Origin: an uncultured Bacteroidales bacterium
Lineage (GTDB): Bacteria; Bacteroidota; Bacteroidia; Bacteroidales; Bacteroidaceae
Length of the DNA: 64,000 bases
Direction of reading: 5' to 3'
Assembly (NCBI GenBank): GCA_902779845.1
Contig: CACZCZ010000018.1
Coordinates: forward strand, 14,747 to 78,746
In this document: positions 1-64,000 of the stretch, one piece after another
Layout: every line of letters begins with the position of its first letter
Position numbering within the stretch: position 1 is the first letter of the stretch
Made by a program: the position numbers and the translations under genes
The notes under the pieces: model-generated
Databases searched by the model: none
What the model saw: only the letters and a program-made list of their open reading frames with translations
What the model was told of the DNA's origin: nothing

Positions 1-1
1 G

Positions 2-163
2 TCATTTCAAGTGACCCAGCGTACGTTGGGCAACTATCTGGGCGAAGACCCCCGCTATGTCTCGCGCGCATTACACGCCCTGCAACAGCAAGGTCTGCTA
101 CACCTCGGACGGGGAATCATTGCAGTGCCGTCGTTCGAAAACCTGCTTAAAGAAACACTTTAA
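2..163 (+). CDS. Crp/Fnr-family transcriptional regulator, C-terminal wHTH fragment (5' part outside window)
   Basis: Frame 2 reads SFQVTQRTLGNYLGEDPRYVSRALHALQQQGLLHLGRGIIAVPSFENLLKETL-stop. This fits the Crp-type HTH recognition-helix pattern. It has no start codon in the window, so it is absent from the ORF track. Confidence 0.5.
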   Translation, partial: SFQVTQRTLGNYLGEDPRYVSRALHALQQQGLLHLGRGIIAVPSFENLLKETL

Positions 164-166
164 CCA

Positions 167-2345
<2,179 letters not shown>

Positions 2346-2359
<14 letters not shown>

Positions 2360-2771
2360 CAAACTCGACCGTCGCTACCTGCGCATGGCGCGCATCTGGA
2401 GCGAAAACAGCTACTGCGTACGCCGACAAGTGGGCGCGCTGATTGTGAAAGACAAGATGATTATCAGCGACGGCTACAACGGCACCCCCTCGGGCTTCGA
2501 AAACATCTGCGAGGAGGACGGAGTCACGAAGCCCTACGTGCTCCACGCCGAGGCCAACGCCATCACCAAGATTGCTCGCTCGGGCAACAACTCCGAGGGC
2601 GCCACGCTCTACGTGACCGACTCCCCCTGCATCGAGTGCTCCAAGCTCATCATCCAGGCCGGCATCCGCCGCGTCGTCTATGCCCGCGACTACCGTCTCT
2701 CCGACGGCATCGACCTGCTGCGCCGTGCCCACATCGAAGTGGAGCACATGCCCATTGAGGGGTATGAGTGA
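2346..2771 (+). CDS. dCMP (deoxycytidylate) deaminase
   Basis: HAEANAI and PCIECSK zinc-binding deaminase motifs. Overlaps the dcp stop by 14 nt. Confidence 0.9.
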
Positions 2772-2819
2772 GGTTTTAAGTTTAAAGTTTAAGAAGTTCA
2801 AAGTTCAAGAAGTTCAAAG
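2772..2819. repeat. GTTCAAG/GTTTAAG array
   Basis: ggttttaagtttaaagtttaagaagttcaaagttcaagaagttcaaagg, after the dCMP deaminase stop. Confidence 0.85.
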
Positions 2820-2831
2820 GTAATTTTTATT

Positions 2832-2868
2832 CTTCATTCATCATTCATCATTCGTCATTCGTCATTCT
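2832..2868. repeat. (CATTCAT/CATTCGT)n heptamer array
   Basis: cttcattcatcattcatcattcgtcattcgtcattc, immediately upstream of the S41 peptidase ATG. Confidence 0.9.
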
Positions 2869-2874
2869 TAAGAA

Positions 2875-4494
2875 ATGAATATCAAGTCCCGTCTCGTCCC
2901 GCTGCTTCTGGCGTTGTCCGTGATTCTCGGCATCGGCATCGGCCTGTTCTATGCCAACCACTTTTCGGGCAACCGTCTGAATATCATCAACACGGGCAGC
3001 AACAAGCTGAACTACCTGCTGCAGATTATCGACAACAACTATGTCGACACCATCAATGTCAACGACCTCGTTGAGGACGCTATGCCCACCATCCTCTCTG
3101 AGCTCGACCCGCACTCCAGCTACATCAGTGCCTCCGAAGCTGAGGAGACGGGTGAAGAGCTGAAAGGCAGTTTCTCCGGCATCGGCGTTCGCTTCACGGT
3201 GCAGAAGGACACCGTCAACGTGATGAACGTCATCAAGGGTGGTCCTTCCGAGAAGGTGGGCGTCCTCGCCGGCGACCGCATCATTGCCGCCGACGACAGC
3301 ACACTCGTCGGCATGGAGAGCCGTGACATCATGAAACGGCTGCGCGGCCCCAAGGACTCCAAGGTGAAACTCACCATCGTGCGCCATGGTTACAAGAAAC
3401 CCATCAACATCACCGTCGTACGCGGCGATGTGCCCGTGGAGAGCGTAGATAGCTACTTCATGCTCAACGACAATACCGGCTACATCTCCATCGAGAGCTT
3501 CGGTGAGACCACTTATCCCGAGATGCTCACAGCGCTAGCTCAGTTGAATATGCGTGGCATGAAAAACCTCGTCATCGACCTACGCGGCAACCGAGGCGGC
3601 TACATGCAAACGGCCATCATGATGGTCAACGAGTTCCTGCCAGGCGGACAGCTGGTCGTCTATACCGAAGGCCGCAAGTCGGCACGCGAGGAATACCGCA
3701 CCGACGGCCGCGGCTCCTTCCAGCAACTGCCGCTCATCGTGCTCGTGGATGAAGGCTCCGCCTCCGCTTCCGAGATCTTCGCCGGTGCCATCCAGGACAA
3801 CGACCGCGGCACCATCATCGGGCGCCGCAGCTTCGGCAAAGGCCTTGTGCAACAGCCCATTGAGTTCAAGGACGGCAGCGTCGTCCGCCTCACCATCGCC
3901 CGCTACTACACGCCCTCCGGCCGCTGCATCCAGAAGCCTTATGAGAAGGGCAAGGGCGAGGAGTACGAGAACGACCTCATGGCCCGCTACGAACGCGGCG
4001 AGTTCTTCTCCGCCGACAGCATCCATCAGGACGGCCCCGAGTACAAGACGCGCATCGGGCGCACCGTCTATGGTGGTGGTGGCATTATGCCAGACATCTT
4101 CATCCCCGAAGACACCACGCTCTACACCAGCTACTACAAGGAAGCGCAATTCTCGGGCCTCACCATCCAGTACGCCTTCCTCTTCACCGACCAGCATCGC
4201 GAGCAGCTCATGAGCTTCAAGAATGTAGGCGCCATGGAGGCGTGGCTCAAGCGCCAGAACCTCTTGGAGCAGTTTGCCCGCTACGGCGAAGAACACGGCC
4301 TCAAGCGCCGCAACCTGATGCTGCAGCGCAGCGCTCCACTCTTTGAGCGTTCACTCATCGCCAACATCATCTACAATGCCCAGGACCAGCAGTGGCGCCT
4401 GCAATATCTCAGCAAGGAAGACCCCACCATCCAACGCGCCATCCAACTCTTCGAAGCTGGCGAATCCGTGCCTACGCTGCCCAGCGAGGAATAA
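2875..4494 (+). CDS. S41-family C-terminal processing peptidase (PDZ domain)
   Basis: N-terminal membrane anchor, a PDZ-like segment, and the DLRGNRGGY and GSASASEIFAGA motifs typical of Ctp/Prc peptidases. Confidence 0.9.
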   Translation: MNIKSRLVPLLLALSVILGIGIGLFYANHFSGNRLNIINTGSNKLNYLLQIIDNNYVDTINVNDLVEDAMPTILSELDPHSSYISASEAEETGEELKGSFSGIGVRFTVQKDTVNVMNVIKGGPSEKVGVLAGDRIIAADDSTLVGMESRDIMKRLRGPKDSKVKLTIVRHGYKKPINITVVRGDVPVESVDSYFMLNDNTGYISIESFGETTYPEMLTALAQLNMRGMKNLVIDLRGNRGGYMQTAIMMVNEFLPGGQLVVYTEGRKSAREEYRTDGRGSFQQLPLIVLVDEGSASASEIFAGAIQDNDRGTIIGRRSFGKGLVQQPIEFKDGSVVRLTIARYYTPSGRCIQKPYEKGKGEEYENDLMARYERGEFFSADSIHQDGPEYKTRIGRTVYGGGGIMPDIFIPEDTTLYTSYYKEAQFSGLTIQYAFLFTDQHREQLMSFKNVGAMEAWLKRQNLLEQFARYGEEHGLKRRNLMLQRSAPLFERSLIANIIYNAQDQQWRLQYLSKEDPTIQRAIQLFEAGESVPTLPSEE

Positions 4495-4499
4495 CGTAT

Positions 4500-5033
4500 A
4501 TGACCAAGTCTGAAGTCCGACAGGAGATTCGTCGCCGCAAGGCAGCCTGCTCTGCAGAGGAGCGGGCACTGCTGTCGCGCGAGGTGATTGCCAAGCTCGT
4601 GGCCACCCCACAATGGCAGCAGGCCCAAACCGTCCTGCTCTACCACTCCCTGCCCGATGAGGTCGCGACACACGACCTCATCACCGAAGCCCTGTCCGCA
4701 GGCAAGCGCGTCCTGCTGCCCGTTGTCGTGGGCGACGACCTCGAGCTCCGCTTCCTGCCCACTCCCGATGCCCTCCGCGAAGGCGCCTTCCACATCCTGG
4801 AGCCCACGGGCGCCCCCTTCACCGACTACGCCGCCATCGACCTCGCCGTCATCCCCGGCGTTGCTTTCACCCCCGATGGCCGTCGTCTCGGTCGTGGCCG
4901 CGGCTACTACGACCGTCTCCTCGCCCATTTCCCCCAATCCCCCTACCTCATCGGCCTCTGCTGGCCCTTCCAGCTCCTTGCCGACCTCCCCACCGAGCCC
5001 CACGACCTCACCATGCACGCCGTCATCGCCTGA
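4500..5033 (+). CDS. 5-formyltetrahydrofolate cyclo-ligase
   Basis: MTKSEVRQEIRRRK N-terminus and the GVAFTPDGRRLGRGRGYYDRLL motif. ATG at 4500 is preferred over the upstream alternative start at 4392, which overlaps the S41 gene. Confidence 0.85.
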   Translation: MTKSEVRQEIRRRKAACSAEERALLSREVIAKLVATPQWQQAQTVLLYHSLPDEVATHDLITEALSAGKRVLLPVVVGDDLELRFLPTPDALREGAFHILEPTGAPFTDYAAIDLAVIPGVAFTPDGRRLGRGRGYYDRLLAHFPQSPYLIGLCWPFQLLADLPTEPHDLTMHAVIA

Positions 5034-5056
5034 CCGCACATCCTCTTCTTCTGCCA

Positions 5057-5347
5057 CTACCTCAGCACAATCTTTTCGATGACTTGGGCGCCGACGTACT
5101 CATTGAGACGACGGACAAGCATGGCACGGCCGGCCATCAGCTCAGCACGCAGGACGGAGCTGGTGAGATGTACGTAGAGGATGCGGTTGCGAATCTGTAC
5201 ATCCGCCGTGTGACGCGCCACACCGGGCCCCATCACCTCTGGCCACGCCTCCACAAGACGATACTCGTTGTAGGGGGTCTCCAGGCCCTCTTCGCGCAGG
5301 AACTGCCGCACGAGCTGGCCTACGGCTTCTGCTTTCTGCTTCCTCAT
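5057..5347 (-). CDS. DUF721-domain protein (recF-linked)
   Basis: 96-aa ORF overlapping the recF stop by 4 nt. This is the typical recF-DUF721 arrangement. Confidence 0.75.
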   Translation of the reverse strand: MRKQKAEAVGQLVRQFLREEGLETPYNEYRLVEAWPEVMGPGVARHTADVQIRNRILYVHLTSSVLRAELMAGRAMLVRRLNEYVGAQVIEKIVLR

Positions 5348-6444
5348 TCCTCTATCCTCCCCTGACTGACGTGAAACAATCGGTAGTCGCCGCCCATCTG
5401 TGCCAGAATTTGGTCGAGATGGTCGCGGTTGGTGTCGGTGATGAAAATCTGCCCGAAGCTGTCGCCCGAGACGAGGCGCACAATCTGCTCCACGCGGCTG
5501 GCATCGAGCTTATCGAAGATATCGTCCAAGAGCAAGAGCGGCGTGGTCTTGCTGCCCGTGCGCCGCAGGAAATCAAACTGCGCCAGCTTCAAGGCGATGA
5601 GATAGGTCTTGTTCTGCCCCTGCGAACCCTCGCGCTTGATGGGGAAACCGCCCAGCGTCATCTCCAGTTCGTCCTTGTGAATGCCATGCAGCGAGTAGCC
5701 CATCACAAGGTCCTTGGCACGGTCGCGCTGAATAACCTCCAGCAGCGGACCGCGCTGGGCATGGGAGACATACTGCAAGCCCACCTGCTCCTTGTCCTGA
5801 CTGACATGAGCGTAAATCTGCTGAAAGACAGGTTTGAAGGCCTCCACATAACGCGCCCGAGCCTCATAGACAATGGTGCCATAGCGTGCCATCTCCTCCT
5901 CCCACAGCGCCAGCAGGTCGAGATCCGGACCAGGCTCCTCTATCTTCAACAGAGCATTGCGCTGTTGCAGGGCCTTGTTGTAGCTCATGAGGGCATCAAG
6001 GTAGCGGCGGTCGGTCTGCGAGATGACGACGTCCATGAAGCGACGGCGCTCTTCGCTGCCCCCGCTGATGAGCAGGCTGTCCAATGGCGACACCATCACC
6101 AACGGCAGCAGGCCGATGTGCTCGGCCAAGCGCTTGTAGGGCTTCTTGTTGCGCTTCAGCTGTTTCTTTGTGCCGCGCTTCATCCCCATATAAATCTCCT
6201 CGGGCGTTCCGTCCTCATGGACATACTGCCCCTGCAGGACGGCGAAGTCGGCATCGTGGTGAATGCAGGCGCTGTCAGCAGCTCCGGTCGAGCTTTTGCA
6301 GAGCGACAGGAAATAGATTGCGTCCAGCAGGTTCGTCTTGCCCTCGCCGTTGCTACCGATGAAACAGTTCATCTTCGGAGAGAACGTGAGATCAGCCTGA
6401 TGGATGTTCTTATAATGTAGGATAGAAAGCTCACGGAGCACCAT
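5344..6444 (-). CDS. recF: DNA replication and repair protein RecF
   Basis: Walker A GSNGEGKTNLLDAIY and an SMC-like C-terminal LLLDDIFDKLD motif. ATG at 6444 (MVLRELSILHYKN) is preferred over the GTG at 6474. Confidence 0.9.
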   Translation of the reverse strand: MVLRELSILHYKNIHQADLTFSPKMNCFIGSNGEGKTNLLDAIYFLSLCKSSTGAADSACIHHDADFAVLQGQYVHEDGTPEEIYMGMKRGTKKQLKRNKKPYKRLAEHIGLLPLVMVSPLDSLLISGGSEERRRFMDVVISQTDRRYLDALMSYNKALQQRNALLKIEEPGPDLDLLALWEEEMARYGTIVYEARARYVEAFKPVFQQIYAHVSQDKEQVGLQYVSHAQRGPLLEVIQRDRAKDLVMGYSLHGIHKDELEMTLGGFPIKREGSQGQNKTYLIALKLAQFDFLRRTGSKTTPLLLLDDIFDKLDASRVEQIVRLVSGDSFGQIFITDTNRDHLDQILAQMGGDYRLFHVSQGRIEE

Positions 6445-6545
6445 GAAACCAGCACTTTTCGAATAAAACGCCACAAAGGTAGTTAAATAATGGCGTAAAA
6501 CATGAAATATTACCCCAAAAAGTTGAGCATCCCAAAGAATTTAAC

Positions 6546-6553
6546 TACTTTTG
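6546..6553 (+). promoter_or_regulatory. -7 promoter box TACTTTTG (TPR protein, ribH, smpB)
   Basis: TAnnTTTG match 66 nt upstream of the ATG at 6619. Confidence 0.45.
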
Positions 6554-6618
6554 CGGCGCTTTTTGCAGGCGTCACGCCTGCGTTCCTCGAAATAACAACA
6601 AAAAACATATCAAAAACA

Positions 6619-7296
6619 ATGGCAAAGAAAGAACAACAGAACGTGGCTGTCGAGAACATCGAAGCCGTGACCAAGACTGAAGCAATCATCGACAAGTACA
6701 AGAAGCACATCGTGTATGGCATCTGTGCCATCATCGTCATCGCTGCTGCCATCATCGCTTATGTGCAGTTCGTCAGCAAGCCCCGTACACAGAAGGCCAA
6801 CGAAGCCCTCTTCCGCTGCGAGACCTACTTCCAGGCTGACAACTACGAGAAGGCCCTCAACGGCGACGGTCAGGATTGCATCGGTTTCCTGAAAATCATC
6901 GACGAGTACGGCTGCACAGATGCCGCCAACCTCGCAAAGCTCTATGCTGGCGTGAGCTATGCTCAGATGCAGAAGTACGACGAGGCCGCCAAGATGCTGG
7001 AGGACTTCGACCTTCAGGATGACGCCGTCATCTCACCCGCTGCCCTCGGCGCTCTCGGCAACGTCTATGCTCAGCTTGGCCAGAACGACAAGGCCATCAA
7101 GACCCTGCTGAAAGCTGCTAAGCTCGCTGACAGCGACAGCCTCACCCCGACCTTCCTGATTCAGGCTGGCGAGCTCTACGAGGCTGAAGGTCAGCCCGAG
7201 AAGGCCCTCGCCCTCTACAACCAGATCAAGAAAGAGTACGTCAACTCCATCGCTTATCAGGAGATTGACAAGTACATCGAGCGCGTCAGCAAGTAA
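6619..7296 (+). CDS. Tetratricopeptide-repeat membrane protein (YfgM-like)
   Basis: MAKKEQQ start at 6619, downstream of the TACTTTTG box at 6546. One TM helix followed by TPR-like helical repeats. Confidence 0.7.
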
Positions 7297-7298
7297 TC

Positions 7299-7784
7299 AT
7301 GGCAACAGCCTATCACCATCTCTCCGACTACGATGCCGCATCCATTCCCTCCACCGAGGGGATGCGCTTCGGCATCGTCGTCGCAGACTGGAATGACCGC
7401 TACACTTATGCAATGGCCGAAGCCGCCATTGACACATTGCGAACTCACGGTGTCAGCGAAAGTGACATCATTGTAAAACACGTCCCGGGCAGCTTCGAGC
7501 TGGTCTATGGTGCTACCTGGATGACCCAGAACCTGAGCGTTGATGCAGTCATCGCCATCGGCTGTGTCATCCGTGGCGACACCCCTCACTTCGACTACAT
7601 CTGTCAAGGCACCACACAAGGTTTGGCAGAGTTGAACCTCCGTGGCGAGATTCCCGTCATCTACGGTCTCCTCACCTGCAACACCCCCGAGCAGGCTGAA
7701 GCGCGCACGGGCGGCGTCCTCGGCAACAAAGGCACGGAGTGCGCCGTCACGGCCATCAAGATGGTGGCTTACGGTAAGAAATAA
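7299..7784 (+). CDS. ribH: 6,7-dimethyl-8-ribityllumazine synthase
   Basis: [16 protein letters not shown] and [14 protein letters not shown] motifs. Confidence 0.95.
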
Positions 7785-8252
7785 GTGGCAAAAGAGAAAC
7801 AGAAAACCATCAATATCAAAAACCGCAAGGCGGAGTTTGATTACTATTTGATGGAGAAATACACCGCAGGACTGGTGTTGACGGGCACGGAGATTAAGAG
7901 TATCCGACTCGGCAAGGCCAGTCTTGTTGATACATATTGTGTCATCATTCAGGGTGAAGTGTGGGTCAAGAATATGAATATCGCACAGTATTTCTACGGC
8001 ACCTACAACAACCACGCTGCACGGCGCGACCGCAAGCTGCTCCTGAACCGCCGCGAGATCCACCGCCTGCAGAACGCCACCAAGAGCCCGGGCTTCACCA
8101 TCGTCCCCACGCTCCTCTTCATCGACGAGAACGGGCGCGCAAAACTCGACATTCATCTGGCCCGAGGCAAGCACGCCTACGACAAGCGCGAGACCCTCAA
8201 AGAAAAGGAGGACCGACGCGACATCAGCCGACAATTCAAGCACAACTATTAG
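7785..8252 (+). CDS. smpB: SsrA-binding protein SmpB
   Basis: [29 protein letters not shown] signature. GTG start lies immediately after the ribH stop. Confidence 0.9.
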
Positions 8253-8285
8253 CGTGCCCGAAAGTTCCGCTTTCGGGATAGTCCT

Positions 8286-11234
8286 ATGAAAGCCCCACAC
8301 GCCCTCTCCCCGCTCCGTGAAGCCATCGCCCAACGCCGCCCCCTCATCCTTGACGGGGCGATGGGAACGATGATTCAATCCTATCACCTGAGCGAAGCGG
8401 ACTATCGTGGCACGGCTGACGGCTGCAGCCGCACATTCGCCGAGCTCCCCGGACAGCAGACGGGCAACAACGACCTGCTCTGCCTCACCCGCCCCGACAT
8501 CATTGCCGACATCCACCGACGCTACCTCGAAGCGGGCGCGGACATCATCACCACCAACACCTTCAATGCCCAGCGCATCTCGCTCGCCGACTACGGCTGC
8601 GAACATCTGGTGCGCGACATCAACCTCGCCGCCGTGCGCATCGCCCGCGAAAGCTGCGCACAAGCTACTCGGCTCCCCGATGCCATGAGACAGACGGCGG
8701 GGCCTTTCGTTGTCGGCTCCGTAGGTCCTACGAACAAATCGCTGTCGATGAGCCCCGACATCAACGACCCGGCTCTTCGCGCCATCACCTTCGACAACCT
8801 CGCCGAAGCCTACACCGAGCAGATGACGGCCCTCATCGAGGGAGGTGTGGATGCCCTGCTGCTGGAGACCTGCTTCGACACGCTCAATGCCAAAGCAGCA
8901 CTCTATGCCGCCGAGGAAACCATGCGCAGGACTGGCAGACGCTGTCCCGTCATGCTCTCTGCCACCGTTAGCGACCGTGCCGGTCGTCTGCTTAGCGGAC
9001 AAACACTCGAAGCCTTCTTCATCTCCGTCAGCCACGCACCACTCCTGAGCATCGGACTCAACTGCTCTTTCGGCGCTGAGGAGATGCTGCCGCATATCCG
9101 CACGCTCAGGAAACTCGTCAATGCCCACAACACTCGCGCGCGCGTACCTATTTATATTAGTGCCCATCCCAACGCCGGCCTCCCCAATCAACTGGGACAG
9201 TACGACGAGACGCCGGAGCTCATGGCCTCGCACGTCAGTCCCTTCTTGGAAGAAGGGCTTGTAGATATCATCGGCGGCTGCTGCGGCACAACCGATGAAC
9301 ACATCAGAGAGATCAAGAAAATGACCCTCTCCCTGCTCTCCAGCGAGAAGAAGAACAATGCTATCGCTCCGAAGCTGCGCGCCAGCCACCTCCCCTCCCT
9401 CACGGGAGGGGCTGGGGGTGGGTCATTTTCAGGCCTGGAGCCTCTAACGCTCACGCCCGAAGTGGCTTTCATCAATGTCGGCGAACGATGCAATGTCGCA
9501 GGTTCGCGCAAGTTCCTGCGTCTAATCAAGGAGAAGAACTACGAGGAAGCAGTGGAGATAGCCCGCAAGCAGGTGGAGGACGGTGCCCTGGTGCTGGACA
9601 TCAATCTTGATGACGGCCTGCTGGACACGCGCGCCGAGATGTGCCACTTCCTGAACCTGCTGGCAGCAGAACCCGACATCTGCCGCGTGCCCTTCATGGT
9701 TGACTCGTCACGTTGGGACGTCATCCGTGCAGCGCTGGGCTGCATACAAGGAAAGTGCATCGTGAACAGCATCTCGCTCAAGGAGGGCGAGGCAGTCTTC
9801 CTGGAACATGCACGCGAGATACATCGCATGGGAGCTGCCGTCATCGTGATGGCCTTCGACGAAGAAGGACAGGCCTCTACCTTCAAGCGTCGCATCGCCG
9901 TGTGTGAACGCGCCTATCACCTGCTCACCGAACAAGCCGACTTCCCTGCAGAAGACATCATCTTCGACCCCAATATCCTGGCCATTGCCACTGGTATGCC
10001 GGAGCACGACCGCTACGCGCTCGACTTCATCCGTGCCACGGCATGGATCAAGGAACATCTGCCCGGCGCACACGTCAGTGGCGGCGTCAGCAACCTCAGC
10101 TTCTCATTCCGAGGCAACAACTACCTTCGCGAAGCCATGCACGCCGTGTTCCTCTACCACGCCCGAAAGGCTGGCATGGACATGGCCATCGTCAACCCTG
10201 CCACATCTGTCACCTATGCCGACATCCCCGCCGACCAGCTTGAAGTCATCGAAGATGCCATTCTGGCGAGAAGGGATGATGCCTGCGAGCGATTGATAGA
10301 AGACACAATCCTCGCTCGGCCCCAAGGGACGCTCGACACTTCGAGGACCTCTCCTGATAGGGAGGGGGATGCTGGCTCACAGTTCTCGGGCAATAGCGAG
10401 GCCCTCCCACTCACGGGGAAACAGGGAGAAGGTCTCCAGTCCATTGCATCCCGCCTCATTTCTGCCCTGCGCCGAGGCATCACCGACACGCTGGAGGCTG
10501 ACCTCGCAGAGGCGCTCAATGAATACCCGTCGCCCATCGCCATCATCGAAGGGCCGCTGATGGAAGGAATGAATCTCGTGGGCAAGCTGTTTGGCGAGGG
10601 AAAGATGTTCCTGCCACAAGTGGTGAAGACAGCTCGCACCATGAAGCGCGCCGTGGAGATTCTGCAACCCGCCATCACAGCAGCTTCCCGTTCTGACGAG
10701 GGGGACCAGGGGACAAGTCGTCCCAAGATCCTTGTGGCCACGGTCAAAGGCGATGTCCACGACATCGGCAAGAACATCGTGGCAACCGTGATGGCGTGCA
10801 ACGGCTACGAGGTGATAGACCTCGGCGTGATGGTGCCTGCAGAAACCATTGTGAAAAAGACGCTGGAGCTGAAGCCGGATGTCATAGGCCTTTCTGGACT
10901 TATCACGCCTTCGCTCGAAGAGATGGTGCACACCGTTCATCTGTTGGACGAGGCGGGCATCAACATCCCGGTGATGATTGGCGGCGCCACCACAAGCGCC
11001 CTGCACACCGCCCTGAAGATAGCCCCCGTCTACCACGGCCCTGTCCTCCACGTGTGCGATGCATCGCAGAACGCACCCCTCGCAGCCCCCTTCCTGAACC
11101 CCGCCACGCAGGCTGAAGCACAGGATGCGCTGACCAAGGAGCAAGCAGCCCTGCGTGCCCAGGCCGAAGACAAGAAGCATGCAGACCTCACGTCCTTCGA
11201 AGAGGCACGTGCCAAGAAACCTAAGTACTTCTAA
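8286..11234 (+). CDS. metH: Cobalamin-dependent methionine synthase (short form without an AdoMet activation domain)
   Basis: Hcy S-methyltransferase, pterin-binding, B12 cap and B12-binding (GDVHDIGKNIV) regions occur in order. Two repeat-derived inserts lie in the interdomain linkers. Confidence 0.95.
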   Translation: MKAPHALSPLREAIAQRRPLILDGAMGTMIQSYHLSEADYRGTADGCSRTFAELPGQQTGNNDLLCLTRPDIIADIHRRYLEAGADIITTNTFNAQRISLADYGCEHLVRDINLAAVRIARESCAQATRLPDAMRQTAGPFVVGSVGPTNKSLSMSPDINDPALRAITFDNLAEAYTEQMTALIEGGVDALLLETCFDTLNAKAALYAAEETMRRTGRRCPVMLSATVSDRAGRLLSGQTLEAFFISVSHAPLLSIGLNCSFGAEEMLPHIRTLRKLVNAHNTRARVPIYISAHPNAGLPNQLGQYDETPELMASHVSPFLEEGLVDIIGGCCGTTDEHIREIKKMTLSLLSSEKKNNAIAPKLRASHLPSLTGGAGGGSFSGLEPLTLTPEVAFINVGERCNVAGSRKFLRLIKEKNYEEAVEIARKQVEDGALVLDINLDDGLLDTRAEMCHFLNLLAAEPDICRVPFMVDSSRWDVIRAALGCIQGKCIVNSISLKEGEAVFLEHAREIHRMGAAVIVMAFDEEGQASTFKRRIAVCERAYHLLTEQADFPAEDIIFDPNILAIATGMPEHDRYALDFIRATAWIKEHLPGAHVSGGVSNLSFSFRGNNYLREAMHAVFLYHARKAGMDMAIVNPATSVTYADIPADQLEVIEDAILARRDDACERLIEDTILARPQGTLDTSRTSPDREGDAGSQFSGNSEALPLTGKQGEGLQSIASRLISALRRGITDTLEADLAEALNEYPSPIAIIEGPLMEGMNLVGKLFGEGKMFLPQVVKTARTMKRAVEILQPAITAASRSDEGDQGTSRPKILVATVKGDVHDIGKNIVATVMACNGYEVIDLGVMVPAETIVKKTLELKPDVIGLSGLITPSLEEMVHTVHLLDEAGINIPVMIGGATTSALHTALKIAPVYHGPVLHVCDASQNAPLAAPFLNPATQAEAQDALTKEQAALRAQAEDKKHADLTSFEEARAKKPKYF
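9389..9424. repeat. GC-rich hairpin element inside metH (CCCCTCCC-TCAC-GGGAGGGG + CTGGGGGTGGG)
   Basis: Perfect 8-bp stem, 9392-9399 pairing with 9404-9411. Encodes HLPSLTGGAGGGSF just before the conserved SGLEPL. Confidence 0.85.
10311..10437. repeat. Composite repeat-derived insert inside metH
   Basis: GCTCGGCCCCAAGGGACGCTCGAC (a variant of the dcp and guaA module) plus GGGAGGGGG / CCCTCCC hairpin-like pieces. Encodes ARPQGTLDTSRTSPDREGDAGSQFSGNSEALPLTGKQGEG. Confidence 0.75.
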
Positions 11235-11235
11235 A

Positions 11236-11270
11236 GCCCCCCTAACCCCTCCCGTAAGGGAGAGGGGCTC
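11236..11270. repeat. GC-rich hairpin element downstream of metH (possible terminator)
   Basis: CCCCTAACCCCTCCC-GTAA-GGGAGAGGGGCT. Confidence 0.7.
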
Positions 11271-11322
11271 TAGCTAATAGCCCTAAATTATACATTATCA
11301 TCTATACATTGTCCATTAAATC

Positions 11323-11853
11323 ATGTTGCCAAGTATTTCTGACTCCAAACTGAAAGCCGCTGCCTCCGAGGGCATGGATGCTTTCTTCACGCTCATCACA
11401 GATACGCTGCTCGAAGCCATCGGTGGCGAACTGAATGCCGCGACCATGCAGGAACTCAACAGCGAACAAATCACGCTGCTCGCCTACAGAATGCTGCGCG
11501 ACGAAGTGATGGACGGCGGCTTCATCCAGCTCATCCACAATGGTCTTGGTCCCTTCATCTTCTTGAATCCCTTTGCCAAAGCCATGCGTCTGTGGGGTGA
11601 AGAGATAGAGACCGAGGGTACCACCATCCTCCACGATTTCTCCAAGCTCATCTACAAAGGTCGCAAGCTCTTTGAACAATATGGCGAAGAACTCACCCGC
11701 CCCTGCAGCGACGAGGAGTTCATGGCGCTCTTCGAGCAATACCCTGCATTTGATGACTTAGACGATGCCTTCATCGAAGCAGAAGAAGACATCACCACGC
11801 TCATCGCCTACTACATCGATAAGCATATCGGCGACTTTGTTGAAATCAGCTAA
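11323..11853 (+). CDS. DUF4375 / DMP19-like protein
   Basis: 176-aa ORF with a DGGFIQLIHNG motif reminiscent of the DMP19/DUF4375 family. The family assignment is from memory only. Confidence 0.55.
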   Translation: MLPSISDSKLKAAASEGMDAFFTLITDTLLEAIGGELNAATMQELNSEQITLLAYRMLRDEVMDGGFIQLIHNGLGPFIFLNPFAKAMRLWGEEIETEGTTILHDFSKLIYKGRKLFEQYGEELTRPCSDEEFMALFEQYPAFDDLDDAFIEAEEDITTLIAYYIDKHIGDFVEIS

Positions 11854-11877
11854 GTACACCGTTACTAAAAGAACTTG

Positions 11878-13815
11878 CTAAGCATTCTCTTGATCCAGCA
11901 CTTCATATACGGAGTGCTGGCTCTTGTATTCAGGAACGATGCGCTTCATCTGCCGCACAGTCTCCATGTTGTTGAACTCATGGCTGACACGCACGAGCTC
12001 GTCTATCCACTGGCAGACTTCATCGTAGTCGTATTCGCGCACTTGCGCAATCTTTATCTTATTGTTGAAGGTGGGCAGTGTAACCTCTGCATCATTCAGC
12101 ACCTCCTCATACAGCTTCTCACCGTCGCGAAGTCCTGTGAACTGAATATCCACATTGGGGGCACCGCTCAGACGGATCATTCGGCGTGCGAGATCGGCTA
12201 TCTTCACGGGCTGTCCCATATCGAAGACAAAGATTTCGCCACCCTTGCCCATCGTACCGGCTTCCAACACCAGTTTACAAGCCTCGGGAATCAGCATGAA
12301 GTAGCGGATAATGTCGGGATGTGTCACCGTCACCGGGCCACCCTTACGAATCTGTTCACGGAAGAGCGGGATAACGGAACCGTTGGAGCCCAGCACATTG
12401 CCAAAACGCGTTGTCACGAACTGCGTCGTCTCCTTCTGTCCTGACGACTCAGCATTCAACTTGTTATGGCGGTCGAGAGATTGGACATAAATCTCGCAGA
12501 TGCGCTTGGAGCAACCCATCACGTTGGTGGGATTCACAGCCTTGTCCGTGGACACCATGACAAACTTCTTCACGCCATACTTCACCGACAAGTCAGCAAT
12601 CGTGCGCGTGCCCAAGACATTGTTAAGCACAGCCTCGCTGGGATTGTCCTCCATCATGGGGACGTGCTTATAGGCAGCAGCATGGAAGACATATTGAGGT
12701 TTGTAGGTCTTGAAGATATTCTCCATGCGATCGGCATTGGTGATGCTGGTGACAATGGTGACGGCTTCCACCTCGGGGAACTCGCGCTTCAGCATCAGTC
12801 GGATTTCATGTTGTGGCGTTTCAGCGGAGTCCACCAGAATGAGCTTCTCGGGACCGAACTGTGCTATCTGTCGCACCATCTCGGAACCAATGCTTCCTGC
12901 AGAACCCGTGATGAGAATCTTGGAACCGCTGAGCAGACGTGCCACAGCATCAAGATCTACCTCAATCTCATTACGAGGCAGCAAATCCTCAATTTCAACC
13001 TCCTTAATCTGAGAGGCGTTGATGTCGCTATGTCCGTCCCACTTCTGGCCGGTATCGAAGACATAAATGTTAATACCAGCATCCACCAGCTGGTTCACCA
13101 TTTCCTGATTTTTGATGAAGTCCTCACGTTTCAGCGGTGACACAAGAAGCGCCTTCACACCTTTGCGCTGCATGACTTCCAGCAGGTGCTCGTCGTTGCG
13201 ATACACTTCCACGCCCTGCAGCATATGACCAACCATTTCTTCTTCATCACAGACAAAACCTCTCAGCGAGAAGCGGGTGGGCAAGCCCACGTGAATGGTC
13301 TTCGCCAGCGCTATGCCACCTTCCTTGACGCCATAGATGAATGCACGGCGCAGGTTCTTATCCTCCATCACTTTCTCATACGTATATTTCATCATCACGC
13401 GCATGGTCACCATAACAGCGGTGGCCAGCAGGAAGATGAAGAAGAGTTCCTTCATGGGAATCGGCAGGAAGACCTTATCGAAATTCAGGAATGAGCGAGC
13501 AATAAAGATGCAAACGATGCCAAATAAATTAGCAAGACCTACACGATAGACATCTGCGAACGAGGAATAGCGCAACACACCTGAATAGGTGCGCATCATC
13601 CTGAATCCTGCCAAAAAGAAGAGCAGATAGATGAGCAACGTGAAGAGAATAGAGACGAAATTGTCAGCCGTAAAAGTAACGCCACGGTCCAGCGCCACAC
13701 AGAAGAAGCCAGACAACACAACGACTGCACAATCAAAAAGCAAAACGCACCAATAAGGCAAAGCCTGACGCGAGAAATACCAACTCGCTATATTTTTGAT
13801 AAAGTTCGCAACCAT
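11878..13815 (-). CDS. Polysaccharide biosynthesis protein, CapD/WbpM-like NDP-sugar 4,6-dehydratase
   Basis: N-terminal multi-TM region, then an ITGSAGSIGSE Rossmann motif and an SDR dehydratase core. Confidence 0.9.
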   Translation of the reverse strand: MVANFIKNIASWYFSRQALPYWCVLLFDCAVVVLSGFFCVALDRGVTFTADNFVSILFTLLIYLLFFLAGFRMMRTYSGVLRYSSFADVYRVGLANLFGIVCIFIARSFLNFDKVFLPIPMKELFFIFLLATAVMVTMRVMMKYTYEKVMEDKNLRRAFIYGVKEGGIALAKTIHVGLPTRFSLRGFVCDEEEMVGHMLQGVEVYRNDEHLLEVMQRKGVKALLVSPLKREDFIKNQEMVNQLVDAGINIYVFDTGQKWDGHSDINASQIKEVEIEDLLPRNEIEVDLDAVARLLSGSKILITGSAGSIGSEMVRQIAQFGPEKLILVDSAETPQHEIRLMLKREFPEVEAVTIVTSITNADRMENIFKTYKPQYVFHAAAYKHVPMMEDNPSEAVLNNVLGTRTIADLSVKYGVKKFVMVSTDKAVNPTNVMGCSKRICEIYVQSLDRHNKLNAESSGQKETTQFVTTRFGNVLGSNGSVIPLFREQIRKGGPVTVTHPDIIRYFMLIPEACKLVLEAGTMGKGGEIFVFDMGQPVKIADLARRMIRLSGAPNVDIQFTGLRDGEKLYEEVLNDAEVTLPTFNNKIKIAQVREYDYDEVCQWIDELVRVSHEFNNMETVRQMKRIVPEYKSQHSVYEVLDQENA

Positions 13816-13848
13816 ATTTATATATGCTATTCTACCAGTTTAGCGTGG

Positions 13849-13856
13849 CAAAGGTA
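13849..13856 (-). promoter_or_regulatory. -7 promoter box TACCTTTG (capD-like gene)
   Basis: TAnnTTTG match 34 nt upstream of the ATG at 13815. Confidence 0.5.
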
Positions 13857-13950
13857 GTCAATATTTTTGAGCCGACAAGTTTTTTTTCAAGGTTTTTTAT
13901 AAAAAACGAAAAAAAGATGTTAAAGCGTCACTCATGCCAATCGTTTTTTG

Positions 13951-13958
13951 TATCTTTG
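13951..13958 (+). promoter_or_regulatory. -7 promoter box TATCTTTG (nucleotidyltransferase)
   Basis: TAnnTTTG match 5 nt upstream of the ATG at 13963. Confidence 0.45.
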
Positions 13959-13962
13959 CGCC

Positions 13963-14727
13963 ATGAAACAAGCAATGCTCTTGGCGGCAGGTCTTGGCAC
14001 TCGCCTGCGCCCTCTGACCGACACGATGCCCAAGGCCCTTGTGCCTGTGGCAGGCCAACCCCTACTCTATCATGTTCTCCTTCGTTTGAAGGCTGCGGGC
14101 TTTGAGCGCGTGGTTGTCAATGTCCATCATTTTGGCGAACAGATTATCGACTATCTGGCTGCCAACGACAACTTTGGCATTGATGTCCGCGTCAGCGACG
14201 AGCGCGGTCTGCTTCTGGACACTGGTGGTGGCATTCGCAAGGCGGCTCCGCTCTTCGACACCGACAGCCCCGTCTTCATCCACAACGTTGACATCCTCTC
14301 CGACCTCGACATTGCAGCCCTCTACGCTGCCTACGAGCAAGCTGGCGACATTGACGCGGCCCTCGTGGTATCGCCCCGTCACACGCCGCGACAGCTGCAG
14401 TTCGAGCCAACCACACACCGTCTGCTCGGCTGGCAGAACACCCAGACAGGTGAACTCCGTGGTCCGCTGGCCGAAATGCTCCAAGGCGCTACGACCGTGC
14501 CTGCAGACGTCGCCATTCCATTGGCTTTTGCCGGCATACACCTGATTTCCCCACGTCTCTTCCCGCTCATGGCAGACTATCCGGAGAAGTTCTCCATCAT
14601 CACGTTCTACCTGAACATCTGCGGTTCCCACAAGCTCGTCGGCTATGAGCAGCCTCACTTCCGTTTCATGGACGCCGGGAAACTCGACACCCTTGCCACT
14701 GCTGAAGAATTCCTCAAAAACCTATAA
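13963..14727 (+). CDS. Sugar-phosphate nucleotidyltransferase
   Basis: LAAGLGTRLRPLT signature. TATCTTTG box at 13951-13958, so the mRNA is nearly leaderless. The second ATG at 13975 is an alternative start. Confidence 0.8.
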   Translation: MKQAMLLAAGLGTRLRPLTDTMPKALVPVAGQPLLYHVLLRLKAAGFERVVVNVHHFGEQIIDYLAANDNFGIDVRVSDERGLLLDTGGGIRKAAPLFDTDSPVFIHNVDILSDLDIAALYAAYEQAGDIDAALVVSPRHTPRQLQFEPTTHRLLGWQNTQTGELRGPLAEMLQGATTVPADVAIPLAFAGIHLISPRLFPLMADYPEKFSIITFYLNICGSHKLVGYEQPHFRFMDAGKLDTLATAEEFLKNL

Positions 14728-14733
14728 GGTCTT

Positions 14734-16338
14734 ATGCAAAAAATCATCATCCTCGATTTCGGATCACAGACCACACAGCTCATCGCCCGTCGTGTGCGTG
14801 AACTGGACACTTTCTGCGAGATCCTGCCCTACAACAAGTTCCCACAGGACGACCCTGATGTCATCGGTGTAATCCTCAGTGGTTCACCCTTCTCGGTCTA
14901 TGACCCCGAGGCCTTCAAGATCGACCTCTCCATGCTCCGTGGCCGCTATCCTATCCTCGGCATCTGCTATGGCGCACAGTTCATCAGCCACACCCTCGGA
15001 GGTCGCGTGGAGCCTGCCCCCAGTCGCGAATACGGTCGTCAGCACCTGACCACCATCGACCTCGGCAACCCCCTCTTTGAGGGTTTCGAGATGGGTTCAC
15101 AGGTGTGGATGAGCCATGGCGACACCATCACCGCCATCCCTGAAGGCTTCCAGTGCATCGCCTCTACCGCATCCGTGAAGTACGCCGCCTACTATTGCCC
15201 TCAGCCCTCAGCTCGTCCCAGCGGGACGCTTGACCCCTCAGCCCTCAGCCCTCAGCCTTCAGCCCTCTGCCCCATCTGGGGTGTTCAGTTCCATCCCGAA
15301 GTCTTCCACAGCACTCAGGGTTCCCTGCTTCTGAAGAACTTCGTTGTGAACATCTGCGGCAGCAGACAGGAGTGGAGTGCAGCCTCCTTCGTAGATACCA
15401 CGGTAGCCGAGCTGAAGCAACAGCTGGGCAATGACCGCGTCATCCTGGGTCTCTCCGGAGGTGTTGACAGCAGCGTTGCCGCCGTGCTCATCAGCCGGGC
15501 CATTGGCAACCGTCTCACCTGTATCTTCGTCGATCATGGCATGCTCCGCAAGAACGAGTTCTCACAGGTCATGGAGGACTACAAAGTGCTCGGCCTGAAT
15601 GTCATCGGCGTCGATGCTTCAGAGAAGTTCTTTGCCGACTTAGCCGGTGTCACAGAACCCGAGCAGAAGCGCAAGATCATCGGTCGCGACTTCGTGGAAG
15701 TCTTCAATGCCGAAGCAAAGAAAATTACAGACGCACGCTGGCTGGCTCAGGGCACTATCTACCCCGACCGTATCGAATCCCTCAACATCACAGGCAAGGT
15801 CATCAAGAGCCATCACAATGTCGGCGGCCTGCCCAAAGAGATGAACTTGCAGCTCTGCGAGCCCCTGAAGTGGTTGTTTAAGGATGAGGTGCGACGCGTT
15901 GGACGTCAGCTTGGTATGCCCGACCACCTCATCAACCGTCATCCCTTCCCCGGTCCCGGTTTGGCCGTCCGCATTCTTGGCGACATCACCCCTGAGCGCG
16001 TTCGCATTCTTCAGGATGCCGACGACATATATATTCGCGCCATGCGCGAATACGTCTGTGAAGACGGCGAGAAACTTTACGACAAAGTGTGGCAGGCCGG
16101 TGCCATCCTCCTTGCCACCGTCCGCAGCGTTGGCGTGATGGGCGATGAGCGCACATACGAGCACCCCGTAGCCCTGCGTGCTGTCACCTCCACCGATGCG
16201 ATGACCGCCGACTGGGCACACCTCCCCTACGACTTTATGGCGCGTGTCAGCACAGACATCATCAACCACGTCCGTGGTGTCAACCGTGTCTGCTACGACA
16301 TCTCCTCCAAGCCGCCAGCCACCATCGAGTGGGAATAA
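14734..16338 (+). CDS. guaA: GMP synthase (glutamine-hydrolysing)
   Basis: GATase (GICYGAQ, VQFHPEV), ATP-PPase (GLSGGVDSS) and a C-terminal dimerisation domain ending in TIEWE. Repeat-derived insert at 15199-15272. Confidence 0.95.
15199..15272. repeat. Repeat-derived in-frame insert in guaA
   Basis: GCTCGTCCCAGCGGGACGCTTGACCCCTCA (15211-15240) flanked by (CCCTCAG)n. Encodes [25 protein letters not shown] just before the conserved [10 protein letters not shown]. Confidence 0.9.
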
Positions 16339-16347
16339 GGGAATCGG

Positions 16348-17937
16348 TTACTCGGTGTATTCGTAGCAACCCGCATCAGGACCATTGTCTGTGCTGCGGT
16401 TGCGACCACGGCGATCCAAGGGCCAATCCACGACATAAGCGGGATTTGCCATCTCACGGATCTGCGAATCCGAGACAGGAGTAAAATCATATATGAGAGC
16501 ATGCGTGTCCATGAGCAAGAAATTCTTGTCATGGGCACGTTCGCTTTGTGGGTCGTCATACACGCAACCTACAAAACGATCCACGAACTCGGCACCTGTG
16601 GGAATCTCAGTAGCCAGGAAACAATTGATGAAATGATAGTTCTCCTCGGCCTGGCTGACATCCGCCGGCAGGGCGGCGGGGTCCATCCATTCGCCCATAA
16701 CCACATCATCGGAATAGCCTGTGATGACGCAGTTGACGAAGTCGCCACGGTGCAGTGCGTGGTATTTGCCATCGTACACATTGGCAATATGCAGCGCGTT
16801 GCCGCGGTTTGCATCTAAGGGATAGAACTGTGCCAGCGTGCAGAAGGTGAAGGTGGCATCGCCGCCCACGACATCCACACAATGTCCGAGCGTATTGGAA
16901 ATCTCTGTGTTGGCCACGGTTACACGGCTGTCATACAGGACCAGTCCCGGGCCTTTGGTGTTGGTGATAGCGCTGTTCGTCAGCGTCATCTTCACGGGCG
17001 TCTCGTCCGTGACGGGTTTCATGTCGGCATCCTTCTCGGGCAGCGCACACACGATGCCATACGTGCCGCCGTGGATGTCTGCATAGTTCAGTTCATTGCC
17101 CAGGCTCTTACTCGTCACGGTGATACCCTGCCAGCGTCCGGGCAGGCGGTCGTAAGGCAAGTAGTCAAAGATATGGTCTGTGCGGTCGCCGCGGAACACG
17201 ACGGGGTTCTCCAGCGTACCTTGAACCACGAGGCGTCCGTCAACGGTCATCCCTGCATCGTCGTGGAAAAGCAGGTGCGTGCCGGCCTCCATCGTCAGGG
17301 TGGCGCCCTCCGCCACTGTGAGCCCTCCACTCACCAGAATAGGACGGCGAGCAGAGAGTGTCGTGTCAGCCGTCAGTGTGCGAGCTTTGAGGTAGAACGC
17401 ATCCTGTCCCACAGCGCTCAACGTCACCTGTTGCACGACACCGCTCTCCAGCGTAAAAACAAGCTGGTCGCTCACAGGCTTGGGGTCGTCGGAGTTCCAT
17501 TCCGGCACGGTCACCTCAGCGCGTACCATGATGCTGTCGCGGCGGCGCACTTCGAAGTCTGTGACACGGTTATCCACCGTTCGGCTCATGTCCTGACCGT
17601 CGATATTGATGCGGAAGGGGCTATCAGCACCACCGGCCAGACGTACCTCTCTGATACGCAGGCCCGCATCGCCACGGTTAAAGACGGTGAGTGTCTTCGT
17701 GGCTGACGGGCACGTGGTGATAAGCGTGTCGAACACCACCTTGTCCATGCTGAACTGCAGCACAGCAGAGCGGTCGGTGGTGAATTTGTCATAGTCATCG
17801 CAGGAAATCAAAGAGTGAAAAATGAATGAATGAAAAATGAAAAATACGAATAACCTAAGCGCTCTGTTGAAACGCTTACAAATCAAAGTATTCCTATCGT
17901 ATATCATCTTTTTATTTTTCATTCTTTCATTTTTCAC
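16348..17937 (-). CDS. Hypothetical lipoprotein (possible beta-helix fold)
   Basis: Long ORF convergent with guaA. It has a lipobox-like ...FHSLISC-DDYD. The start is uncertain (ATGs at 17937, 17922 and 17907 all lie within a repeat array). Confidence 0.6.
   Translation of the reverse strand: MKNERMKNKKMIYDRNTLICKRFNRALRLFVFFIFHSFIFHSLISCDDYDKFTTDRSAVLQFSMDKVVFDTLITTCPSATKTLTVFNRGDAGLRIREVRLAGGADSPFRINIDGQDMSRTVDNRVTDFEVRRRDSIMVRAEVTVPEWNSDDPKPVSDQLVFTLESGVVQQVTLSAVGQDAFYLKARTLTADTTLSARRPILVSGGLTVAEGATLTMEAGTHLLFHDDAGMTVDGRLVVQGTLENPVVFRGDRTDHIFDYLPYDRLPGRWQGITVTSKSLGNELNYADIHGGTYGIVCALPEKDADMKPVTDETPVKMTLTNSAITNTKGPGLVLYDSRVTVANTEISNTLGHCVDVVGGDATFTFCTLAQFYPLDANRGNALHIANVYDGKYHALHRGDFVNCVITGYSDDVVMGEWMDPAALPADVSQAEENYHFINCFLATEIPTGAEFVDRFVGCVYDDPQSERAHDKNFLLMDTHALIYDFTPVSDSQIREMANPAYVVDWPLDRRGRNRSTDNGPDAGCYEYTE
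17813..17846. repeat. GTGAAAA/ATGAATG array (arm 1), coding for the lipoprotein signal-peptide core
   Basis: gagtgaaaaatgaatgaatgaaaaatgaaaaat. The minus strand encodes FIFHSFIFHS. Confidence 0.9.
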
Positions 17938-17998
17938 TCTTCACTCCTTAACTTTTCATCCTTTAATTTTTCACTTTTCACTCTTTAACTTTTCACTC
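17909..17998. repeat. TTTTCAC/TTTTCAT array (arm 2, inverted relative to arm 1)
   Basis: tttttatttttcattctttcatttttcactcttcactccttaacttttcatcctttaatttttcacttttcactctttaacttttcactctt. Confidence 0.9.
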
Positions 17999-19444
17999 TT
18001 ATATGTTTTCCAGAATAGCCAGCAAGTGTTTCCAGACCATCTCTACGGTAGGAATCAGCAGGCGCTCATCGGGAGAGTGTACGCCACGCAGGGTCGGGCC
18101 GAAGCTGACCATGTCCAGTCCAGGGTACTTCTCCGAGAAGAGACCGCACTCGAGGCCGGCGTGGATGCCGCGTACTACAGGTTCTTTCTTGAAGAGGCGC
18201 ACATACTGTTCGCGGGCAATGCGCAGAAGCTCGCTCTTCGGATTCATCGCCCATCCCGGGTAGCCCTCGCCTATCTCCACCTCGGCACCGGCCAACTCAA
18301 AGACCGCAGCCACGGTGTTGGCCATATTCTGTCGGTTGCTCAGCAGCGAGCTGCGCTGGCTGCTGTTGATGAAGATGACACCGGGCTCCACCTGTTTGAT
18401 GCTGGCCAGGTTGGAGCTGGTCTCCACGAGCGCGATATCCTGACTCATGGCATACACGCCATTGTCCACAGCCTGCAGGGCCGTGATAAGGCGGCAGTTG
18501 GCATCCTCGGGCAGCACGGTAGCGGCAGCTTCAGCGCTCTCCAGCACGAACTCCATCGTCTTCTCGGTGACGCTGAATTCCTCTTCCACTTCCGCTGCAA
18601 AGACGTTCCAATCTACGCGCGCCTGTTCCTTATATTTATTAGGAATACAAACCAGACACGTGGCCTCGCGCGGAATGGCGTTGTGAAGGCCGCCTGCCTG
18701 GATGTCGCTCAGTCGCAGTCCCCATTTCTTCATGCCATTGTAGAGGAAGCGGGCCAGCAGCTTGTTGGCATTGGCACGCTTCTTGTCGATGTCGTCGCCG
18801 CTGTGTCCGCCCGTCAGCCCTTTGATGGTCAGTCGCAGGAAGAAAGCCCCTGCAGGAGCAGCCTCGGGCGTAAAGCGGAACGTGACAGCCGTGCGGCAGC
18901 CGCCGGCACAGCTCACGAAGATCTCGCCTTCGTCCTCTGAGTCCAGGTTGATGAGCATCTGTCCGGTCATGAAACCCGACTGCATTCCCTCGGCACCTGT
19001 CAGGCCCGTCTCCTCGTCGCGTGTGAACACGCACTCCAGCGGCCCGTGCTTCAGGCTGTTGTCAGCCAGGATGGCCATCTCCATGGCGCAGCCGATACCG
19101 TCGTCGGCGCCCAGCGTCGTACCCTTCGCCTTCATCCATTCGCCGTCGATATAGGTCTGGATGCCATCAGTGTCGAAATTGAAGTCCACGTCGTTATTCT
19201 TCTCACACACCATATCCATGTGGCTCTGCAGGATGACTGTGGGTTTCTGCTCCATGCCCTTGCTGGCAGGCTTGCGGATGAGCACATTGCCAGTCTCATC
19301 GACTTTCGTCTCCAAGCCCAGGCTCTCGCCAAAGTCTTTCAAGAACGCAATCATCTTTTCCTCGCGCTTCGAGGGACGAGGCACTTTATTGATTCGAGCG
19401 AACATCTCGAACACCGCAGCGGGTTTCAATTCGATTTTTTCCAT
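17999..19444 (-). CDS. pepD: Aminoacyl-histidine dipeptidase (M20 family, PepD-like)
   Basis: PRPSKREEKM...LQSHMDMV and M20 metal-ligand regions. 481 aa. Confidence 0.9.
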   Translation of the reverse strand: MEKIELKPAAVFEMFARINKVPRPSKREEKMIAFLKDFGESLGLETKVDETGNVLIRKPASKGMEQKPTVILQSHMDMVCEKNNDVDFNFDTDGIQTYIDGEWMKAKGTTLGADDGIGCAMEMAILADNSLKHGPLECVFTRDEETGLTGAEGMQSGFMTGQMLINLDSEDEGEIFVSCAGGCRTAVTFRFTPEAAPAGAFFLRLTIKGLTGGHSGDDIDKKRANANKLLARFLYNGMKKWGLRLSDIQAGGLHNAIPREATCLVCIPNKYKEQARVDWNVFAAEVEEEFSVTEKTMEFVLESAEAAATVLPEDANCRLITALQAVDNGVYAMSQDIALVETSSNLASIKQVEPGVIFINSSQRSSLLSNRQNMANTVAAVFELAGAEVEIGEGYPGWAMNPKSELLRIAREQYVRLFKKEPVVRGIHAGLECGLFSEKYPGLDMVSFGPTLRGVHSPDERLLIPTVEMVWKHLLAILENI

Positions 19445-19506
19445 TTGAATATTGCTAATTTAGGTTAAAGTCTGTTGATTACTGCGCTCAACACATAAGT
19501 TTGATG

Positions 19507-19514
19507 TATCTTTG
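19507..19514 (+). promoter_or_regulatory. -7 promoter box TATCTTTG (small membrane protein / ompH)
   Basis: TAnnTTTG match 31 nt upstream of the ATG at 19545. Confidence 0.5.
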
Positions 19515-19544
19515 CACAGTTTTATATAAAATATAACGCAGAAG

Positions 19545-19772
19545 ATGACGAAATTATTGCTCATTACAGCCGGAATTGTTGCGATTGCAGTGCTGTTGTT
19601 GGCCCTCAAGCTCCTGATAAAAGGCGACGCGCGCGGTCCTATGACACACATCGGAGCCTCCAAGGCGATGCGTGAGCGCGGCATCCACTGCGTCGAGAGC
19701 ATGGACGCCATCGAGCGCCACCAGAAAGCTACCAAGCCGCATGCGAGGGAGTTTGTGAAGAATGATGAATGA
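19545..19772 (+). CDS. Small membrane protein, hypothetical
   Basis: 75-aa ORF with one TM helix. TATCTTTG box at 19507-19514 lies 31 nt upstream of the ATG. Confidence 0.5.
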   Translation: MTKLLLITAGIVAIAVLLLALKLLIKGDARGPMTHIGASKAMRERGIHCVESMDAIERHQKATKPHAREFVKNDE

Positions 19773-19795
19773 AAAATGAAGAATTATAAGTGAAT
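19756..19795. repeat. GTGAAGA/ATGAATG/ATGAAGA array
   Basis: gtgaagaatgatgaatgaaaaatgaagaattataagtgaa. Overlaps the last codons of the 75-aa ORF. Confidence 0.8.
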
Positions 19796-19821
19796 CGATA
19801 ATTAAAAATTATACAACATCA

Positions 19822-20430
19822 ATGAAGAAAATCTATTTTCTTGCACTCGGCGCCATGATTGCGCTGAACGCTTGCAACAACAAAGAAGCTGAAACAGAAA
19901 CCGAAGAAGTAACTCCTGTCGAGCAGGATGGCACAGGCCTCAAAATCGCCTACATCGAAATCGACAGCCTGATGAGCCAGTACCAGTTCTGCACCGATTA
20001 CAACCTGCTGCTCAACCAGAAGGGCGACAACGCCGCCAAGCTCTTGCAGCAGAAGCAGCGCGCACTCCAGCAGCACGCCGCCGAGCTCCAGAAGAAGTAT
20101 GAGAGCAACGGCTTCACCACGCGCGATGAACTCGAGCGTGCCCAGAACCAGCTCGCCAAGGAACAGCAGGATCTCGCCGAACTCGACCAGCGTCTGACCA
20201 GCGAACTCGCCGCCGAGAACGCCAAGCTCAACGCTGAGCTGCGCGACAGCATCCAGGCATTCCTGAAGGTCTATAACAAGACCAAGAAGTACGACTACAT
20301 CATGTCCAAGCTGGGCGACAACCTGTTGTGGGCCAACAAGAAATACGACATCACCAAGGAAGTCATCGCCGGCCTCAACAAGCGCTACAAGAAAGCCAAG
20401 CCCGCCGAAGCAAAGGACGAGAAGAAATAA
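19822..20430 (+). CDS. OmpH/Skp-family periplasmic chaperone
   Basis: Signal peptide with lipobox (LNAC) and a long coiled-coil segment rich in Q, E, K and L. Confidence 0.8.
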   Translation: MKKIYFLALGAMIALNACNNKEAETETEEVTPVEQDGTGLKIAYIEIDSLMSQYQFCTDYNLLLNQKGDNAAKLLQQKQRALQQHAAELQKKYESNGFTTRDELERAQNQLAKEQQDLAELDQRLTSELAAENAKLNAELRDSIQAFLKVYNKTKKYDYIMSKLGDNLLWANKKYDITKEVIAGLNKRYKKAKPAEAKDEKK

Positions 20431-20466
20431 CCCACACACCGCGCCCCACCGTGGCGCCCCCACTCC

Positions 20467-21306
20467 ATGAAATATCTGGAACTCACCTTCCATATCACCC
20501 CCTACAACGAGGCGGCAGCAGATGTGCTGACCGCCTTGTTGGCCGATGTAGGTTGCGACACCTTCCTCCCTTCGGACACCGGCCTCACCGCCTACATCCT
20601 GCAGGACGCCTACGACGAAGTCGCCATCCGCGACGCCGTCTCCAACACCCTCGCCCTCTTCCCGGTTACGGTTCCTGAGGGCTCTCCCGAAGGTTTAACC
20701 ATCACCTTCACTGCCGCCCCTGCCCCCGATGAGAACTGGAACGCCACCTGGGAAGCCGAGCACCACTTCGAGCCCATCACGCTCCCCGACGGCCAGCTCC
20801 TGCACATCATACCCCGTCAGGCCTTTGGCAGCGGCGAGCACGCCACCACACGTCTGATGCTGGGCCTGCTCTCCGACCTCGCCCCCCTCGCTGACACCAC
20901 CGTCATCGATGCCGGTTGTGGCACCGGCATCCTCGGCATCGCAGCCCTGAAACTTGGCGCCGCTCATGTCTTCGCCTACGACATCGATGAATGGAGCGTG
21001 CGCAACGCCCAGGACAACTACGCCCTCAACGGCTGCGAGGCTGAGATTGCCCTCGGCGATGCCAGCTGCCTTGCCGCCGCGCCGCAGGCCGACATCCTCC
21101 TGGCCAACATCAACCGCAACATCCTCCTGGCCGACCTCCCCGCCTTCGCCTCGCATCTGAAGCCCGCCGGCCACCTCCTCCTCTCCGGCTTCTACGAGGC
21201 CGACATCCCCGTCCTCACCGATGCCGCCACCGCCCTCGGCCTCACCCTCTGTGACACCCGTTCCGACGGTGATTGGCGCGCACTGCACTTTCAAATTGAG
21301 AATTGA
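20467..21306 (+). CDS. prmA: Ribosomal protein L11 methyltransferase
   Basis: FGSGEHATTRL and VIDAGCGTGILGIAA SAM-binding motifs. Confidence 0.9.
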   Translation: MKYLELTFHITPYNEAAADVLTALLADVGCDTFLPSDTGLTAYILQDAYDEVAIRDAVSNTLALFPVTVPEGSPEGLTITFTAAPAPDENWNATWEAEHHFEPITLPDGQLLHIIPRQAFGSGEHATTRLMLGLLSDLAPLADTTVIDAGCGTGILGIAALKLGAAHVFAYDIDEWSVRNAQDNYALNGCEAEIALGDASCLAAAPQADILLANINRNILLADLPAFASHLKPAGHLLLSGFYEADIPVLTDAATALGLTLCDTRSDGDWRALHFQIEN

Positions 21307-21365
21307 AGCGGCCAGGCAATAGTCGAAATAACGTTATAACAAAATACCGATATTACGAGGCCGCT

Positions 21366-21513
21366 AAACCCTTGAACTCCTTGAACTCTTAAACTCCTTA
21401 AACTCCTTAAACCCACTTAACCCTTAACCCTAAACCCTTAACCATTAACCCTTAACCCTAAACCCTAAACCCTAAACCCTTAACCGTAAGCCCTTAACCC
21501 TCAACCCTCAACC
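21366..21513. repeat. CTTGAACT / CCCTTAA / CCCTAAA / CCCTCAA array (telomere-like heptamers)
   Basis: Read directly. Includes ccctaaaccctaaaccctaaaccc and cccttaacccttaaccc. Confidence 0.95.
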
Positions 21514-21514
21514 G

Positions 21515-21524
21515 CCCCCCCCCC
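21515..21524. repeat. Poly-C tract (C10) 4 nt upstream of the fbp ATG
   Basis: accg-cccccccccc-tgcc-ATG. Confidence 0.9.
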
Positions 21525-21528
21525 TGCC

Positions 21529-23520
21529 ATGTCCATCGACACCGACCTACGCATCCTCGAGCTCCTCTCACAGAGCTTCCCCAATATCGCCGCCGCCTCC
21601 TCAGAGATCATCAACCTTGAGGCCATCTTGAACCTGCCCAAAGGCACCGAGCACTTCATGGCCGACATCCACGGCGAGTACGAGGCCTTCCTTCACATCC
21701 TCAAGAATGCCTCCGGCAACATCAAGCGCAAAGTGAAGGAGCTCTATGCCGACACCCTCTCGCCAGAGGAGATACGCGAACTCTGCACACTCATCTACTA
21801 CCCCGAGCAGAAGCTGGAGATCATCAAGAACCAGCTCGAGGCAGCCCAGTCCGACACCACCCTCGCCGCCTTCTACTCCATCACCCTCCAGCGCCTCATC
21901 CGCGTCTGCCAGTCGGTGTCATCCAAATATACGCGCTCCAAAGTCCGCAAGGCCCTGCCCGCCGAGTTCGCCTACATCATCGAGGAGCTCTTGCACGAAT
22001 CGCCCTCCGACGACGACAAGCAGGCCTACTTCGCCCGCATCATTGAGGCCATCGTGCAAACCGGCCGCGCCGACGCTTTCATCATCGCCTTGGCCACCGT
22101 CATCCAGCAGCTGGCCGTCGATCAGCTCCACATCCTCGGCGACATCTTCGACCGCGGCCCTGGCGCTCACATCATCATGGACCGCCTCTGCCAGCACCAC
22201 AGCTTCGACATCCAATGGGGCAACCACGACGCGCTGTGGATGGGTGCCGCTGCCGGCAACGACTGCTGCATCGCCAACGTCCTGCGTCTCTCGCTGCGCT
22301 ACGGCAACATGCAAACCCTCGAGGACGGCTACGGCATCAACCTCGTACCCCTGGCCACCTTCGCCATGGAGACCTACGCCAGCGATCCCTGCGACCTCTT
22401 CGGCCCGCGTCTCGACAAGGACGACACCACACACAACGAGAAGACACGCCGCCTCATCGCGCAGATGCATAAGGCCATCTCTATCATCCAGTTCAAGCTC
22501 GAAGCCCAGATGATCCTGCGCCGTCCCGAATGGCAGATGCAGGACCGCCTCGTGCTGCAGTATATCGACAAGGAACGCGGCCTCTTCGTGAAGGACGGCG
22601 TCACTTATGAGATGACCGACACCTTCCTGCCCACCCTCGACCCCGCACACCCTTATGACCTCACCCCCGAGGAGGCCGAGCTGGTGCGCCAGCTCCACCA
22701 CTCCTTCCGCGTCAGCGACAAACTGCAGAAGCACATCAAGTGCCTCTTCACCCACGGCTGCATGTACGCCATCTACAACGGCAACCTCCTCTTCCACGCC
22801 AGCGTACCCCTCAATGCCGACGGCACTCTCAAGGAAGTCGATCTCAACGGCCAGCGCTACAGCGGCCGCGAGCTGCTGCATCAGATTGGCATGACCATGC
22901 GCTCCGCCTTCAACGCCGACACGCCCCGTGCCGAGAAGCAGTTTGCCAAGGATTACTTCTGGTATCTGTGGTGCGGGCAGGACTCACCGCTCTTCGACAA
23001 AGACCGCATGGCCACCTTCGAACGTTACTTCCTGCGCGACAAGTCAACGCACGAAGAACGCAAGGGTTACTACTACCTCCTTCGCGACAACGCCGAAGTC
23101 TGCGACCGCATCCTCGATGCCTTCGGTGTCGAGGGCAAGCACCGCCATATCATCAACGGCCATGTCCCCGTACGCGTGGCAGGCGGCGAGAGTCCCATCA
23201 AGGCCGACGGTCGCCTCATGGTCATCGACGGCGGCCTCTCCAAAGCCTACCACAACACCACCGGCATCGCCGGCTACACCCTCGTCTTCCACAGCCGCGG
23301 CTTCGAGCTCATCCAGCACGAACCCTTCGAGAGTGCTGACGACGCCATCCGCCGAGGCACCGACATCGTCTCCAGCAAGCAGATTGTCGAGCTCAGCGGT
23401 CGCCGCCTGCGTGTCCGCGACACCGACAAAGGGCGCGAACTCCTCTCCCAGATTACGGAACTCCAGCACCTCCTCTACGCCTACCGCCACGGCATCCTCA
23501 AGGAGCGCACCCGCCAGTAA
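21529..23520 (+). CDS. fbp: Fructose-1,6-bisphosphatase class 3
   Basis: 663 aa, with the MADIHGEYEAF metallophosphoesterase motif and FBPase class 3 length. Confidence 0.95.
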   Translation: MSIDTDLRILELLSQSFPNIAAASSEIINLEAILNLPKGTEHFMADIHGEYEAFLHILKNASGNIKRKVKELYADTLSPEEIRELCTLIYYPEQKLEIIKNQLEAAQSDTTLAAFYSITLQRLIRVCQSVSSKYTRSKVRKALPAEFAYIIEELLHESPSDDDKQAYFARIIEAIVQTGRADAFIIALATVIQQLAVDQLHILGDIFDRGPGAHIIMDRLCQHHSFDIQWGNHDALWMGAAAGNDCCIANVLRLSLRYGNMQTLEDGYGINLVPLATFAMETYASDPCDLFGPRLDKDDTTHNEKTRRLIAQMHKAISIIQFKLEAQMILRRPEWQMQDRLVLQYIDKERGLFVKDGVTYEMTDTFLPTLDPAHPYDLTPEEAELVRQLHHSFRVSDKLQKHIKCLFTHGCMYAIYNGNLLFHASVPLNADGTLKEVDLNGQRYSGRELLHQIGMTMRSAFNADTPRAEKQFAKDYFWYLWCGQDSPLFDKDRMATFERYFLRDKSTHEERKGYYYLLRDNAEVCDRILDAFGVEGKHRHIINGHVPVRVAGGESPIKADGRLMVIDGGLSKAYHNTTGIAGYTLVFHSRGFELIQHEPFESADDAIRRGTDIVSSKQIVELSGRRLRVRDTDKGRELLSQITELQHLLYAYRHGILKERTRQ

Positions 23521-23608
23521 CTCAGGCAAGAGACAATCGTCTTCGCCACCGTTCCAACGATGCTTTCCATGAACTTATGAATGAAGGTTCATGCGATGCC
23601 CCCTTCTA

Positions 23609-24208
23609 TCAATCATAGATAATGTGCGGATTCCTTTCCGCCGGTGTCTTCCAGTCTATGTTGAAGCCATATCGCAAGATATCCTTCTTCAGCCCCCATA
23701 TACTATGGCAAATGCCTATCATCCAGTTCTCGGGTATGAAGACCATGTCCATGAAGGAATCTATGCTTTTTTCAAGGCTGGGTGAAAGGAATGGGCTCAA
23801 TCTGTCATCCTTTCCCTCCTCCCGATGTGCATTCCACAAGTCATAAGCCCGCATGATTTGCCTACCTAAGATCTCCTCTTTCTCAGGATAGTCAATCTCG
23901 ATTCTCGTCCGCGGGTCTATCAGCATGGCGAGCCTCTTCAAGAGCGAACCGATTCGTTCCACCTCTTTCTGGAAAGGCTGTACCTTCTTCTTTTCAGACC
24001 ACATTGACCTTGGGTCAGCCAGCGGCAACACGATGTCCGGCTCCGTTCCAATCCAATACACCGATGCCTCGCAGTTACCCACAACGCTACACATCAGCCC
24101 TAGCCGCCTCATCTCAGGATCAAAGAAGCCGCTCAGGTCCTTTATCCTAATGAACGCGCTGATGCCCAGCTCCTTCATCTTTGCTTCTGTTAGTACGATG
24201 TGTTCCAT
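23609..24208 (-). CDS. Hypothetical protein (199 aa), orphan
   Basis: Clean ORF in the island. Its promoter (24321-24355) has the same palindrome-plus-box architecture as the WYL and DUF1566-like genes. No motif recognised. Confidence 0.6.
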   Translation of the reverse strand: MEHIVLTEAKMKELGISAFIRIKDLSGFFDPEMRRLGLMCSVVGNCEASVYWIGTEPDIVLPLADPRSMWSEKKKVQPFQKEVERIGSLLKRLAMLIDPRTRIEIDYPEKEEILGRQIMRAYDLWNAHREEGKDDRLSPFLSPSLEKSIDSFMDMVFIPENWMIGICHSIWGLKKDILRYGFNIDWKTPAERNPHIIYD

Positions 24209-24320
24209 ATACTTGCAATGTGCTGATAATGCTCCTCTTGCATGAGCTAATCATAATTGTTTGTCAGACAAATATACCTTTACATCAGTATAACGAAATA
24301 GTATATATCGTTTTTCAATG

Positions 24321-24355
24321 CAAAGGTATAATATAGTAGCGAACACTATGTTCGC
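24321..24355 (-). promoter_or_regulatory. Promoter with operator palindrome (GCGAACA-cta-TGTTCGC, 10-nt gap, TACCTTTG)
   Basis: The minus strand reads GCGAACATAGTGTTCGC-tactatatta-TACCTTTG. The architecture is identical at 28065-28099 and 29145-29179. Confidence 0.6.
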
Positions 24356-24375
24356 ATAACAAAAAAAGAATGTAG

Positions 24376-24921
24376 TTATAGCTGCAATGGTTCCGTGAGA
24401 TCACCTATAGGATGATAATTAAAACCCAAATAACGATTATACCACTCTTCTGGTTTCCAGCCATCTAAAGATACCCTCTCTCCCGTTTCATTATCCACGA
24501 TTATCGGAGTAAAAACTTTAATCGAATTGTATATTCTTACATTACCAGTTGCTGTTCTCTCCACTCTTCCAACGTCATAAAGCGAACATATGTTATATTT
24601 TGCATCATCTTTTGTATAGATGCGAAATAAAGGGCCATGTTTACTGGGCACATCAACAATTTCTCCATCTATAGGTTTTAGTAATTCAGAGAAAGGAAAC
24701 GGAGACTTTTCATCTTGTCCAAGTTCATGATTGTGAACGACCTCTATGAGATCTGTAAAACCACTACGATTCTTCTTCCCAAATAATGGTAACACAAGTA
24801 GTACTTGTTGCGGATTATTAACACTAGCCACACATACCTTTAGATATCTGTCTAACTGTTCTTCGAAGGATTTCTTTTTGAATGGTACAGTCTCCCAGTT
24901 TGTTAATAAATACTTAGCCAT
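24376..24921 (-). CDS. Hypothetical protein (181 aa), third gene of the retron operon
   Basis: The ATG lies 7 nt after the stop of the 275-aa gene, with the same strand and AT-rich composition. No motif recognised. Confidence 0.7.
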   Translation of the reverse strand: MAKYLLTNWETVPFKKKSFEEQLDRYLKVCVASVNNPQQVLLVLPLFGKKNRSGFTDLIEVVHNHELGQDEKSPFPFSELLKPIDGEIVDVPSKHGPLFRIYTKDDAKYNICSLYDVGRVERTATGNVRIYNSIKVFTPIIVDNETGERVSLDGWKPEEWYNRYLGFNYHPIGDLTEPLQL

Positions 24922-24928
24922 ATTATTT

Positions 24929-25756
24929 TTAAATTTTAGACAATAATTCTGTATTTATTGTGTTCGCCATATCCTTAATTGCATCTACCACTTCTCCGAA
25001 TGGTTCTCTACGACGCCAAATTTGACGACGATATTTCCAATATGCAGATTTATCAAGGTTGTTAAATCGCAAAAGTAAGTCATTATTGTCTTTGATACCA
25101 TTCCAATATACTTCCCCTTCCTTGGTTAACGGAAGTTTCATAGCTAATAGTTTTGCCTTAAAGTCTTCTAAGTTCTTTGTTTCATCCAAACTTCTATGGC
25201 TTTGTTCGTTTCTTACTTCTCGCGCAAAATCCAAAACCTCAATTTGTCTTTTATTCATCTTACCTGAAAATGCAGACAATTTGGCTGCCAATGAAAGACC
25301 TTTTATAGAATCTATTTTCTCTATATTTGTCCATTTTGCATTATCGTTAATATATCTGATGACGTCTTCAATAGATTCAAACCTGTTCATGTAGAAATAA
25401 TTAAGCAAATGCTCTACTTGAAGCATTGCATACCTACAAAACTCTGAAAAGTCAATTTTATGGGACCGAACTCCCATCCGATACCTTAGCATTTCTCGAT
25501 AATCAGAAACTAGTTGCTCTCTGACATAATCTTCTTTAATAAAAGAATAGTCAATATCTGGAGTTGCACTATCTAATTTATAGTCCAGCCCCAGATATTT
25601 CTCGATGTCAGCGATTTTACGATTACTTGAAGAGTCATAGGTCGGCACATCTAACAACTCTCGTAGTCCTTTTACAAAATCGTCATTGCCAGGTTCATCA
25701 ATGAGGCGCTTGATGAACTGCAGGAGCTTAATTAATTGTTCTTTATTTTGTGCCAT
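24929..25756 (-). CDS. HEPN-like protein (Rx4H motif RNEQSH), putative retron effector
   Basis: The ATG lies 1 nt after the RT stop. FAREVRNEQSHRS (R182-H187, nt 25196-25213) fits the R[NHD]xxxH HEPN RNase motif. The protein looks predominantly helical. Confidence 0.6.
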   Translation of the reverse strand: MAQNKEQLIKLLQFIKRLIDEPGNDDFVKGLRELLDVPTYDSSSNRKIADIEKYLGLDYKLDSATPDIDYSFIKEDYVREQLVSDYREMLRYRMGVRSHKIDFSEFCRYAMLQVEHLLNYFYMNRFESIEDVIRYINDNAKWTNIEKIDSIKGLSLAAKLSAFSGKMNKRQIEVLDFAREVRNEQSHRSLDETKNLEDFKAKLLAMKLPLTKEGEVYWNGIKDNNDLLLRFNNLDKSAYWKYRRQIWRRREPFGEVVDAIKDMANTINTELLSKI

Positions 25757-25757
25757 A

Positions 25758-27179
25758 TTATAAATAGCTCAAATCAAAATTTGTTTCACAAAGTTTAGCA
25801 AGTATTTCATCCAGCGTCATCGAGGAATGTTTTTTCTTCTTTACATCGACGTCTTTACCAAATGGTCTATGAACGAAATAGAATCTCTCTTTCTGTTGAT
25901 TCTCGCAAAGAGATATTACCAGGTTTGTAAACTCCAATTTTTCAGAATTCTTGCTGATTGTTGCAACTTGTTTCTCACCATCTATCAAGAAGGAAGCGTA
26001 CTTTTTTCCGTTCTTCGATAGTTTCATTTCTACTTTTGTTCCAATTCTTTTCTCAAAATCGGTAATTCTCTGAGTGTCCAAGTACTTGATGGCTGTCTCG
26101 GAATTGCCATATAAAGGAACATCCATAAGTACATTGTATAGCTTCCTCAACTTTACATATGTGGAGTCATCCTCACCCTTGACCATTTTAAGATAATCCA
26201 ACTTTCCTGCTATCACGTTTTCCAAATGCGGAGCCCCCTTTTTAATGTGTCCTTTTTCCAGTTGGTAATGAACAATGAAACGCTGATAGGCTGTTGTCAA
26301 ACCATACTTTTGCCATATATAGAGTATATTTCTTATGTCTTCCACATATTTTCGCGTTACATTTACTTTGTCGCTAACAATCAGTCCCGTGACCTCTTGC
26401 CTGCTCCCTTTTTTCTGTAAACGTGTTTTTACTTCATTGACCTGGAAACCTTGCTCTTGAATGATTTTGAACAGGGTCTTCATGAAACGCGAGTCCTTCT
26501 GATAGACATTGTGCATACTGCTAAATGTAATATCATCTGCATAACGAGAATATATTAATCCATAATGTGAAGCCAATTTTGCAAGTTTATAGTCAAGCTT
26601 ATCGCATATTGCATTTGTGAGTAACGGCGAGGTTGGTGCTCCTTGTGGAAGAATATATTTCTCCGAATCTTCATTCACGAGTTTCATGCAGCACAATCCA
26701 GCAATTACACTGGCGAGTTCTGGATTGAAGTTGAAAGGAGGTACTTTCAGTCGTCCCCACACTCTCGCTTGAGGAATGCTTGGGAAGAAATCTTTAAGAT
26801 CCATGTTAAACACATAGTTCTGTGCAATATGCATTTGTGCATTATCAACGACGGACCGGTTCTGAGCAAAACCCATTGCCCACCGAGATGGTTCATAGAT
26901 GGCCTGAAATATGATGTTCAGATATGTCTGAATAGATTTCAAACCATTTACGGGAGCTGATATATGCCTTGCCCCACCGGACTTTTTTGCAATGAAGAAA
27001 TCGTGATATCGTTTGGAATTGGGAATAGAGAAGGGATTACAATAAAAGTTTATCTGCTTCATAGTAAACGGAAAGCCTCTATCGCCCAACTCGTCAGCCT
27101 TAATATCGTTTAGTAAGGCCAACAAATCAGTTTTATCTTTCATGTGCTCAACACGGAGCTTTATCTTTTCTCTATCCAT
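25758..27179 (-). CDS. Retron-type reverse transcriptase with a ~125-aa C-terminal extension
   Basis: FFIAKKSGGARHISAP; NAQMH (26829-26843); MDLKDFFPSI; LPQGAPTSPLLTNAICDKLD; YADD (26532-26543); RQEVTGLIV (VTG at 26385-26393). Collinear with the Ec86 RT as I remember it. Confidence 0.9.
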   Translation of the reverse strand: MDREKIKLRVEHMKDKTDLLALLNDIKADELGDRGFPFTMKQINFYCNPFSIPNSKRYHDFFIAKKSGGARHISAPVNGLKSIQTYLNIIFQAIYEPSRWAMGFAQNRSVVDNAQMHIAQNYVFNMDLKDFFPSIPQARVWGRLKVPPFNFNPELASVIAGLCCMKLVNEDSEKYILPQGAPTSPLLTNAICDKLDYKLAKLASHYGLIYSRYADDITFSSMHNVYQKDSRFMKTLFKIIQEQGFQVNEVKTRLQKKGSRQEVTGLIVSDKVNVTRKYVEDIRNILYIWQKYGLTTAYQRFIVHYQLEKGHIKKGAPHLENVIAGKLDYLKMVKGEDDSTYVKLRKLYNVLMDVPLYGNSETAIKYLDTQRITDFEKRIGTKVEMKLSKNGKKYASFLIDGEKQVATISKNSEKLEFTNLVISLCENQQKERFYFVHRPFGKDVDVKKKKHSSMTLDEILAKLCETNFDLSYL

Positions 27180-27198
27180 ATAAAAATGAGAGTCTTCA

Positions 27199-27384
27199 AC
27201 AGAACTGCTTTTCTTTGTATATCATAGCACATAACATACTGTTTGTATTTAAATTTGTAAGCCTCGAAGGAAAGCAGAAGTATGCTTTGCACGTCAAGCA
27301 CATATAACAATCTAACATTGTTACCTCAAGCATATGCAAGAGGAATCTACTGAATACGGTAGACAATTTCAAAATCAGTTCTGT
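27199..27384 (-). ncRNA. Candidate retron msr-msd non-coding RNA
   Basis: 14-nt inverted repeat: ACAGAACTGaTTTT (rc of 27371-27384) pairs with AAAAgCAGTTCTGT (rc of 27199-27212), 13 of 14 positions. The 3' arm ends 19 nt before the RT ATG. A G follows the 5' arm directly (27370). Internal hairpins are present, for example TAACAAT-guuag-ATTGTTA and AAAGCA-uacuuc-TGCTTT. Confidence 0.45.
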
Positions 27385-27434
27385 ATCAGACTCTCAAAGA
27401 TCGCTGTTTAACTTTGATTTGGAATGAGGATATA

Positions 27435-28040
27435 TCACCTCGTTTTAACAAGGCGTATAGGTATTGAGAAACCTGAAAAAACAAGAGTAATATCAATGGC
27501 CGTTATACGCAGTGCGCCCTCACCTACACGTCCCATATGTACCGCCTTTTTCTCATTTCCATCCTCCTTATTATTTATCCAGAAATATAAATGCCCAGCT
27601 CCATACATATTTTTATGCACTAGTCTACCAGCTTTTTTGAAACCTGTACTATGGAAATTAATACTATTGCCATTGGGACCTATGAATGTAACACTATACA
27701 AGTCTCCGTATGTGTTTTTTTCCACATGCCTCTCACAAGTCTCAAATAATTCTTTCCACTGTTCTTCTGTTGGAAGATTATAATTTTCTGCTGTCTCATA
27801 TGGCAAGAAGATAACTTTTTTATCTTCCATTTCATAATCAGCCGACCACAACGTTCCACTTGGCAAACCTAGGTCAACATATTCAGTCTTGTTGTCACGA
27901 AGATCGATTGGAATCTCTTCCTCTCGGTCTTTGTAACCATCACGATACCCTTCTTCATACGCTTTTGCGAGCGCATTTGCTATCACTTCGTTTGATTTCT
28001 CTGCTGCATATTGAGCAGCCTTCTCTGTCAGCTCTATCAT
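27435..28040 (-). CDS. DUF1566 / FISUMP-like domain protein, no signal peptide
   Basis: YVDLGLPSGTLWS, LPTEEQWKELF and GPNGNSINF...G..YFW segments match the Bacteroides DUF1566-type family as I recall it. The N-terminus is a helical region rich in A, E and K. Confidence 0.6.
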   Translation of the reverse strand: MIELTEKAAQYAAEKSNEVIANALAKAYEEGYRDGYKDREEEIPIDLRDNKTEYVDLGLPSGTLWSADYEMEDKKVIFLPYETAENYNLPTEEQWKELFETCERHVEKNTYGDLYSVTFIGPNGNSINFHSTGFKKAGRLVHKNMYGAGHLYFWINNKEDGNEKKAVHMGRVGEGALRITAIDITLVFSGFSIPIRLVKTR

Positions 28041-28064
28041 AGTTGCTATTATTTTTTAACACTG

Positions 28065-28099
28065 CAAAGATATATCCCGTTAGCGAACTCTATGTTCGT
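28065..28099 (-). promoter_or_regulatory. Promoter with operator palindrome (ACGAAC-N5-GTTCGC, 10-nt gap, TATCTTTG)
   Basis: The minus strand reads ACGAACATAGAGTTCGC-taacgggata-TATCTTTG, 25 nt upstream of the ATG at 28040. It overlaps the 3' end of the WYL gene. Confidence 0.6.
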
Positions 28100-29127
28100 A
28101 AACTACCATATTTTTCATTCATAGCAGAAATATGCTTTTCTATTTCGTTCTTGACATCGCCGTCGGACTGTAAGACGATGAGGTCTGCACCGAAAGAGGT
28201 TAGTTCACGGATGAGTTCAAAGTTGTTGATACAGTCCAGCGTGAAGAAGAGGCCGCCTTGGAGTTGGGGATATTCAGCACGCAGTTGCAGATCTTTCTCT
28301 CCTTTGAGGGGAGTGTAGCTGCCATGAATCGGCTTTGTATCGACATAACCTTTCGATGCATCACTCACCCAGCATAGGATATGTTCAACTGGACGATCCT
28401 CGTAGAGTGTAACACCTACGATGTCTTCAAAGCGGTCTGCAAGGTCTTCCGGACATTTCTCATAGTGCTTCTCTGGAAATGGATCCACTGCATTGATTCT
28501 GTCGAGAGCGAAGTGAAGGATCTTCTTGTCGCTGTCAGCAGCACCGAGCAGATACCAACGGTCGTTGTACTGCTTTAACAGGTAGGGATGGAAGTCTATG
28601 CTACGAATAGTCTCATCTGAGAAGGTATGGTAGGACAGCCTGATGACCACCTTATTAGATATATAGTCGAAGAGTGTTCCCAGGAGGTTGGAGTTCTTCA
28701 GGTAGGGATTGTTACTGAAACTTATAATCTGACGGTGGCTCCGCACTTCTGCATCTGCCTTCAGACGGTCCAACCAAGCAAAATGATCCAGACCGTTGAA
28801 CTGACCAATAGTGTTCAGAACTTCATGCAAGAGCAATCTCTCTTCACGACGCATCTCCTGCTTAAAAATAGAGAATGAGTGCTTGTCATACGCAATGCAG
28901 TTCTTGCCATTCTTCACGAATCGAGCAATGGGTGCATTGAAGGGCGCATCTTCAAGCGCATTAATATCTTTCTCTATGCAGCGTTGTCCAACCTCAAGGA
29001 ATCCATCAAACCGCAATCTCTCATTCACGCCATCTGTCAAGTCGTGAATGTCATAATAGTGATAGCGGTCGGACAGCAGTCTATCCAGATGCTTATATCG
29101 AATGAGAGCGTTCTTGTTCGTTGGCAT
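28090..29127 (-). CDS. WYL-domain transcriptional regulator (HTH-WYL-WCX type)
   Basis: N-terminal HTH (ALIRYKHLDRLL...RCIEKDINAL) and WYL motif NDRWYLLG. ATG at 29127 is preferred because the TACCTTTG box at 29145-29152 lies inside the longer ORF. Confidence 0.8.
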   Translation of the reverse strand: MPTNKNALIRYKHLDRLLSDRYHYYDIHDLTDGVNERLRFDGFLEVGQRCIEKDINALEDAPFNAPIARFVKNGKNCIAYDKHSFSIFKQEMRREERLLLHEVLNTIGQFNGLDHFAWLDRLKADAEVRSHRQIISFSNNPYLKNSNLLGTLFDYISNKVVIRLSYHTFSDETIRSIDFHPYLLKQYNDRWYLLGAADSDKKILHFALDRINAVDPFPEKHYEKCPEDLADRFEDIVGVTLYEDRPVEHILCWVSDASKGYVDTKPIHGSYTPLKGEKDLQLRAEYPQLQGGLFFTLDCINNFELIRELTSFGADLIVLQSDGDVKNEIEKHISAMNEKYGSLRT

Positions 29128-29144
29128 AATTTCTGTTTTTGCTG

Positions 29145-29179
29145 CAAAGGTAATTATTGGTTGCGAACGCAATGTTCGC
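29145..29179 (-). promoter_or_regulatory. Promoter with operator palindrome (GCGAAC-N5-GTTCGC, 10-nt gap, TACCTTTG), likely autoregulatory
   Basis: The minus strand reads GCGAACATTGCGTTCGC-aaccaataat-TACCTTTG, 18 nt upstream of the WYL ATG. Confidence 0.6.
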
Positions 29180-29335
29180 ACACCTCAAAAATCCTTTAGA
29201 CAAGTTTTCTGGCCACAAAGATACAACTTATTTTGATTCACTGAGCAAAAAACCTCAAAAAAAAATTTTTCATAAGGCTTGTGAAGCAGAAAAGGAGCGA
29301 TGCCGCTCCTTTTCGTTTCGACTCTATGATGATTA

Positions 29336-29944
29336 TTATTTCTTTGTTCTATCAACAATTACCCAATGGCCACCAAAATCTGCGCCAGCACGACGAATCA
29401 GACTGTCGCGTTTAAGGGTCTCGATGCACCGCTGTATATAACTTGAAGCCTTTCCTGTTTCCTTTACCAACTCAGCTCTGGTTATTTTCGGATTCTTCTT
29501 TATGAGTTCATAAACTATATCTATGGTTGTCTGACCACCTGTCTGACCACCTGTCTGACCACCTGTCTGACCACCTATTTGACCACCTATTTGAGTACTA
29601 TTCACATTATTCCTCTTGAACGTTACTTTCACTCCGCCATAGGCCGACTCAATCTTGGGCATAGGCAATCCAGCACCCTCAAAGCCCTCACGAATTTTCT
29701 TATAGCCACGTCCCCAGGCATCAATGAATCCGGCTTTGAAAAAGGCATTGGCAATATTTCTGTTGCGGGGACGCGAGGCATGTTGTTGAAGCAACGTCTC
29801 TGGAGTAAAGCCAACGGGCAATTCGCCTTCGTTCCATATCTCACAATAGTCATCCCATACACGCATCTGGATGTGAGCTCCCGTGTAGTCTTTATGGATG
29901 ATAGCATTATATAGTATTTCACGCAAAGCCTCCTCAGGTTCCAT
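29336..29944 (-). CDS. Truncated paralogue of the upstream gene (HATPase_c_4-like domain + repeat linker + wHTH); possible gene remnant
   Basis: EALREILYNAIIHKDY starts the HATPase_c_4-like region, and no AlbA_2 N-terminus is present. Similarity seems to continue 5' of the ATG up to an in-frame stop. Contains the GGQIGGQTGGQTGGQTGGQT linker. Confidence 0.55.
   Translation of the reverse strand: MEPEEALREILYNAIIHKDYTGAHIQMRVWDDYCEIWNEGELPVGFTPETLLQQHASRPRNRNIANAFFKAGFIDAWGRGYKKIREGFEGAGLPMPKIESAYGGVKVTFKRNNVNSTQIGGQIGGQTGGQTGGQTGGQTTIDIVYELIKKNPKITRAELVKETGKASSYIQRCIETLKRDSLIRRAGADFGGHWVIVDRTKK
29529..29594. repeat. 12-nt in-frame tandem repeat (GTCTGACCACCT x4 plus 2 variants)
   Basis: Read directly. 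Encodes (GGQT/GGQI)n in the linker of the 202-aa ORF. Confidence 0.9.
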
Positions 29945-29980
29945 TCTGCGAGGAACCGATTATATAATGCTTTCGTCATT

Positions 29981-31600
29981 TCATGACTCTTTCTTTTTCT
30001 TCAAAACCATCCATTCGCCACCGAATGTGCCACCTATTCGCTCAATAACAAGGTTTTCTTTTAGTTCCTTCAGGTCACGCTTGATGGTCTTTTTATCAAC
30101 ATCGAGTTTTTCTGCCATTGTCTCTACGCTGACATGGGAATCAATAGAAATCATGCCAACGATGGCTTGTTGACGCCTTTTACGTTTACTGATAACGAGT
30201 TCTCTTTCAAACGGCTTTAACGAGAGTTCCTCGTCTGTCAGCTCATGGATGGAAGTTGGGGACATTTTGTCCTTGTTGGGGACATTATCGGGTTCTGTTG
30301 GGGACATTTGTCCTTCGTTGGGGACATTTTTACCTTCTGTTGGGGACATTTTCCCTGTCTCTGTGACATTTCCATAGACATTTTCGTCCTGATAGGTGAT
30401 AGAGAAGAGGAACTGGGAGCCACTGTTGATCTCGATTTTATAGTTTGGATAGTAGAGCGGTGCATAGCGTAGGATGTTGCGGGTACCGGAGCCCAAATCC
30501 TCTGCCCAGTTCAGTTCGTGGAACACACGCACTAATAGTGGATTCTTGGTGTAGTTGCTGAGTTGTTGGATGGTCAACTCTCCCTCGGGGATCTCAGGCA
30601 ACAAGCGCGTAGGATTCTTCGTCACAACACGGTCTTTGAACACGTGGAAGAAGCAGGCATAACCGCTACTGAAATCAGTATGAACACACATATTGCCAAC
30701 AATCTCTCGGAATAAGTCCCAACGCAGGTTCTGTCGCTGCATGGTGTTGGCTGGCAGATAGAACTTATCAGGCAGATAACGCTCTACAAAAGCTCCCAAT
30801 TGTTCATAGACCTGAATCAGGTTCTGACGAATGGTGCGACGGTCATCATAGCGGCTGGGGAACAGACTCATATCGTTGTATTGGGCGTATGTGCACATGT
30901 GGAATACGGCCTCGAAGCGGTAACGAGGCATAAACTCTGTGATGGCATCTTCTGTGCCAAAAAGTATCAGTGCCGCATATTTCAGTTGTAGCTTGCTTCC
31001 TTCCTGCTTGGCCAGATGTGCGCTGAGCAACATCTCTTCATTCGTCATCTGCAACCAGGCATGTGAGGGTTGTATTGTTGCCAAGATGTTGCGGCAATAC
31101 TGGAAAGTCTTAACATCCAGCTGTTCCATCGTCAGACCTTCCACGATTCGTTCCTCAAACAGATGTGGATTCTTTCTTTCGAAGATTGACAACAATAGTT
31201 CGGGCTGATCGGTCACATCGATGTCAGCATCATCGTTCCTGTCCCAATAGCGGCCTTTGAAGCGATAGACATACTGACCGCAGGGGATATCGAGTTGCAT
31301 TACAGTCTTGTCATCCATCTCCATGATACGAGGCGTGAAATAAGGGCAAGGAAGAAACAGTTCAGGATTGTTGATGCAGTTGATGATGTCAGCTTTCAAC
31401 TTCTCTGCCTTATCGGGATTCACACCAATAACAGTTCCGTCATTCTGCACTCCTACTAGGATCTGCCCTCCGGTATGGTTCAAGAAAGAACACACCGACT
31501 CATAGAGGGATTCCGAAATTTCCTCCGTACAGGTCTTGTATTCTATCTGAGTTCCTTCGCCCTCAAGTGTCAATGCTATAAATTTATCTATTACTTTCAT
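29981..31600 (-). CDS. AlbA_2 (Schlafen-like) + HATPase_c_4 + wHTH putative DNA-binding protein
   Basis: EGEGTQIEYKT...LNHTGGQILVGV AlbA_2-type N-terminus and a C-terminal KTIKRDLKELKENLVIERIG wHTH. Proteins of this family are often mis-annotated as RecG-like. Confidence 0.75.
   Translation of the reverse strand: MKVIDKFIALTLEGEGTQIEYKTCTEEISESLYESVCSFLNHTGGQILVGVQNDGTVIGVNPDKAEKLKADIINCINNPELFLPCPYFTPRIMEMDDKTVMQLDIPCGQYVYRFKGRYWDRNDDADIDVTDQPELLLSIFERKNPHLFEERIVEGLTMEQLDVKTFQYCRNILATIQPSHAWLQMTNEEMLLSAHLAKQEGSKLQLKYAALILFGTEDAITEFMPRYRFEAVFHMCTYAQYNDMSLFPSRYDDRRTIRQNLIQVYEQLGAFVERYLPDKFYLPANTMQRQNLRWDLFREIVGNMCVHTDFSSGYACFFHVFKDRVVTKNPTRLLPEIPEGELTIQQLSNYTKNPLLVRVFHELNWAEDLGSGTRNILRYAPLYYPNYKIEINSGSQFLFSITYQDENVYGNVTETGKMSPTEGKNVPNEGQMSPTEPDNVPNKDKMSPTSIHELTDEELSLKPFERELVISKRKRRQQAIVGMISIDSHVSVETMAEKLDVDKKTIKRDLKELKENLVIERIGGTFGGEWMVLKKKKES
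30255..30372. repeat. In-frame tandem repeat, GTTGGGGACATT core recurring every 20 or 22 nt (42-nt double unit)
   Basis: Cores at 30255, 30275, 30297, 30317 and 30339, plus a degenerate copy at 30363. Encodes KMSPTEGKNVPNEG / QMSPTEPDNVPNKD / KMSPTS. Confidence 0.9.
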
Positions 31601-31694
31601 AATGCTCTAATTGTTGTCTAATGATTTCTTTGATCTGCTCTCGTAAGAACTGAGGCTTCATGACTTCCAGGTTCTCGCCCAAGTGAAGGGGGAG

Positions 31695-32141
31695 TTAGTG
31701 TAGATGCCGCGCTATCTCCTTGCCCTTCTCCGTGGCCAGGTATTTCGGATTCGGCTTGATGCCCACGCGCCCCAGGTCCAGACGGTCGGCATCGAAGCAG
31801 GCATCGATGGTGGCATTGCCGGTCATGTGGGCCGTGGTGTGCAGGCGACAGGCGGTCTTCAGCAGCTCTATCTCCTCGTCTGACACCTCCGCCAGCAGGG
31901 TTGTGCGGATGGTGTCTATGAACTTGGCCGCGCGCGGTCCGTGTTCCAGGTCGCGGCCGTCATTCCTTCGGCAGCTGTCATGGAGATAGGCGAAGAGACC
32001 CACGACCAGCGCGTTCACCTGGGGTGTCAGCAACTTCTGCCCATTCGCATACACCCGGTCCCAATGCCTTATGCCATGCGTGGACCCCAACTCCCATCGG
32101 GCATCCACATAGCTCCTTACGTCAGCAATAATCTTATTCAT
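31695..32141 (-). CDS. HD-domain protein
   Basis: HGIRHWDRV...AYLHDSCRR gives an H...HD pattern. GC-rich, so it is the first core gene to the right of the island. Confidence 0.65.
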   Translation of the reverse strand: MNKIIADVRSYVDARWELGSTHGIRHWDRVYANGQKLLTPQVNALVVGLFAYLHDSCRRNDGRDLEHGPRAAKFIDTIRTTLLAEVSDEEIELLKTACRLHTTAHMTGNATIDACFDADRLDLGRVGIKPNPKYLATEKGKEIARHLH

Positions 32142-32173
32142 CGTCTGTACTGATTCGGTGTTCTAATTTTTCC

Positions 32174-33130
32174 TCAACGCGAGCCTTGAGAAAGTGAGGC
32201 GGCGAGGGTGGCGCTGATGTGGTTGCCAATCTGGCAGCAGACATCCTGACTCCAACGCTGCGCCATAGCGATGAGGGCGGATTGGGTGGCGCTGGATGAG
32301 GAGTGGGTGGCGCTGGAGGAGGATGATGCGGTGAGGGGTGCTGACTGCAGGGTGAGCTTCGCGTAGATGTAGCCGGCATTGAAGTTGTCGCCTGCGCCCA
32401 CGGTGCTGACGGTTTCCACGGGCTCCACGGGGAAGGTATAGCAGGCATCGGGGGTATAGACGCGGATGGGGCGTGCGCCGTCGGTGAGGATGAGTGTAGG
32501 ACAATGGCGACGCACACGCTCATAGACGGCATCGGCATCATGAAGACCGTAGAGGAACCCGAAATCTTCCATCGAGCCGCGCACGACATTGGCCAGGCTC
32601 ATGTTCTCCTCGATGTTGGCCATCACACGTGGCAGGTCGGCGATGTGGTTCTTGCGGAAGTTGACATCGTAGTAGAGCCATGCGCCAGCCTCGTGGGCGG
32701 CACGCAGCAAGGCACCTACGACGGGACGTATGGCGGGGTTGATGGCGAAGAAGGAACCGAAGAGCACTACGTCGTCCTTGCGGATTTCGGGCAGGGGGCC
32801 GTCGAGCGTCACGGAGGCGTGATCCTTATAGAAGATGTACTGCGCATCGTTGTTCTCGTCGAGGAAAGCCAACGAGATGTGCGACTTGATGTGCTCATGG
32901 CGGCATACGTAGTCCGTGGCTACGCCGTTGTCGCGCAGGAAGTTGCAGATGAGCTCGCCGATGTGGTCGCCGCCGACCTCCGTGAGCATCGCACACGGCA
33001 CGCCGGCGCGACCCAGCGAGATGATGCTGTTGAATGTTGAGCCGCCGGGTACGGCCTTCTGCGGCTGGTCGTCCTTGAAGAGGATGTCCATCACCGTCTC
33101 CCCGATTCCTATCACTCGTTGCATAGACAT
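32174..33130 (-). CDS. PfkB-family carbohydrate kinase (fructokinase-like)
   Basis: VIGIGETVMDILF...PGGSTFN N-terminus and a GAGDNFNAGYIY anion-hole motif. TATCTTTG box at 33143-33150 excludes the TTG start at 33145. Confidence 0.85.
   Translation of the reverse strand: MSMQRVIGIGETVMDILFKDDQPQKAVPGGSTFNSIISLGRAGVPCAMLTEVGGDHIGELICNFLRDNGVATDYVCRHEHIKSHISLAFLDENNDAQYIFYKDHASVTLDGPLPEIRKDDVVLFGSFFAINPAIRPVVGALLRAAHEAGAWLYYDVNFRKNHIADLPRVMANIEENMSLANVVRGSMEDFGFLYGLHDADAVYERVRRHCPTLILTDGARPIRVYTPDACYTFPVEPVETVSTVGAGDNFNAGYIYAKLTLQSAPLTASSSSSATHSSSSATQSALIAMAQRWSQDVCCQIGNHISATLAASLSQGSR
32284..32325. repeat. 21-nt tandem duplication inside the kinase gene
   Basis: GGGTGGCGCTGGAtgaggagt followed by GGGTGGCGCTGGAggaggatg. 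Encodes SSSSATH/SSSSATQ. Confidence 0.8.
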
Positions 33131-33142
33131 AGATTGTTTTTG

Positions 33143-33150
33143 CAAAGATA
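33143..33150 (-). promoter_or_regulatory. Bacteroidota -7 promoter box TATCTTTG (fructokinase)
   Basis: TAnnTTTG match 13 nt upstream of the ATG at 33130. Confidence 0.5.
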
Positions 33151-33371
33151 GCTTGTTTCAATGAGCGGGCAAAGAAAAAGCGTGAAAAGTTGGTTCGGAG
33201 GGCGCTAAAAAGTTGGTTCGAAGGACCCTGTTGCATAAGGTTCTCGCGCGTACGCGAGTGAATTTTGCTCAAAAAAACCTACATACCTACACCCGTGACA
33301 AATAATCATCAGTAAATAAGGCGGATAAGTAGGTGTAGGCCTTCCAGCCATAAGAACATGCTCTTAGAGTT

Positions 33372-33455
33372 TTTCTCACCTGTGAGAAACATTTTTCTCA
33401 CTTGTGAGAAAATGTTTTATCACGTGTGAGAAAATGTTTTATCACTTGTGAGAAA
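33372..33455. repeat. Four 18-bp palindromes (TTTCTCAC-NN-GTGAGAAA) at an exact 22-bp period
   Basis: Sites at 33372-33389, 33394-33411, 33416-33433 and 33438-33455. The first two are perfect. The last two have TTTATCAC left arms. Confidence 0.9.
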
Positions 33456-33527
33456 AACAATCACGCCTTAGGCTTGGCGCCTGAAGCATAGGAGGCTCTT
33501 GCCTGAACATCATCAACGGCAGGAAGG

Positions 33528-34592
33528 TTATTTGTAGATGAAATCAACCTTCTCGACCCCGTTGCCGTAGATGGTTTTGAAATCATCGCGCATCGAAATG
33601 ACGTAGTAGCCTGCCTCACGCCACTGGACAGCGAGCGCAAGGGCTTTCTCACGGTTGGCGTGGTCGCGGGCCTCATCGTCGGCAATGAGCATGAAGGCTG
33701 CCGAACGGAGGGGATTAGCAAGACAGTAGTTGTGCATGGCACAGTCGCCGCCGCTGTTGCCGAAGGAGAGGACAGGCACCTTGCCTATCTCCTGGGCTAT
33801 CTGCAACACCTTGTTGGTCTTCAGGTTCTTGATGATGAGTTCATCGGTGCGGACAAGGTTTTCGTCGGTGCCCATGGTGTAATCGACACCGGGTTCATCG
33901 CCCTGCTTGCTGGAGCGCAGCACCACGTCCATCCCGATGACGTGCTCGGGAGCAATGCCGAGGGACTGCACCAGGGAGCGGCAGAGAAGACGGTCGGAAC
34001 CGGAGACGACGTAGAAGGTGAAGCCGTGGGCCGTGAGGTAGTCGAAGACCTGAAGCATGGGCTTGTAGAAGCTCTCGCCATAGGTCATGCCACGGAAGCC
34101 GTTGACGGGCTTGGCTGCATAGGCCTTGACATAGGCATCGAACTCGGCCAGCGTCATTCCGGCGTATGCCTTGGCAGCCGCACGGGCGTGGATCATATCA
34201 AAATGGTCGGGCAGCTTGGTGCCGTTGCGGACGAAGTCGCGGATCTGCTGTGCGGCCTGACGTACGTCGGCGGGGGCGATGTCCTTGTAGGCGGGGTCGT
34301 CAAGGACACGGTACTCCAGCAGGTTGTACTCGAAATAGGTGGGATAGAGTTCGCCGATGAATGTGCCGTCCATGTCGAAGGTGGCGATGCGGTCCTGCAC
34401 GGGGATGAAGTTCTCGGAGGTGGAGTCTGTGACGTCGGCCACATAGTCCTGCAGGGCGGTCAGCGCATGGCAGGTGTTCCACAGCGTGAAACAGGTGTTG
34501 TCAGAGGTCATCGTAGCCCCATCGTCAGCCTTACTGCTGCTGCAGAGGATGCCGATGAAGAGCACGACGAGCGGAAAGAGTATTTTCTTCAT
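33528..34592 (-). CDS. Secreted HAD-superfamily hydrolase
   Basis: Signal peptide MKKILFPLVVLFIGILCSS and DxDxT motif FDMDGTF. Confidence 0.7.
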   Translation of the reverse strand: MKKILFPLVVLFIGILCSSSKADDGATMTSDNTCFTLWNTCHALTALQDYVADVTDSTSENFIPVQDRIATFDMDGTFIGELYPTYFEYNLLEYRVLDDPAYKDIAPADVRQAAQQIRDFVRNGTKLPDHFDMIHARAAAKAYAGMTLAEFDAYVKAYAAKPVNGFRGMTYGESFYKPMLQVFDYLTAHGFTFYVVSGSDRLLCRSLVQSLGIAPEHVIGMDVVLRSSKQGDEPGVDYTMGTDENLVRTDELIIKNLKTNKVLQIAQEIGKVPVLSFGNSGGDCAMHNYCLANPLRSAAFMLIADDEARDHANREKALALAVQWREAGYYVISMRDDFKTIYGNGVEKVDFIYK

Positions 34593-34707
34593 GTCTTTTT
34601 CTTTTTAATGGGTGGATGAAGGATGTATTTTGGGTGCAAAATTACACATTATATTGAAGATAGGCATATTTCATTTGAAAATGTTTGGTCAAATGCAGAA
34701 ATAAAAC

Positions 34708-34715
34708 TACTTTTG
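34708..34715 (+). promoter_or_regulatory. -7 promoter box TACTTTTG (FGGY kinase)
   Basis: TAnnTTTG match 30 nt upstream of the ATG at 34745. Confidence 0.5.
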
Positions 34716-34744
34716 CCGTGCAAACCCCTTAAAAATTAACTATA

Positions 34745-36337
34745 ATGACAGCAAAACAAACCATCGAGGCCGGAAAGGCCATTTTGGGTATCGAGTTCGG
34801 CTCGACCCGCATCAAGGCAGTGCTCATCGATCCTGAGAACAAGCCCATCGCACAGGGTTCTCACACATGGGAGAACCAGCTCGTGGATGGGCTGTGGACC
34901 TACAGCACAGAGGCTATCTGGTATGGCCTGCAGGACTGCTATGCCGACCTGCGCAAGAGTGTGCTGAAGGAGTATGACTGCGAGATCGAGACGCTGGCCG
35001 GCATCGGCTTCTCGGCAATGATGCACGGCTACATGCCTTTCAACGCCAATGGCGAGATCATGGTTCCGTTCCGCACATGGCGCAACACCAACACGGGCAA
35101 GGCTGCCGCAGAGCTCTCGGAGCTCTTCAACTACAACATTCCCCTTCGCTGGAGCATCAGCCACCTCTACGAGGCTATCCTCGACAACGAGGAGCACGTG
35201 GGTGACATCAAGTTCCTGACCACACTGGCCGGCTACGTTCACTGGCAGGTGACGGGTCAGAAGGTGCTGGGCGTGGGCGATGCCAGCGGCATGATCCCCG
35301 TGGATCCCTTCACGAAGACCTACGATGCCACGATGGTTGCTAAGTTCGATAAGCTCATTGAGCCGCGCGGCTTCTCATGGAAGCTGCTGGACATCCTGCC
35401 CAAGGTGCTCGTGGCTGGCGAGAACGCAGGCTTCCTGACGCCCGAGGGTGCCATGAAGCTCGACGTCAGCGGCCACCTGAAGGCCGGCATCCCCGTATGT
35501 CCTCCCGAGGGCGACGCCGGCACCGGCATGGTAGCCACGAACGCCGTACGTCAGCGCACGGGTAATGTCAGCGCCGGCACCAGTTCCTTCTCCATGATTG
35601 TGCTGGAGAAGCCGCTCACGAAGCCCTATGAGGTGCTCGACATGGTGACGACGCCCGACGGCAGCCTCGTGGCTATGGTACACTGCAACAACTGCACCAG
35701 CGAAATCAACGCCTGGGTGAAGATGTTCAAGGAGTACCAGGAGCTGCTGGGTGTGAAGCAGAACACCATGGACCTCTACTCCACCCTCTTCAACGTGGCC
35801 CTCACGGGCGATGCCGACTGCGGCGGCCTGATGGCCTACAACTACATCTCGGGTGAGCCTGTCACGGGTCTGATGGACGGTCGTCCCCTCTTCGTGCGCT
35901 CTGCCAACGACAAGTTCTCGCTCGCCAACTTCATGCGTGCACAGCTCTACGGCGCCATCGGCGTGCTGAAGATCGGCAACGACATCCTGTTCAACGAGGA
36001 GAAGGTGCAGGTGGATCGCATCATGGGTCACGGCGGCTACTTCACCACGCCGAAGGTGGGTCAGCGCATGCTCGCTGCCGCCCTCAACAGCCCCATCAGC
36101 GTGATGGAGACCGCTGGCGAAGGCGGCGCATGGGGTATTGCCCTGCTGGCCGGCTTCATGGTGAACAACGCCCAGGGCCTCACGCTCCCCGACTATCTCG
36201 ACCAGGTTGTCTTCGCCGGCAACACGGGTGTCGAGGTGGCTCCCACCAAGGAGGATGTCGAGGGCTTCAACCGCTACATCGAGAACTACAAGCAGAGCTT
36301 GCCCATCGAACAGGCTGCCGTGAAGTACAAGAAGTAA
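34745..36337 (+). CDS. FGGY-family carbohydrate kinase (ribulokinase/xylulokinase-like)
   Basis: ILGIEFGSTRIKAVLID N-terminal ATPase motif. 530 aa with actin-fold kinase organisation. Confidence 0.8.
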   Translation: MTAKQTIEAGKAILGIEFGSTRIKAVLIDPENKPIAQGSHTWENQLVDGLWTYSTEAIWYGLQDCYADLRKSVLKEYDCEIETLAGIGFSAMMHGYMPFNANGEIMVPFRTWRNTNTGKAAAELSELFNYNIPLRWSISHLYEAILDNEEHVGDIKFLTTLAGYVHWQVTGQKVLGVGDASGMIPVDPFTKTYDATMVAKFDKLIEPRGFSWKLLDILPKVLVAGENAGFLTPEGAMKLDVSGHLKAGIPVCPPEGDAGTGMVATNAVRQRTGNVSAGTSSFSMIVLEKPLTKPYEVLDMVTTPDGSLVAMVHCNNCTSEINAWVKMFKEYQELLGVKQNTMDLYSTLFNVALTGDADCGGLMAYNYISGEPVTGLMDGRPLFVRSANDKFSLANFMRAQLYGAIGVLKIGNDILFNEEKVQVDRIMGHGGYFTTPKVGQRMLAAALNSPISVMETAGEGGAWGIALLAGFMVNNAQGLTLPDYLDQVVFAGNTGVEVAPTKEDVEGFNRYIENYKQSLPIEQAAVKYKK

Positions 36338-36410
36338 GCAATCGCATCCGCGTATCAACAATGAAGGCGTGCCCGCAGCGGGCACGCCTTCGTTGTTTTT
36401 CATTGTTTGT

Positions 36411-37724
36411 TTAGTTGCCATCGGGCTTCTCGGCCTCGAAGAAGGGAGAGTCGTTCCAGTGGAAGTCCGCTACGGCATCGGGATGGGCGGGGTCGAAAGG
36501 TGCCGTGGCAGGATAGCGCTGCAGGTAGTCGGGGCGCAGAGCGTCAAGAAGAGGCAGGTTGAGCTGCCGCATCCCCTCGATGACACATTTCGCGAGTTCG
36601 TAGGCGCCATAGGGATTGAAATGGGTGTTGTCCTTGAAGTCGGCGGTCTGACCGGGGTAGCTGCCGGCGGGATAGTGCACGAAGGCGCGCTTGCTCTGCT
36701 CCTCGCCCAAAGCCTCGTAGAAGGTGCGTGTCATGGAATGCAGATCGATGAGGGGCACATTCTCGCGGCGGGCCACCCACTCCATGGCCTCGGGGTAGTC
36801 GGCATGAGTCTCCTGGATGCGGCCGTCCTTGAAGGAGCGGCGCTGTGTGGGGGTCACGAAGATGGGCGTGGCTCCTCGCGCGCGCGTTTCATCTATAAAT
36901 GTCTTCAGCGCCGTGGCGAAGTTGTAGTAGGCTCCCATGCCCGGTCCGCGCTGCTTCTGGTCGTTGTGTCCGAACTCAGCGATGAGGTAGTCGCCCGCCT
37001 TCATCATCGACAGCGCCTTGGCCAGACGGTTGGCAGCGATGAAGGTGCTGGCCGTCTCGCCACTCTCGGCGAAGTTGGCCACGGCAATCTGGTCGCCGAA
37101 CCAGCGCGTAATCATCTGTCCCCACGACGCCCAGGGCTCGGTGTCCTGATCCACGACGGTGGAGTTGCCACAGAGGAAGAGCGTGGGGACGCTGTCGTCA
37201 CGCTCGATGTGAATGGCGGCACAGGCGGGCGCGTCGCCGTTGATCTCTATGGTGAGACGGTCGTCGAAGTTCAGCTTCGTAAGCTCGCGGGGCTTCAGGC
37301 GCATGGAACGGCGCTCGTCGATCTGCGGCGAGTGCTTATGCACAACGAAGGAGACGACCTGTGCCTCACCTTTCTTCGTCGCCAGGTTCTCCACGAAGAG
37401 GCGGCGGCTCTCGGCACGCACGGTGGTCACGGCAGCACGCTTGCGGGAACCCAAGGTGAGGGTGACGCGGTAGTTGCCGTCCGGCACGCGCACACTGAAG
37501 AAGAAGGGCGACGGGGTGTCCAGGTTGGCTGGCGAGTCGATGAAGTCGAAGCCGTAGTCACGGCCGGCAGCATAGCGGTCGGCAGGCATCACCTGAATGG
37601 CAGCATCGTTCTTCACGCGCTTGACGGGGGAAAACGAAAAGTCCCATGACTGCGCACAAGCCGGAACAAGGCTTGAAATAATAAAGAATAAATGATAAAT
37701 GATAAATGATAAATCGCGACGCAT
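36411..37724 (-). CDS. SGNH/GDSL hydrolase, rhamnogalacturonan acetylesterase-like
   Basis: LFLCGNSTVVD (GDS-like block I) and AEFGHNDQ blocks. ATG at 37724 (MRRDLSF...) with a signal peptide. The TACCTTTG box at 37749-37756 excludes the longer ORF. Confidence 0.8.
   Translation of the reverse strand: MRRDLSFIIYHLFFIISSLVPACAQSWDFSFSPVKRVKNDAAIQVMPADRYAAGRDYGFDFIDSPANLDTPSPFFFSVRVPDGNYRVTLTLGSRKRAAVTTVRAESRRLFVENLATKKGEAQVVSFVVHKHSPQIDERRSMRLKPRELTKLNFDDRLTIEINGDAPACAAIHIERDDSVPTLFLCGNSTVVDQDTEPWASWGQMITRWFGDQIAVANFAESGETASTFIAANRLAKALSMMKAGDYLIAEFGHNDQKQRGPGMGAYYNFATALKTFIDETRARGATPIFVTPTQRRSFKDGRIQETHADYPEAMEWVARRENVPLIDLHSMTRTFYEALGEEQSKRAFVHYPAGSYPGQTADFKDNTHFNPYGAYELAKCVIEGMRQLNLPLLDALRPDYLQRYPATAPFDPAHPDAVADFHWNDSPFFEAEKPDGN
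37685..37714. repeat. (TGATAAA)n heptamer array inside the signal-peptide coding region
   Basis: aataaatgataaatgataaatgataaat. On the minus strand it encodes the FIIYHLFFII hydrophobic core. Confidence 0.85.
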
Positions 37725-37748
37725 AATTGTAATCTTTATTTTCGAGGA

Positions 37749-37756
37749 CAAAGGTA
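37749..37756 (-). promoter_or_regulatory. -7 promoter box TACCTTTG (acetylesterase)
   Basis: TAnnTTTG match 25 nt upstream of the ATG at 37724. Confidence 0.5.
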
Positions 37757-37765
37757 CGGAATAAA

Positions 37766-37838
37766 GTGAAAAGGGAAAAGGGAAAAGTGAAAAATGAAAA
37801 ATGAAAGAGTGAAAAATGAAGAGAAAAAGGGGAAAATG
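37766..37838. repeat. GTGAAAA/ATGAAAG/GGGAAAA heptamer array
   Basis: Read directly. Same family as 17813-17998, 48534-48570, 51212-51266, 54786-54826, 56217-56268 and 61494-61529. Confidence 0.9.
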
Positions 37839-37876
37839 TAGCCAAATAACAAGAAAATGCAGGTGAAAAACAAAAT

Positions 37877-37909
37877 AATTGTACATTGTCAATTGTAAAT
37901 TGTCAAATT
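37877..37909. repeat. AATTGTC/AATTGTA array
   Basis: aattgtacattgtcaattgtaaattgtcaaatt. Same family as 39225-39255, 50991-51029 (reverse complement) and 61081-61114. Confidence 0.85.
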
Positions 37910-37914
37910 TTCCT

Positions 37915-37922
37915 TACCTTTG
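37915..37922 (+). promoter_or_regulatory. -7 promoter box TACCTTTG (tRNA-Thr)
   Basis: TAnnTTTG match 25 nt upstream of the tRNA 5' end. Confidence 0.5.
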
Positions 37923-37946
37923 CGCTCGGTTTTGAAAGACAGACCT

Positions 37947-38022
<76 letters not shown>

Positions 38023-38084
38023 ACGATGAAACCTCTCGCAGATGCTTAGCGAACAAGTGTCTGCGATTGTTGTTTTCAGAAGGT

Positions 38085-39128
38085 ATGCTCTCTATGAAGA
38101 CTCATTCGCCTCTTTTCTATATCCTATGGTTCGTAGGTGGTTTAGCTGCTGTGGCGCTGATTCTGGGACTCGGATTCTGGCGCGGCATCATGGCTCCGCT
38201 GCATGAGGACGGCGACACGGAATATGTCTATGTCCGCCCCACCGACACGCCCGACAGCGTTCTCCGGCAACTGAAAGGACTGACAGGCGGCTACGTAGTC
38301 ACCTACTGGAAGATATTCAATCAACTGCGCCCCTACGAAGTTCGCACAGGCCGCTATGCCATAGAGCCGGGCCAGTCGTTCGTCAGCCTCTACCGCAACC
38401 TGCTGCGCGGCCACCAGACACCCGTGAAGCTCACCATCCCGTCGGTGCGGACCATGGACCGCCTGGCAGGCTTCCTGAGCAACAAGCTGATGATGGACTC
38501 TGCCGAGGTGGCACAAAGCTTCGCCGACAGCAGCTTCGCAGCCTCCTACGGCTACACCACCGCCACCCTGCCCGCTCTCTTCATCCCCAACACCTACGAG
38601 GTCTATTGGGACACGACGCTGCCGAAGTTCATGCAACGGATGCAGGACGAGAACGAACGTTTCTGGCAACAGCAACAGCGCGACGAGGCCGCCAAGGCGT
38701 TGGCCTTCACCCGCGAGGAAATCGTGACGCTGGCCAGCATCGTGGATGAGGAGACTGCCAACAACGGCGAGAAAGCACGCGTGGCAGGACTCTACATGAA
38801 CCGCCTGAAGAAGGGCATACCCCTGCAGGCCGACCCCACCGTGAAGTTCGCCGTGGGCGATGTCACGCTGCGCCGCATCCGCGGCGAGCACCTGAAGGTG
38901 AAAAGCCCCTACAACACCTACCTCAACAAAGGCCTGCCCCCAGGACCCATCCGCATCCCCTCCATCGCCGGCATCGATGCCGTGCTGCAAATGGAGCAAC
39001 ACCCCTACCTCTACATGTGTGCCAAGGAGGATTTCAGCGGCACTCACAACTTCGCCGCCACCTTCGCCGAGCACCAACAGAACGCCAGGCGATACCAGAA
39101 GGCGCTGAATGAGAGGGGGATCCGCTAA
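38085..39128 (+). CDS. mltG: Endolytic murein transglycosylase MltG (YceG-like)
   Basis: N-terminal TM helix and YceG-family motifs (LASIVDEETA, KSPYNTYLNKGLPPGPI). The start is trimmed to the ATG at 38085 (or 38094) because the track ORF runs through the tRNA. Confidence 0.9.
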   Translation: MLSMKTHSPLFYILWFVGGLAAVALILGLGFWRGIMAPLHEDGDTEYVYVRPTDTPDSVLRQLKGLTGGYVVTYWKIFNQLRPYEVRTGRYAIEPGQSFVSLYRNLLRGHQTPVKLTIPSVRTMDRLAGFLSNKLMMDSAEVAQSFADSSFAASYGYTTATLPALFIPNTYEVYWDTTLPKFMQRMQDENERFWQQQQRDEAAKALAFTREEIVTLASIVDEETANNGEKARVAGLYMNRLKKGIPLQADPTVKFAVGDVTLRRIRGEHLKVKSPYNTYLNKGLPPGPIRIPSIAGIDAVLQMEQHPYLYMCAKEDFSGTHNFAATFAEHQQNARRYQKALNERGIR

Positions 39129-39130
39129 GT

Positions 39131-39224
39131 GGGTTTATGGTTGAGGGGTTATGGTTGAGGGTTTATGGTTGAGGGTTGAGGGTTAAGGGTTAAGGGTTGA
39201 GGGTTAAGGGTTTATGGTTTAAGG
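39131..39224. repeat. (GGGTTGA/GGGTTAA/GGTTATG)n G-rich heptamer array
   Basis: Read directly. Complement of the CCCTCAA/CCCTTAA arrays at 538-690, 15199-15272, 21366-21513 and 53343-53428. Fits the G3N4 quadruplex motif. Confidence 0.9.
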
Positions 39225-39255
39225 AATTGTCAAATTGTAAATTGTCAAATTGTCC
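39225..39255. repeat. AATTGTC/AATTGTA array
   Basis: aattgtcaaattgtaaattgtcaaattgtcc, directly abutting the G-rich array. Confidence 0.85.
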
Positions 39256-39282
39256 AATATAAAAGATTGTCCAATCATACAG

Positions 39283-41472
39283 ATGTCATCCACGCTTCGT
39301 TTCCAAGTTGTCGGTGAAGCTTTCAAGAAGCATCCCATCGATGTGCCGGCGCCCACAGAGCGGCCGTCGGAATTCTTTGCCAAATACGTATTCAACCGTG
39401 CCAAAATGCAGCACTACCTGCCCGCTGACATCTTCGCCAAGATGGTGGATGTCATGGAGAACGGCGCTACACTGGACATGAACACTGCCGACGCTGTCGC
39501 CAAAGGCATGAAGCAATGGGCGATGGAGCTGGGCGCTACGCATATCACCCACTGGTTCCAGCCGCTCACCGAGGGCACTGCCGAGAAACACGACGGCTTC
39601 GTGGAGCACGACGGGAAAGGCGGGATGGTAGAGGAATTCACGGGCAAGCAGCTGGTGCAGCAGGAGCCCGACGCCAGTTCCTTCCCCAGCGGAGGCATCC
39701 GCAGCACCTTCGAGGCACGCGGCTACTCGGCATGGGACCCCACAAGCCCTGTCTTCGTCATCGGCGACACCCTGATGATTCCCACCGTGTTCATTGCCTA
39801 CACGGGCGAAGCACTGGACTACAAAGCACCCCTCAAGAAAGCCCTGCGCGCTGTGGACAAGGCCGCTACGGACGTGGCTCGCTACTTCTACCCCGACGTG
39901 AAAAAGGTGGTCTCCAACCTCGGTTGGGAACAGGAGTACTTCCTCGTAGATGAAGGACTCTATGCCGCACGTCCCGACCTGCTGATGACCGGTCGCACGA
40001 TGATGGGACACGACAGCGCCAAGAACCAGCAGATGGACGACCACTACTTCGGCAGCATCCCCGAGCGCGTGGCAGCCTTCATGAAGGACCTGGAGATTCA
40101 GGCGCTGGAGCTGGGCATTCCCTGTAAGACACGCCACAACGAGGCGGCACCCAACCAGTTTGAGTTGGCACCTATCTTCGAAGAGACGAACCTGGCCGTG
40201 GATCACAACATGCTGCTGATGTCCCTGATGAAGAAGGTGGCCCGCAAGCACGGCTTCCGTTGCCTGCTTCATGAGAAACCCTTCGCCGGCATCAACGGCA
40301 GCGGCAAGCACAACAACTGGAGCCTGTCCACCGACACCGGCATACTGCTGCACGCCCCGGGCAAGAACAACCTGGACAACCTGCGTTTCATCACCTTCAT
40401 CGTGGAGACGCTCATGGCTGTATGGCGCCACAACGGTCTGCTGAAAGCCAGCATCGTGAGCGCCACCAACGCCCACCGTCTGGGTGGCAACGAGGCACCG
40501 CCCGCCATCATCTCGTCGTTCCTGGGACAACACCTCAGCGATGTGCTGGAGCGTCTAGAACAGAGCGCCGACGACGAGATCACATGGAAGAGCAAACATG
40601 AGATGCACCTGGACATCCCACAGATTCCCGAGTTGCTCGTAGATAACACCGACCGCAACCGCACCTCGCCCTTTGCCTTCACCGGCAACCGCTTCGAGTT
40701 CCGCGCCGTAGGTGCTGAAGCGAACTGCGCCAGCGCCATGATTGCCCTGAACGCCGCCGTCGCCGAAGCCCTCATCGACTTCAAAGCACGCGTGGATGCC
40801 CTCATCGCCGAGGGGATGGACACGATGAAGGCCGTGCTGAAAATCGTGCGCGAAGACATCCGCACCTGCAAGCCCATTCACTTCGACGGCAACGGCTACA
40901 GCGAAGCGTGGAAGCAGGAAGCAGCCCGCCGCGGACTGGATGTCGAAGCCTCCTGCCCCCTGGTCATCGACCGCTACCTGGACGATGCCAGCGTGGAGAT
41001 GTTTGCCAAGACACATGTCTTCACACGCAACGAGTTGGAAGCCCGCAACGAAATCAAATGGGAGACCTACACGAAGAAGATACAGATTGAGGCCCGCATC
41101 TTCGGCGACCTCTGCCTGAACCATATCATCCCCGTGGCCACGCGCTACCAGAGCCAGCTCATAGACAATGTGCATAAGATTAACGAGATCTTCCCTTCTG
41201 ACGAAGCCGCCACGCTCTCCGGCGATAACGTCTCGCTCATCCGCCAGATCTCTGAGCACACAGGCTTCATCACCACCCATGTCAGCAAACTCATCGAAGC
41301 CCGCAAAGTGGCGAACCGCATTGAGAGCGAACGCGAGAAGGCCATCGCCTACCATGACACCGTAGCGCCCCTGCTGGAGAGCATCCGCTACCATGTTGAT
41401 AAGCTCGAACTCATTGTTGACGATGAGCTATGGCCGCTACCCAAATACCGCGAGCTGCTGTTCATCCGCTAA
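39283..41472 (+). CDS. glnN: Glutamine synthetase type III
   Basis: About 730 aa with a GSIII-type N-terminus (RFQ...FAKYVFNRAKMQ) and catalytic core. ATG at 39283 is preferred over 39250. Confidence 0.9.
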   Translation: MSSTLRFQVVGEAFKKHPIDVPAPTERPSEFFAKYVFNRAKMQHYLPADIFAKMVDVMENGATLDMNTADAVAKGMKQWAMELGATHITHWFQPLTEGTAEKHDGFVEHDGKGGMVEEFTGKQLVQQEPDASSFPSGGIRSTFEARGYSAWDPTSPVFVIGDTLMIPTVFIAYTGEALDYKAPLKKALRAVDKAATDVARYFYPDVKKVVSNLGWEQEYFLVDEGLYAARPDLLMTGRTMMGHDSAKNQQMDDHYFGSIPERVAAFMKDLEIQALELGIPCKTRHNEAAPNQFELAPIFEETNLAVDHNMLLMSLMKKVARKHGFRCLLHEKPFAGINGSGKHNNWSLSTDTGILLHAPGKNNLDNLRFITFIVETLMAVWRHNGLLKASIVSATNAHRLGGNEAPPAIISSFLGQHLSDVLERLEQSADDEITWKSKHEMHLDIPQIPELLVDNTDRNRTSPFAFTGNRFEFRAVGAEANCASAMIALNAAVAEALIDFKARVDALIAEGMDTMKAVLKIVREDIRTCKPIHFDGNGYSEAWKQEAARRGLDVEASCPLVIDRYLDDASVEMFAKTHVFTRNELEARNEIKWETYTKKIQIEARIFGDLCLNHIIPVATRYQSQLIDNVHKINEIFPSDEAATLSGDNVSLIRQISEHTGFITTHVSKLIEARKVANRIESEREKAIAYHDTVAPLLESIRYHVDKLELIVDDELWPLPKYRELLFIR

Positions 41473-41483
41473 CAACCCCATAC

Positions 41484-41518
41484 GAAAGCCGTCAGGAAAC
41501 CCTGGCGGCTTTCTTTAT
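41484..41518 (+). terminator. Rho-independent terminator of glnN
   Basis: GAAAGCCG-N14-CGGCTTTC stem followed by TTTAT. Confidence 0.7.
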
Positions 41519-41524
41519 ACCTAT

Positions 41525-41561
41525 ATATATAAAGAAGAAGGCGCGGCTTCACAGCCACGCC
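41525..41561 (-). terminator. Rho-independent terminator of rpsP
   Basis: The minus strand reads GGCGUGGCU-GUGA-AGCCGCGCC followed by UUCUUCUUUAUAUAU. Confidence 0.7.
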
Positions 41562-41603
41562 TCTTATGCTTGTTTGGAAAAATTGTAATATGGAGAGTTG
41601 GGT

Positions 41604-42158
41604 TTAAGCTTCTGCGGGAGCCTCCTCTGTAGCGGGTTGTTCCTCTGCAGCAGCCTCAGCCTTGGCAGCAGCCTCGGCCTCTGCTTTCGCAGCAGCCTCA
41701 GCAGCCTTCTTGTCGGCTACTTTCTTAGCGATCTCTTCATTGGTCTTCTTCTCTGCATCGAGAGCGGCAGCAGCAGCGGCCTTCTTGTCAGCAGCGACCT
41801 TGTCAGCAACGGCTTTCAGGCCCTTCTGTTTGTCGGCCTTCCAAGCGTTGAACTTGACTTGTGCGGTAGCTTCGTCGAAAGCGCCCTTCTTCACGCCACC
41901 ACGGAGGTGCTTCATGAGATACACGCCTTCATCGGAAAGGATGTTACGCACGGTGTCTGTGGGCTGTGCGCCTGTCTCTACCCAGTAAAGGGCACGGTCA
42001 AATTTCAAATCTACAGTGGCTGGATTGGTGTTGGGGTTGTAGGTACCAATCTTCTCTGTAAACTTACCGTCGCGCGGAGCTCTTACATCTGCAATGACGA
42101 TGGAGTAGAAAGCATAGCTCTTACGACCATGACGTTGCAATCTGATTCTTGTTGCCAT
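41604..42158 (-). CDS. rpsP: 30S ribosomal protein S16 with a C-terminal extension rich in Ala, Lys and Glu
   Basis: [33 protein letters not shown] core. The extension is common in Bacteroidota. Confidence 0.95.
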
Positions 42159-42218
42159 AAATGTTTAATTATGAGTTAATAGGTTTGAAATTATGCTGCC
42201 ATCTCGTGACAGCGGGCG

Positions 42219-42226
42219 CAAAGGTA
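42219..42226 (-). promoter_or_regulatory. -7 promoter box TACCTTTG (rpsP)
   Basis: TAnnTTTG match about 60 nt upstream of the ATG at 42158. Confidence 0.45.
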
Positions 42227-42313
42227 CGACAAAATAATGAAATGAGAAAAAAAGAAACGAGAAAAATGAAAGAAGAGACAAAAAAACTACGAATCGTTAA
42301 TCTGTCAACCGGC

Positions 42314-42799
42314 TCATTCTTTCATCAGCAAGGCGACGACAGCTTCCAGTCCGCGGCGGTCTTCATCGTCGAAAGCCGCAAGGCGGTCGCTGTCAATGTC
42401 CAGGACACCGACGACCTCACCACCACGCACCATGGGAACCACGATCTCCGAGCGGCTCAGACTGCTGCAAGCGATGTGTCCGGGGAAAGCATCCACATCA
42501 GGAACGACGAGGGTTTGCGCCTGAGCCCAGGCGGAGCCACAGACGCCACGGCCATACTTGATGCGGGAACAAGCCACGGAACCCTGGAAGGGACCGAGGT
42601 GCAGCCAACCGGGCTCTTTCACCAGGTAGAAGCCCACCCAGAAGAAGCCGAAGGCCTCGCGCAATGCGGCAGCGGTGTTCGCCAATTCTGTAATCTCGTC
42701 CGTTTCACCTTCGATGAACACGGTGTAATCCTTCAGGAAGGCCTCATAGCGTTCGCGCTTTGAGAGCCCTTCGGGTAAGTGGAACGTGGGTTCGGACAT
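42314..42799 (-). CDS. GAF-domain protein (free methionine-R-sulfoxide reductase-like)
   Basis: GPFQGSVACSRIKYGRGVCG...FPGHIACSSLSRSEIVVP pattern. Confidence 0.8.
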   Translation of the reverse strand: MSEPTFHLPEGLSKRERYEAFLKDYTVFIEGETDEITELANTAAALREAFGFFWVGFYLVKEPGWLHLGPFQGSVACSRIKYGRGVCGSAWAQAQTLVVPDVDAFPGHIACSSLSRSEIVVPMVRGGEVVGVLDIDSDRLAAFDDEDRRGLEAVVALLMKE

Positions 42800-42810
42800 G
42801 TTGTTTATGG

Positions 42811-42858
42811 CTTAATGTATAATTGATAATGTATAATGTATAATTAATGTTCAATGTT

Positions 42859-42862
<4 letters not shown>
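42811..42862. repeat. GTATAAT/TGATAAT heptamer array
   Basis: cttaatgtataattgataatgtataatgtataattaatgttcaatg, lying between the GAF gene start and the ettA stop. Confidence 0.8.
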
Positions 42863-44550
<1,688 letters not shown>

Positions 44551-44560
44551 ATGATTTAGT

Positions 44561-44666
44561 TTCAAGATTCAGGATTCAGGTTTCAGGATTCAGGTTTCAG
44601 GATTCAAGATTCAAGTTTCAGGATTCAGGTTTCAGGATTCAGGTTTCAGGTTTCAGGATTCAAGTG
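44561..44666. repeat. (CAGGATT/CAGGTTT/CAAGATT)n heptamer array
   Basis: Read directly, immediately upstream of ettA. Confidence 0.9.
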
Positions 44667-44672
44667 TTTCTA

Positions 44673-44712
44673 CTCCCCTCGCCCTTTGGAGAGGGGCTGG
44701 GGGGGGTGAGGC
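44673..44712. repeat. GC-rich hairpin element (CTCCCCTCGCCC-TTTG-GAGAGGGGCTGGGGGGGGTGAGGCC)
   Basis: Same family as 58531-58567 and 58886-58926, with variants at 9389-9424 and 11236-11270. Confidence 0.85.
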
Positions 44713-44750
44713 CGGAGTGGAGAGAGAGGCTAAAAGTGTAATGTGAAAAT

Positions 44751-45674
44751 TTACCTCAGCCAAATCAGGTCACCGACCTGCGGAGTATAGTCGGGGGAGA
44801 GGGCATTGAGGGTGTAGATGGATTTGAGGCGGATGGCATAGCGCTGCGCGATGTCATAGAGCGACTCTCCGGGCTGCACCACATGCGGCACACCCTTAAA
44901 GGCCTTGTCAGCCTTCGAGCGCTTCTTCTGCAAATAGACGATGTCACCCATATTCAGCGGTGAGTTCTTAGGACGCTCGTTGTATTTGAGCAGTTTGCGC
45001 ACGCTGACACCCGTCTCGCGCGACACCGTCTCCCACGTATCGCCCTTGACAGCGATAATCATGTAGTTGCGGTTGATCTTATAGACGATGTGACGGGCAA
45101 AGAAGTCACTCTCGACCTCGGCCGCCTGACGGTTCTTGGAGCGGGCGTGATGACGGCCTTGTATGTAAGAGTCAAACTGCTGGAGGTTATAGCGCTCGAT
45201 GACACCGATGAGCATCTCGGCATAGCGGGGATTGGTGGCATAGCCAGCCTTCTTCAAGCCGTGGGCCCAGCCCTTGTAGTCCGTGATCTTCAGGTTGAAG
45301 AGCGAGCGGTAGCGCGGGCTGTTGACAAGGAACTTGGAGTGGTCCTCATAGCTCTCGTCGTCGGTGCGATATTTGCGGAAGCGGTCATCCGGACGGTCAT
45401 CGCTCATCACGATATAAGGCCCCGTCCAGTTCATCCCCACCTTGATGCCGAAGTGGTTGTGTGCCTCGCGAACCAGGCGACTCTGCCCTGCCCCACTCTC
45501 ACACAAGCCCTGAGCCAGCGTGATGGAAGCCGGAATTCTGTGACGCTGCATCTGATCGACAGCCATATCCTTATAGTTCTCGATATAGCGCCACTGTGCC
45601 GTCTGTCCAGATTGTGCGAAAAGGCCAATAGCGGCCATGCAAAAGGTCAAAAAAGCGATAAAACGATGCCTCAT
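44751..45674 (-). CDS. Glucosaminidase-domain peptidoglycan hydrolase with two LysM domains
   Basis: Signal peptide, a glucosaminidase-like ITLAQGLCESGAG...HNHFGIK region, and two C-terminal LysM-like repeats (GDTWETVSRETGV, GESLYDIAQRYAI). Confidence 0.85.
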   Translation of the reverse strand: MRHRFIAFLTFCMAAIGLFAQSGQTAQWRYIENYKDMAVDQMQRHRIPASITLAQGLCESGAGQSRLVREAHNHFGIKVGMNWTGPYIVMSDDRPDDRFRKYRTDDESYEDHSKFLVNSPRYRSLFNLKITDYKGWAHGLKKAGYATNPRYAEMLIGVIERYNLQQFDSYIQGRHHARSKNRQAAEVESDFFARHIVYKINRNYMIIAVKGDTWETVSRETGVSVRKLLKYNERPKNSPLNMGDIVYLQKKRSKADKAFKGVPHVVQPGESLYDIAQRYAIRLKSIYTLNALSPDYTPQVGDLIWLR

Positions 45675-45740
45675 TCTTTAAATATGATTGATTTCGCGCA
45701 CAAAAGTACTTTTTTTTGTTGAGATACGCGAGAAAAGTAG

Positions 45741-45748
45741 TACTTTTG
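45741..45748 (+). promoter_or_regulatory. -7 promoter box TACTTTTG (cdd)
   Basis: TAnnTTTG match 23 nt upstream of the ATG at 45771. Confidence 0.5.
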
Positions 45749-45770
45749 TGACAAATTTCACGCAATAAGT

Positions 45771-46250
45771 ATGAAAGAGATACAAATTACCACCCCCATA
45801 CAGGTCTATAAGGCCGATGAACTGCCCGAAGAAGACCGTGAACTGGTTGACATCGCCAAGCAGATGACGCTCACCAGCTATTCGCCCTATTCCCATTTTC
45901 AGGTGGGCGCTGCCCTTCGCCTTCGCGACGGTCAGATCTTCAAGGGCAGCAACCAGGAGAATGCGGCCTACCCCGTAGGTCTCTGCGCCGAGCGCACCGC
46001 CTTCTTCGCCGCAGGAGCCAATGCACCCAAGGTGCCCCCTGTGAGCATCGCCATAGCAGCCCAGACCGGTGGTAAGTTCTCCGAGACACCCATTGCACCT
46101 TGCGGCTCCTGCCGTCAGGCCCTTCTGGAAGCCGAGGTGCGCTTCCAGCAGCACATCCGCATCGTGCTGTATGGCACGGAAAGCATCTGGGTCGCGCGCA
46201 GCGTCCGCGACCTTCTTCCCCTCACCTTCGACGGTTCTCAGCTACCATGA
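45771..46250 (+). CDS. cdd: Cytidine deaminase
   Basis: SPYSHFQVGAAL, CAERTA and PCGSCRQ zinc motifs. Confidence 0.9.
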   Translation: MKEIQITTPIQVYKADELPEEDRELVDIAKQMTLTSYSPYSHFQVGAALRLRDGQIFKGSNQENAAYPVGLCAERTAFFAAGANAPKVPPVSIAIAAQTGGKFSETPIAPCGSCRQALLEAEVRFQQHIRIVLYGTESIWVARSVRDLLPLTFDGSQLP

Positions 46251-47062
46251 GGCGACTTCCCCTTTTACTGTTGATGGCACTCTTCTGTCTCTCCACGACA
46301 GCCGATGCTGCGAAGAAGAAAAAGAAGAAGAAAGTGGAGGAAGAGGGTTACTATGCCACCCTACCCCAGCCCGATCCCATCATGCCCCCGCTCAGCCCGC
46401 AGCCTACGTTGGGGCTCCTGGAGGTCATCGACGAGCAGACACAGGATGACCACTATGCCAACCATCAGCTGGGCGGCATCGATGTCTCGCACTATCAGGG
46501 GAAAATCAACTGGAGCGAGGTAGCCCGCAATGCGAACATCACATACGTATATATCAAAGCCACCGAAGGTGCCAAACTCGTTGACGACACCTACCTCACC
46601 AACCTCAAGGGTGCCCGCCGTGCCGGCTTGAAGGTGGGCTGTTACCATTTCTTCAGCCCCACCGCCGATGTGCGCCAGCAGTTCACCAACTTCACCCATA
46701 CGGTGAAGCTCAAGGACCACGACCTCATCCCCATCATCGACATCGAGCACCGAGGCAAGGCTTCGCTGAAGCAGTTTCAAAGTCGTCTGAAGCTGTTCCT
46801 CAGACTCGTGGAGGAGCACTACGGCGTGCGCCCCATACTCTACACCTCGCGCGACTTCTACAACAAATACCTCTCGGGGCCGTTCACGCACTATAAATAT
46901 ATGATTGCGCGTTATCACACCGATATCCCAAAATTGTGTGACAACGCAGCCTTCGTGATGTGGCAATACTCTGCCAGCAGCTATATCCGCGGAATCCGTG
47001 GTAAAGTAGATCGCAGTTGTCTGATGGACAGCTACACGCTCTCAGACATCCTCCTGCCTTAA
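46247..47062 (+). CDS. GH25-family lysozyme (muramidase)
   Basis: The ATG overlaps the cdd stop (ATGA). Signal peptide MRRLPLLLLMALFCLS and GIDVSHYQGKINW GH25 motif. Confidence 0.85.
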   Translation: MRRLPLLLLMALFCLSTTADAAKKKKKKKVEEEGYYATLPQPDPIMPPLSPQPTLGLLEVIDEQTQDDHYANHQLGGIDVSHYQGKINWSEVARNANITYVYIKATEGAKLVDDTYLTNLKGARRAGLKVGCYHFFSPTADVRQQFTNFTHTVKLKDHDLIPIIDIEHRGKASLKQFQSRLKLFLRLVEEHYGVRPILYTSRDFYNKYLSGPFTHYKYMIARYHTDIPKLCDNAAFVMWQYSASSYIRGIRGKVDRSCLMDSYTLSDILLP

Positions 47063-47072
47063 AGTTCCCGCT

Positions 47073-48533
47073 TTACTCTTTCTCCGGCCAATGGCCGTAC
47101 ACCCGATGGTAGTAGTAGTCGTAGTACTCATCGGGCAACACATAGGGGAACTCCTCGGCGAAGAGTTCACGCAGTTTCTCCGGTGCTGCGGCCGCTGACT
47201 TCAGGCACGACAGCGTCTGCTCCACATCCTCCATCTTCATGTAGCAAAAAGCCTGATAGGCGTACAGGGCCGCCTGCTGTTCCGGCACCTGTGTGCGGTG
47301 CATCAGCTCGGCGAACATTTCATTGGCCAAGCTGTAGTACTCACATTCGAAGAACGTCAGCGCCCCCTGGAAGAAGATAGCCTCCTGCTGCTCTTCGTGG
47401 TGCTGACAGGCTTGCTGAATACACTCCAGAGCCGGTTCGGGCAGGCTGTTCTCGGCATAGACCCTTGCCCTGAGAAGATCCAGGTCTGGAATTTCGGCAT
47501 CGGGCTCGAAGTACGCCTGTGCCTCATCCAAGCGCGCCAAAGCCCCCTTCACATCGCCCTTGCGACTCAGGATCTGAGCGTGCTGTTCGTAGATGCCGGC
47601 TTGCTCGGGGCTGATGTCCTCGGACAGCGCCTCAGCTTTCTCAATGGCATCGATGGCTTCGTCCAGGCGGTCTGCATCCAGCAGGCAGTATGAGAGATAG
47701 AGCCAGTTCTGCTCGTTGAGGGGATTCCAGTCGATGAGCTGTTCATAGAGCTGCTGCGCGTCGGTGAACTTCCCCTGTTGCAAGAGAATCCACGCCTTCA
47801 GCTGCAAGGCTCGTTCGTTCTCGGGATCTACGGCCAGCGCATACTCCGTGCTGCTGAGGGCTTCGTCATATTCCTGCAGCCCGCAGTGGGCTTCAGCGCT
47901 CCAGTTCCACGCCTCGGTGGAGAAGGGATCTACGTCCAGCATCCGTTCGATATAGCCGAGTGCGGTGCGGTTGTCTTCCTTCCCGAGATACACGTCGGCC
48001 ATGATCTGCCACGTCTTGTACCAGTCGGGAGCCATCTCCTCCAGCTGCAGGGCAAAACAGAGGGCTTCTTCATAGAGGTGGTAGTCGATGAAGACGTAAG
48101 CGCTGTCATAAAGGAAGAAGTCGCGGTCCTCAGTCACGCTCTCCGATGCCTGCTGGAGCATCGCCGCAGCCTGCTTCACACGGTCCTGACGCAACAACAG
48201 CTCCGCCCGCAGGAACAGCACCTCGCGGTGCTGCTGGTCCTCGATGGAACGACAGATTTCCTCTGCCGTGCCGATATCTCCCGTCAGCATATACTGCCGG
48301 GCCTTGAAGACTTGTGGATCTACGGCATCGGGGTGCAGCTGCAGCGCCAGAGAGATGGCTTCGTCAGCACGCTCATCGTCATGACAGACCATCGAGTAAT
48401 ACTCTGCGATGTCGGTGAGTTCATCAGCCTCCATATACGCCTGCGAGCCAGCCTCCAGGGCTGCCTCGTAGGTCGCAAGAAGGTCCTTGAACTCAGGACT
48501 CTCGAAGTATTTCAGGTCATCGTCAAGACGCAT
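47073..48533 (-). CDS. Tetratricopeptide-repeat protein
   Basis: 486-aa acidic helical-repeat protein with multiple TPR-like units. Confidence 0.7.
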   Translation of the reverse strand: MRLDDDLKYFESPEFKDLLATYEAALEAGSQAYMEADELTDIAEYYSMVCHDDERADEAISLALQLHPDAVDPQVFKARQYMLTGDIGTAEEICRSIEDQQHREVLFLRAELLLRQDRVKQAAAMLQQASESVTEDRDFFLYDSAYVFIDYHLYEEALCFALQLEEMAPDWYKTWQIMADVYLGKEDNRTALGYIERMLDVDPFSTEAWNWSAEAHCGLQEYDEALSSTEYALAVDPENERALQLKAWILLQQGKFTDAQQLYEQLIDWNPLNEQNWLYLSYCLLDADRLDEAIDAIEKAEALSEDISPEQAGIYEQHAQILSRKGDVKGALARLDEAQAYFEPDAEIPDLDLLRARVYAENSLPEPALECIQQACQHHEEQQEAIFFQGALTFFECEYYSLANEMFAELMHRTQVPEQQAALYAYQAFCYMKMEDVEQTLSCLKSAAAAPEKLRELFAEEFPYVLPDEYYDYYYHRVYGHWPEKE

Positions 48534-48570
48534 GAGAACTTTTCATTTTTAACTTTTCATTTTTAACTTT
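48534..48570. repeat. AACTTTTCATTTTT x3 array filling the whole intergenic spacer
   Basis: Read directly, between the glnS stop (48571) and the TPR gene ATG (48533). Confidence 0.9.
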
Positions 48571-50328
48571 TCATTTCTTAAACGAATCCTTCAGGCCGAC
48601 GGTCTTGTTGAAGATGAGGTGATCGGGCGTTGAATCCGTGTCGATATTGAAGTAGCCGATGCGCTGGAACTGCAGGTAGGTCAGTGCCGGCATATCCTTC
48701 ACGAACTTCTCGACATAGCAGTTCGTAAGCACGTGCAGCGAATCGGGGTTCATCATCTGCTGCATCGCCTCGATGGGTGTGAGGCCCTCGTTCTGCAGAC
48801 GGGCCAGCTCATCACGCGGGTTCTCCACCTGCCACAGACGTTCATACATCCGCACCTCAGCCGGCAGACAGTGGGCGCAGCTGAGCCAGTGCAGTGTCTT
48901 GCCCTTGATCTTGCGGTCAGCGCCAGGCTGTCCGCTGCGTGTCTCGGGGTCGTAGGTGGCGTAGATGCAGGTCACATTGCCCTCGGCATCCACGTCGAAG
49001 GGATGCTCGCCCTCCTCGTTGCACTTGATGATGTAGGCGTTCTTCAGTCGCACCTCCTTACCCGGAGCCAGACGCATGAACTTCTTCTCGGCAACCATCT
49101 GGAAGTCGTCGCGCTCGATCCACAGCTCGCGGCTGAACTCAATGGTGTGTGTTCCCTCCTCGGGACGCTCGGGATTGTTCACGGCCTCCAGTTCTTCCAC
49201 CTTCCCTTCGGGGTAGTTGGTGATGACGAGCTTCACGGGATTCACGACAGCTGCCACGCGGGTGCTGCGCTGGTTCAGGTCCTCACGCACTGCGCTCTCC
49301 AAGAGGGCGAAGTCGTTCAGCGCGTCGTAGGTGGTGTAACCAATCTTATCGATGAAGTTCACGATGCTCTCGGGCGAATAGCCGCGACGACGGAAGGCAC
49401 AGATGGTCGGCATTCGAGGGTCATCCCAGCCGCTGACGAAACCGTTCTTAACCAATGCCAGCAGGTTGCGCTTTGACATCAGCGTGTAGTTGAGGTTCAG
49501 CTTGTTGAACTCGGTCTGGCGCGGACGGTTGTCCTCGATGTTATCCGTCTCGCCACGCCACTCCTTCATCCATGTGACGAAGAGGTCGTAGAGAGGACGA
49601 TGCTCCACGAACTCCAGCGTGCACCACGAATGTGTGACACCCTCGAGATAGTCGCTCTGTCCGTGGGTGAAGTCGTACATGGGATAGGCATTCCACTTGT
49701 TGCCGGTGCGGATGTGTGGGATGTTCAGCACGCGATAGATGAGCGGGTCGCGGAAGAGCATATTGGGATGTGCCATGTCTATCTTGGCACGCAACACCAA
49801 TGTGCCGGGCTCGCATTTGCCGCTGTTCATGAAGTCAAACAGTCGCAGGCTCTCCTCCACGGGACGGTTGCGGAAGGGGCTGTTGGTGCCGGGCGACGTG
49901 GTGGTGCCTTTCTGCTGGGCGATCACCTCGGCGCTCTGTTCATCGACATAAGCGCGATCCTGCTTGATCAACCACACGGCGAAGTTCCACAACTGCTGGA
50001 AGTAGTCGCTGGCATAGTAGATGTTCCCCCACTCGAAGCCCAACCAACGGATGTCCTGCTCGATGGCATCCATGTATTCGGTGTCCTCCTTCTGAGGATT
50101 CGTGTCGTCGAAGCGCAGGTTGCACACACCGCCATACTTCTTGGCCAGGCCGAAGTCAAGGGCGATAGCCTTGGCGTGACCGATGTGCAGGTAGCCATTG
50201 GGTTCGGGCGGGAAGCGTGTCTGCATCCGTCCGCCGTTCTTACCTTCTGCAAGGTCTTTCTCTACTTTCTGTTCGATGAAGTTCAGGCTTTTCTTCTCCT
50301 GAGCCTCTTCCTTAATCATTTCTTCCAT
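48571..50328 (-). CDS. glnS: Glutamine--tRNA ligase
   Basis: RFPPEPNGYLHIGHAKA (HIGH) and LMSKR (KMSKS-like) motifs. 585 aa. Confidence 0.95.
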   Translation of the reverse strand: MEEMIKEEAQEKKSLNFIEQKVEKDLAEGKNGGRMQTRFPPEPNGYLHIGHAKAIALDFGLAKKYGGVCNLRFDDTNPQKEDTEYMDAIEQDIRWLGFEWGNIYYASDYFQQLWNFAVWLIKQDRAYVDEQSAEVIAQQKGTTTSPGTNSPFRNRPVEESLRLFDFMNSGKCEPGTLVLRAKIDMAHPNMLFRDPLIYRVLNIPHIRTGNKWNAYPMYDFTHGQSDYLEGVTHSWCTLEFVEHRPLYDLFVTWMKEWRGETDNIEDNRPRQTEFNKLNLNYTLMSKRNLLALVKNGFVSGWDDPRMPTICAFRRRGYSPESIVNFIDKIGYTTYDALNDFALLESAVREDLNQRSTRVAAVVNPVKLVITNYPEGKVEELEAVNNPERPEEGTHTIEFSRELWIERDDFQMVAEKKFMRLAPGKEVRLKNAYIIKCNEEGEHPFDVDAEGNVTCIYATYDPETRSGQPGADRKIKGKTLHWLSCAHCLPAEVRMYERLWQVENPRDELARLQNEGLTPIEAMQQMMNPDSLHVLTNCYVEKFVKDMPALTYLQFQRIGYFNIDTDSTPDHLIFNKTVGLKDSFKK

Positions 50329-50370
50329 ATCATGTATTTTCTTGATTTCTACTTTCAGCTGTTCAAGCGT

Positions 50371-50988
50371 TCAACGTTCCAACTCATTCATCCGACTCTG
50401 GTACTGGGCAATGTACTTCCCAAGTATATCAAATTCAATGTTCACCACCGTTCCCACCTTGATATCATGGAAGTTGGTGTTGTCGAAGGTGTAGGGGATA
50501 ATGCAGACGGCAAAGGTATTGCGCGTGGGACGGCACACCGTCAGCGACACACCGTTGACACACACGGAACCCTTATCGACCGTGAAGTAGCCGCGGCTGA
50601 CCATCGCCGGATCGGCCTCGTACTCGAAGGTGAACTCGTGGCTGCCCTCCTGGTCCTCCACGGCAATGCAGCGCGCCGTCTGATCCACGTGTCCCTGCAC
50701 GATATGGCCATCCAGGCGACCGCCCATCTGCATGGAGCGCTCCACATTCACCTCATCGCCCACCTTCAGCAACCCGAGGTTCGAGCGCTCCAGTGTCTCG
50801 CGCATGGCGGTGACGGTGTAGCAGTCGGCTTCGATGCGAACCACGGTGAGGCACACGCCGTTGTGCGCGATGCTCTGGTCAATCTTCAGTTCGTCTGTAA
50901 AGGGGCAGCGCAACGTAAAATGCAGGTTGTCCTGCTCGCGCTCAATAGCCACTACGGTGGCGGTGCTTTCTACGATTCCTGAGAACAT
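50371..50988 (-). CDS. ribE: Riboflavin synthase alpha chain
   Basis: MFSGIVE N-terminus and duplicated lumazine-binding repeats (VNGVSLTV, HNGVCLTV). Confidence 0.95.
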   Translation of the reverse strand: MFSGIVESTATVVAIEREQDNLHFTLRCPFTDELKIDQSIAHNGVCLTVVRIEADCYTVTAMRETLERSNLGLLKVGDEVNVERSMQMGGRLDGHIVQGHVDQTARCIAVEDQEGSHEFTFEYEADPAMVSRGYFTVDKGSVCVNGVSLTVCRPTRNTFAVCIIPYTFDNTNFHDIKVGTVVNIEFDILGKYIAQYQSRMNELER

Positions 50989-50990
50989 AT

Positions 50991-51029
50991 GGTAATTGGA
51001 CGATTTGACGATTTACAATTGGACATTTC
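50991..51029. repeat. AATTGTC-family array (reverse-complement orientation)
   Basis: ggtaattggacgatttgacgatttacaattggacatttc, directly upstream of the ribE ATG. Confidence 0.8.
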
Positions 51030-51039
51030 TTTTTCGCTG

Positions 51040-51047
51040 CAAAGGTA
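51040..51047 (-). promoter_or_regulatory. -7 promoter box TACCTTTG (ribE); a second copy lies at 51119-51126
   Basis: ATTCGTACCTTTG occurs twice as a direct repeat on the minus strand. Confidence 0.45.
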
Positions 51048-51211
51048 CGAATAAGCGAGCGAAGTACAAAATAAATTCATTTATTTTTAATTCCAAGCGT
51101 GAGTATTTTCGGCGGAGCCAAAGGTACGAATTAAAATGAAAAGTGAACTTTTGGAGCAGCGAGAGCAATCAAGCTTGCTTGAATTGCAGAGTCGTGACAA
51201 AAGTCAACAAA

Positions 51212-51266
51212 GTGAAAAATGAAAGAGTGAAAAATGAAAGAGTGAAAAGAGAAAAAAAGGGAAAAT
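51212..51266. repeat. GTGAAAA/ATGAAAG heptamer array
   Basis: gtgaaaaatgaaagagtgaaaaatgaaagagtgaaaagagaaaaaaagggaaaatg. Confidence 0.9.
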
Positions 51267-51312
51267 GCACAAAAACTTTCATCTCGCGGCCTTAAAACAC
51301 AAACATTTTCCA

Positions 51313-51320
51313 TACCTTTG
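51313..51320 (+). promoter_or_regulatory. -7 promoter box TACCTTTG (Cys/His-rich protein and TonB receptor operon)
   Basis: TAnnTTTG match 9 nt upstream of the ATG at 51329, so the mRNA is nearly leaderless. Confidence 0.45.
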
Positions 51321-51328
51321 CCGCCGAT

Positions 51329-51685
51329 ATGAAAAAGGAACTGAAGAAACAACTTTATTCTTGGTTGCTATTGTTGGTCTTTGTGCCAACGGTGGTGGCC
51401 GCAGCTCTTCACGTTCACAGCGACTACAGCGAAGCCCAGCCGGACTGCACAGCCTGCGTCAACCACCAGGCCCACGCAGGGCATATCTCCAACGCCTCGG
51501 GACATCTTCATGACTGCGTCCTGTGTCAGCTGTTGCAAGGCAGTTTCCTGATTGCTTCGTTTGTCGTTTTCCGTCATCTTCTCTTCCCCCACCGCCTTTC
51601 GTTCCCCAGACTTGTCATAGACGGCAGCTGCTACGATGGTGGTGTGTTAAGTTCGAGAGCGCCTCCCGCAGAGGTGAATAACTAA
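51329..51685 (+). CDS. Small Cys/His-rich membrane-anchored protein, hypothetical
   Basis: One TM helix, then HVHSDYSEAQPDCTACVNHQAHAGHISNASGHLHDCVLCQ. Lies immediately upstream of the TonB-dependent receptor. Confidence 0.55.
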   Translation: MKKELKKQLYSWLLLLVFVPTVVAAALHVHSDYSEAQPDCTACVNHQAHAGHISNASGHLHDCVLCQLLQGSFLIASFVVFRHLLFPHRLSFPRLVIDGSCYDGGVLSSRAPPAEVNN

Positions 51686-51725
51686 TTTAACTCTTACTCA
51701 TCAACGCTCTCTAACTTAACATTTT

Positions 51726-54044
51726 ATGAAATCAGCATATTGTGTGCTGATGCTATTGTGTGCAAGCATGGTAGCTTCAGCTCAGTCGGCACCCGATTCG
51801 GCCGACATCTTCTTCAACCATCTCAATCTGGACGAAGTGGTGGTCACGAGCCCTGTGGGACAGATCAAGCGTAAGCAGTCTGCCACACCCATCTCCGTGG
51901 TCACACAGAAGACGCTGCGACAGACAGCATCCTCCAACATCATCGACGCCGTGGCCAAAGAACCCGGCGTAGCACAGGTCACCACCGGTAGCGGCATCTC
52001 CAAACCCGTCATCCGCGGTCTCGGCTACAACCGCATCGTCACCATCGCCGACGGTGTCCGACAGGAAGGACAGCAATGGGGCGACGAGCACGGCATAGAA
52101 ATCGACGGGCAGAGCGTCGGGCAGGTGGAGATCCTCAAAGGCCCCGCCTCCCTCATGTACGGCTCCGACGCGATGGCCGGCGTCCTCATCTTCCACCCCG
52201 AAGCCATTGAACCCGCAGGGCGCATGGCCGCCAGCCTCGCCACCGAGTACCAGACCAACAGCGGCCTCATCAACTACTCCCTGCGCTTCGGCGGCAACAA
52301 GAAGGGGTTTGTGTGGAACGGACGCTACAGCGAGAAGTTCGCACACGCATACCATAATAAATATGACGGCTACGTACCCGGCACACAGTTCCATGAGCGT
52401 GCCGTCAACGCGCTGCTCGGCATGAACAAGGACTGGGGCTTCACACACCTCACCCTCGGCTACTACCACATCACGCCCAGCATGACCGAGGGCGAGCGCA
52501 GCCCCGAGACAGGCGACCTCGTCTATGATGACGACCAATACCCCAACGGCAACCTCCGCACCTACAAGAAGGCGCTCCCCTACCAGCAGATTCACCACTA
52601 CAAAGCCGTCCTCGACAACTCCTTCTCCCTCGGCAACGGCCTCCTCAAAGCCATCGTCGGCTACCAGCAGAACCGCCGCCAGGAGTTCGAAGAGCACCAC
52701 CATCACGAAGCCACTGCGCCCGACGGTTCACCCGTCGAGGAGCACCACCACTCCGCTGACGAGCCCTCCCTGGACCTCCTCCTCCACACCGTCACCTACG
52801 ACGCCCGCTACCTCCACACCGGTTTCGACACCTGGAAACTCACGGCAGGCATCGGCGGAATGTTCCAGCGCTCGCTGAACAAAGGCGAGGAGTTCCTCAT
52901 CCCCGACTACCGCCTCTTCGACATCGGCGCCTACGCCACCGCCAGCAAGAACTGGCAGAAGTGGACCCTCAGCGGCGGCCTCCGTTTCGACAACCGCCAT
53001 CTGCACAGCTATGCCCTCACGGAAGAGGGCGAAGAGCGCTTTGCCGACTTCACGCGCAACTTCAACGCCCTGACGGGTTCCCTCGGCACCGTATGGCACG
53101 CCAACAGCCATCTTAACATCCGCGCCAATGTAGCCCGCGGCTTCCGGGCCCCCAACCTCAGCGAACTGGGCAGCAACGGCGCACATCATGGCACCCTGCG
53201 CTACGAGATTGGCAACCCCGACCTCAAGGCTGAGCACAGCTGGCAAGGCGACCTGGGCTTCGACTACAGCAGCCGCTACATCTCTGCCGAACTCTCCCTC
53301 TTCATCAACCGCATCGGCAACTACATCTACGCCGCCGCCGTCCCCTCAACCCTCAGCCCTCAACCCTCAGCCCTCAACCCTCAACCCTCAACCCTCAGCC
53401 CTCAACCCTCAACCCTCAACCCTCAACCTTCGCCGTCCGGCGAGGGCGGTTACCGCCACTTCCGCTACACCCAAGGCGACGCCCTCCTCAAGGGCTTCGA
53501 GGCCGGCATCGATGTCCACCCCCTCCACCAGCTGCACATCGGCGCCACCTACTCGATGGTCGATGCCCGCCAGCTCAACCAGCCGCTGGAGACCCGCTAC
53601 CTGCCCCTCACCCCTGCCCCACGCCTCACCGGCGAAGTGAAATGGGAGTTCACCCACAACGGCGACCACCACAGCAGTGCTCCCCACCACACAGGCGAGA
53701 GCCAACACCACCACCGCCTCGACCACATCTTCGACAACGCCTATGTGGCCGTCAGCGTAGAGCATTACTTCCGCCAGAACCACTACTACATGGCCGACGA
53801 CACCGAGACCGCCACGCCCGCCTACACCCTCCTCAACCTGTCTGCGGGAACCGACATCCTCCTGCGCAATGGCCGCAAGCTCTGCGAGCTCTACCTCATC
53901 GCCGACAACCTCCTCAACTGCGCTTACCAAAGTCACCTCAGCCGCCTCAAGTATGCCGACGTCAACAACCGCACAGGTCGTCGCGGCATCTTCAATCCGG
54001 GACGCAACATCACCATCAAACTCATCTTTCCCGTGCAGTTCTGA
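51726..54044 (+). CDS. TonB-dependent receptor with His-rich loops (metal-uptake type suspected)
   Basis: Signal peptide, plug region (DEVVVTS...), beta-barrel and terminal Phe (FPVQF). His-rich segments are EEHHHHEATAPDGSPVEEHHHSADE and NGDHHSSAPHHTGESQHHHRLDH. Repeat insert at 53343-53428. Confidence 0.9.
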   Translation: MKSAYCVLMLLCASMVASAQSAPDSADIFFNHLNLDEVVVTSPVGQIKRKQSATPISVVTQKTLRQTASSNIIDAVAKEPGVAQVTTGSGISKPVIRGLGYNRIVTIADGVRQEGQQWGDEHGIEIDGQSVGQVEILKGPASLMYGSDAMAGVLIFHPEAIEPAGRMAASLATEYQTNSGLINYSLRFGGNKKGFVWNGRYSEKFAHAYHNKYDGYVPGTQFHERAVNALLGMNKDWGFTHLTLGYYHITPSMTEGERSPETGDLVYDDDQYPNGNLRTYKKALPYQQIHHYKAVLDNSFSLGNGLLKAIVGYQQNRRQEFEEHHHHEATAPDGSPVEEHHHSADEPSLDLLLHTVTYDARYLHTGFDTWKLTAGIGGMFQRSLNKGEEFLIPDYRLFDIGAYATASKNWQKWTLSGGLRFDNRHLHSYALTEEGEERFADFTRNFNALTGSLGTVWHANSHLNIRANVARGFRAPNLSELGSNGAHHGTLRYEIGNPDLKAEHSWQGDLGFDYSSRYISAELSLFINRIGNYIYAAAVPSTLSPQPSALNPQPSTLSPQPSTLNPQPSPSGEGGYRHFRYTQGDALLKGFEAGIDVHPLHQLHIGATYSMVDARQLNQPLETRYLPLTPAPRLTGEVKWEFTHNGDHHSSAPHHTGESQHHHRLDHIFDNAYVAVSVEHYFRQNHYYMADDTETATPAYTLLNLSAGTDILLRNGRKLCELYLIADNLLNCAYQSHLSRLKYADVNNRTGRRGIFNPGRNITIKLIFPVQF
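53343..53428. repeat. (CCCTCAA/CCCTCAG)n array in frame inside the TonB receptor gene
   Basis: About 12 heptamers. Encodes [29 protein letters not shown]. Confidence 0.95.
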
Positions 54045-54068
54045 CCACCTCCGGCACCCATAAACAAC

Positions 54069-54112
54069 AAAGACGCAAAGAAAAATCACAATTTCTTTGC
54101 GTCTTTTCGTTT
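54069..54112 (+). terminator. Rho-independent terminator of the TonB receptor gene
   Basis: Perfect 15-bp stem AAAGACGCAAAGAAA / TTTCTTTGCGTCTTT followed by a T-rich tail. Confidence 0.8.
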
Positions 54113-54129
54113 ATTCCTGCAAAAAGCAT

Positions 54130-54137
54130 TATCTTTG
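54130..54137 (+). promoter_or_regulatory. -7 promoter box TATCTTTG (first deoxynucleoside kinase)
   Basis: TAnnTTTG match 28 nt upstream of the ATG at 54165. It excludes the TTG start at 54135. Confidence 0.5.
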
Positions 54138-54164
54138 CACGCAGAATTCACTTTACCAACAACT

Positions 54165-54785
54165 ATGCATATAGTCATTGCCGGAAACATAGGAAGCGGA
54201 AAGACTACGCTCACGAAGATGCTCGCACAGCACTATGGATGGACAGCGCAGTTCGAAGCCGTTGACTACAATCCCTACCTCGAAGACTACTACAAGGACA
54301 TCCCGCGATGGTCCTTCAACTTAGAGGTGTATTTCCTCAAGCAACGCTTTAAAGACCTTCTCGAACTATCTCATTCCGAGAATAGTATCATACAGGACAG
54401 AAGCATCTACGAGGGCGTGTATGTCTTCACCACCAACAACCATCGCATGGGCAATCTCTCAGACCGCGACTTCAACACCTACATGGAGTTGTTCGACAAC
54501 ATGACCGACATCCTGCGCTACCCGGATCTGATGATCTACCTGCGTGCCTCGGTGCCCCATCTGGTGCAGAACATCCAGAAGCGGGGTCGCGACTACGAGC
54601 AGTCTATGCCCATCGACTACCTGCGCAACCTCAACCACCTCTACGAGGACTTCATCTACGAGAAATACCGCGGACGAACCGTCGTCATCGATGTTGACAA
54701 CCTCGACTTCAAGAACCGCACGGAGGACTTCGCACACATCATCGACAAAATCGACGCCCAGCTCTTCTCACTCTTTCCGGAGTGA
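54165..54785 (+). CDS. Deoxynucleoside kinase
   Basis: IAGNIGSGKTTLTKML P-loop and dNK-family ERS/DRxxFE-like motifs. Confidence 0.9.
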   Translation: MHIVIAGNIGSGKTTLTKMLAQHYGWTAQFEAVDYNPYLEDYYKDIPRWSFNLEVYFLKQRFKDLLELSHSENSIIQDRSIYEGVYVFTTNNHRMGNLSDRDFNTYMELFDNMTDILRYPDLMIYLRASVPHLVQNIQKRGRDYEQSMPIDYLRNLNHLYEDFIYEKYRGRTVVIDVDNLDFKNRTEDFAHIIDKIDAQLFSLFPE

Positions 54786-54826
54786 GAGAAAATGAAAAAT
54801 GAAAGAGTGAAAAGTGAAAAATAAAA
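54786..54826. repeat. GTGAAAA/ATGAAAA heptamer array
   Basis: Read directly after the kinase stop. Confidence 0.85.
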
Positions 54827-54830
54827 AGTT

Positions 54831-54921
54831 CCCCTTGAACTCTTGAACTCCTTAAACCCTTTGAACCCTTGAACTCTTGAACTTTTGAACCCTTAAACGT
54901 TAAACATTAAACTTTAAACTG
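54831..54921. repeat. CTTGAAC/CTTAAAC 8-9-nt array
   Basis: ccccttgaactcttgaactccttaaaccctttgaacccttgaactcttgaacttttgaaccc... Same family as 2772-2819 (reverse complement) and 21366-21420. Confidence 0.85.
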
Positions 54922-54941
54922 CGGCGAAGCCGCGCTCAACC

Positions 54942-55565
54942 ATGCACATCGCCATTGCCGGAAACATCGGTAGCGGAAAGACTACCCTCACCAAGCTCCT
55001 CGCCGCACACTACGGCTGGTCAGCACGTTTCGAACCCGTCGATTACAACCCGTACCTCGACGATTTCTACAAGGACATGAGCCGCTGGTCCTTCAATCTC
55101 CAGATCTACTTCCTGAACAAACGCTTCAAGGACGTCGTGGAGATTGGCAAGAGCAGCGACACCATCATCCAAGACCGCACCATCTTCGAGGATGCCCGCA
55201 TCTTCGCGCCCAACCTGCACGCCCAGGGCTATATGAGCGACCGCGATTTCGAGAACTACACCGACCTCTTCGACCTGATGATGTCCCTGGTGAAGCTCCC
55301 CGACCTGATGATCTACATTCGCTCCAGCATCCCCACCCTGATAGCACAAATCCAGCAGCGCGGACGCGAGTTCGAACAGAGCATCCGCATCGACTACCTC
55401 CAGGGTCTCGGCGACCGCTACGAGGAGTGGATCAAGGACTACAAGGGCAACCTCATCATCGTCGATGGTGACACCTGCAAGTTTGGCAACGACCCACAGG
55501 CTTTCCAGCAGGTCACCGACATGATCGACGCCGAGCTCTACGGCCTGTTCCCCCTGGGAAATTAA
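54942..55565 (+). CDS. Deoxynucleoside kinase (tandem paralogue)
   Basis: IAGNIGSGKTTLTKLL P-loop. Collinear with the upstream paralogue. Confidence 0.9.
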   Translation: MHIAIAGNIGSGKTTLTKLLAAHYGWSARFEPVDYNPYLDDFYKDMSRWSFNLQIYFLNKRFKDVVEIGKSSDTIIQDRTIFEDARIFAPNLHAQGYMSDRDFENYTDLFDLMMSLVKLPDLMIYIRSSIPTLIAQIQQRGREFEQSIRIDYLQGLGDRYEEWIKDYKGNLIIVDGDTCKFGNDPQAFQQVTDMIDAELYGLFPLGN

Positions 55566-56191
55566 GAGATTGACAACCTCTCCTCCACCGCCTCGCGCCA
55601 ATCGCCGTTCTTCTCCACGAGCAGCGTCTGTATGCCCAGCTGCTCTGCGACGGCGATGTTCGCAGGGCTGTCGTCCAGGAACAGCGTCTCGCCAGCCTGC
55701 AACTGCGCGTCGTCCAGCATATAGCGGAAGATGGCCGGGTCGGGTTTCATCAGTCCGACCTCGTAGGAGCAGTAGCACTTCTCCAGATAGCTGCTCAGCG
55801 GACGTCCGGCAGCGCTGAAGCGTGCACTCTCGGCCCACGCCTGCACATAGGGGTTGGTGTTTGACAACAGGAACGTGCGATAGCCGCGGCTTCGCAGTTC
55901 CTCGAGATACTGCAGCTTACGCTCATCCACGGGATTACCCACATAGCCCAACCACGCGCCCTGCACCTCTTCGTACGTCAGCGGACGGTGACACAGGGGT
56001 TCCAGCTGCCGACGAAAGGCATCGGCGGTGATGCGTCCAGACTCCAGATCCTCAAAGAACCCGCGCTGGTGGTAACGATCCAACCGCTGATCGGCATCTG
56101 CCAACCCAATCTTCTTGAACGTCTCCACCGCACGCTCATAGGCGAGGTCAAAGATGACGCCGCCGAAATCAAAAGCAATATTCTTTATCAT
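55562..56191 (-). CDS. HAD-superfamily hydrolase (subfamily IA-like)
   Basis: IAFDFGGVI motif I, LLSNTN motif II and FLDDSPANI motif IV. Confidence 0.85.
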   Translation of the reverse strand: MIKNIAFDFGGVIFDLAYERAVETFKKIGLADADQRLDRYHQRGFFEDLESGRITADAFRRQLEPLCHRPLTYEEVQGAWLGYVGNPVDERKLQYLEELRSRGYRTFLLSNTNPYVQAWAESARFSAAGRPLSSYLEKCYCSYEVGLMKPDPAIFRYMLDDAQLQAGETLFLDDSPANIAVAEQLGIQTLLVEKNGDWREAVEERLSIS

Positions 56192-56199
56192 AATGGGCG

Positions 56200-56207
56200 C
56201 AAAGGTA
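56200..56207 (-). promoter_or_regulatory. -7 promoter box TACCTTTG (HAD hydrolase)
   Basis: TAnnTTTG match 9 nt upstream of the ATG at 56191. Confidence 0.45.
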
Positions 56208-56216
56208 CTGCTTTAA

Positions 56217-56268
56217 GTGAAAAGTGAAAAATGAAAGAATGAAAAATGAAGAGTGAAAAGTGAAAAAA
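56217..56268. repeat. GTGAAAA/ATGAAAG heptamer array
   Basis: Read directly, in the divergent intergenic region. Confidence 0.9.
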
Positions 56269-56290
56269 CATAAAATACAACATTAAAGAC

Positions 56291-58489
56291 ATGAAAAAGC
56301 TAACAATCTGCCTCTGCCTGCTCCTCTCTCTCGCAGCCATATCCACACAAGCCCAGCAGCCCGCCTTCCCCGGCGCTGAGGGCTTCGGAGCCTACGCCAC
56401 GGGCGGACGCGGCGGTCAGGTGGTACACGTCACCAACCTCAACGCCTCCGGCGCCGGTTCCCTGGCCGATGCCGTGAGTCAGCCCAACCGCATCGTCGTC
56501 TTCGATGTCGGCGGCGTCATCAACATCACCAACGCCAGCATCACCATCAAGAGCAACATCACCATCGCCGGACAGACAGCCCCCGGCGAGGGCATCACCA
56601 TCTACGGCGGTCGCGTCATTGCCTCCAAGAGCAGCAACATCATCATCCGCTACCTGCGCATGCGTGGCGGCAAGAGCATCGACAGCAGCAAGTGCACGCT
56701 GACACTGGACGAATGCCAGAACGTGATCCTCGACCATTGCAGCATCTCGTGGGGACCCTGGGACGACGTACACATCAAGGATGCCAACAACATCACCTGG
56801 CAGCACTGCATCATCTCCGAGGGCATCGAGCCACAGCGCTTCGGCTCCATCACCGACGGCACACGCAACTGGACCGTCCACCACTGTCTCTGGGCCAACA
56901 ACAAGAGCCGCAACCCCAAGATGAAGTGCTACATACAATATTATAATAATGTCGTCTATAACTACAGCATGGGCATCATCGGCGGCCACTCCGCTGCCGA
57001 CAACTACCAGGACGTGATGAACAACTATTTCATCGCAGGCCCCAGCACCACGGGCGACAAGTACTTCGACGACTGGACCGCCACCGACCACCTCTACAGC
57101 ACCGGCAACTACTACGATGGCAACAAGGACGGCACCCTCAACGGCCGCCTCATCACCGACTACCACCAGGCGACCGCCATGCAGCAGCCCTACTTCCAGA
57201 GCTCTAAGAGCGTGCATCTCGAGAGCGCCGCCCAAGCCTACGCCACCGTTGCCGACCAGTGTGGAGCCTCGCGCGTTCGCGACAGCCACGACCTCCGCAT
57301 CATCGACCACCTCATCTCCCTCGGCACACGCGGCGCCTTCATCGCCAGCGAGGACGACCTCGGCGGCATCGGCACCGTGACCGGAGGTGCGGCCCCGCAG
57401 GACACCGACCGCGACGGAATGCCCGACGACTGGGAGCGAGCCAACGGCCTCAACCCCAACGCCAATGATGCCGCTGCCACCACCCTCGGAGGCGGCTACA
57501 CCAACATCGAACACTACGTCAACAGCCTCGCCGCCAAGTCCAACTACATCATCTGCCCGCAGGCCGTGACCGCCAAGGCCACCGCCTCCACCAAGGCGCG
57601 CATCACCTGGACCAATATGCAGGAGGATGCCACCGCCATCGTCATCGAGCAGAGCGAGGACGGCGTCAGCTTCGTGGAAATCAAGCGCGTGGCACCCAAG
57701 ACCACCAGCCTCACCGTCACAGGACTCACTGCCAAGAAGGTTTACTACTTCCGCCTGAAGACCATCACCCCCGAGGGCGAGTCCGACTACTCCCCCGTCG
57801 TTGCCATCAACGACGAGTTCATGCGCCCCGGCGGCGGCACACCCGCCGGCACACGCACCTTCTCCCCCGTGGCCGGCAAGCTCTACCGCATCATCAGCTA
57901 CGCCACCATCCCCTTCAACTCAGGCACCACCCTCGGCGGCTCCCCCAAGTACCTCTGCTGCAACGCCAACGGCAGCCTCGGCACCACCGACAACTACGCC
58001 TGGGATGACCACGCCCTCATGTGGGAAATCACAGCCGTGGAGGGCGGCTACCAAATCCGCAACTTCGGCACAGGCCTCTACTTCACCGCCAACAATGTCA
58101 GCGTGGGCTCCGGCGAAGTCCGCATCGGCACCACCGCCACGCCCTCCGTCTTCACCATCACCTACACCGGCGACCAGTCGCCCGCGCAGAGCGGCCTCTC
58201 CACCGCCGTCTCCATGTACCGCATCAACAGCCCTGCCGCCAGCAACTATCAGATCCGCGCCCGCGGCTTCGCCGACGACTGGTTCTGGGGCTCCGGCACC
58301 CTCGACCGCGCCGACATGATTTTCACCTTCTCCGATGTGGATCGCGGTTTAGTTGACGCCATCAGCCATCCCGCTGCTGACATCACCACACGCCCCACCA
58401 CCATCTACAACCTTCAGGGACAACCCCTGAGCAAGCCCCAGAAAGGCATCAACATCATCAACGGCAAAAAAGTTCTCTTAGCGAAATAG
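56291..58489 (+). CDS. Pectate lyase with Fn3-like and carbohydrate-binding modules and a T9SS C-terminal sorting domain
   Basis: AFPGAEGFGAYATGGRGGQVVHVTNL pectate-lyase N-terminus and a C-terminal TTIYNLQGQPL...INGKKVLLAK Por-secretion tail. Confidence 0.85.
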   Translation: MKKLTICLCLLLSLAAISTQAQQPAFPGAEGFGAYATGGRGGQVVHVTNLNASGAGSLADAVSQPNRIVVFDVGGVINITNASITIKSNITIAGQTAPGEGITIYGGRVIASKSSNIIIRYLRMRGGKSIDSSKCTLTLDECQNVILDHCSISWGPWDDVHIKDANNITWQHCIISEGIEPQRFGSITDGTRNWTVHHCLWANNKSRNPKMKCYIQYYNNVVYNYSMGIIGGHSAADNYQDVMNNYFIAGPSTTGDKYFDDWTATDHLYSTGNYYDGNKDGTLNGRLITDYHQATAMQQPYFQSSKSVHLESAAQAYATVADQCGASRVRDSHDLRIIDHLISLGTRGAFIASEDDLGGIGTVTGGAAPQDTDRDGMPDDWERANGLNPNANDAAATTLGGGYTNIEHYVNSLAAKSNYIICPQAVTAKATASTKARITWTNMQEDATAIVIEQSEDGVSFVEIKRVAPKTTSLTVTGLTAKKVYYFRLKTITPEGESDYSPVVAINDEFMRPGGGTPAGTRTFSPVAGKLYRIISYATIPFNSGTTLGGSPKYLCCNANGSLGTTDNYAWDDHALMWEITAVEGGYQIRNFGTGLYFTANNVSVGSGEVRIGTTATPSVFTITYTGDQSPAQSGLSTAVSMYRINSPAASNYQIRARGFADDWFWGSGTLDRADMIFTFSDVDRGLVDAISHPAADITTRPTTIYNLQGQPLSKPQKGINIINGKKVLLAK

Positions 58490-58530
58490 CAACCATCTAA
58501 TTTGCCTAAAGAACCCTACGCTCCCCCAAA

Positions 58531-58567
58531 ACTCCCCTCTTTGAAGAGAGAGGGGTTGGGGGTGAGT
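58531..58567. repeat. GC-rich hairpin element (CTCCCCTCT-TTGAAG-AGAGAGGGGTTGGGGGTGAG)
   Basis: Same family as 44673-44712 and 58886-58926. Confidence 0.85.
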
Positions 58568-58590
58568 CTAGGGCTCGGGGGCGTTAGGTC

Positions 58591-59112
58591 CTAACGTATT
58601 CTCCGTCTGTTGCCTTGTGCGCGGACGGCGAAGTGGAGCCAGATGGCGCCGCGGGCGTTGCGCTCGATGAGGAGTTCATCAAAGTCCTCCCTGCTTTCAT
58701 CGCTGATGTCCAGCAGGATGACGGCATAGCGCAGAGCTTGTTCCATGCCGCTCACCCTGATGTCTGCGGCGCAGCCGGTGAGGTGGTTGGAGTTGGCGGC
58801 ACCGCCCACAGCTTTGTTCACCGCCTCGGACCTGAACCCACTGTTAATCACTATTGGCTCGTCCTCACTCCCCTCCCGCCGCAGGCTCCCCCCTCGCCTT
58901 TCGGAGAGGGGGTTAGGGGGTGAGGCTCTTTCATAGCGTTCGTTGTAGCGGCTTCTCAACAGCTCCAACCATCCACACACCCGCTTCAGGTTCTCTATTT
59001 GTGCCTCATTCGGCACATTCTTCAAATTCACACTCGTCTTTGTCATCTCCGCGAGTGTGAAATGTTCTGTTAATCTCATTGTTACTTGTTGCATAAGGTT
59101 TTGTTTTTCCAC
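58591..59112 (-). CDS. Peptidase M15-family (phage endolysin-like D-alanyl-D-alanine carboxypeptidase fold)
   Basis: FTLAEMTKT...VINSGFRSEAVNKAVGGAANSNHLTGCAADI...WLHFAV gives an H/D/H zinc-ligand pattern. A hairpin element is inserted in frame at 58886-58926. Confidence 0.75.
   Translation of the reverse strand: MEKQNLMQQVTMRLTEHFTLAEMTKTSVNLKNVPNEAQIENLKRVCGWLELLRSRYNERYERASPPNPLSERRGGSLRREGSEDEPIVINSGFRSEAVNKAVGGAANSNHLTGCAADIRVSGMEQALRYAVILLDISDESREDFDELLIERNARGAIWLHFAVRAQGNRRRIR
58886..58926. repeat. GC-rich hairpin element in frame inside the M15 peptidase gene
   Basis: CTCCCCCCTCGCC-TTTC-GGAGAGGGGGTTAGGGGGTGAGGC. On the minus strand it encodes SPPNPLSERRGG. Confidence 0.85.
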
Positions 59113-59235
59113 AACGAATTATACTAATTTTACGAATTATAGAGGTTTTGCATTCATTGCCGACAGCGTTCGAAGCCAGCGTGAGCGCTTCGCTTAGAAA
59201 TTCGTCTAATTTGTCTAATTCGTTGTGTTTAAGAT

Positions 59236-59628
59236 TTAATTGATTTCCTGTTTCTTTTTGCTCACATTTATCGGTGTTGAGTGTGGGAACACTACGCTGT
59301 ATGCCTTATCCAGCGCACGCAGGTTCACTTGGCACTTCGTGATGCCGAGCCTGACAGCCACGACGGCGCGTAGAAATTCGCGGTGTGGACGCGGATAGAG
59401 CGAGGGCAGCGGCAGGATGTCCCAGCCGTACATGGGTTCCTCCATCTCTCGCGAGGCTCGGAAGCACACCTCCCAGATGAAATCGTCGTTGGCGCGCAAT
59501 CCGAACCACGATTTCAGGATGCGGCGCGGGCAGAACCGCTTGTTCTGCGCCCACAGGAGGCGCCTCGTGCGCTCCAGCCGTAGCCAGAGCTCCACAAAGC
59601 ATTCTTGGTTGTTGTCTATTGTAATCAT
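59236..59628 (-). CDS. Hypothetical protein (130 aa)
   Basis: ORF co-oriented with its neighbours. No motif recognised. Confidence 0.45.
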   Translation of the reverse strand: MITIDNNQECFVELWLRLERTRRLLWAQNKRFCPRRILKSWFGLRANDDFIWEVCFRASREMEEPMYGWDILPLPSLYPRPHREFLRAVVAVRLGITKCQVNLRALDKAYSVVFPHSTPINVSKKKQEIN

Positions 59629-59636
59629 AGTTTCTT

Positions 59637-59672
59637 AATGACTAATGACTAATGACTAATGACTTAATGACC
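59637..59672. repeat. (TGACTAA)n heptamer array
   Basis: aatgactaatgactaatgactaatgacttaatgacc, lying between two phage-like ORFs. Confidence 0.9.
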
Positions 59673-59676
59673 ACCG

Positions 59677-62166
59677 TTAAACCTTCACCTTTCGAAAGCG
59701 TCCTTCATCTTTCACGATGAGCCCCTGCCTTCTCCAGTTCTTCAGCATCTGCTGTACCGCGTTGTGGGTCACATGTGCCCCCTTCACGGCTACGCTCTGC
59801 TGGAAGGCATGTTCGTAAGTGAACAGCACATCCAGACGCTCGAAGATGGAATCGTTCTTGCCTGTGCGCTGGCGCTCACTTCCGGCATAGTCACGACTCA
59901 TGAAAGCGTTCTCTATACGGTCGCGGAAGAAATGGAGGGCATTCTCCAAGAGAGCGTCGGCGATGGTGTCGAAGACGGTCAGCATTTGAACCGTCTGTGC
60001 CTTGGTTAAGAGCTCCTTCCAGAGTGTGGCTTTCTGCTTCAGCTGCGCCTCAGCACCGTTCAAGCCGTGCTTCTGGATGAGTGTCTCACAGACCTTGCAG
60101 AGCATCACGCAGCAGGTCATGCGCTGCGCCGTCACGCAGATGCGGAAGCGCTGGCGGGCACGCACCTTATCGTCGTTCTTCATCGTCTCCAGACGGATGC
60201 GCTCCAGCCACTCGCGACCCTTTGCCTCCAACTTCGGCAGTACCACCTCGCCCTGCATCAGCGGCAGCAGATGGGCCACCTGTTGGATGCGCTCTTGTTG
60301 GAGTTCGGTCAGCACGTGCGGCTTCTCTTCCAGCGGAGCGAAGGTGTTGTCGGGTGTGCGGGCTACGGCAATGCGGCTTTGGAAACCGTCGGTGTAGTTC
60401 GAGACGACGCGGTAGAGTGCATCGGGAGTGCCACACATCACCACATTCCACAACAGGCGTTGGATGTGCACGTTCACCGCTTCTGCCGAACGCGCCTCAC
60501 GCTCATAGCTGGTGCCGTCGTAGCTCTGGCGCAGCATCACGGAGAAGTCGCTCATAGTAGAGCGCCATTTCTGCGCCACTGTGTCGGCTTCGGGCGTGAA
60601 GGAGAAGGCGTGTTTACCTTCGGTGTTGGCCAATCGCTCGGCGAGGTTGGCGACGGTGTTGTTTAGCGTCAGGCAGCGCACAGGCAGCTTGGGCTCCTCG
60701 GGCTGTTCCTTCTTGTTCTTCGCCGCACGCTTCTTGGCGCGCCACTCTTCTTCCTGCTGTTGGTACATCATGTCGAGCGCTTTCACCTCGCTCATCCAGG
60801 CATCCACAACGGGGTCTATCGAGCCCTTCCCGCTTGCGAAGTCACCTGCGATGTAGGCGATGAGGTTGAGCCCTTTCTGCTGTCCGTGGACATCGAGCTT
60901 TACGCCCGTCGCCAACGCACCAATGCAGGGGCAGATGGCCGTCACCACTGGCATCGCTAACTGAGGGCCTACAGCGTCGATAGAGTCGCGAACACCCTGG
61001 GGCATGCGCTTAATGGACAATTGAGAATTGAGGGTTGATAGTTGTTCGCTCTCCGCATCCGACGCCTCACCGACATCTTCCAATTGTCCATTTTCAATTT
61101 TCAATTTTTCATTCAAAATGCTCCTCAGCATTTTGCTAACCCCCTTCACCGGCTCTTTGCAGGCGCTATCTACGATGCTGCGCAGCTCCGTCTCACTGAG
61201 CCCGTAGCGCGGCATGATGGCCATCAGCACATCCTTCTTGTTGTCGCAGATCGCGCGCAGGTTCACCGCCAGCTGGTACAGCCTCACATTGCGCTCACCC
61301 TCGGCAGGTTCCCCGCCCGTAGTAGCCAAGAAAGCCTGGATGATGTCACTATACAGAATGCCGCGATAGGAAAGAGAGGTGGCCCCCTCTAAATTGTCCG
61401 TCCTCAGCATAGGAGATATGCTTCGGTCGCTCCGGGCTGATTGACATTCAGTCAATCCGCTATTTCCTTCGCTACCCCGAGGGGAGACTTCAGATTTTTC
61501 ACTTTTTAATTTTTCACTTTTCACTTTCTCGTCCCACGGACGATAGTGCTTATTCACCTTCTTCGCCCCTTCGGGTACCTCCTCCAGGCCCTGTGCCTCG
61601 CGCTCCTTCAGGCGGCGGAACTCTTCGGCACCCTCCTCAGCGCTCAGCGTCTCCGTGAAGATGGCATCGTCCAGATAGAATAGGTTGTCGGGCGTTGCAG
61701 GCCCCGTGAACATCACGCGCTGCTCATCGTGCGTAGAGGTGTCCATCTCCGTCTCTGTCAGCGTGGCGATTCGCACTTGGTTCTCCAGAATCGTCTTGCC
61801 CAACTCACGGCGGAATACCCCGTGCAGGCCGTAGTTTGCCGACCCCGACAGCTCCAGTAGCCCCAGTTCCGTTGCCATCGCCAGTAACTTCTCCTTGATG
61901 CGCTGTTGCTCCTCGGGACTGCTGCAGTCAATGTCGTGGGAGAATGTCGAGGCCGCATGATGGCAGCCCTTTAGCACCCCGTCGGGCAGCTGGTCGTTGT
62001 AGTTGAACTGCAGCTGACGGCCTTTTGCCTTCTGGTCGCCGCCGCGAGCGCAGAGGAAGTTCTTCACGTTCTCGTCCGCGTTCCTCATGCCGCAATACGT
62101 CTCTCTGTTCGTGACGAGGCGGGCTACCTTGTGCCCGCTCCCGTCCATGTAAATGAGATTCACCAT
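59677..62166 (-). CDS. Phage/plasmid primase-helicase-like protein (DUF3987-like, tentative)
   Basis: 829-aa ORF with a P-loop-like GDFASGKGS. Its size and context resemble Bacteroidota VirE/DUF3987 proteins. The family assignment is from memory only. Contains repeat-array inserts. Confidence 0.5.
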   Translation of the reverse strand: MVNLIYMDGSGHKVARLVTNRETYCGMRNADENVKNFLCARGGDQKAKGRQLQFNYNDQLPDGVLKGCHHAASTFSHDIDCSSPEEQQRIKEKLLAMATELGLLELSGSANYGLHGVFRRELGKTILENQVRIATLTETEMDTSTHDEQRVMFTGPATPDNLFYLDDAIFTETLSAEEGAEEFRRLKEREAQGLEEVPEGAKKVNKHYRPWDEKVKSEKLKSEKSEVSPRGSEGNSGLTECQSARSDRSISPMLRTDNLEGATSLSYRGILYSDIIQAFLATTGGEPAEGERNVRLYQLAVNLRAICDNKKDVLMAIMPRYGLSETELRSIVDSACKEPVKGVSKMLRSILNEKLKIENGQLEDVGEASDAESEQLSTLNSQLSIKRMPQGVRDSIDAVGPQLAMPVVTAICPCIGALATGVKLDVHGQQKGLNLIAYIAGDFASGKGSIDPVVDAWMSEVKALDMMYQQQEEEWRAKKRAAKNKKEQPEEPKLPVRCLTLNNTVANLAERLANTEGKHAFSFTPEADTVAQKWRSTMSDFSVMLRQSYDGTSYEREARSAEAVNVHIQRLLWNVVMCGTPDALYRVVSNYTDGFQSRIAVARTPDNTFAPLEEKPHVLTELQQERIQQVAHLLPLMQGEVVLPKLEAKGREWLERIRLETMKNDDKVRARQRFRICVTAQRMTCCVMLCKVCETLIQKHGLNGAEAQLKQKATLWKELLTKAQTVQMLTVFDTIADALLENALHFFRDRIENAFMSRDYAGSERQRTGKNDSIFERLDVLFTYEHAFQQSVAVKGAHVTHNAVQQMLKNWRRQGLIVKDEGRFRKVKV
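61015..61114. repeat. AATTGAG/GGGTTGA and AATTGTC/TTTTCAA arrays inside the 829-aa ORF
   Basis: ggacaattgagaattgagggttgatagttg (61015-61045) and caattgtccattttcaattttcaatttttcattc (61081-61114). Confidence 0.85.
61494..61529. repeat. TTTTCAC array inside the 829-aa ORF
   Basis: atttttcactttttaatttttcacttttcactttc. Encodes KVKSEKLKSEKSE on the minus strand. Confidence 0.85.
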
Positions 62167-62171
62167 ACCTC

Positions 62172-62543
62172 TTACAGCTTATAGATGATATTTCTCAGCA
62201 CCTTCTGCGCAATCGCGCCCGCCTGGCTCACCAACTGCTCCGGCAGCTCGTCCACCAACTCCTCAGGCAACGTGAACACGAAGTAGAACTTCCCATCGCG
62301 CCCCAGCGACAACGAGCAGTTGTCGTCGCGGAAGATTGCCTTGTTGCGGACGCGTTTCGGCAGCTCCGTCACGTACACGTTGCCGTCGCGCATCACCTGT
62401 ACTTTACACTTGGCGGCATAAGCCTCCATCTTCACGTCCTCGCCGCACATGAAATCAGCGGTGTGGAGTCCGTTCTTCAGTTCGCCGAAGGTCATCAGAC
62501 CATCGACAGAAATATGCTTGCTTGATTTTTTCTTTGTAGCCAT
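62172..62543 (-). CDS. Hypothetical protein (123 aa)
   Basis: The stop lies 6 nt upstream of the next ATG. No motif recognised. Confidence 0.55.
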   Translation of the reverse strand: MATKKKSSKHISVDGLMTFGELKNGLHTADFMCGEDVKMEAYAAKCKVQVMRDGNVYVTELPKRVRNKAIFRDDNCSLSLGRDGKFYFVFTLPEELVDELPEQLVSQAGAIAQKVLRNIIYKL

Positions 62544-62678
62544 AATTCTGTAGTTTGTTTAGTTGAGTCCTCGGGAGGAGCGAAGTAGTTAGTTGTCGAC
62601 ATTTAAACCGGTACTCTTCCCTCACTCAGCCGTCAAACTCAGAATTGATTGAAATTAAATACTTGTGGTGTTTAGTTA

Positions 62679-62951
62679 TCAGCTGTTCAGTCGGAACACA
62701 TTGATGTCGTTATAGACTTTGCCGTTGTATTCGCGGGTGCGAATACCGAAGAACACGTCCACGTGCTGTCCCACACTCAGCGGTGTCGCAGGAATCTTGT
62801 CGTTGAACAAGTCTAGTGCCATCTCGTTGGGGAACATGATGCTGGGGTCATCCTCCATCACCACGATGGTCAGTTTGCGCCACTGTCCGCCCTGTTGGGT
62901 CTGCCCCTCCTGGAGAGGCATCACCCGTGTAATCTTTCCAGAAATTTTCAT
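62679..62951 (-). CDS. DUF3127-like (OB-fold-like) protein
   Basis: MKISGKITRVMPLQEGQTQQGGQWRKLTIVV... resembles the DUF3127 family common in Bacteroidota phages. Assigned from memory. Confidence 0.55.
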   Translation of the reverse strand: MKISGKITRVMPLQEGQTQQGGQWRKLTIVVMEDDPSIMFPNEMALDLFNDKIPATPLSVGQHVDVFFGIRTREYNGKVYNDINVFRLNS

Positions 62952-63032
62952 TGTCATTTGTTTGTTTTACGTCGCTGCCTTTTCAGCGACTTTTTTAAGT
63001 TTACGATAATAATTGTTTGTTTTTGTTTCTCA

Positions 63033-63069
63033 CATGTAATGCCCACGAATTAGTTCCATGTAATGCCCA
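63033..63069. repeat. 13-bp direct repeat CATGTAATGCCCA x2 (24-bp period)
   Basis: Copies at 63033-63045 and 63057-63069, upstream of the DUF3127-like gene. Confidence 0.85.
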
Positions 63070-63326
63070 TTAATATTTTTGACCATTATATGTACCCATT
63101 CTTGAAGTGTCAAGCGTCGCAAGCGCCGAGCGCGTGGTCATTCGTGTGAAAGATGTATTCACGCGGCCTACCGCGTGGTTCTTTTACCCAACATGTCATA
63201 GAGCACCGTCAAACGCTTTGTTTTGTTTGACAGTGCAAAGGTAAGGACATAAAAAAGCCCCCGAAAGGACTTCAGGGGCAATACGGAACAAAAAACGGAA
63301 CTCTGGAACTGAATCCTGAACTATCT

Positions 63327-63782
63327 TCACGGCAGCACCTCTCGGAACTGCTCCAGCAGGTGGAGAGCACGACCCTTGGCACCAATCTCTCGCCAACGCT
63401 CCACAGGCTTTTCCAGATAAGGGTTGTTGCGGAAAGCATCTGAGAGTGTGCCCGCCTTACAGCGATAATCTAGGTGCAGCTCGTCGGCAATGCTTTCTAT
63501 CTCACGCTCAAACTCAGCCATATTATTCGCGTAGCCCCAGTGGTCACGCAACTCACAAAACAGCACCGCATACGCACTCGCGCCCCACATATACTGCTGC
63601 ACCGCGGCAGCAGCCTTCGCCAGCGCCTCGTGCGACAACCCATCACCCTCGGCTTCGCGCGCCGCGTGTTCCTGATACACCACCTTCGCGCCACTCTCCA
63701 CGACACCGATTACCTGTACGTTTGTTAGCTGTGCGCCGTTGAACATCCCTTGCAACAGCTGCATCTTCTCTGCGCTCGTCAT
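63327..63782 (-). CDS. Hypothetical protein (151 aa)
   Basis: ORF overlapping the upstream ORF stop by 4 nt. No motif recognised. Confidence 0.5.
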   Translation of the reverse strand: MTSAEKMQLLQGMFNGAQLTNVQVIGVVESGAKVVYQEHAAREAEGDGLSHEALAKAAAAVQQYMWGASAYAVLFCELRDHWGYANNMAEFEREIESIADELHLDYRCKAGTLSDAFRNNPYLEKPVERWREIGAKGRALHLLEQFREVLP

Positions 63783-64000
63783 GCCACCTCCTCCTTATTA
63801 CTATAGTCGTGAATCACCTTTGCGCCCGATTCCGCACTAAGGATAACCTGGTCTGCATGCGCAATCGCAGGCACCTTCGGCTCAGGACGCTCATCATCGA
63901 GCGCATCCAGCGTCGCCTCAACGTCTGCGGGGAATGTGATACCATTGGAGATGGCCAGCTCCAGCACCATCTCCTTCACCGCCACGCGCTTCTCCAGGCG
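63779..64000 (-). CDS. Hypothetical protein, 5' end probably outside the window
   Basis: The frame stays open from 63985 to the window edge (..RLEKRVAVKEMV..). Confidence 0.4.
   Translation of the reverse strand, partial: RLEKRVAVKEMVLELAISNGITFPADVEATLDALDDERPEPKVPAIAHADQVILSAESGAKVIHDYSNKEEVA

What the first reader, a model, noticed from the sequence alone, without database searches (positions are those of the whole stretch)
24321..29179. Three island promoters share an identical operator architecture: GCGAAC-N5-GTTCGC exactly 10 bp upstream of the -7 box
Seen in sequence (minus strand):
- GCGAACATTGCGTTCGC-aaccaataat-TACCTTTG (29179-29145, WYL gene).
- ACGAACATAGAGTTCGC-taacgggata-TATCTTTG (28099-28065, DUF1566-like gene).
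- GCGAACATAGTGTTCGC-tactatatta-TACCTTTG (24355-24321, 199-aa gene).
- Palindrome, spacing and box are superimposable, and I saw no other full copy in the window.

Established knowledge: TAnnTTTG is the Bacteroides -7 element, with a -33 element about 20 bp upstream. WYL-domain regulators such as CapW and BrxR repress defence operons and are released by a damage or infection signal.

Inference:
- The palindrome overlaps the -33 position and is the operator of the island's WYL regulator.
- This would define a small regulon that brackets the retron.
- Read-through from the 28065 promoter would put the retron ncRNA and RT operon, which starts about 50 nt after the DUF1566-like stop, under the same control.
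Basis: partly seen in the sequence, partly recalled or inferred. Interest (0 to 1): 0.75.

Follow-up and report, generated by a model that had tools for sequence, protein, structure and literature searches.

The report
WYL-factor binding sites in island promoters
Three promoters in a small, foreign, low-GC gene island of a rumen Bacteroidales bacterium carry the same palindrome at the same distance from the promoter core; the same module recurs next to related WYL regulator genes in many other genomes, so it is very probably that regulator's binding site and puts a retron and neighbouring defence-like genes under one switch.

Summary
CGAAC-N5-GTTCG-N11-TAnnTTTG occurs three times with no mismatch, all on the minus strand inside the low-GC island. 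About 0.3 matches are expected even when three mismatches are allowed.

The module is conserved. Among 47 genomes carrying WYL homologues, it sits at -50 to -62 of the WYL start, again over the WYL stop codon, and again further downstream. In a blind pattern scan of metagenomes, 38 of 65 loci with a canonical site carried a WYL homologue.

Flanks and the 10-nt spacer are not conserved, but the spacing is (44 of 46). More distant WYL clades use variant half-sites (CGAAT/ATTCG, CGAAA/TTTCG) or a spacing one base shorter.

Downstream genes vary: the WYL gene itself, FISUMP-like, WG-repeat and ATPase genes, helicases, a probable Cas12a, and at least 20 retron ncRNAs.

The window's retron has lost its own module.

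Assignment to the WYL protein is well supported (about 0.85). The direction of control is not. Fixed spacing, a site over the -33 position and a PafBC/DriD-like fold point to activation. Defence-island precedent and autoregulation point to repression.

This is a new member of a known kind.

The parts
29163..29179 (-). Palindrome 1 (GCGAACATTGCGTTCGC), in the promoter of the WYL gene
   Evidence: Homologous sites lie at -50 to -62 of the WYL start in relatives.
29145..29152 (-). -7 box TACCTTTG of the WYL promoter, 10 nt after the 17-mer; the ATG follows 17 nt later
29216..29223 (-). Second, upstream -7 box (TATCTTTG), 36-37 nt before palindrome 1; possibly a palindrome-independent promoter for the WYL gene
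   Evidence: Such upstream boxes occur at 13/36 WYL-own modules against 16/157 cargo modules, p=3.5e-4.
28090..29127 (-). WYL-domain transcription factor, 345 aa (wHTH, helical linker, WYL, C-terminal domain)
   Evidence: Pfam WYL E 3e-12. PADLOC WYL. 3691 homologues. Foldseek to PafBC and DriD about 1e-8.
28083..28099 (-). Palindrome 2 (ACGAACATAGAGTTCGC). It overlaps the last WYL codons: CGA-ACA-TAG reads R-T-stop.
   Evidence: The same position (+1026 to +1130 from the WYL start) holds a site in 12 of 47 genome loci.
28065..28072 (-). -7 box TATCTTTG of the promoter of the 201-aa gene
27435..28040 (-). 201-aa gene (sub-threshold FISUMP-like). Its family is the second most frequent gene found behind such modules.
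   Evidence: TIGR02145, E 4e-4, below cut-off. Cluster of 11.
27187..27396 (-). Retron ncRNA region bounded by the a1/a2 inverted repeat (27371-27396 and 27187-27212). It has no promoter module of its own.
   Evidence: I1: 26 nt, 85% complementary; gap of about 35 nt where L014, L016 and L018 carry the module
25758..27179 (-). Retron reverse transcriptase, 473 aa, type XI-like without protease
   Evidence: (RT-Protease_XI, 3.9e-103). The lineage is described in bioRxiv 10.64898/2026.05.14.725207.
24376..25756 (-). Two genes after the RT (275 aa and 181 aa), presumed retron partners, no family hit
   Evidence: Relatives of the 275-aa protein follow the RT in 7 genome loci, with the closest match in L014.
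24339..24355 (-). Palindrome 3 (GCGAACATAGTGTTCGC), 21 nt after the stop codon of the 181-aa gene
24321..24328 (-). -7 box TACCTTTG of the third promoter
23609..24208 (-). 199-aa gene of unknown function, 112 nt after the third box; last gene of the island
   Evidence: No relative in the 47 genome loci.

Best explanation
Each of the three sites is a composite promoter module. It has a 15-17 bp palindrome, R-CGAACA-N3-nGTTCG-Y, with half-site centres 10 bp apart. I infer that this is bound by a dimer of the island's own WYL-domain transcription factor through its N-terminal winged helix-turn-helix. The palindrome sits at a fixed distance (10 nt after the 17-mer) from a Bacteroidetes -7 box, so the bound protein occupies the place where sigma region 4 would contact a -33 element.

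The factor thereby gates three transcripts:
- its own gene;
- the 201-aa gene, plus the retron ncRNA, RT and the 275-aa and 181-aa genes by read-through;
- the 199-aa gene.

By analogy with every characterised HTH-WYL regulator, the WYL domain senses a nucleic-acid ligand, most likely single-stranded DNA made during phage infection or DNA damage. That signal turns the island on.

I lean slightly towards the DriD/PafBC mode: the ligand-bound factor binds the palindrome and helps RNA polymerase use a promoter that lacks a -33 element. Basal WYL expression would then come from the upstream box at 29223-29216.

The confidence given (0.45) is for this full statement, including the activator mode. 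The narrower claim that the palindrome is the cognate WYL factor's binding site I put at about 0.85.

What is shown: the sequence modules, their conservation, their linkage to WYL genes, the fixed spacing, and the missing retron promoter. What is inferred: binding by the WYL protein, the ligand, the direction of control, and read-through.
For: Linkage to the WYL gene:
- The module is at the WYL gene's own promoter in about 25 of 47 genome loci once variant half-sites are counted. It is over the WYL stop codon in 12, and further downstream on the same strand in many.
- A blind pattern scan of metagenomes gave 65 loci with canonical sites. 38 of them carried a WYL homologue, although loci average only 6.7 kb.
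- The other DNA-binding protein of the island, the 539-aa AlbA_2-HTH protein, has a relative in 4 of 47 and 1 of 80 loci.
- Of 19 pattern hits in viral contigs, none carries a WYL gene. All but one lack the full A(T/A)(A/T)G centre of the consensus, so they look like background.

Selection on the module:
- A logo of 174 sites shows conserved half-sites, centre and box, with near-random flanks and spacer.
- The spacing is 11 nt from the 15-mer core in 44 of 46 sites retrieved through the protein.

Clade-specific variants:
- CGAAT/ATTCG with spacing 10 in L041-L045.
- CGAAA/TTTCG in L038-L040.
- CGAAG in L029, L030, L035 and L049.

For the activator mode:
- A site at a fixed distance from the core element, over the -35 position, is what is reported for DriD promoters (PMC13004042) and for PafBC (PMC11804915).
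- The best fold matches are PafBC (7e-9) and DriD (1e-8), against CapW (3e-4) and BrxR (1.5e-3).
- The profile aligns residues 179-335 to PafBC 183-324. The stretch between HTH and WYL is therefore about 60 residues longer than in BrxR.
- Second upstream -7 boxes are enriched at WYL-own promoters.

For retron control:
- At least 20 modules in relatives run straight into a retron a1 arm.
- The window lacks that module.
- There is no minus-strand -7 box between 27864 and a1 and no terminator-like site.
Against: - No binding, transcription-start or expression data exist.
- The structure model is poor (mean pLDDT 64.5; the WYL domain is below 50). The fold ranking is therefore soft.
- An exact -33 TTTG is present at only about 15% of ordinary -7 boxes in these loci. 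Its absence here says little.
- The characterised defence-associated WYL regulators that I checked in the literature (BrxR, a second V. cholerae WYL protein, Sll7009) are repressors (PMC9122601, PMC13622015), and so is CapW from my own knowledge.
- The same module sits on the WYL gene's own promoter, which fits negative autoregulation.
- In L038-L041 and L049 a perfect -7 box abuts the palindrome. The site then lies at that promoter's start, which is a repressor geometry.
- 27 of 65 canonical loci show no WYL gene, although most of these have under 3 kb of upstream sequence.
Confidence: 0.45

Rival explanations
1. This is a classical operator for a BrxR/CapW-style repressor. The unliganded WYL dimer sits on the palindrome and blocks sigma region 4 and RNA polymerase at all three promoters. 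It also acts as a roadblock for the upstream promoter at 29223. It falls off when its WYL domain binds ssDNA, which derepresses the island.
For: - Defence-island precedent. BrxR binds 10-11 bp inverted repeats with a 5-bp spacer, and two such boxes exist in one island (PMC9122601).
- BrxR and a second WYL repressor in V. cholerae are released through ssDNA (PMC13622015).
- The module is on the WYL gene's own promoter in most close relatives, which is negative-autoregulation logic.
- The -7 boxes are near consensus, TAnCTTTGCA.
- In L038-L041 and L049 a perfect -7 box directly abuts the palindrome.
- Missing -33 elements are common in ordinary promoters here.
Against: - Steric repression does not need a fixed distance. 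Yet spacing is kept in 44 of 46 sites while the spacer sequence has drifted to near randomness, and it changes by one base in a clade-specific way.
- The protein is closer to the activators PafBC and DriD than to BrxR or CapW in fold search, profile search and length of the HTH-WYL linker.
Confidence: 0.4
2. The palindrome is bound by some other factor, and the WYL gene is only a frequent neighbour. Candidates are a host-wide regulator such as an SOS-type repressor (the site resembles the Gram-positive LexA box CGAAC-N4-GTTCG, recalled from my own knowledge), the AlbA_2-HTH protein encoded upstream, or an ECF sigma factor reading GAAC as a -35 element.
For: - CGAAC/GTTCG half-sites resemble the Firmicute LexA box (own knowledge, not tested).
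- 27 of 65 canonical loci show no WYL gene within the DNA available.
- AlbA_2/HATPase_c_4/HTH genes recur just upstream of some WYL genes.
Against: - The spacer is 5 nt, not 4.
- No site lies at any host gene in the 64-kb window.
- Sites follow the WYL gene across genera and change half-site and spacing with the WYL clade.
- The AlbA_2-HTH protein has a relative in only 4 of 47 and 1 of 80 loci.
- The downstream element is the primary-sigma -7 box, not an ECF -10.
- No sigma factor gene is in the island.
Confidence: 0.08
3. The shared 34-bp module is mainly a structural or recombination feature. It would be a portable junction at which cargo genes are swapped between islands, or a repeat spread by copying. 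Any regulatory role would be secondary.
For: - The modules sit exactly at cargo boundaries. One is fused to the WYL stop codon.
- Cargo behind them is highly variable.
- The repeat finder groups them as one family.
Against: - Only the palindrome, the spacing and the -7 box are conserved. The flanks and the spacer are not. That is the pattern of a protein-binding site plus promoter, not of a recently copied repeat.
- All modules point towards a gene or ncRNA start 16-30 nt away.
- No recombinase gene is in the island.
Confidence: 0.03

Closest known systems
BrxR of Escherichia fergusonii pEFER and of Acinetobacter (WYL repressor of BREX and defence islands; PMC9122601)
   Same: - HTH-WYL-C-terminal-domain regulator encoded at the head of a defence island.
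- Binds an inverted repeat with a 5-bp spacer.
- More than one box per island (R-BOX1 before brxR, R-BOX2 before brxA).
- Its family sits next to many different defence systems.
   Different: - BrxR arms are 10-11 bp long; here they are 5-6 bp.
- The BrxR box lies downstream of the -10 element. Here the site lies upstream of the -7 box, at a fixed distance, over the -33 position.
- There is no sequence hit to BrxR, and the fold match is weak (E 1.5e-3).
- Our protein is about 50 residues longer between HTH and WYL.
- Three or four full modules occur per island.
DriD of Caulobacter crescentus (WYL activator of an SOS-independent damage response; PMC13004042, PMC9186387)
   Same: - Pseudo-palindromic site overlapping the -35 position, at the same distance from the core element in every target promoter.
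- Target promoters lack a -35 element.
- Among the best fold matches (about 1e-8).
- Similar length (327 against 345 aa), with a helical domain between wHTH and WYL.
   Different: - The DriD site is ATACGAC-N7-GTCGTAT, so half-site centres are 14 bp apart rather than 10.
- Its targets are DNA-damage genes, not a mobile defence island.
- DriD is reported to activate the divergent operon rather than its own gene.
- Activation is not shown here.
PafBC and its composite promoters in mycobacteria (PMC11804915)
   Same: - A composite promoter made of a factor-specific motif next to the -10 element, in place of a -35 element.
- The factor is a WYL protein activated by ssDNA.
- PafBC is the best sequence-profile and fold hit for our protein and for this WYL family in the retron preprint.
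   Different: - PafBC is a heterodimer or fusion that uses only one HTH on DNA, at a -26 motif. Here there is a symmetric palindrome and a single gene.
- The organisms and sigma factors are unrelated.
Type XI-like 'TXI_C2like' retrons of Bacteroidota with neighbouring WYL genes (bioRxiv 10.64898/2026.05.14.725207)
   Same: - Same retron lineage: RT without protease, a1/a2-flanked ncRNA, Bacteroidota only.
- The same association with PafBC-like WYL proteins (47 of 126 loci).
   Different: - The preprint treats the WYL protein as an accessory module of the retron and does not look at promoters or binding sites (0 mentions).
- Here the link is a cis-regulatory module that is also placed before many non-retron genes.

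Membership tests
HTH-WYL-WCX transcription factors (superfamily of PafBC, DriD, BrxR, CapW) | WYL domain | tested here: met
   PF13280, E 3.1e-12, residues 148-215, above the cut-off. PADLOC WYL models at 3e-18 and 1e-14.
HTH-WYL-WCX transcription factors (superfamily of PafBC, DriD, BrxR, CapW) | N-terminal winged helix-turn-helix | tested here: inconclusive
   No Pfam HTH hit. The AF2 model gives three helices plus a beta hairpin at residues 5-80 with pLDDT about 85. Full-length Foldseek alignments reach DriD, PafBC, CapW and BrxR.
HTH-WYL-WCX transcription factors (superfamily of PafBC, DriD, BrxR, CapW) | C-terminal WCX dimerisation domain | tested here: inconclusive
   Some 70%-identical homologues carry PF25583 alongside the WYL domain; I take this to be the WCX domain, from memory. 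The profile aligns residues 179-335 to PafBC 183-324 at E 0.016. The model has pLDDT about 80 over residues 250-340. Dimerisation was not testable.
HTH-WYL-WCX transcription factors (superfamily of PafBC, DriD, BrxR, CapW) | Binding of ssDNA or another nucleic-acid ligand in the WYL domain | not testable with these tools
   Inferred only, from DriD, PafBC, CapW and BrxR structures with ssDNA (PDB titles; PMC13622015).
BrxR/CapW-type defence-island repressors | Inverted-repeat site at its own promoter and at the promoter of the adjacent defence genes | tested here: met
   BrxR precedent.
BrxR/CapW-type defence-island repressors | Close structural or sequence relationship to BrxR or CapW | tested here: not met
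   No sequence hit in the PDB. Foldseek E values of 1.5e-3 for BrxR and 3e-4 for CapW are 4-5 orders weaker than for PafBC and DriD. The model is of low confidence.
BrxR/CapW-type defence-island repressors | Represses transcription when unliganded | not testable with these tools
   Needs reporter assays or in vitro transcription.
DriD/PafBC-type activator-dependent promoters | Factor site at an invariant distance from the -10-like element in all targets | tested here: met
   44 of 46 sites at 11 nt and 2 at 10 nt in loci retrieved through the protein. Spacing is 10 nt throughout clade L041-L045. DriD description.
DriD/PafBC-type activator-dependent promoters | Site overlaps or replaces the -35 (here -33) element | tested here: met
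   A -33 TTTG at the usual 19-20 nt spacing would fall on positions 2-7 of the 15-mer core, where the sequence is AACAT (my reading). Weak as evidence, because only about 15% of ordinary boxes have an exact TTTG there.
DriD/PafBC-type activator-dependent promoters | Helical (three-helix-bundle) domain between wHTH and WYL | tested here: inconclusive
   About 65 residues with predicted helices 94-107 and 117-125 lie between the wHTH and the Pfam WYL start. The N-terminal length equals that of PafBC in the profile alignment. In BrxR the WYL domain starts at residue 120. Model confidence here is below 60.
DriD/PafBC-type activator-dependent promoters | Transcription requires the liganded factor | not testable with these tools
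   Needs experiments.
Bacteroidetes primary-sigma promoter (-7 TAnnTTTG, -33 TTTG) | -7 box followed closely by a gene or RNA start | tested here: met
   The three boxes are followed by an ATG at 17, 24 and 112 nt. TAnnTTTG is enriched in the window, 44 found against 17 expected.
Bacteroidetes primary-sigma promoter (-7 TAnnTTTG, -33 TTTG) | -33 TTTG 19-21 nt upstream of the box | tested here: not met
   That position is occupied by the left half-site.
Type XI-like (TXI_C2like) retron | Retron-clade RT closest to type XI but without the protease, an upstream a1/a2-flanked ncRNA, a Bacteroidota host, and a WYL neighbour | tested here: met
   PADLOC RT-Protease_XI at 3.9e-103, covering only the RT part. 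a1/a2 repeat of 26 nt, 85% complementary. Definition of the lineage. msDNA synthesis was not testable.
Firmicute LexA (Cheo) box CGAAC-N4-GTTCG | 4-nt spacer and location at SOS genes | tested here: not met
   The spacer is 5 nt at all sites. No site lies at a host gene in the window. The consensus of the Cheo box is recalled from my own knowledge.

The most novel reading that the evidence does not exclude
The WYL factor's ligand is the retron's own multicopy single-stranded DNA. The retron would then be a signal generator as well as a regulated cargo. msDNA bound in the WYL domain would set the expression state of the whole island. Loss or modification of msDNA by a phage would flip the regulon.

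This would explain why this WYL family and this retron lineage travel together so often: the RT is in 25 of 80 blind-scan loci, and at least 20 modules are fused to retron ncRNAs.

Nothing here tests it. The same WYL family also heads islands without a retron, which argues against msDNA being the general ligand.
Probability: 0.06. Interest if true: 0.85.

Novelty: new member of a known kind. Interest (0 to 1): 0.55.

Why it matters
**Defence regulation in Bacteroidales.** The motif gives a concrete, testable cis-element for how rumen and gut Bacteroidales switch their defence islands on. About 34 bp predict which genes belong to the regulon of a very common WYL regulator (3691 homologues at E <= 1e-5).

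**Retron biology.** It shows that the Bacteroidota-specific type XI-like retrons are transcriptionally gated. The module is often fused directly to the retron ncRNA. That bears on whether these retrons act as standing guards or as induced effectors.

**A reinterpretation.** The WYL gene is better seen as an island regulator than as a retron accessory protein.

**If the activator reading is right.** It would be the first DriD/PafBC-type WYL activator in a defence context, and an example of a factor replacing -33 recognition in Bacteroidetes.

**Practical uses.**
- The module could serve as an inducible promoter part for Bacteroides and Prevotella.
- It is a search handle for unannotated defence genes, such as the 201-aa, WG-repeat, aspartyl-protease-like and 950-aa beta-propeller families found behind it.

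Tried and rejected
- **Rfam scan** of 22-33 kb at E <= 1: no hit, so no known RNA family accounts for the sites or the retron ncRNA.
- **Own promoter for the retron.** The GATCTTTG at 27402-27395 looked like a degenerate -7 box. Alignment with L014, L016 and L018 shows it is part of the conserved 5' arm of the ncRNA (GCGGTCTTTGA in relatives). The real module is deleted in the window.
- **Terminators** that would block read-through: none on the minus strand between 28040 and 24376. The scan is simple and may miss Bacteroidetes terminators.
- **AlbA_2/HATPase_c_4/HTH protein (539 aa) as the binding factor:** rejected on co-occurrence, 4 of 47 and 1 of 80 loci.
- **LexA-type box and ECF-sigma -35 (GAAC):** rejected on spacer length, on the primary-sigma -7 box, and on the absence of sites at host genes.
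- **Generic repeat or MITE:** rejected because the flanks and the spacer are not conserved.
- **Absence of a -33 element as an argument for activation:** weakened, since only about 15% of ordinary boxes have an exact TTTG.
- **Sequence search of the PDB:** nothing significant with the single sequence. The profile gave only PafBC at E 0.016.
- **AlphaFold model from a shallow alignment of 33 sequences at 70% identity or more:** mean pLDDT 64.5, WYL domain unresolved. The fold ranking is used only as a soft argument.
- **Viral contigs:** 19 pattern hits, none with a WYL gene. All but one lack the full A(T/A)(A/T)G centre of the consensus. Used as a background control.
- **Covariation between own-promoter and cargo half-sites** within the distant clades: too few sites to test.

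Full report
**1. The observation**

The composite pattern CGAAC-N5-GTTCG-N11-TAnnTTTG matches 29178-29145, 28098-28065 and 24354-24321 with no mismatch. Allowing three mismatches adds only the reverse reading of site 1. Shuffled sequence gives 0.33 matches on average.

The bare palindrome with one mismatch occurs twice more, at 8599 and 18197. Both are inside GC-rich host sequence and have no -7 box. An independent repeat search groups the three modules as one 49-nt family (D2).

**2. Setting**

The sites lie in a stretch of 37-45% G+C, about 23.6-31.6 kb, inside sequence of about 57% G+C. All island genes are on the minus strand:
- a 539-aa AlbA_2/HATPase_c_4/HTH protein;
- a 202-aa fragment of the same type;
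- the 345-aa WYL protein;
- a 201-aa protein with a sub-threshold FISUMP match;
- a retron, made of an ncRNA with a 26-nt a1/a2 inverted repeat and a 473-aa RT whose best PADLOC model is RT-Protease_XI but which lacks the protease;
- proteins of 275 aa and 181 aa;
- after site 3, a 199-aa protein with no family hit.

Identical WYL proteins occur on 21 metagenome contigs, with the same gene order where the contigs are long enough to show it. Relatives come from MAGs named for rumen and other ruminant and herbivore gut samples, annotated as Prevotella, Prevotellaceae, Bacteroidaceae and Bacteroidales.

**3. Is the module conserved, and with what?**

I fetched 47 genome loci through the WYL protein alone and scanned them for the palindrome.
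- In homologues down to about 45% identity the module sits 50-62 nt before the WYL start.
- It sits again at +1026 to +1130, over the WYL stop codon, as the promoter of the next gene.
- It sits again several kb downstream, always on the WYL strand.
- In the window, site 2 reads CGA-ACA-TAG, which is Arg-Thr-stop of the WYL gene. The regulator gene and the next module are therefore physically fused.

A logo of 174 non-identical sites reads R-CGAACATAGnGTTCG-Y, ten near-random bases, then TAnCTTTGCAnCA. The flanks are unconserved apart from an A-rich tract 11-17 nt upstream. Positions not fixed by my search pattern carry information: A6 88%, T7 78%, A8 68%, G9 71%.

In the protein-retrieved loci, which are unbiased for spacing, 44 palindromes have the box 11 nt after the 15-mer core and 2 have it at 10 nt.

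**4. The converse test**

I scanned metagenome contigs with the DNA pattern alone.
- 65 of those 80 loci have the canonical centre. 38 of these carry a WYL homologue, although loci average 6.7 kb and many are cut close to the site.
- The sites fall at the WYL promoter (16), at the WYL 3' end (14), or further downstream on the same strand (15).
- Of the 15 non-canonical loci, several of them GC-rich, 3 carry a WYL gene.
- The retron RT of this lineage is in 25 of 80 loci. The AlbA_2-HTH protein is in 1.
- In viral contigs the pattern gives 19 hits. None carries a WYL gene. Only one carries the full A(T/A)(A/T)G centre. This shows what background looks like.

**5. Clade-specific variants**

More distant WYL genes (38-41% identity) carry the same design with changed details:
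- CGAAA-N5-TTTCG in L038-L040;
- CGAAT-N5-ATTCG with a spacing of 10 instead of 11 in L041-L045;
- CGAAG in L029, L030, L035 and L049.

A site that changes with the regulator's lineage, and that sits at that regulator's own promoter, is the usual comparative signature of a cognate binding site. Together with section 4, I put the assignment to the WYL protein at about 0.85.

**6. What the modules drive**

Genes behind modules cluster as follows:
- the WYL gene itself (39);
- the 201-aa family (11);
- an aspartyl-protease-like family (10);
- WG-repeat proteins (10);
- AAA_15/AAA_21/DUF3696 ATPases (6);
- a 950-aa beta-propeller protein (5);
- HAD hydrolases (4);
- UvrD-like and PIF1 helicases;
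- an LRR_5 protein and a second RT type;
- a 1450-aa protein that I take to be Cas12a from its N-terminal sequence (not tested).

At least 20 modules have no ORF behind them. They run, about 20 nt after the box, into the conserved a1 arm of a retron ncRNA (GCGGTCTTTGA...), for example at L016:7252 and L018:11463.

**7. The retron in the window**

The window has no such module before its retron.
- Aligned with L014 (RT 73% identical), L016 and L018, it has a gap of about 35 nt exactly where they carry the palindrome. The box position reads TATCCTCA.
- L014 keeps a decayed copy, CGATATACATATTCG-N11-TAACTTTG.
- There is no minus-strand TAnnTTTG between 27864 and a1 and no terminator-like site.

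It is supported indirectly.

**8. What kind of WYL protein**

The protein has no significant sequence match in the PDB. A family profile finds only PafBC in its RNA polymerase complex (E 0.016). That alignment covers residues 179-335 against chain residues 183-324, so the part before the WYL domain is as long as in PafBC. In BrxR the WYL domain starts at residue 120.

An AlphaFold model is weak: mean pLDDT 64.5, with the wHTH about 85, the C-terminal domain about 80 and the WYL domain below 50. With that caveat, Foldseek ranks PafBC (7e-9) and DriD (1e-8) well above CapW (3e-4) and BrxR (1.5e-3). The retron preprint reports HHsearch probabilities of 99.6-99.7% to PafBC for WYL clusters next to this retron lineage.

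**9. Direction of control**

Two published precedents fit different features.

*For repression.* BrxR binds inverted repeats with a 5-bp spacer, has two boxes in one island and represses. BrxR and a second Vibrio WYL repressor are released through ssDNA. Autoregulation and near-consensus -7 boxes fit this. So do five loci in which a perfect -7 box abuts the palindrome, which places the site at that promoter's start.

*For activation.* DriD sites overlap the -35 position and are reported at an identical distance from the -10 element in its identified target promoters, several of which lack a clear -35. From the published didA probe I infer that the site centre coincides with the -35 hexamer. 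Here the palindrome centre is about 19 bp before the box, within about 3 bp of where a -33 element would be centred. PafBC likewise reads a factor-specific -26 motif in place of a -35 element.

Steric repression gives no reason to hold the spacing in 44 of 46 sites while the spacer sequence drifts to randomness. Nor does it explain a shift by one base in a whole clade.

Second, palindrome-independent -7 boxes are enriched before the WYL gene: 13 of 36 against 16 of 157, p = 3.5e-4. An activator needing basal expression would want that.

The lack of a -33 TTTG is itself weak evidence. Only about 15% of 451 ordinary boxes have one at 19-20 nt.

I put activation at about 0.45 and repression at about 0.40. 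A dual role is possible, with repression of the upstream promoter and activation of the downstream one.

**10. Comparison with what is known**

WYL regulators at the head of mixed defence islands are established (PMC9122601, PMC13622015). The co-occurrence of PafBC-like WYL genes with Bacteroidota type XI-like retrons was reported in May 2026. That report has no analysis of promoters or binding sites.

In the library I could search, the following appear to be new:
- the cis-element itself;
- its fixed geometry;
- its modular use before many unrelated cargo genes and directly before retron ncRNAs;
- the consequence that the WYL gene is an island regulator rather than a retron accessory.

I file it as a new member of a known kind. 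It would be a new variant if activation is shown.

**11. Limits**

- Everything about binding, ligand, direction and transcript structure is inferred.
- The source genome outside the 64-kb window could not be scanned.
- The structure model is poor.
- The terminator scan is simplistic.

Noticed in passing
window 27150-27470 (minus), compared with L014:9640-9995, L018:11430-11810 and L016:7220-7560: The window's retron has lost the palindrome/-7 module that its relatives carry directly before the ncRNA. There is a gap of about 35 nt. L014 keeps a decayed copy, CGATATACATATTCG-N11-TAACTTTG. The outer part of the a1/a2 stem of L016 and L018 (AGCGGTCTTTGA pairing with TCAGAGACCGCT) also has no a2 partner in the window or in L014.
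   Followed up: yes
window 28083-28099: Palindrome 2 encodes the last two residues and the stop codon of the WYL gene (CGA-ACA-TAG, R-T-stop). The family consensus also ends in RT. The regulator gene and the promoter module of the next gene are therefore one physical unit.
   Followed up: partly
window 29336-29944 and 29981-31600 (minus); L024-L028 and L031 just upstream of their WYL genes: A full AlbA_2/HATPase_c_4/HTH gene and a 202-aa C-terminal fragment of the same type lie just upstream of the WYL gene. In the 48-54% identity WYL clade, the WYL gene has no module of its own. It follows the 3' end of an ORF with almost no gap, and that ORF end resembles the 202-aa fragment in most of these loci. 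This suggests an operon with that protein.
   Followed up: partly
window 29516-29606 and 30255-30380: There are in-frame tandem repeats inside the two AlbA_2-type genes. One is six copies of a 12-nt unit, giving the GGQT repeats in the 202-aa ORF. The other is three copies of a 42-nt unit in the 539-aa gene. They may be variable linkers.
   Followed up: no
L132:1826 (metagenome locus): A canonical module precedes a 1450-aa ORF that starts MEQFTNLYQLSKTLKFKLEPEGNT. I take this to be Cas12a from memory of its N-terminal motif. It was not run against any family library.
   Followed up: no
Loci L013, L016, L018, L069, L111 and L131 (WG_beta_rep); L022, L094, L095, L136 and L137 (aspartyl-protease-like); L077, L093, L104, L113 and L117 (950-aa beta-propeller): Several protein families that are not in PADLOC recur directly behind the module, alongside the 201-aa FISUMP-like family. 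They are candidates for unrecognised defence or sensing genes of Bacteroidales.
   Followed up: partly
window 24209-24320 (minus): The third promoter has a 112-nt leader before the 199-aa ORF. The leader holds a second -7-like box (TATATTTG, 24276-24269) and a short hairpin-forming stretch (AACGATATATACTATTTCGTT). The other two modules have leaders of 17 and 24 nt measured from box to ATG.
   Followed up: no
window 23520-23609 and 31600-31695: The island lies between a class 3 fructose-bisphosphatase gene and a gene with a weak, sub-threshold HD-domain hit followed by a PfkB kinase gene. G+C drops sharply at both edges. No integrase, tRNA gene or obvious flanking direct repeat is present, so how the island moves is unclear.
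   Followed up: no

Follow-up and report, generated by a model that had tools for sequence, protein, structure and literature searches.

Organization of the locus

The locus sits in an island of low GC content in a Prevotella MAG, within the window, the 64,000-nucleotide stretch of DNA that we analysed; the Bacteroidota origin proposed in the initial annotation is thereby borne out. Three closely packed minus-strand ORFs, encoding a reverse transcriptase (RT) of 473 amino acids and proteins of 275 and 181 amino acids, follow a structured leader. The ORF positions and the gaps of 1 nt between the RT and 275-aa genes and of 7 nt between the 275-aa and 181-aa genes agree with the initial annotation. 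A conserved gene for a WYL regulator, overlooked there, is found further upstream. The features are as follows, with the evidence for each in brackets.

24376-24921, minus strand: 181-aa protein (T181), accessory third gene of the sub-branch, with an orphan fold (homologues, AF2, BFVD)
24929-25756, minus strand: 275-aa HEPN-like protein, predicted effector RNase, with RNEQSH at 25196-25213 (motif, fold, adjacency)
25758-27179, minus strand: retron-type RT, 473 aa (PADLOC best match RT-Protease_XI; NAxxH, YADD, VTG)
27184-27399, minus strand: predicted retron ncRNA (msr-msd), flanked by the a1/a2 inverted repeat (fold z, conserved blocks, covariation)
27187-27218, minus strand: conserved A(C/T)AAAGAAAAG block (27208-27218), then the a2 arm (27187-27212) (invariant A positions)
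27345-27364, minus strand: msr hairpin 1, GTCTAC...GTAGAT (RNAalifold consensus stem, columns 94-102/147-155)
27370, minus strand: candidate branching (priming) guanosine, just 3′ of a1, in a conserved TTTT-G-AA block (alignment)
27371-27396, minus strand: a1 arm of the long-range pairing (one side of the 26-nt repeat, complementarity 85%)
27435-28040, minus strand: U201, a 201-aa protein between the WYL gene and the ncRNA, of uncertain membership (position; weak FISUMP)
28090-29181, minus strand: 363-aa WYL-domain protein, which probably regulates transcription of the island or operon (Pfam WYL 3.3e-12, PADLOC WYL 3.8e-18)

Neither a tRNA nor an integrase gene was found at the island borders, the sole tRNA lying at 37947. 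In IMG/VR, only two contigs carry the 275-aa family and none the 181-aa family, and a tblastn search of both proteins against 50,697 phage genomes gave no meaningful match. On these grounds we rejected the idea that the locus is typical phage or prophage cargo.

A retron-type reverse transcriptase without a fused protease

The best PADLOC matches of the RT are retron models: RT-Protease_XI (3.9e-103, 344 bits), RT-TIR_XII (1.9e-100, 335 bits) and RT-Toprim_I-C (2.1e-95, 319 bits), nearly level values that are model scores and not placements in a tree. The RT_IX model gives 9.1e-49, as against 3.9e-103 for type XI, and the RT does not qualify as a member of RT_IX (clade 7). Pfam recognizes RVT_1 (2.4e-19). 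Models for DRT enzymes fall far below the retron models (NCBIfam Drt2, 1.5e-09). The retron hallmarks are all present, namely NAxxH of region X (N113, A114, H117), YADD (Y213-D216) and VTG of region Y (V263-G265), and conservation of these residues across 48 relatives is 90% or higher. Recalculation from the RT start returned the motif coordinates originally given (NAQMH at 26829-26843, YADD at 26532-26543, VTG at 26385-26393). With retron models on top and the three motifs in place, the assignment to retron-type RTs stands. Solved retron RTs are also the best PDB matches, the closest being that of Ec67/Eco2 (6e-40); the Kva2 RT comes eleventh (2.6e-19).

The alignment to RT-Protease_XI spans model positions 29-403 of 510, beyond the RT domain, and ends there; the fused protease of type XI is absent. 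The C-terminal 152 residues gave no protease match in Pfam even at E ≤ 10, leaving the idea of a degenerate protease unsupported, and a bPH_1 match in the same segment (0.0083) is weak and not significant. In the 48 relatives, the C-terminus shows 16-36% column identity at 58-91% occupancy. What had been described as an extra C-terminal domain is actually a poorly conserved, variably present extension.

A predicted msr-msd RNA upstream of the RT gene

The structured leader and its inverted repeat proved real, the repeat being longer than the 14 bp first noted: 26 nt with 85% complementarity, its arms (27187-27212 and 27371-27396) separated by 158 nt. The 221-nt leader folds at -66.1 kcal/mol, compared with -44 ± 4.2 kcal/mol for shuffled sequences (z = -5.25). 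Across relatives, the repeat exceeds chance: 43 of 50 loci, as compared with 23 of 100 nulls, have their best inverted repeat ending about 8-60 nt ahead of the start of the RT gene.

Alignment of the ncRNA region from 38 loci revealed conserved sequence blocks, and a G immediately follows a1 in 36 of them. A gapless register test of the a1/a2 pairing gave 0.53 paired versus 0.46 for swapped arms; this test is too crude because the arms contain bulges, and it was superseded by a duplex-energy test. In the latter, a1 and a2 of the same locus pair with a mean energy of -23.9 kcal/mol versus -9.2 kcal/mol for swapped partners, and the own partner is the best partner in 30 of the 38 loci. RNAalifold, run on the raw MAFFT alignment, recovered hairpin 1 alone, with compensatory changes on both sides in seven of its eight pairs. 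The msd stem is poorly defined in the window, and an Rfam scan of the 23-33 kb interval at E ≤ 1 matched no family. We weighed whether the conserved TCTTTGA at the 5′ terminus of a1 might be a Bacteroidetes -7 promoter box (TAnnTTTG), and rejected this reading since the TA is absent and TCAAAGA in a2 is complementary to the block.

Regardless of which effector is present, the RNA anchors go with the RT lineage, occurring in 18 of 26 loci with a HEPN-like gene and in 6 of 10 HisKin loci. Computationally, then, the RT gene is accompanied by the a1/a2 repeat and the priming G expected of a retron. To judge from its sequence, the leader behaves like an msr/msd RNA, and we infer from the alignment that G27370 is the priming guanosine, a position that fits the canonical retron layout.

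The 275-aa partner is likely HEPN-like

The 275-aa gene lies directly 3′ of the RT gene in all but three of 58 loci collected with the 275-aa protein as seed. When the RT served as seed, the 275-aa superfamily was found in 29 of the 50 loci with a tightly coupled downstream gene. The predicted effector gene is thus conserved with the RT, as in retrons. The family counts about 200-490 homologues; clustered at 50% identity, the lineage comprises about 490 sequence clusters. The three genes had been taken for a conserved set; only the RT and 275-aa genes are kept across the clade, the 181-aa gene occurring in the closest sub-branch alone.

The RNEQSH motif singled out in the initial annotation is present, and its residues R182, N183, S186 and H187 do not vary in any of 38 homologues, the most distant of which share 35% identity. 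The motif matches the HEPN Rx4-6H pattern as R182-N-E-Q-S-H187. Divergent branches, linked to the family by hhalign (probabilities 99.4% and 97.2%), retain RN..H in the form RNxxH or RNxxxH. Such conservation is hard to explain without catalysis. The AF2 model is all-helical (pLDDT 86), and its top Foldseek matches, MtlR, HepS and YggD, are weak (E 0.03-1, TM 0.27-0.44) and of the HEPN type. Pfam matches point the same way, all of them below the curated cutoffs of the HEPN clan: DUF4145 in 22 of 38 members (best 0.0015, 19 bits versus a cutoff of 23.1), Swt1 in 2 of 38 (2.4e-4) and, in a few members, RiboL-PSP, Apea, LA2681 or pEK499_p136. DUF4145 and MtlR we take to be members of the HEPN clan (Pfam; Anantharaman et al. 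2013). A profile of the family run against PDB sequences returned only noise at E ≤ 10 and found no solved HEPN protein. Neither downstream protein is recognized by any model of PADLOC, Pfam or NCBIfam, and PHROGs is equally silent on both. One homologue, P0273, is a natural tandem duplicate of a 275-aa-type protein, which fits a dimeric HEPN site; the fusion partners of longer family members contain no Pfam domains. From motif and modelled fold, the 275-aa protein is likely HEPN-like and is predicted to be the effector RNase.

A third gene restricted to one sub-branch, and the variable neighbourhood

T181 has only 30 homologues, all at least 52% identical, and is restricted to the closest sub-branch; outside it, the slot after the 275-aa gene is filled by other genes or left empty. 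In every context examined, T181 follows the RT-275aa pair at gaps of 5-22 nt, and its divergence (55-72%) tracks that of the 275-aa protein (61-70%). Its AF2 model is confident (pLDDT 90). Foldseek against the PDB gave only noise, and the top 12 matches in BFVD are all crAss-like phage proteins (E 1.4e-6 to 8e-3). These uncharacterised phage proteins are the sole structural relatives of T181.

Third-position genes are often tightly adjacent and on the same strand (-8 to +28 nt); in one example the gene matches the NERD+UvrD C3a187 model at 1e-51. The loci are surrounded by variable defence genes, with neighbours in relatives matching NERD-UvrD, PDC-M16A, PtuA/AriA-like and PLD models.

Upstream, nearly all of the 58 loci collected with the 275-aa protein as seed carry a same-strand WYL gene, whose sequence varies between strains in mosaic fashion (30-73% identity). 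With a PF13280 match (3.3e-12) and a position at the head of the cluster, it conforms to the pattern of WYL defence regulators; in domain and position it resembles regulators of the BrxR/CapW type (PMC9122601), WYL-domain proteins that head defence gene clusters. U201 has only a weak FISUMP-domain match (4.4e-4, below cutoff). It occupies the same position in every locus with the 181-aa gene (43-99% identity), and in other branches that position holds an unrelated protein of about 200 aa or nothing.

Comparison with known retrons

The locus closely resembles TXI_C2like, a protease-less, type XI-like lineage confined to Bacteroidota, enriched in WYL genes and with a predicted a1/a2 ncRNA (Toro, bioRxiv May 2026, 10.64898/2026.05.14.725207). 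All the descriptive features of that lineage are found here, the comparison being by description and not by tree: a protease-less RT that best matches type XI and keeps NAxxH and VTG, a Bacteroidota host, recurrent WYL neighbours, a variable C-terminal RT extension and an upstream a1/a2 ncRNA. An RT from the same WGS project (SUYG01) was entered as typeXI in that survey (10.64898/2026.05.14.725207). From its sequence, the RT appears to belong to TXI_C2like, and the original claim of an undescribed retron subtype is only partly right. The preprint treats WYL as the accessory module and mentions neither a HEPN nor a 181-aa protein; here, the downstream partner is the commonest partner of the RT, has an invariant RNxxSH and is likely HEPN-like. 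The survey also lists an abundant accessory cluster, AC006, without Pfam or structural match (10.64898/2026.05.14.725207), which may be the 275-aa protein.

It had further been stated that no known retron effector class contains an Rx4H/HEPN protein. This does not hold for type IX, whose HEPN effector was assigned in Mestre 2020 (PMC7736814) and shown experimentally in 2026 preprints (10.64898/2026.07.14.737667; 10.64898/2026.07.14.738597). Type IX retrons (Retron-Kva2, Retron-Yin1) share with this locus the combination of RT, ncRNA and HEPN RNase effector, the last being HEPN-like and predicted in our case. They differ in RT clade, as the scores of the RT_IX and XI models indicate, and in gene order: HEPN and winged-helix/KH-HTH genes lie upstream of msr-msd-RT in type IX, whereas here the partner lies downstream and the operon has no winged-helix partner, the upstream genes being U201 and the WYL gene. 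The canonical Rx4-6H histidine, which the 275-aa protein has, is missing from the type IX HEPN (PMC7736814), and the two proteins show no detectable sequence similarity (no PADLOC match, no PDB sequence match).

Canonical type XI retrons, consisting of an RT with a fused trypsin-like protease (Mestre 2020), provide the closest RT model, aligned to position 403 of 510; the present locus has a separate HEPN-like gene in place of the protease domain. Retron Ec67/Eco2 (type I-C, an RT-Toprim fusion), the source of the closest solved RT, belongs to the same RT super-clade, clade 8 of Mestre 2020 (PMC7736814). Its effector, which targets tRNA (PMC12916289), is a fused Toprim nuclease, in contrast to the separate HEPN-like protein found here.

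A working model and its alternatives

In type IX retrons, msDNA cages the HEPN RNase until phage nucleases release it (10.64898/2026.07.14.737667; 10.64898/2026.07.14.738597), and the freed enzyme cuts tRNA or rRNA; we adopt this as our working model. Sequence, modelled structure and comparative analysis together suggest that the locus is probably a retron defence system of a protease-less, type XI-like Bacteroidota lineage, acting by abortive infection through an msDNA-gated HEPN RNase. The RT would copy part of the ncRNA into msDNA, primed from the 2′-OH of G27370, and the RT-msDNA complex would bind the 275-aa protein and hold it inactive. A phage product acting on the msDNA, by cutting, modifying or titrating it, would free the protein, whose dimer would then cut tRNA, rRNA or mRNA, causing the infected cell to stop growing. 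The WYL protein probably governs transcription of the island, and the 181-aa protein may be a subunit or modulator added in this sub-branch.

It is highly improbable that the RT makes no msDNA and that the locus is an Abi/DRT-like RT system preceded by a mere leader or attenuator. Such a reading would account for the lack of any match to the Rfam retron families, and Mestre 2020, as cited by Toro 2026, recognized no ncRNA for type XI. It is countered by the retron-specific NAxxH and VTG, by the much poorer match to DRT models and by the compensating a1/a2 arms with an invariant G at the canonical place, a retron signature; in addition, covarying a1/a2 structures were reported independently for TXI_C2like (Toro 2026, 10.64898/2026.05.14.725207). 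The frequent presence of tightly adjacent genes after the partner would also permit another distribution of roles, in which RT, ncRNA and 275-aa protein form a conserved sensor/adaptor chassis, the 275-aa protein is a non-catalytic, MtlR-like HEPN-fold regulator and the effector is the variable third gene (the 181-aa protein here; a NERD-UvrD helicase, radical-SAM enzyme, ABC-type ATPase or PLD protein elsewhere). That several third-position genes match defence models, and that the 181-aa gene is strictly linked within its own sub-branch, would agree with this scheme, as would the top fold match of the 275-aa protein, MtlR, to our knowledge not a nuclease. We nevertheless think it unlikely, given the invariant R, N, S and H and the RN..H core of divergent branches. 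Several loci (L012, L017 and L028) have the RT and its partner and no same-strand third gene, and so the pair can stand alone; many third genes are complete defence genes in themselves, like the NERD+UvrD gene above, as expected of island cargo.

Whether T181 belongs to the retron at all is a separate matter. It could be independent cargo, phage-derived or a separate single-gene defence or anti-defence factor, co-inherited with the sub-branch; we regard this as possible, if on the unlikely side. The gene is missing from most of the clade (30 homologues versus about 200-490 for the 275-aa family), sits at a site of variable cargo and has structural relatives only among phage proteins. Against this, the gaps of 5-22 nt leave no room for a separate promoter, in the contexts examined the gene was not once found apart from RT-275aa, and the two proteins diverge in parallel. 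A more speculative proposal, which we consider quite doubtful, is that T181 is a domesticated crAss-like phage protein serving as the phage-sensing or decoy subunit of the retron, or that the phage copies are mimics that disarm it. If true, a Bacteroidota retron would be linked directly to the crAss-like phages, which predominate among gut phages, and a new kind of retron component would be defined; in its broader form, the proposal would make the RT-HEPN core a chassis into whose third position different genes can be plugged.

Significance

We know of no experimental study of gut Bacteroidota retrons so far, and of no known mechanism for type XI-like retrons. What is new here is the likely HEPN identity of the partner protein of this lineage, together with a phage-like third gene and its possible link to crAss-like phages. 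The analysis defines concrete targets for mutation (G27370, YADD and R182/H187), and the compact Bacteroidales unit of RT and ncRNA may be of interest for retron editors in gut commensals. Should the 275-aa protein prove to be a HEPN RNase, the "priority unknown" accessory protein listed in the 2026 survey, with which it may be identical, would gain a probable identity, and the msDNA-caging mechanism of type IX could be tested as a model in a much larger lineage associated with the gut. Retrons would then have recruited HEPN at least twice, in two RT clades and in two gene orders.

Organization of the locus

The retron operon lies within a low-GC island (approximately 23.6-31.7 kb; 35-47% GC as against about 57% in the flanking DNA). 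Its reading frames, and the gene preceding them, are arranged as follows.

24376-24921 (-): 181-aa ORF, the last of the three
24929-25756 (-): 275-aa ORF, with the RNEQSH motif at 25196-25213
25758-27179 (-): reverse transcriptase (RT), 473 aa, with NAQMH at 26829-26843, YADD at 26532-26543 and VTG at 26385-26393
27435-28040 (-): 201-aa protein (U201), with only a weak match, to a FISUMP domain

The RT and 275-aa genes are separated by 1 nt, the 275-aa and 181-aa genes by 7 nt. Re-examination found all ORFs, gaps and motif coordinates of the initial annotation to be exact.

A matching locus is found in Prevotella sp. MAG SIG144 (contig SUYG01000053.1), with 98.8-100% identity across the operon. 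Comparison of the window with L010, a near-identical Prevotella MAG contig, shows the retron core and both flanks to be kept (93-99%). Ahead of the 201-aa gene, however, window 28072-31691 is exchanged for other genes (L010 926-4860). The window segment carries WYL, HATPase_c_4/HTH and AlbA_2 genes; L010 has a distant WYL gene (30% identity). This amounts to a swap of the upstream module at strain level.

Other genes of the region include a 539-aa Schlafen/AlbA_2 protein with HATPase_c_4 and DeoR-type HTH domains (29981-31600, minus strand), followed by a 202-aa paralogue-like fragment (29336-29944, minus strand; HATPase_c_4 and HTH) that includes a GGQ(I/T) repeat, GGQIGGQTGGQTGGQTGGQT; both lie within the island. 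At the island edge, a 148-aa protein with weak HD-domain/phosphohydrolase matches (31695-32141, minus strand) probably belongs to the core-genome flank, as it is 95% conserved in L010. Just downstream from the operon, a 199-aa ORF (23609-24208, minus strand) has its sole counterpart in the near-identical MAG contig (94%); no family matches this ORF, and in other loci it is not conserved with the retron.

A type XI-like reverse transcriptase

The RT matches RVT_1 in Pfam (2.4e-19). Its top PADLOC models are RT-Protease_XI (3.9e-103), RT-TIR_XII (1.9e-100) and RT-Toprim_I-C (2.1e-95), with RT_IX at 9.1e-49; every NCBIfam retron model scores under its cutoff. The nearest solved RTs are Ec67/Eco2 (6e-40) and Ec86 (2e-37). 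Across 48 non-redundant relatives, conservation is good up to about residue 340, a stretch that includes NAxxH, YADD and VTG, and the final 130 residues or so show column identities of just 16-36% and are missing in 10-40% of these sequences. The "extra C-terminal domain" of the initial annotation is a variable, weakly conserved extension rather than a conserved domain. No protease match was found in this segment at E ≤ 10. The combination of a best match to RT-Protease_XI and no protease match indicates that the RT is type XI-like and lacks the defining protease fusion.

The 275-aa partner and its linkage to the RT

A word-indexed search yielded approximately 199 homologues of the 275-aa protein, and an exhaustive search yielded 492 clusters at 50% identity, none of which carries a name or domain annotation. 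An RT of the same clade lies immediately upstream from the gene in all but 3 of 58 partner-seeded loci (one of the three being truncated by the contig end). When loci were seeded with the RT, 50 of 80 metagenome loci had a tightly coupled downstream gene, which in 29 of the 50 belongs to the 275-aa superfamily. Divergent branches missed by the family profile retain the R-N-x-x-(x)-H-R core and, upstream from it, D...M...R and F-x-x-F-C...Q-x-E...N-Y blocks; hhalign aligns them to the 275-aa family with probabilities of 99.4% and 97.2%. One homologue, P0101, carries the source label "Caudoviricetes sp.", yet the family is rare in IMG/VR (2 of 2.9 million contigs).

None of the residues R182, N183, S186 and H187 varies among 38 sequences, whose identities go down to 35%. 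The AlphaFold model is all-helical and confident (pLDDT 86.3, pTM 0.73). Its best PDB structure matches are MtlR (E 0.034, probability 0.99), HepS, which is the Gifsy-1 HEPN nuclease, and YggD, all with low TM-scores (0.27-0.44). A sub-threshold DUF4145 match covers the motif helix in 22 of the 38 members, and a few members match HEPN_Swt1, RiboL-PSP, Apea, pEK499_p136, Abi_C or LA2681. No match attains a curated threshold: the family consensus scores 0.0015 against DUF4145 (19 bits versus a cutoff of 23.1). The family profile retrieved no solved HEPN protein by sequence. One homologue, P0273 (512 aa), is a natural tandem duplicate of the module in which copy 1 lacks the motif (CNDKSN) and copy 2 carries it (RNYRAH), a pattern shared with pseudo-dimeric HEPN proteins; this arrangement would fit a dimeric composite site. 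On balance, it is rather likely that the 275-aa partner is a HEPN-like RNase.

Alternative effectors in the RT clade

Not all RTs of the clade are followed by the HEPN-like partner. In 11 type XI-like loci (L063, L069, L071, L081-L083, L093, L097, L099, L100, L106) the gene after the RT encodes instead a PF22561 "HisKin-conflict" protein (1.5e-53), which looks like another, uncharacterised retron effector. Other partners in the clade are a UPF0227 alpha/beta-hydrolase (2.5e-9), found after more distant RTs in L117-L119 and L129, and a protein of about 230 aa, found after RTs of 573-856 aa in L088, L105, L109, L111 and L134. Effector swapping of this kind has been described for retrons (Mestre 2020, PMC7736814).

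The leader RNA

The RT gene is preceded by a 26-nt inverted repeat, 85% complementary, whose arms (27187-27212 and 27371-27396) enclose 158 nt. The leader has a fold z-score of -5.25 and no match in Rfam. In 43 of 50 loci the 3' arm of the best long-range repeat ends 8-60 nt before the RT start, as compared to 23 of 100 null sequences, and in 18 of the 50 the repeat score exceeds that of every null.

Alignment of 38 regions upstream of the RT gave the order of the RNA elements: a variable a1 arm, often with a conserved TCTTTGA ahead of it; a nearly invariant (C)ATTTT-G-AA block, its G present in 36 of 38 loci; hairpin 1, in which pairing is retained despite two-sided changes in 7 of 8 pairs; an AAC-AATG block followed by a variable region; and a conserved A(C/T)AAAGAAAAG followed by the variable a2 arm. 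The arm sequences vary among loci and complementarity is held inside each locus: the mean duplex energy is -23.9 kcal/mol with the own partner versus -9.2 with the a2 of unrelated loci, and the own a2 is the best partner overall in 30 of 38. G27370 occupies the place of the retron branching guanosine and presumably serves in branching.

At the outer a1 end, the conserved TCTTTGA(CA) (window 27394-27399) pairs with TCAAAGA at the a2 end; it is present at the a1 5' ends of L005, L014, L020, L023, L029-L031, L035-L039, L047 and L057. The a1/a2 stem is sequence-conserved in its outer portion and variable in its inner portion.

The conserved RNA anchors are found upstream of RTs with at least about 47% identity, in 18 of 26 HEPN-like loci and in 6 of the 10 PF22561 loci having enough upstream sequence, and are gone upstream of more distant RTs. 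Since the anchors recur irrespective of the downstream effector and vanish for distant RTs, the RNA belongs to the RT lineage. Judged by these sequence features, the leader is a retron-type ncRNA.

Upstream genes and the third gene

Nearly all loci have, upstream and in the same orientation, a gene for a WYL-domain protein. The space separating this gene from the ncRNA usually holds a protein of about 200 aa, which belongs to one of two unrelated families, or else more defence genes (e.g., PDC-M16A, 1e-205). In the sub-branch with the 181-aa gene this place is always taken by U201 (43-99% identity), and in other branches by the unrelated protein; U201 is possibly another component. Regulation of defence islands by WYL proteins is well documented (PMC9122601), and the arrangement looks like a WYL-headed defence island with the retron core as its stable resident.

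The initial annotation treated the three ORFs as one set. The unit kept across loci is the RT, the ncRNA and the 275-aa gene, with WYL upstream. The 181-aa protein has just 30 homologues (minimum 52% identity), and its gene directly follows the RT-275aa pair in each context examined, with gaps of 5-22 nt, the most divergent members included. Divergence from the window runs in parallel (181-aa 55-72%, 275-aa 61-70%, RT 73-78%). Outside the sub-branch, the third position is taken by a NERD-UvrD helicase, a radical-SAM protein, an ABC-type ATPase, a PLD-like protein or others, several of which match defence models; some loci have no same-strand third gene at all. Constant linkage and confinement to the sub-branch thus make the 181-aa gene a linked, sub-branch-specific third gene.

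AlphaFold models the 181-aa protein confidently (pLDDT 90.2), and the model has no PDB neighbour. Against a viral structure library, its best 12 matches are all uncharacterised crAss-like phage proteins (E 1.4e-6 to 8e-3, TM up to 0.58; for example A0A7M1S230, E 1.4e-6, TM 0.57; others are A0A7M1RSV2 and A0A7M1RU65), with DUF669 phage proteins lower in the list (E ~0.1); no sequence similarity to phage genomes was found. Separately, L139/L140 and L141, which carry the 181-aa gene, have PLDc_2, DnaB_C and Bro-N genes nearby, a possible sign that the island is surrounded by a mobile or phage-derived element.

Relation to known retrons

The initial interpretation is supported in part: at the sequence level, the locus is a retron with a HEPN-like partner in Bacteroidota. 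The accompanying list of known effectors, said to contain no match, overlooked HEPN, assigned to type IX in 2020: type IX retrons were predicted to combine a HEPN protein with a winged-helix protein (Mestre 2020). In three July 2026 preprints (including 10.64898/2026.07.14.737667 and 10.64898/2026.07.14.738597), the HEPN RNase of type IX is shown to be caged by msDNA; once a phage nuclease has cut this msDNA, the released RNase cleaves tRNA or rRNA. The window locus is not type IX, because the RT clades differ, the gene order is opposite, the winged-helix partner is missing and the partner has a canonical Rx4H, the histidine of which is absent from the type IX HEPN. Any similar mechanism proposed here would be by analogy with type IX.

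The RT lineage fits "TXI_C2like" of Toro (bioRxiv, May 2026; 10.64898/2026.05.14.725207); the lineage, which the initial annotation suggested might be undescribed, had been flagged months earlier. That computational description reports WYL neighbours in 37%, an unknown accessory cluster (AC006) in 26 loci and a predicted a1/a2 ncRNA with three stem-loops, and lists as typeXI an RT that comes from WGS project SUYG01. It treats WYL as an accessory module and does not mention HEPN or the 181-aa protein. The present analysis adds the likely identity and the spread of the conserved 275-aa partner, a candidate priming G together with the conserved stretches of the RNA, the effectors that replace the partner elsewhere in the clade, and a sub-branch-specific 181-aa gene with structural relatives in crAss-like phages.

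Follow-up and report, generated by a model that had tools for sequence, protein, structure and literature searches.

A divergent HEPN-like protein as the probable RNase effector of a type XI-like retron from Bacteroidales

The window analysed here, a 64,000-nt stretch of DNA from an uncultured Bacteroidales bacterium, encodes on its minus strand a 275-aa protein (positions 24929..25756) whose gene lies directly behind that of a retron-type reverse transcriptase (RT). We propose, at a probability of roughly 0.6, that this protein is a divergent HEPN-fold RNase of the DUF4145/MtlR-like group and the effector of a three-part retron that consists of an ncRNA, a type XI-like RT and the protein itself. 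That the protein has a HEPN fold is very probable; the assignment rests on the convergence of several kinds of evidence, because every similarity score that we obtained was below the accepted threshold. The combination of an invariant HEPN active-site motif with a retron RT as neighbour makes the protein a likely toxic retron effector, and we infer that it would act as an RNase under the restraint of msDNA.

Results

The putative active site and its conservation

Translation of the minus strand confirmed the 275-aa ORF and, at nucleotides 25196..25213, the motif R182-N-E-Q-S-H187, which the original prediction had singled out as HEPN-type. The motif is contained in FAREVRNEQSHRS, whose first residue is number 177; His occurs just 3 times in the whole protein. 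The HEPN superfamily has a conserved Rx4-6H motif in which the R is usually followed by N, D or H (PMC3710099), and R182-N-EQS-H187 has this form. By itself, such a motif is weak evidence: in 20,000 shuffles of the 275-aa protein, R[NHD]xxxH arose by chance in 3.6% of cases, and the looser Rx4-6H in 50%. It is therefore conservation, fold and context that must decide the matter.

The protein matched 199 clusters (90% identity) at E<=1e-3. An exhaustive HMM search of a database of 1.84 billion representatives extended the family to 483 clusters at 50% identity, of which 308 were found at E<=1e-10; the family has no name in any source, and no match to the protein was obtained by tblastn in INPHARED phages or PLSDB plasmids. 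In a first alignment of 44 homologues, R182, N183, S186 and H187 were all invariant, as was a block of residues in the first half of the protein (D85, R87, E88, M89, R91, G95, R97, H99, F103, E105, C107, R108 and E115). A broader alignment of 94 homologues, with identities down to 25%, reduced the invariant positions to 3, R182, H187 and E115 (94/94 each). N183 was present in 93 of these sequences, the single exception having D, and Q113 and N119 were present in 92/94 and 91/94, respectively. Conservation of the motif among homologues, on which the original prediction depended, thus held for 94 homologues of a family of about 480 clusters (50% identity).

The codon for E115 is at positions 25412..25414 of the minus strand. 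In HEPN domains, helix-2 carries an acidic residue that is conserved and most often part of the sequence E-x3-[KR] (PMC3710099), and E115, which is located in the predicted helix 103-125, is the candidate for this residue, although it is found in the context E-x3-N rather than the usual one. The signature of a catalytic HEPN domain combines an invariant R-[N/D]-x3-H with an invariant Glu on the long helix before it (PMC3710099), and R182, H187 and E115 would fit this pattern.

A second candidate of the form Rx5H, R93-MGVRS-H99 (25460..25480, minus strand), had been described as the weaker of the two, and this ranking agrees with what we observed. The sequence is present, but R93 was found in only 76/94 homologues and H99 in 71/94, both lie outside the core residues of the family, and in the model the segment forms a loop between helices 76-94 and 103-125. 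We conclude that it is no core motif; it may be an auxiliary basic patch. We also considered a tandem HEPN arrangement, in which R93..H99 would be the motif of a first half, and rejected it: hhalign comparison of the N-terminal with the C-terminal half gave a probability of <=1%, and R93 and H99 are not conserved across the family. Because the halves are dissimilar to each other, the protein is better described as a single HEPN core (residues ~72-275) preceded by an N-terminal three-helix region (residues 1-65).

One distant relative offers a hint about the functional unit. In this 512-aa protein (P0240), the entire 275-aa-type protein occurs twice in tandem, as a natural duplication; copy 1 has lost the R and H of the motif and copy 2 has kept them, as RNYRAH. 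One intact copy is the pattern expected if the unit normally acts as a dimer, as do HEPN nucleases, which are metal-independent endoribonucleases with a composite active site, and to this extent the duplicated sequence is a pointer to a dimeric state for the family.

Predicted fold and similarity searches

AlphaFold2, supplied with the family alignment, predicted an all-helical structure for the whole 275-aa protein (pLDDT 86.9), and residues 72-275 modelled alone gave a pLDDT of 95.4 and a pTM of 0.89. The two models agree that the region of the motif is helical, as had been anticipated from the sequence: RNEQS forms the end of helix 169-186, and H187 is the first residue of the loop 187-192, which leads on to helix 193-205. 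E115 is within the long helix 103-125, and short helices (129-139 and 156-166) are situated between this helix and the motif helix. The motif of HEPN domains is positioned at the end of core helix-3 and the start of the loop to helix-4 (PMC3710099); in our models R182..H187 occupies this same position, in agreement with the site defined for the superfamily. The statement that a helix-forming sequence precedes the motif was correct in part: EFCRYAMLQVEHLLNYFY is present and helix-forming, but it corresponds to residues 105-122 and is ~60 residues upstream of the motif, not directly in front of it.

Known HEPN proteins took the highest ranks when the models were compared with the PDB by Foldseek, all at E>1e-3. 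For the core model the best match was MtlR (6kcr_A; probability 1.00, E 0.02, TM 0.38/0.45), and YggD (3c8g) was found with a probability of 0.60. HepS (9oij), the HEPN abortive-infection protein of the Gifsy-1 prophage, was also among the few matches with real probability (0.80 when the whole protein was modelled, 0.44 for the core), at a sequence identity of 16% and a TM of ~0.3. The rest of the best 50 matches to the core model had probabilities of <=0.13, including, at 0.13, TT1696 (1ufb), which we take to be a HEPN protein. No PDB entry matched at E<1e-3 or TM>0.5, and the TM values of 0.38-0.45 are below the usual threshold for a common fold; a Foldseek search of viral predicted structures gave nothing significant.

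Searches with sequence profiles gave a similar picture. DUF4145 scored 15.3 bits against the window protein, relative to a curated cut-off of 23.1, and no Pfam HEPN family reached its curated cut-off for this protein. Among 44 members of the family examined at E<=1, DUF4145 was matched by 24; the other recurrent Pfam families, with two or three members apiece, were the HEPN families Swt1, RiboL-PSP and Apea and the non-HEPN families DUF7026 and Noc2. Among 94 members at E<=0.1, the matches were to DUF4145 (13), HEPN_Swt1 (8), pEK499_p136 (4), DUF3644 (3), Apea (3) and Abi_2 (1), with DUF7026 (4) as the sole recurrent non-HEPN family and the remainder singletons. The best member E-values, 2.4e-4 for DUF4145 and for HEPN_Swt1, refer to whole proteins, and the comparison of bit score with cut-off covers the first member. 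At the level of profile scores, then, the sub-threshold matches are one-sided in favour of HEPN families, and a profile search of the kind proposed for the original prediction concentrates the weak matches of the family on the HEPN clan.

The particular likeness to Abi2/AbiD that had been suggested was not borne out, as Abi_2 (PF07751) gave no match to the window protein and matched 1 of the 94 members, at an E-value of 0.0053. Judged by profiles and predicted structure, the nearest HEPN relatives would appear to be the DUF4145/MtlR-like group and not Abi2/AbiD. DUF4145 is the best of the weak Pfam families, MtlR and YggD are the best structural neighbours, and in a survey of the superfamily DUF4145 and MtlR were placed in one group (Anantharaman et al. 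2013, PMC3710099), so that the hints from sequence and from structure converge on one corner of the superfamily. The 275-aa family differs from this group, however, in having the extra N-terminal three-helix region and ~70 C-terminal residues, in a conserved block of its own (D85-x-R-E-M...G95...F103-x-E-x-C107), and in scoring below the family cut-offs. Alignment to the MtlR family by hhalign was likewise not significant (probability 0.4), but the MtlR alignment has very low diversity (Neff 1.6), which makes this profile-profile test a weak one; in its single local alignment, RNxxSH falls on MtlR R117-EELN-H122. Searches of PDB sequences with the protein and two family profiles revealed nothing relevant, and PADLOC, NCBIfam and PHROGs gave nothing usable for the protein.

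These scores bear on the possibility that the protein is not a HEPN protein at all, but an unrelated helical protein that uses R-N-x3-H for another role, such as binding to the phosphate backbone of msDNA. Every similarity score is under accepted thresholds, helical bundles are known to yield spurious Foldseek matches, and AC006, a partner cluster that is possibly the same family (see below), was found to have neither a Pfam domain nor a structural homologue in the preprint that defined it. HEPN families are known to be hard to connect by sequence (PMC3710099). Against an unrelated protein, where the motif is placed in the fold, the polar character of the residue that follows R and the presence of an acidic residue in the helix before all converge on HEPN; six HEPN Pfam families are among the recurrent weak matches, and MtlR, YggD and HepS are the Foldseek matches of highest probability. 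We regard an unrelated helical protein as quite improbable, and favour the HEPN fold.

The reverse transcriptase and its coupling to the 275-aa gene

The RT (473 aa; 25758..27179, minus strand) was recognized by Pfam RVT_1 (2.4e-19) and is type XI-like by the PADLOC models, with RT-Protease_XI at 3.9e-103, RT-TIR_XII at 1.9e-100 and RT-Toprim_I-C at 2.1e-95, RT_IX being far weaker (9.1e-49). Two NCBIfam models, Retron_TIR_antiphage (2.5e-87) and retron_Ec67_fus (5e-76), matched under their cut-offs. The hallmarks that identify a retron RT are present as NAQMH at residues 113-117, YADD at 213-216 and VTG at 263-265. The core of this RT is thus most similar to those of type XI, XII and I-C retrons, whose RTs carry a fused protease, TIR or Toprim domain, but here Pfam detected none of these three domains. 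Because of this lack of a fused domain, we do not consider the retron to be a canonical type XI, XII or I-C system; the effector function appears to have moved from an RT fusion to the separate downstream gene.

What the RT does have is a C-terminal extension of ~125 aa, within which one small module is conserved; many loci also have a conserved tail (L..L..S-NFDLSIL). The extension had no significant Pfam match, and no catalytic signature was evident in its alignment. This leaves the 275-aa protein as the one enzyme-like partner whose conservation goes along with that of the RT.

The stop codon of the RT gene is 1 nt ahead of the ATG of the 275-aa gene. In a survey of 49 GTDB loci, with each species represented by a single genome (for the most part Bacteroidales MAGs; Prevotella sp. 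SIG144 is nearest), the RT gene was directly upstream on the same strand in 48, with a median gap of 2 nt from RT stop to HEPN-like start and a gap of <=20 nt in 36/48. This gene order was kept across RT identities down to ~45%, and also in 2 distant members, P0240 and P0263; for a third, P0251, the gene is at the start of a short contig and the upstream gene would lie beyond the contig edge. At the one locus where the family member lacks an RT (L044), its neighbours are an LRR protein and a NERD-UvrD helicase. In the loci examined, the 275-aa gene is near-obligately coupled to the RT.

The locus of the window is a low-GC island with other defence-like genes. Such a setting, together with the L044 member, would be compatible with a separate Abi or toxin gene that just happens to be located beside a retron in a defence island. 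We consider this very improbable, since in 48/49 loci the genes have the same order and strand, with the median gap of 2 nt and over RT identities down to ~45%, while genes on the far side vary freely. A gene that belongs to the retron is the reading that we retain.

The candidate ncRNA

A candidate retron ncRNA (msr/msd) was identified upstream of the RT gene, at 27187..27396 on the minus strand. It is closed by inverted repeats, a1 (27371-27396) and a2 (27187-27212), whose 26-nt arms are 85% complementary and enclose an RNA of ~210 nt, as is characteristic of the ncRNA upstream of a retron RT. The RNA folds far better than shuffled versions of itself (z = -5.25). In 39/45 related loci, the best inverted repeat upstream of the RT has its end 5-60 nt ahead of the start codon, compared to 8/45 for shuffled controls and 4/45 for RT-internal controls, and the sequences of the arms vary from locus to locus with their complementarity retained. 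The candidate ncRNA had no match in Rfam.

Neighbouring genes

Farther upstream is a gene for a 363-aa WYL-domain protein (28090..29181, minus strand; Pfam WYL 3.3e-12 with a weak WCX match, PADLOC WYL 3.8e-18). A WYL gene is upstream on the same strand in ~38/49 related loci, and its product probably regulates transcription of the operon. The interval from the WYL gene to the ncRNA contains a gene for a 201-aa protein (27435..28040, minus strand) that gave only weak FISUMP/Fib_succ_major matches. Homologues of this protein occur in 4 loci (L001, L002, L005 and L011), and it is confined to part of the lineage. At the same position, L057 and L058 have 199- and 187-aa proteins that lack a Pfam match and whose likeness to the 201-aa protein is one of position.

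Downstream, a third gene (181 aa; 24376..24921, minus strand) starts 7 nt past the stop codon of the HEPN-like gene, and its product had no domain matches in Pfam, PADLOC, NCBIfam or PHROGs. The 181-aa family comprises 30 clusters, on contigs shared with a close subclade of the HEPN-like family; L057 and L058 share the RT-275aa-181aa order, and the 181-aa gene is absent from more distant loci. Many loci have genes close downstream of the 275-aa gene, but these are variable, and no third gene is conserved in this position across the family, the 181-aa gene recurring in the close subclade only.

The downstream genes are relevant to a reading in which the fold is HEPN-like but the protein is no nuclease, serving rather as a nucleic-acid-binding or scaffold subunit of an RT-msDNA complex, with toxicity supplied by a downstream gene or by the RT extension. 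MtlR is a regulator from a family that its describers consider often non-catalytic (PMC3710099), and it is MtlR/YggD that gave the top structural match; in addition, close downstream genes are found in many loci, with the 181-aa gene 7 nt on in the window. Yet the downstream genes are not conserved across the family and the RT extension carries no catalytic signature, and the full invariance of R, H and Glu (with N in 93/94) down to 25% identity is just what catalysis predicts. A non-nuclease subunit is, in our judgement, unlikely, and the catalytic HEPN reading is the one we carry forward.

Relationship to known systems

A HEPN RNase is already known as a retron partner from the type IX retrons (Retron-Kva2, Sen3 and Yin1), which comprise an ncRNA, an RT, a HEPN RNase and a WH/KH-HTH protein. 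In those systems, msDNA is the scaffold of an assembly that blocks the HEPN site; when the msDNA is cut by a phage nuclease, the HEPN protein is set free and cleaves tRNA and rRNA, causing abortive infection. The system described here resembles type IX in that a stand-alone partner of the RT is a HEPN-type RNase, as predicted in our case from sequence and model. It differs from type IX in several ways. The type IX RT is of clade 7, but here the RT is type XI-like (PADLOC 3.9e-103, versus 9.1e-49 for RT_IX); the 275-aa gene is downstream of the RT, unlike the HEPN and WH genes of type IX, which are upstream of the ncRNA; no WH/KH-HTH partner is present; and the motif is the canonical R-N-x3-H, whereas the type IX HEPN protein is missing the canonical His and uses a non-canonical H...R active site (H64/R122). 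Finally, the 275-aa protein matches no PADLOC model, type IX included. On account of these differences in RT clade, gene order, partner, motif and PADLOC match, we do not assign the retron to type IX.

The type IX precedent also helps in assessing whether the protein might be an active HEPN RNase that is no toxin but processes the retron's own transcript, in maturation of msr/msd or of operon mRNA. The strict coupling of the gene to RT and ncRNA would suit such a role, but the HEPN protein of type IX is a toxin. We know of no characterised retron that requires a dedicated RNase beyond host RNase H, which also counts against it. HEPN domains do act in RNA processing as well (PMC3710099). PMC7736814 lists as retron partners predicted nucleases, proteases, TIR domains and others of this sort, which are read as effectors. 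We therefore consider processing of the retron's own transcript improbable, and continue to view the protein as a toxic effector.

HepS, like the 275-aa protein as we interpret it, is a HEPN defence effector, but of the single-protein kind. It is not known to require an RT or msDNA and in this respect is different from the retron studied here.

The closest counterpart by description is a recently defined lineage, TXI_C2like, which is Bacteroidota-restricted and whose type XI-like RT is protease-less and bears a C-terminal extension that varies (Toro, bioRxiv 10.64898/2026.05.14.725207, May 2026). Its WYL genes are mostly upstream, and an a1/a2-flanked ncRNA is likewise upstream (bioRxiv 10.64898/2026.05.14.725207). 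All the features described for this lineage with regard to RT, WYL gene, ncRNA and Bacteroidota host were observed in our locus, the match being one by description. The genome behind one of our loci, L015, is listed in a table of the same preprint as type XI with a WYL neighbour (bioRxiv 10.64898/2026.05.14.725207). A WYL gene was reported in 37% of the loci in the preprint, as compared to ~38/49 here, where the loci are those carrying the 275-aa-type partner. The most abundant non-WYL partner cluster in that study, AC006, had no Pfam or structural match by the methods employed there, namely Pfam and HHsearch against PDB70, and HEPN is mentioned 0 times in the preprint (bioRxiv 10.64898/2026.05.14.725207). 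AC006 may be the family of the 275-aa protein. Our search of the literature found no paper that ties retrons of the TXI_C2like lineage to HEPN or DUF4145.

Discussion

None of the computational findings named as grounds for refuting the original prediction was obtained, although all similarity scores to known HEPN families were sub-threshold. From the coupling of the genes in an operon and the type IX precedent, we infer that the effector would be held in check by the RT and msDNA. A working scheme can be drawn as follows. The WYL protein would control transcription of the operon, and the RT, judging from its retron hallmarks, would copy part of the a1/a2-closed ncRNA into msDNA, which in retrons is branched on a priming G. 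By analogy with type IX, the RT-msDNA complex would bind the HEPN-like protein and keep its active site closed, through contacts that may involve the conserved C-terminal module or tail of the RT or the N-terminal helical region of the effector. A phage factor that damaged or sequestered the msDNA would free the HEPN-like protein, probably as a dimer, and the freed protein would cut host RNA such as tRNA or rRNA, so that growth would stop before the phage cycle is completed.

A more far-reaching proposal, which we advance tentatively and at somewhat under even odds, is that the ~480 clusters (50% identity) constitute a HEPN RNase family that was recruited independently of type IX as the stand-alone effector of the Bacteroidota-restricted type XI-like lineage, where it would replace the fused protease. 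The features peculiar to the family, namely the N-terminal three-helix region and the D-x-R-E-M...G...F-x-E-x-C block, together with the C-terminal module and NFDLSIL tail of the RT, would then represent a new way to couple the state of msDNA to the activation of a HEPN enzyme, and add-ons of the 181-aa type might tune the system.

A HEPN effector in a retron is known already from type IX, and a HEPN toxin in this setting should be no great surprise to the specialist; what would be new here are the RT clade, the HEPN family and the architecture. The approach may be useful elsewhere, in that partner proteins for which 'no homologue' was reported can be placed from three things taken together: how well a motif is conserved, where it lies in the predicted structure and how the sub-threshold matches are distributed. 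The HEPN assignment also gives a testable mechanism, for which R182, H187 and E115 are the obvious residues.

A recent survey found type XI-like retrons to be more abundant in Bacteroidota than any other retron group, and for the most part host-associated (bioRxiv 10.64898/2026.05.14.725207). The protease-less branch of this group had no assigned effector, a place that a HEPN RNase would fill. The compact arrangement of RT, ncRNA and 275-aa protein would offer a gut-Bacteroidales system in which to study the restraint of an RNase by msDNA. If our reading is true, 2 distant clades of retron RT have each taken up a HEPN toxin, and have done so from different HEPN families.

Genomic context of the retron operon

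The whole retron operon lies inside a low-GC island (window positions ~23600-31600; 35-47% GC vs 55-62% in the flanks), which is bordered by the genes for a class-3 fructose-1,6-bisphosphatase (21529-23520) and a PfkB kinase (32174-33145) and looks horizontally acquired. Two adjoining genes of the SLFN_AlbA_2 / HATPase_c_4 / HTH type occupy 29336-31600 on the reverse strand. The gene for the 539-aa protein is complete; its 202-aa SLFN-type neighbour is without the AlbA_2 part and bears a GGQ[IT]GGQTGGQTGGQTGGQT repeat.

Downstream of the gene for the HEPN-like protein, an ORF of 181 aa (24376-24921, reverse strand) starts 7 nt past the HEPN-like stop codon. Domain searches with the 181-aa protein returned no match. 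Its family is small (30 clusters, identity 52-99%), and the members share contigs with the closest HEPN-like subclade, in the gene order RT-275aa-181aa. This ORF looks like a third retron gene, specific to one subclade. The core system is flanked by 2 reverse-strand genes for proteins of unassignable function, one of 201 aa (27435-28040), for which we observed weak FISUMP matches only, and one of 199 aa (23609-24208). Identity to the counterparts on the contig of Prevotella sp. SIG144 is 99-100% for the RT, the HEPN-like protein and the 181-aa protein, whereas it is just 94% for the 199-aa protein; the window and the SIG144 assembly are therefore closely related but not one and the same sequence.

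C-terminal extension of the RT

RT lengths span ~380 to 556 aa. In the window, the C-terminal extension comprises RT residues ~345-473 (25758-26150, reverse strand), and in an alignment that includes this extension (A5) we observed a small conserved module, FEK...YA.F...IS.CR...FWLIHR, together with a tail, L..L..S-NFDLSIL(P), that is conserved in many loci and could serve to dock the partner protein.

Related loci

The lineage of the related loci is Bacteroidota, apart from 6 loci (L014, L018, L022, L029, L033 and L047) whose MAG labels are Lachnospiraceae, Dialister, Eubacterium, Agathobaculum, Azospirillum or Gammaproteobacteria; mis-binning or horizontal transfer could account for these labels. 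The sole locus with a HEPN-like family member but without an RT is L044. There (L044:331-6759), the WYL gene comes first, followed in order by the genes for a 412-aa unknown, for a NERD-UvrD helicase and for a BspA-type LRR protein, with the HEPN-like gene last.

In one family member, P0240 (512 aa; loci L052-L054, gene L052:5001-6539), the whole HEPN-like protein is duplicated in tandem, and only the second copy retains the conserved Arg and His of the motif. This gene is preceded by WYL and a 414-aa RT; downstream are a PIF1/TBP-TOTE helicase and a DUF7017/S1CSD-TOTE protein. A gene pair (~660-735 aa and ~500 aa) also adjoins the retron, downstream of the HEPN-like gene, at 5 species-level loci (L025, L032, L042, L045 and L046). 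By size and position, this recurrent pair probably matches the TOTE helicase pair of L052, and it could be either a defence system nearby or functionally linked to the retron.
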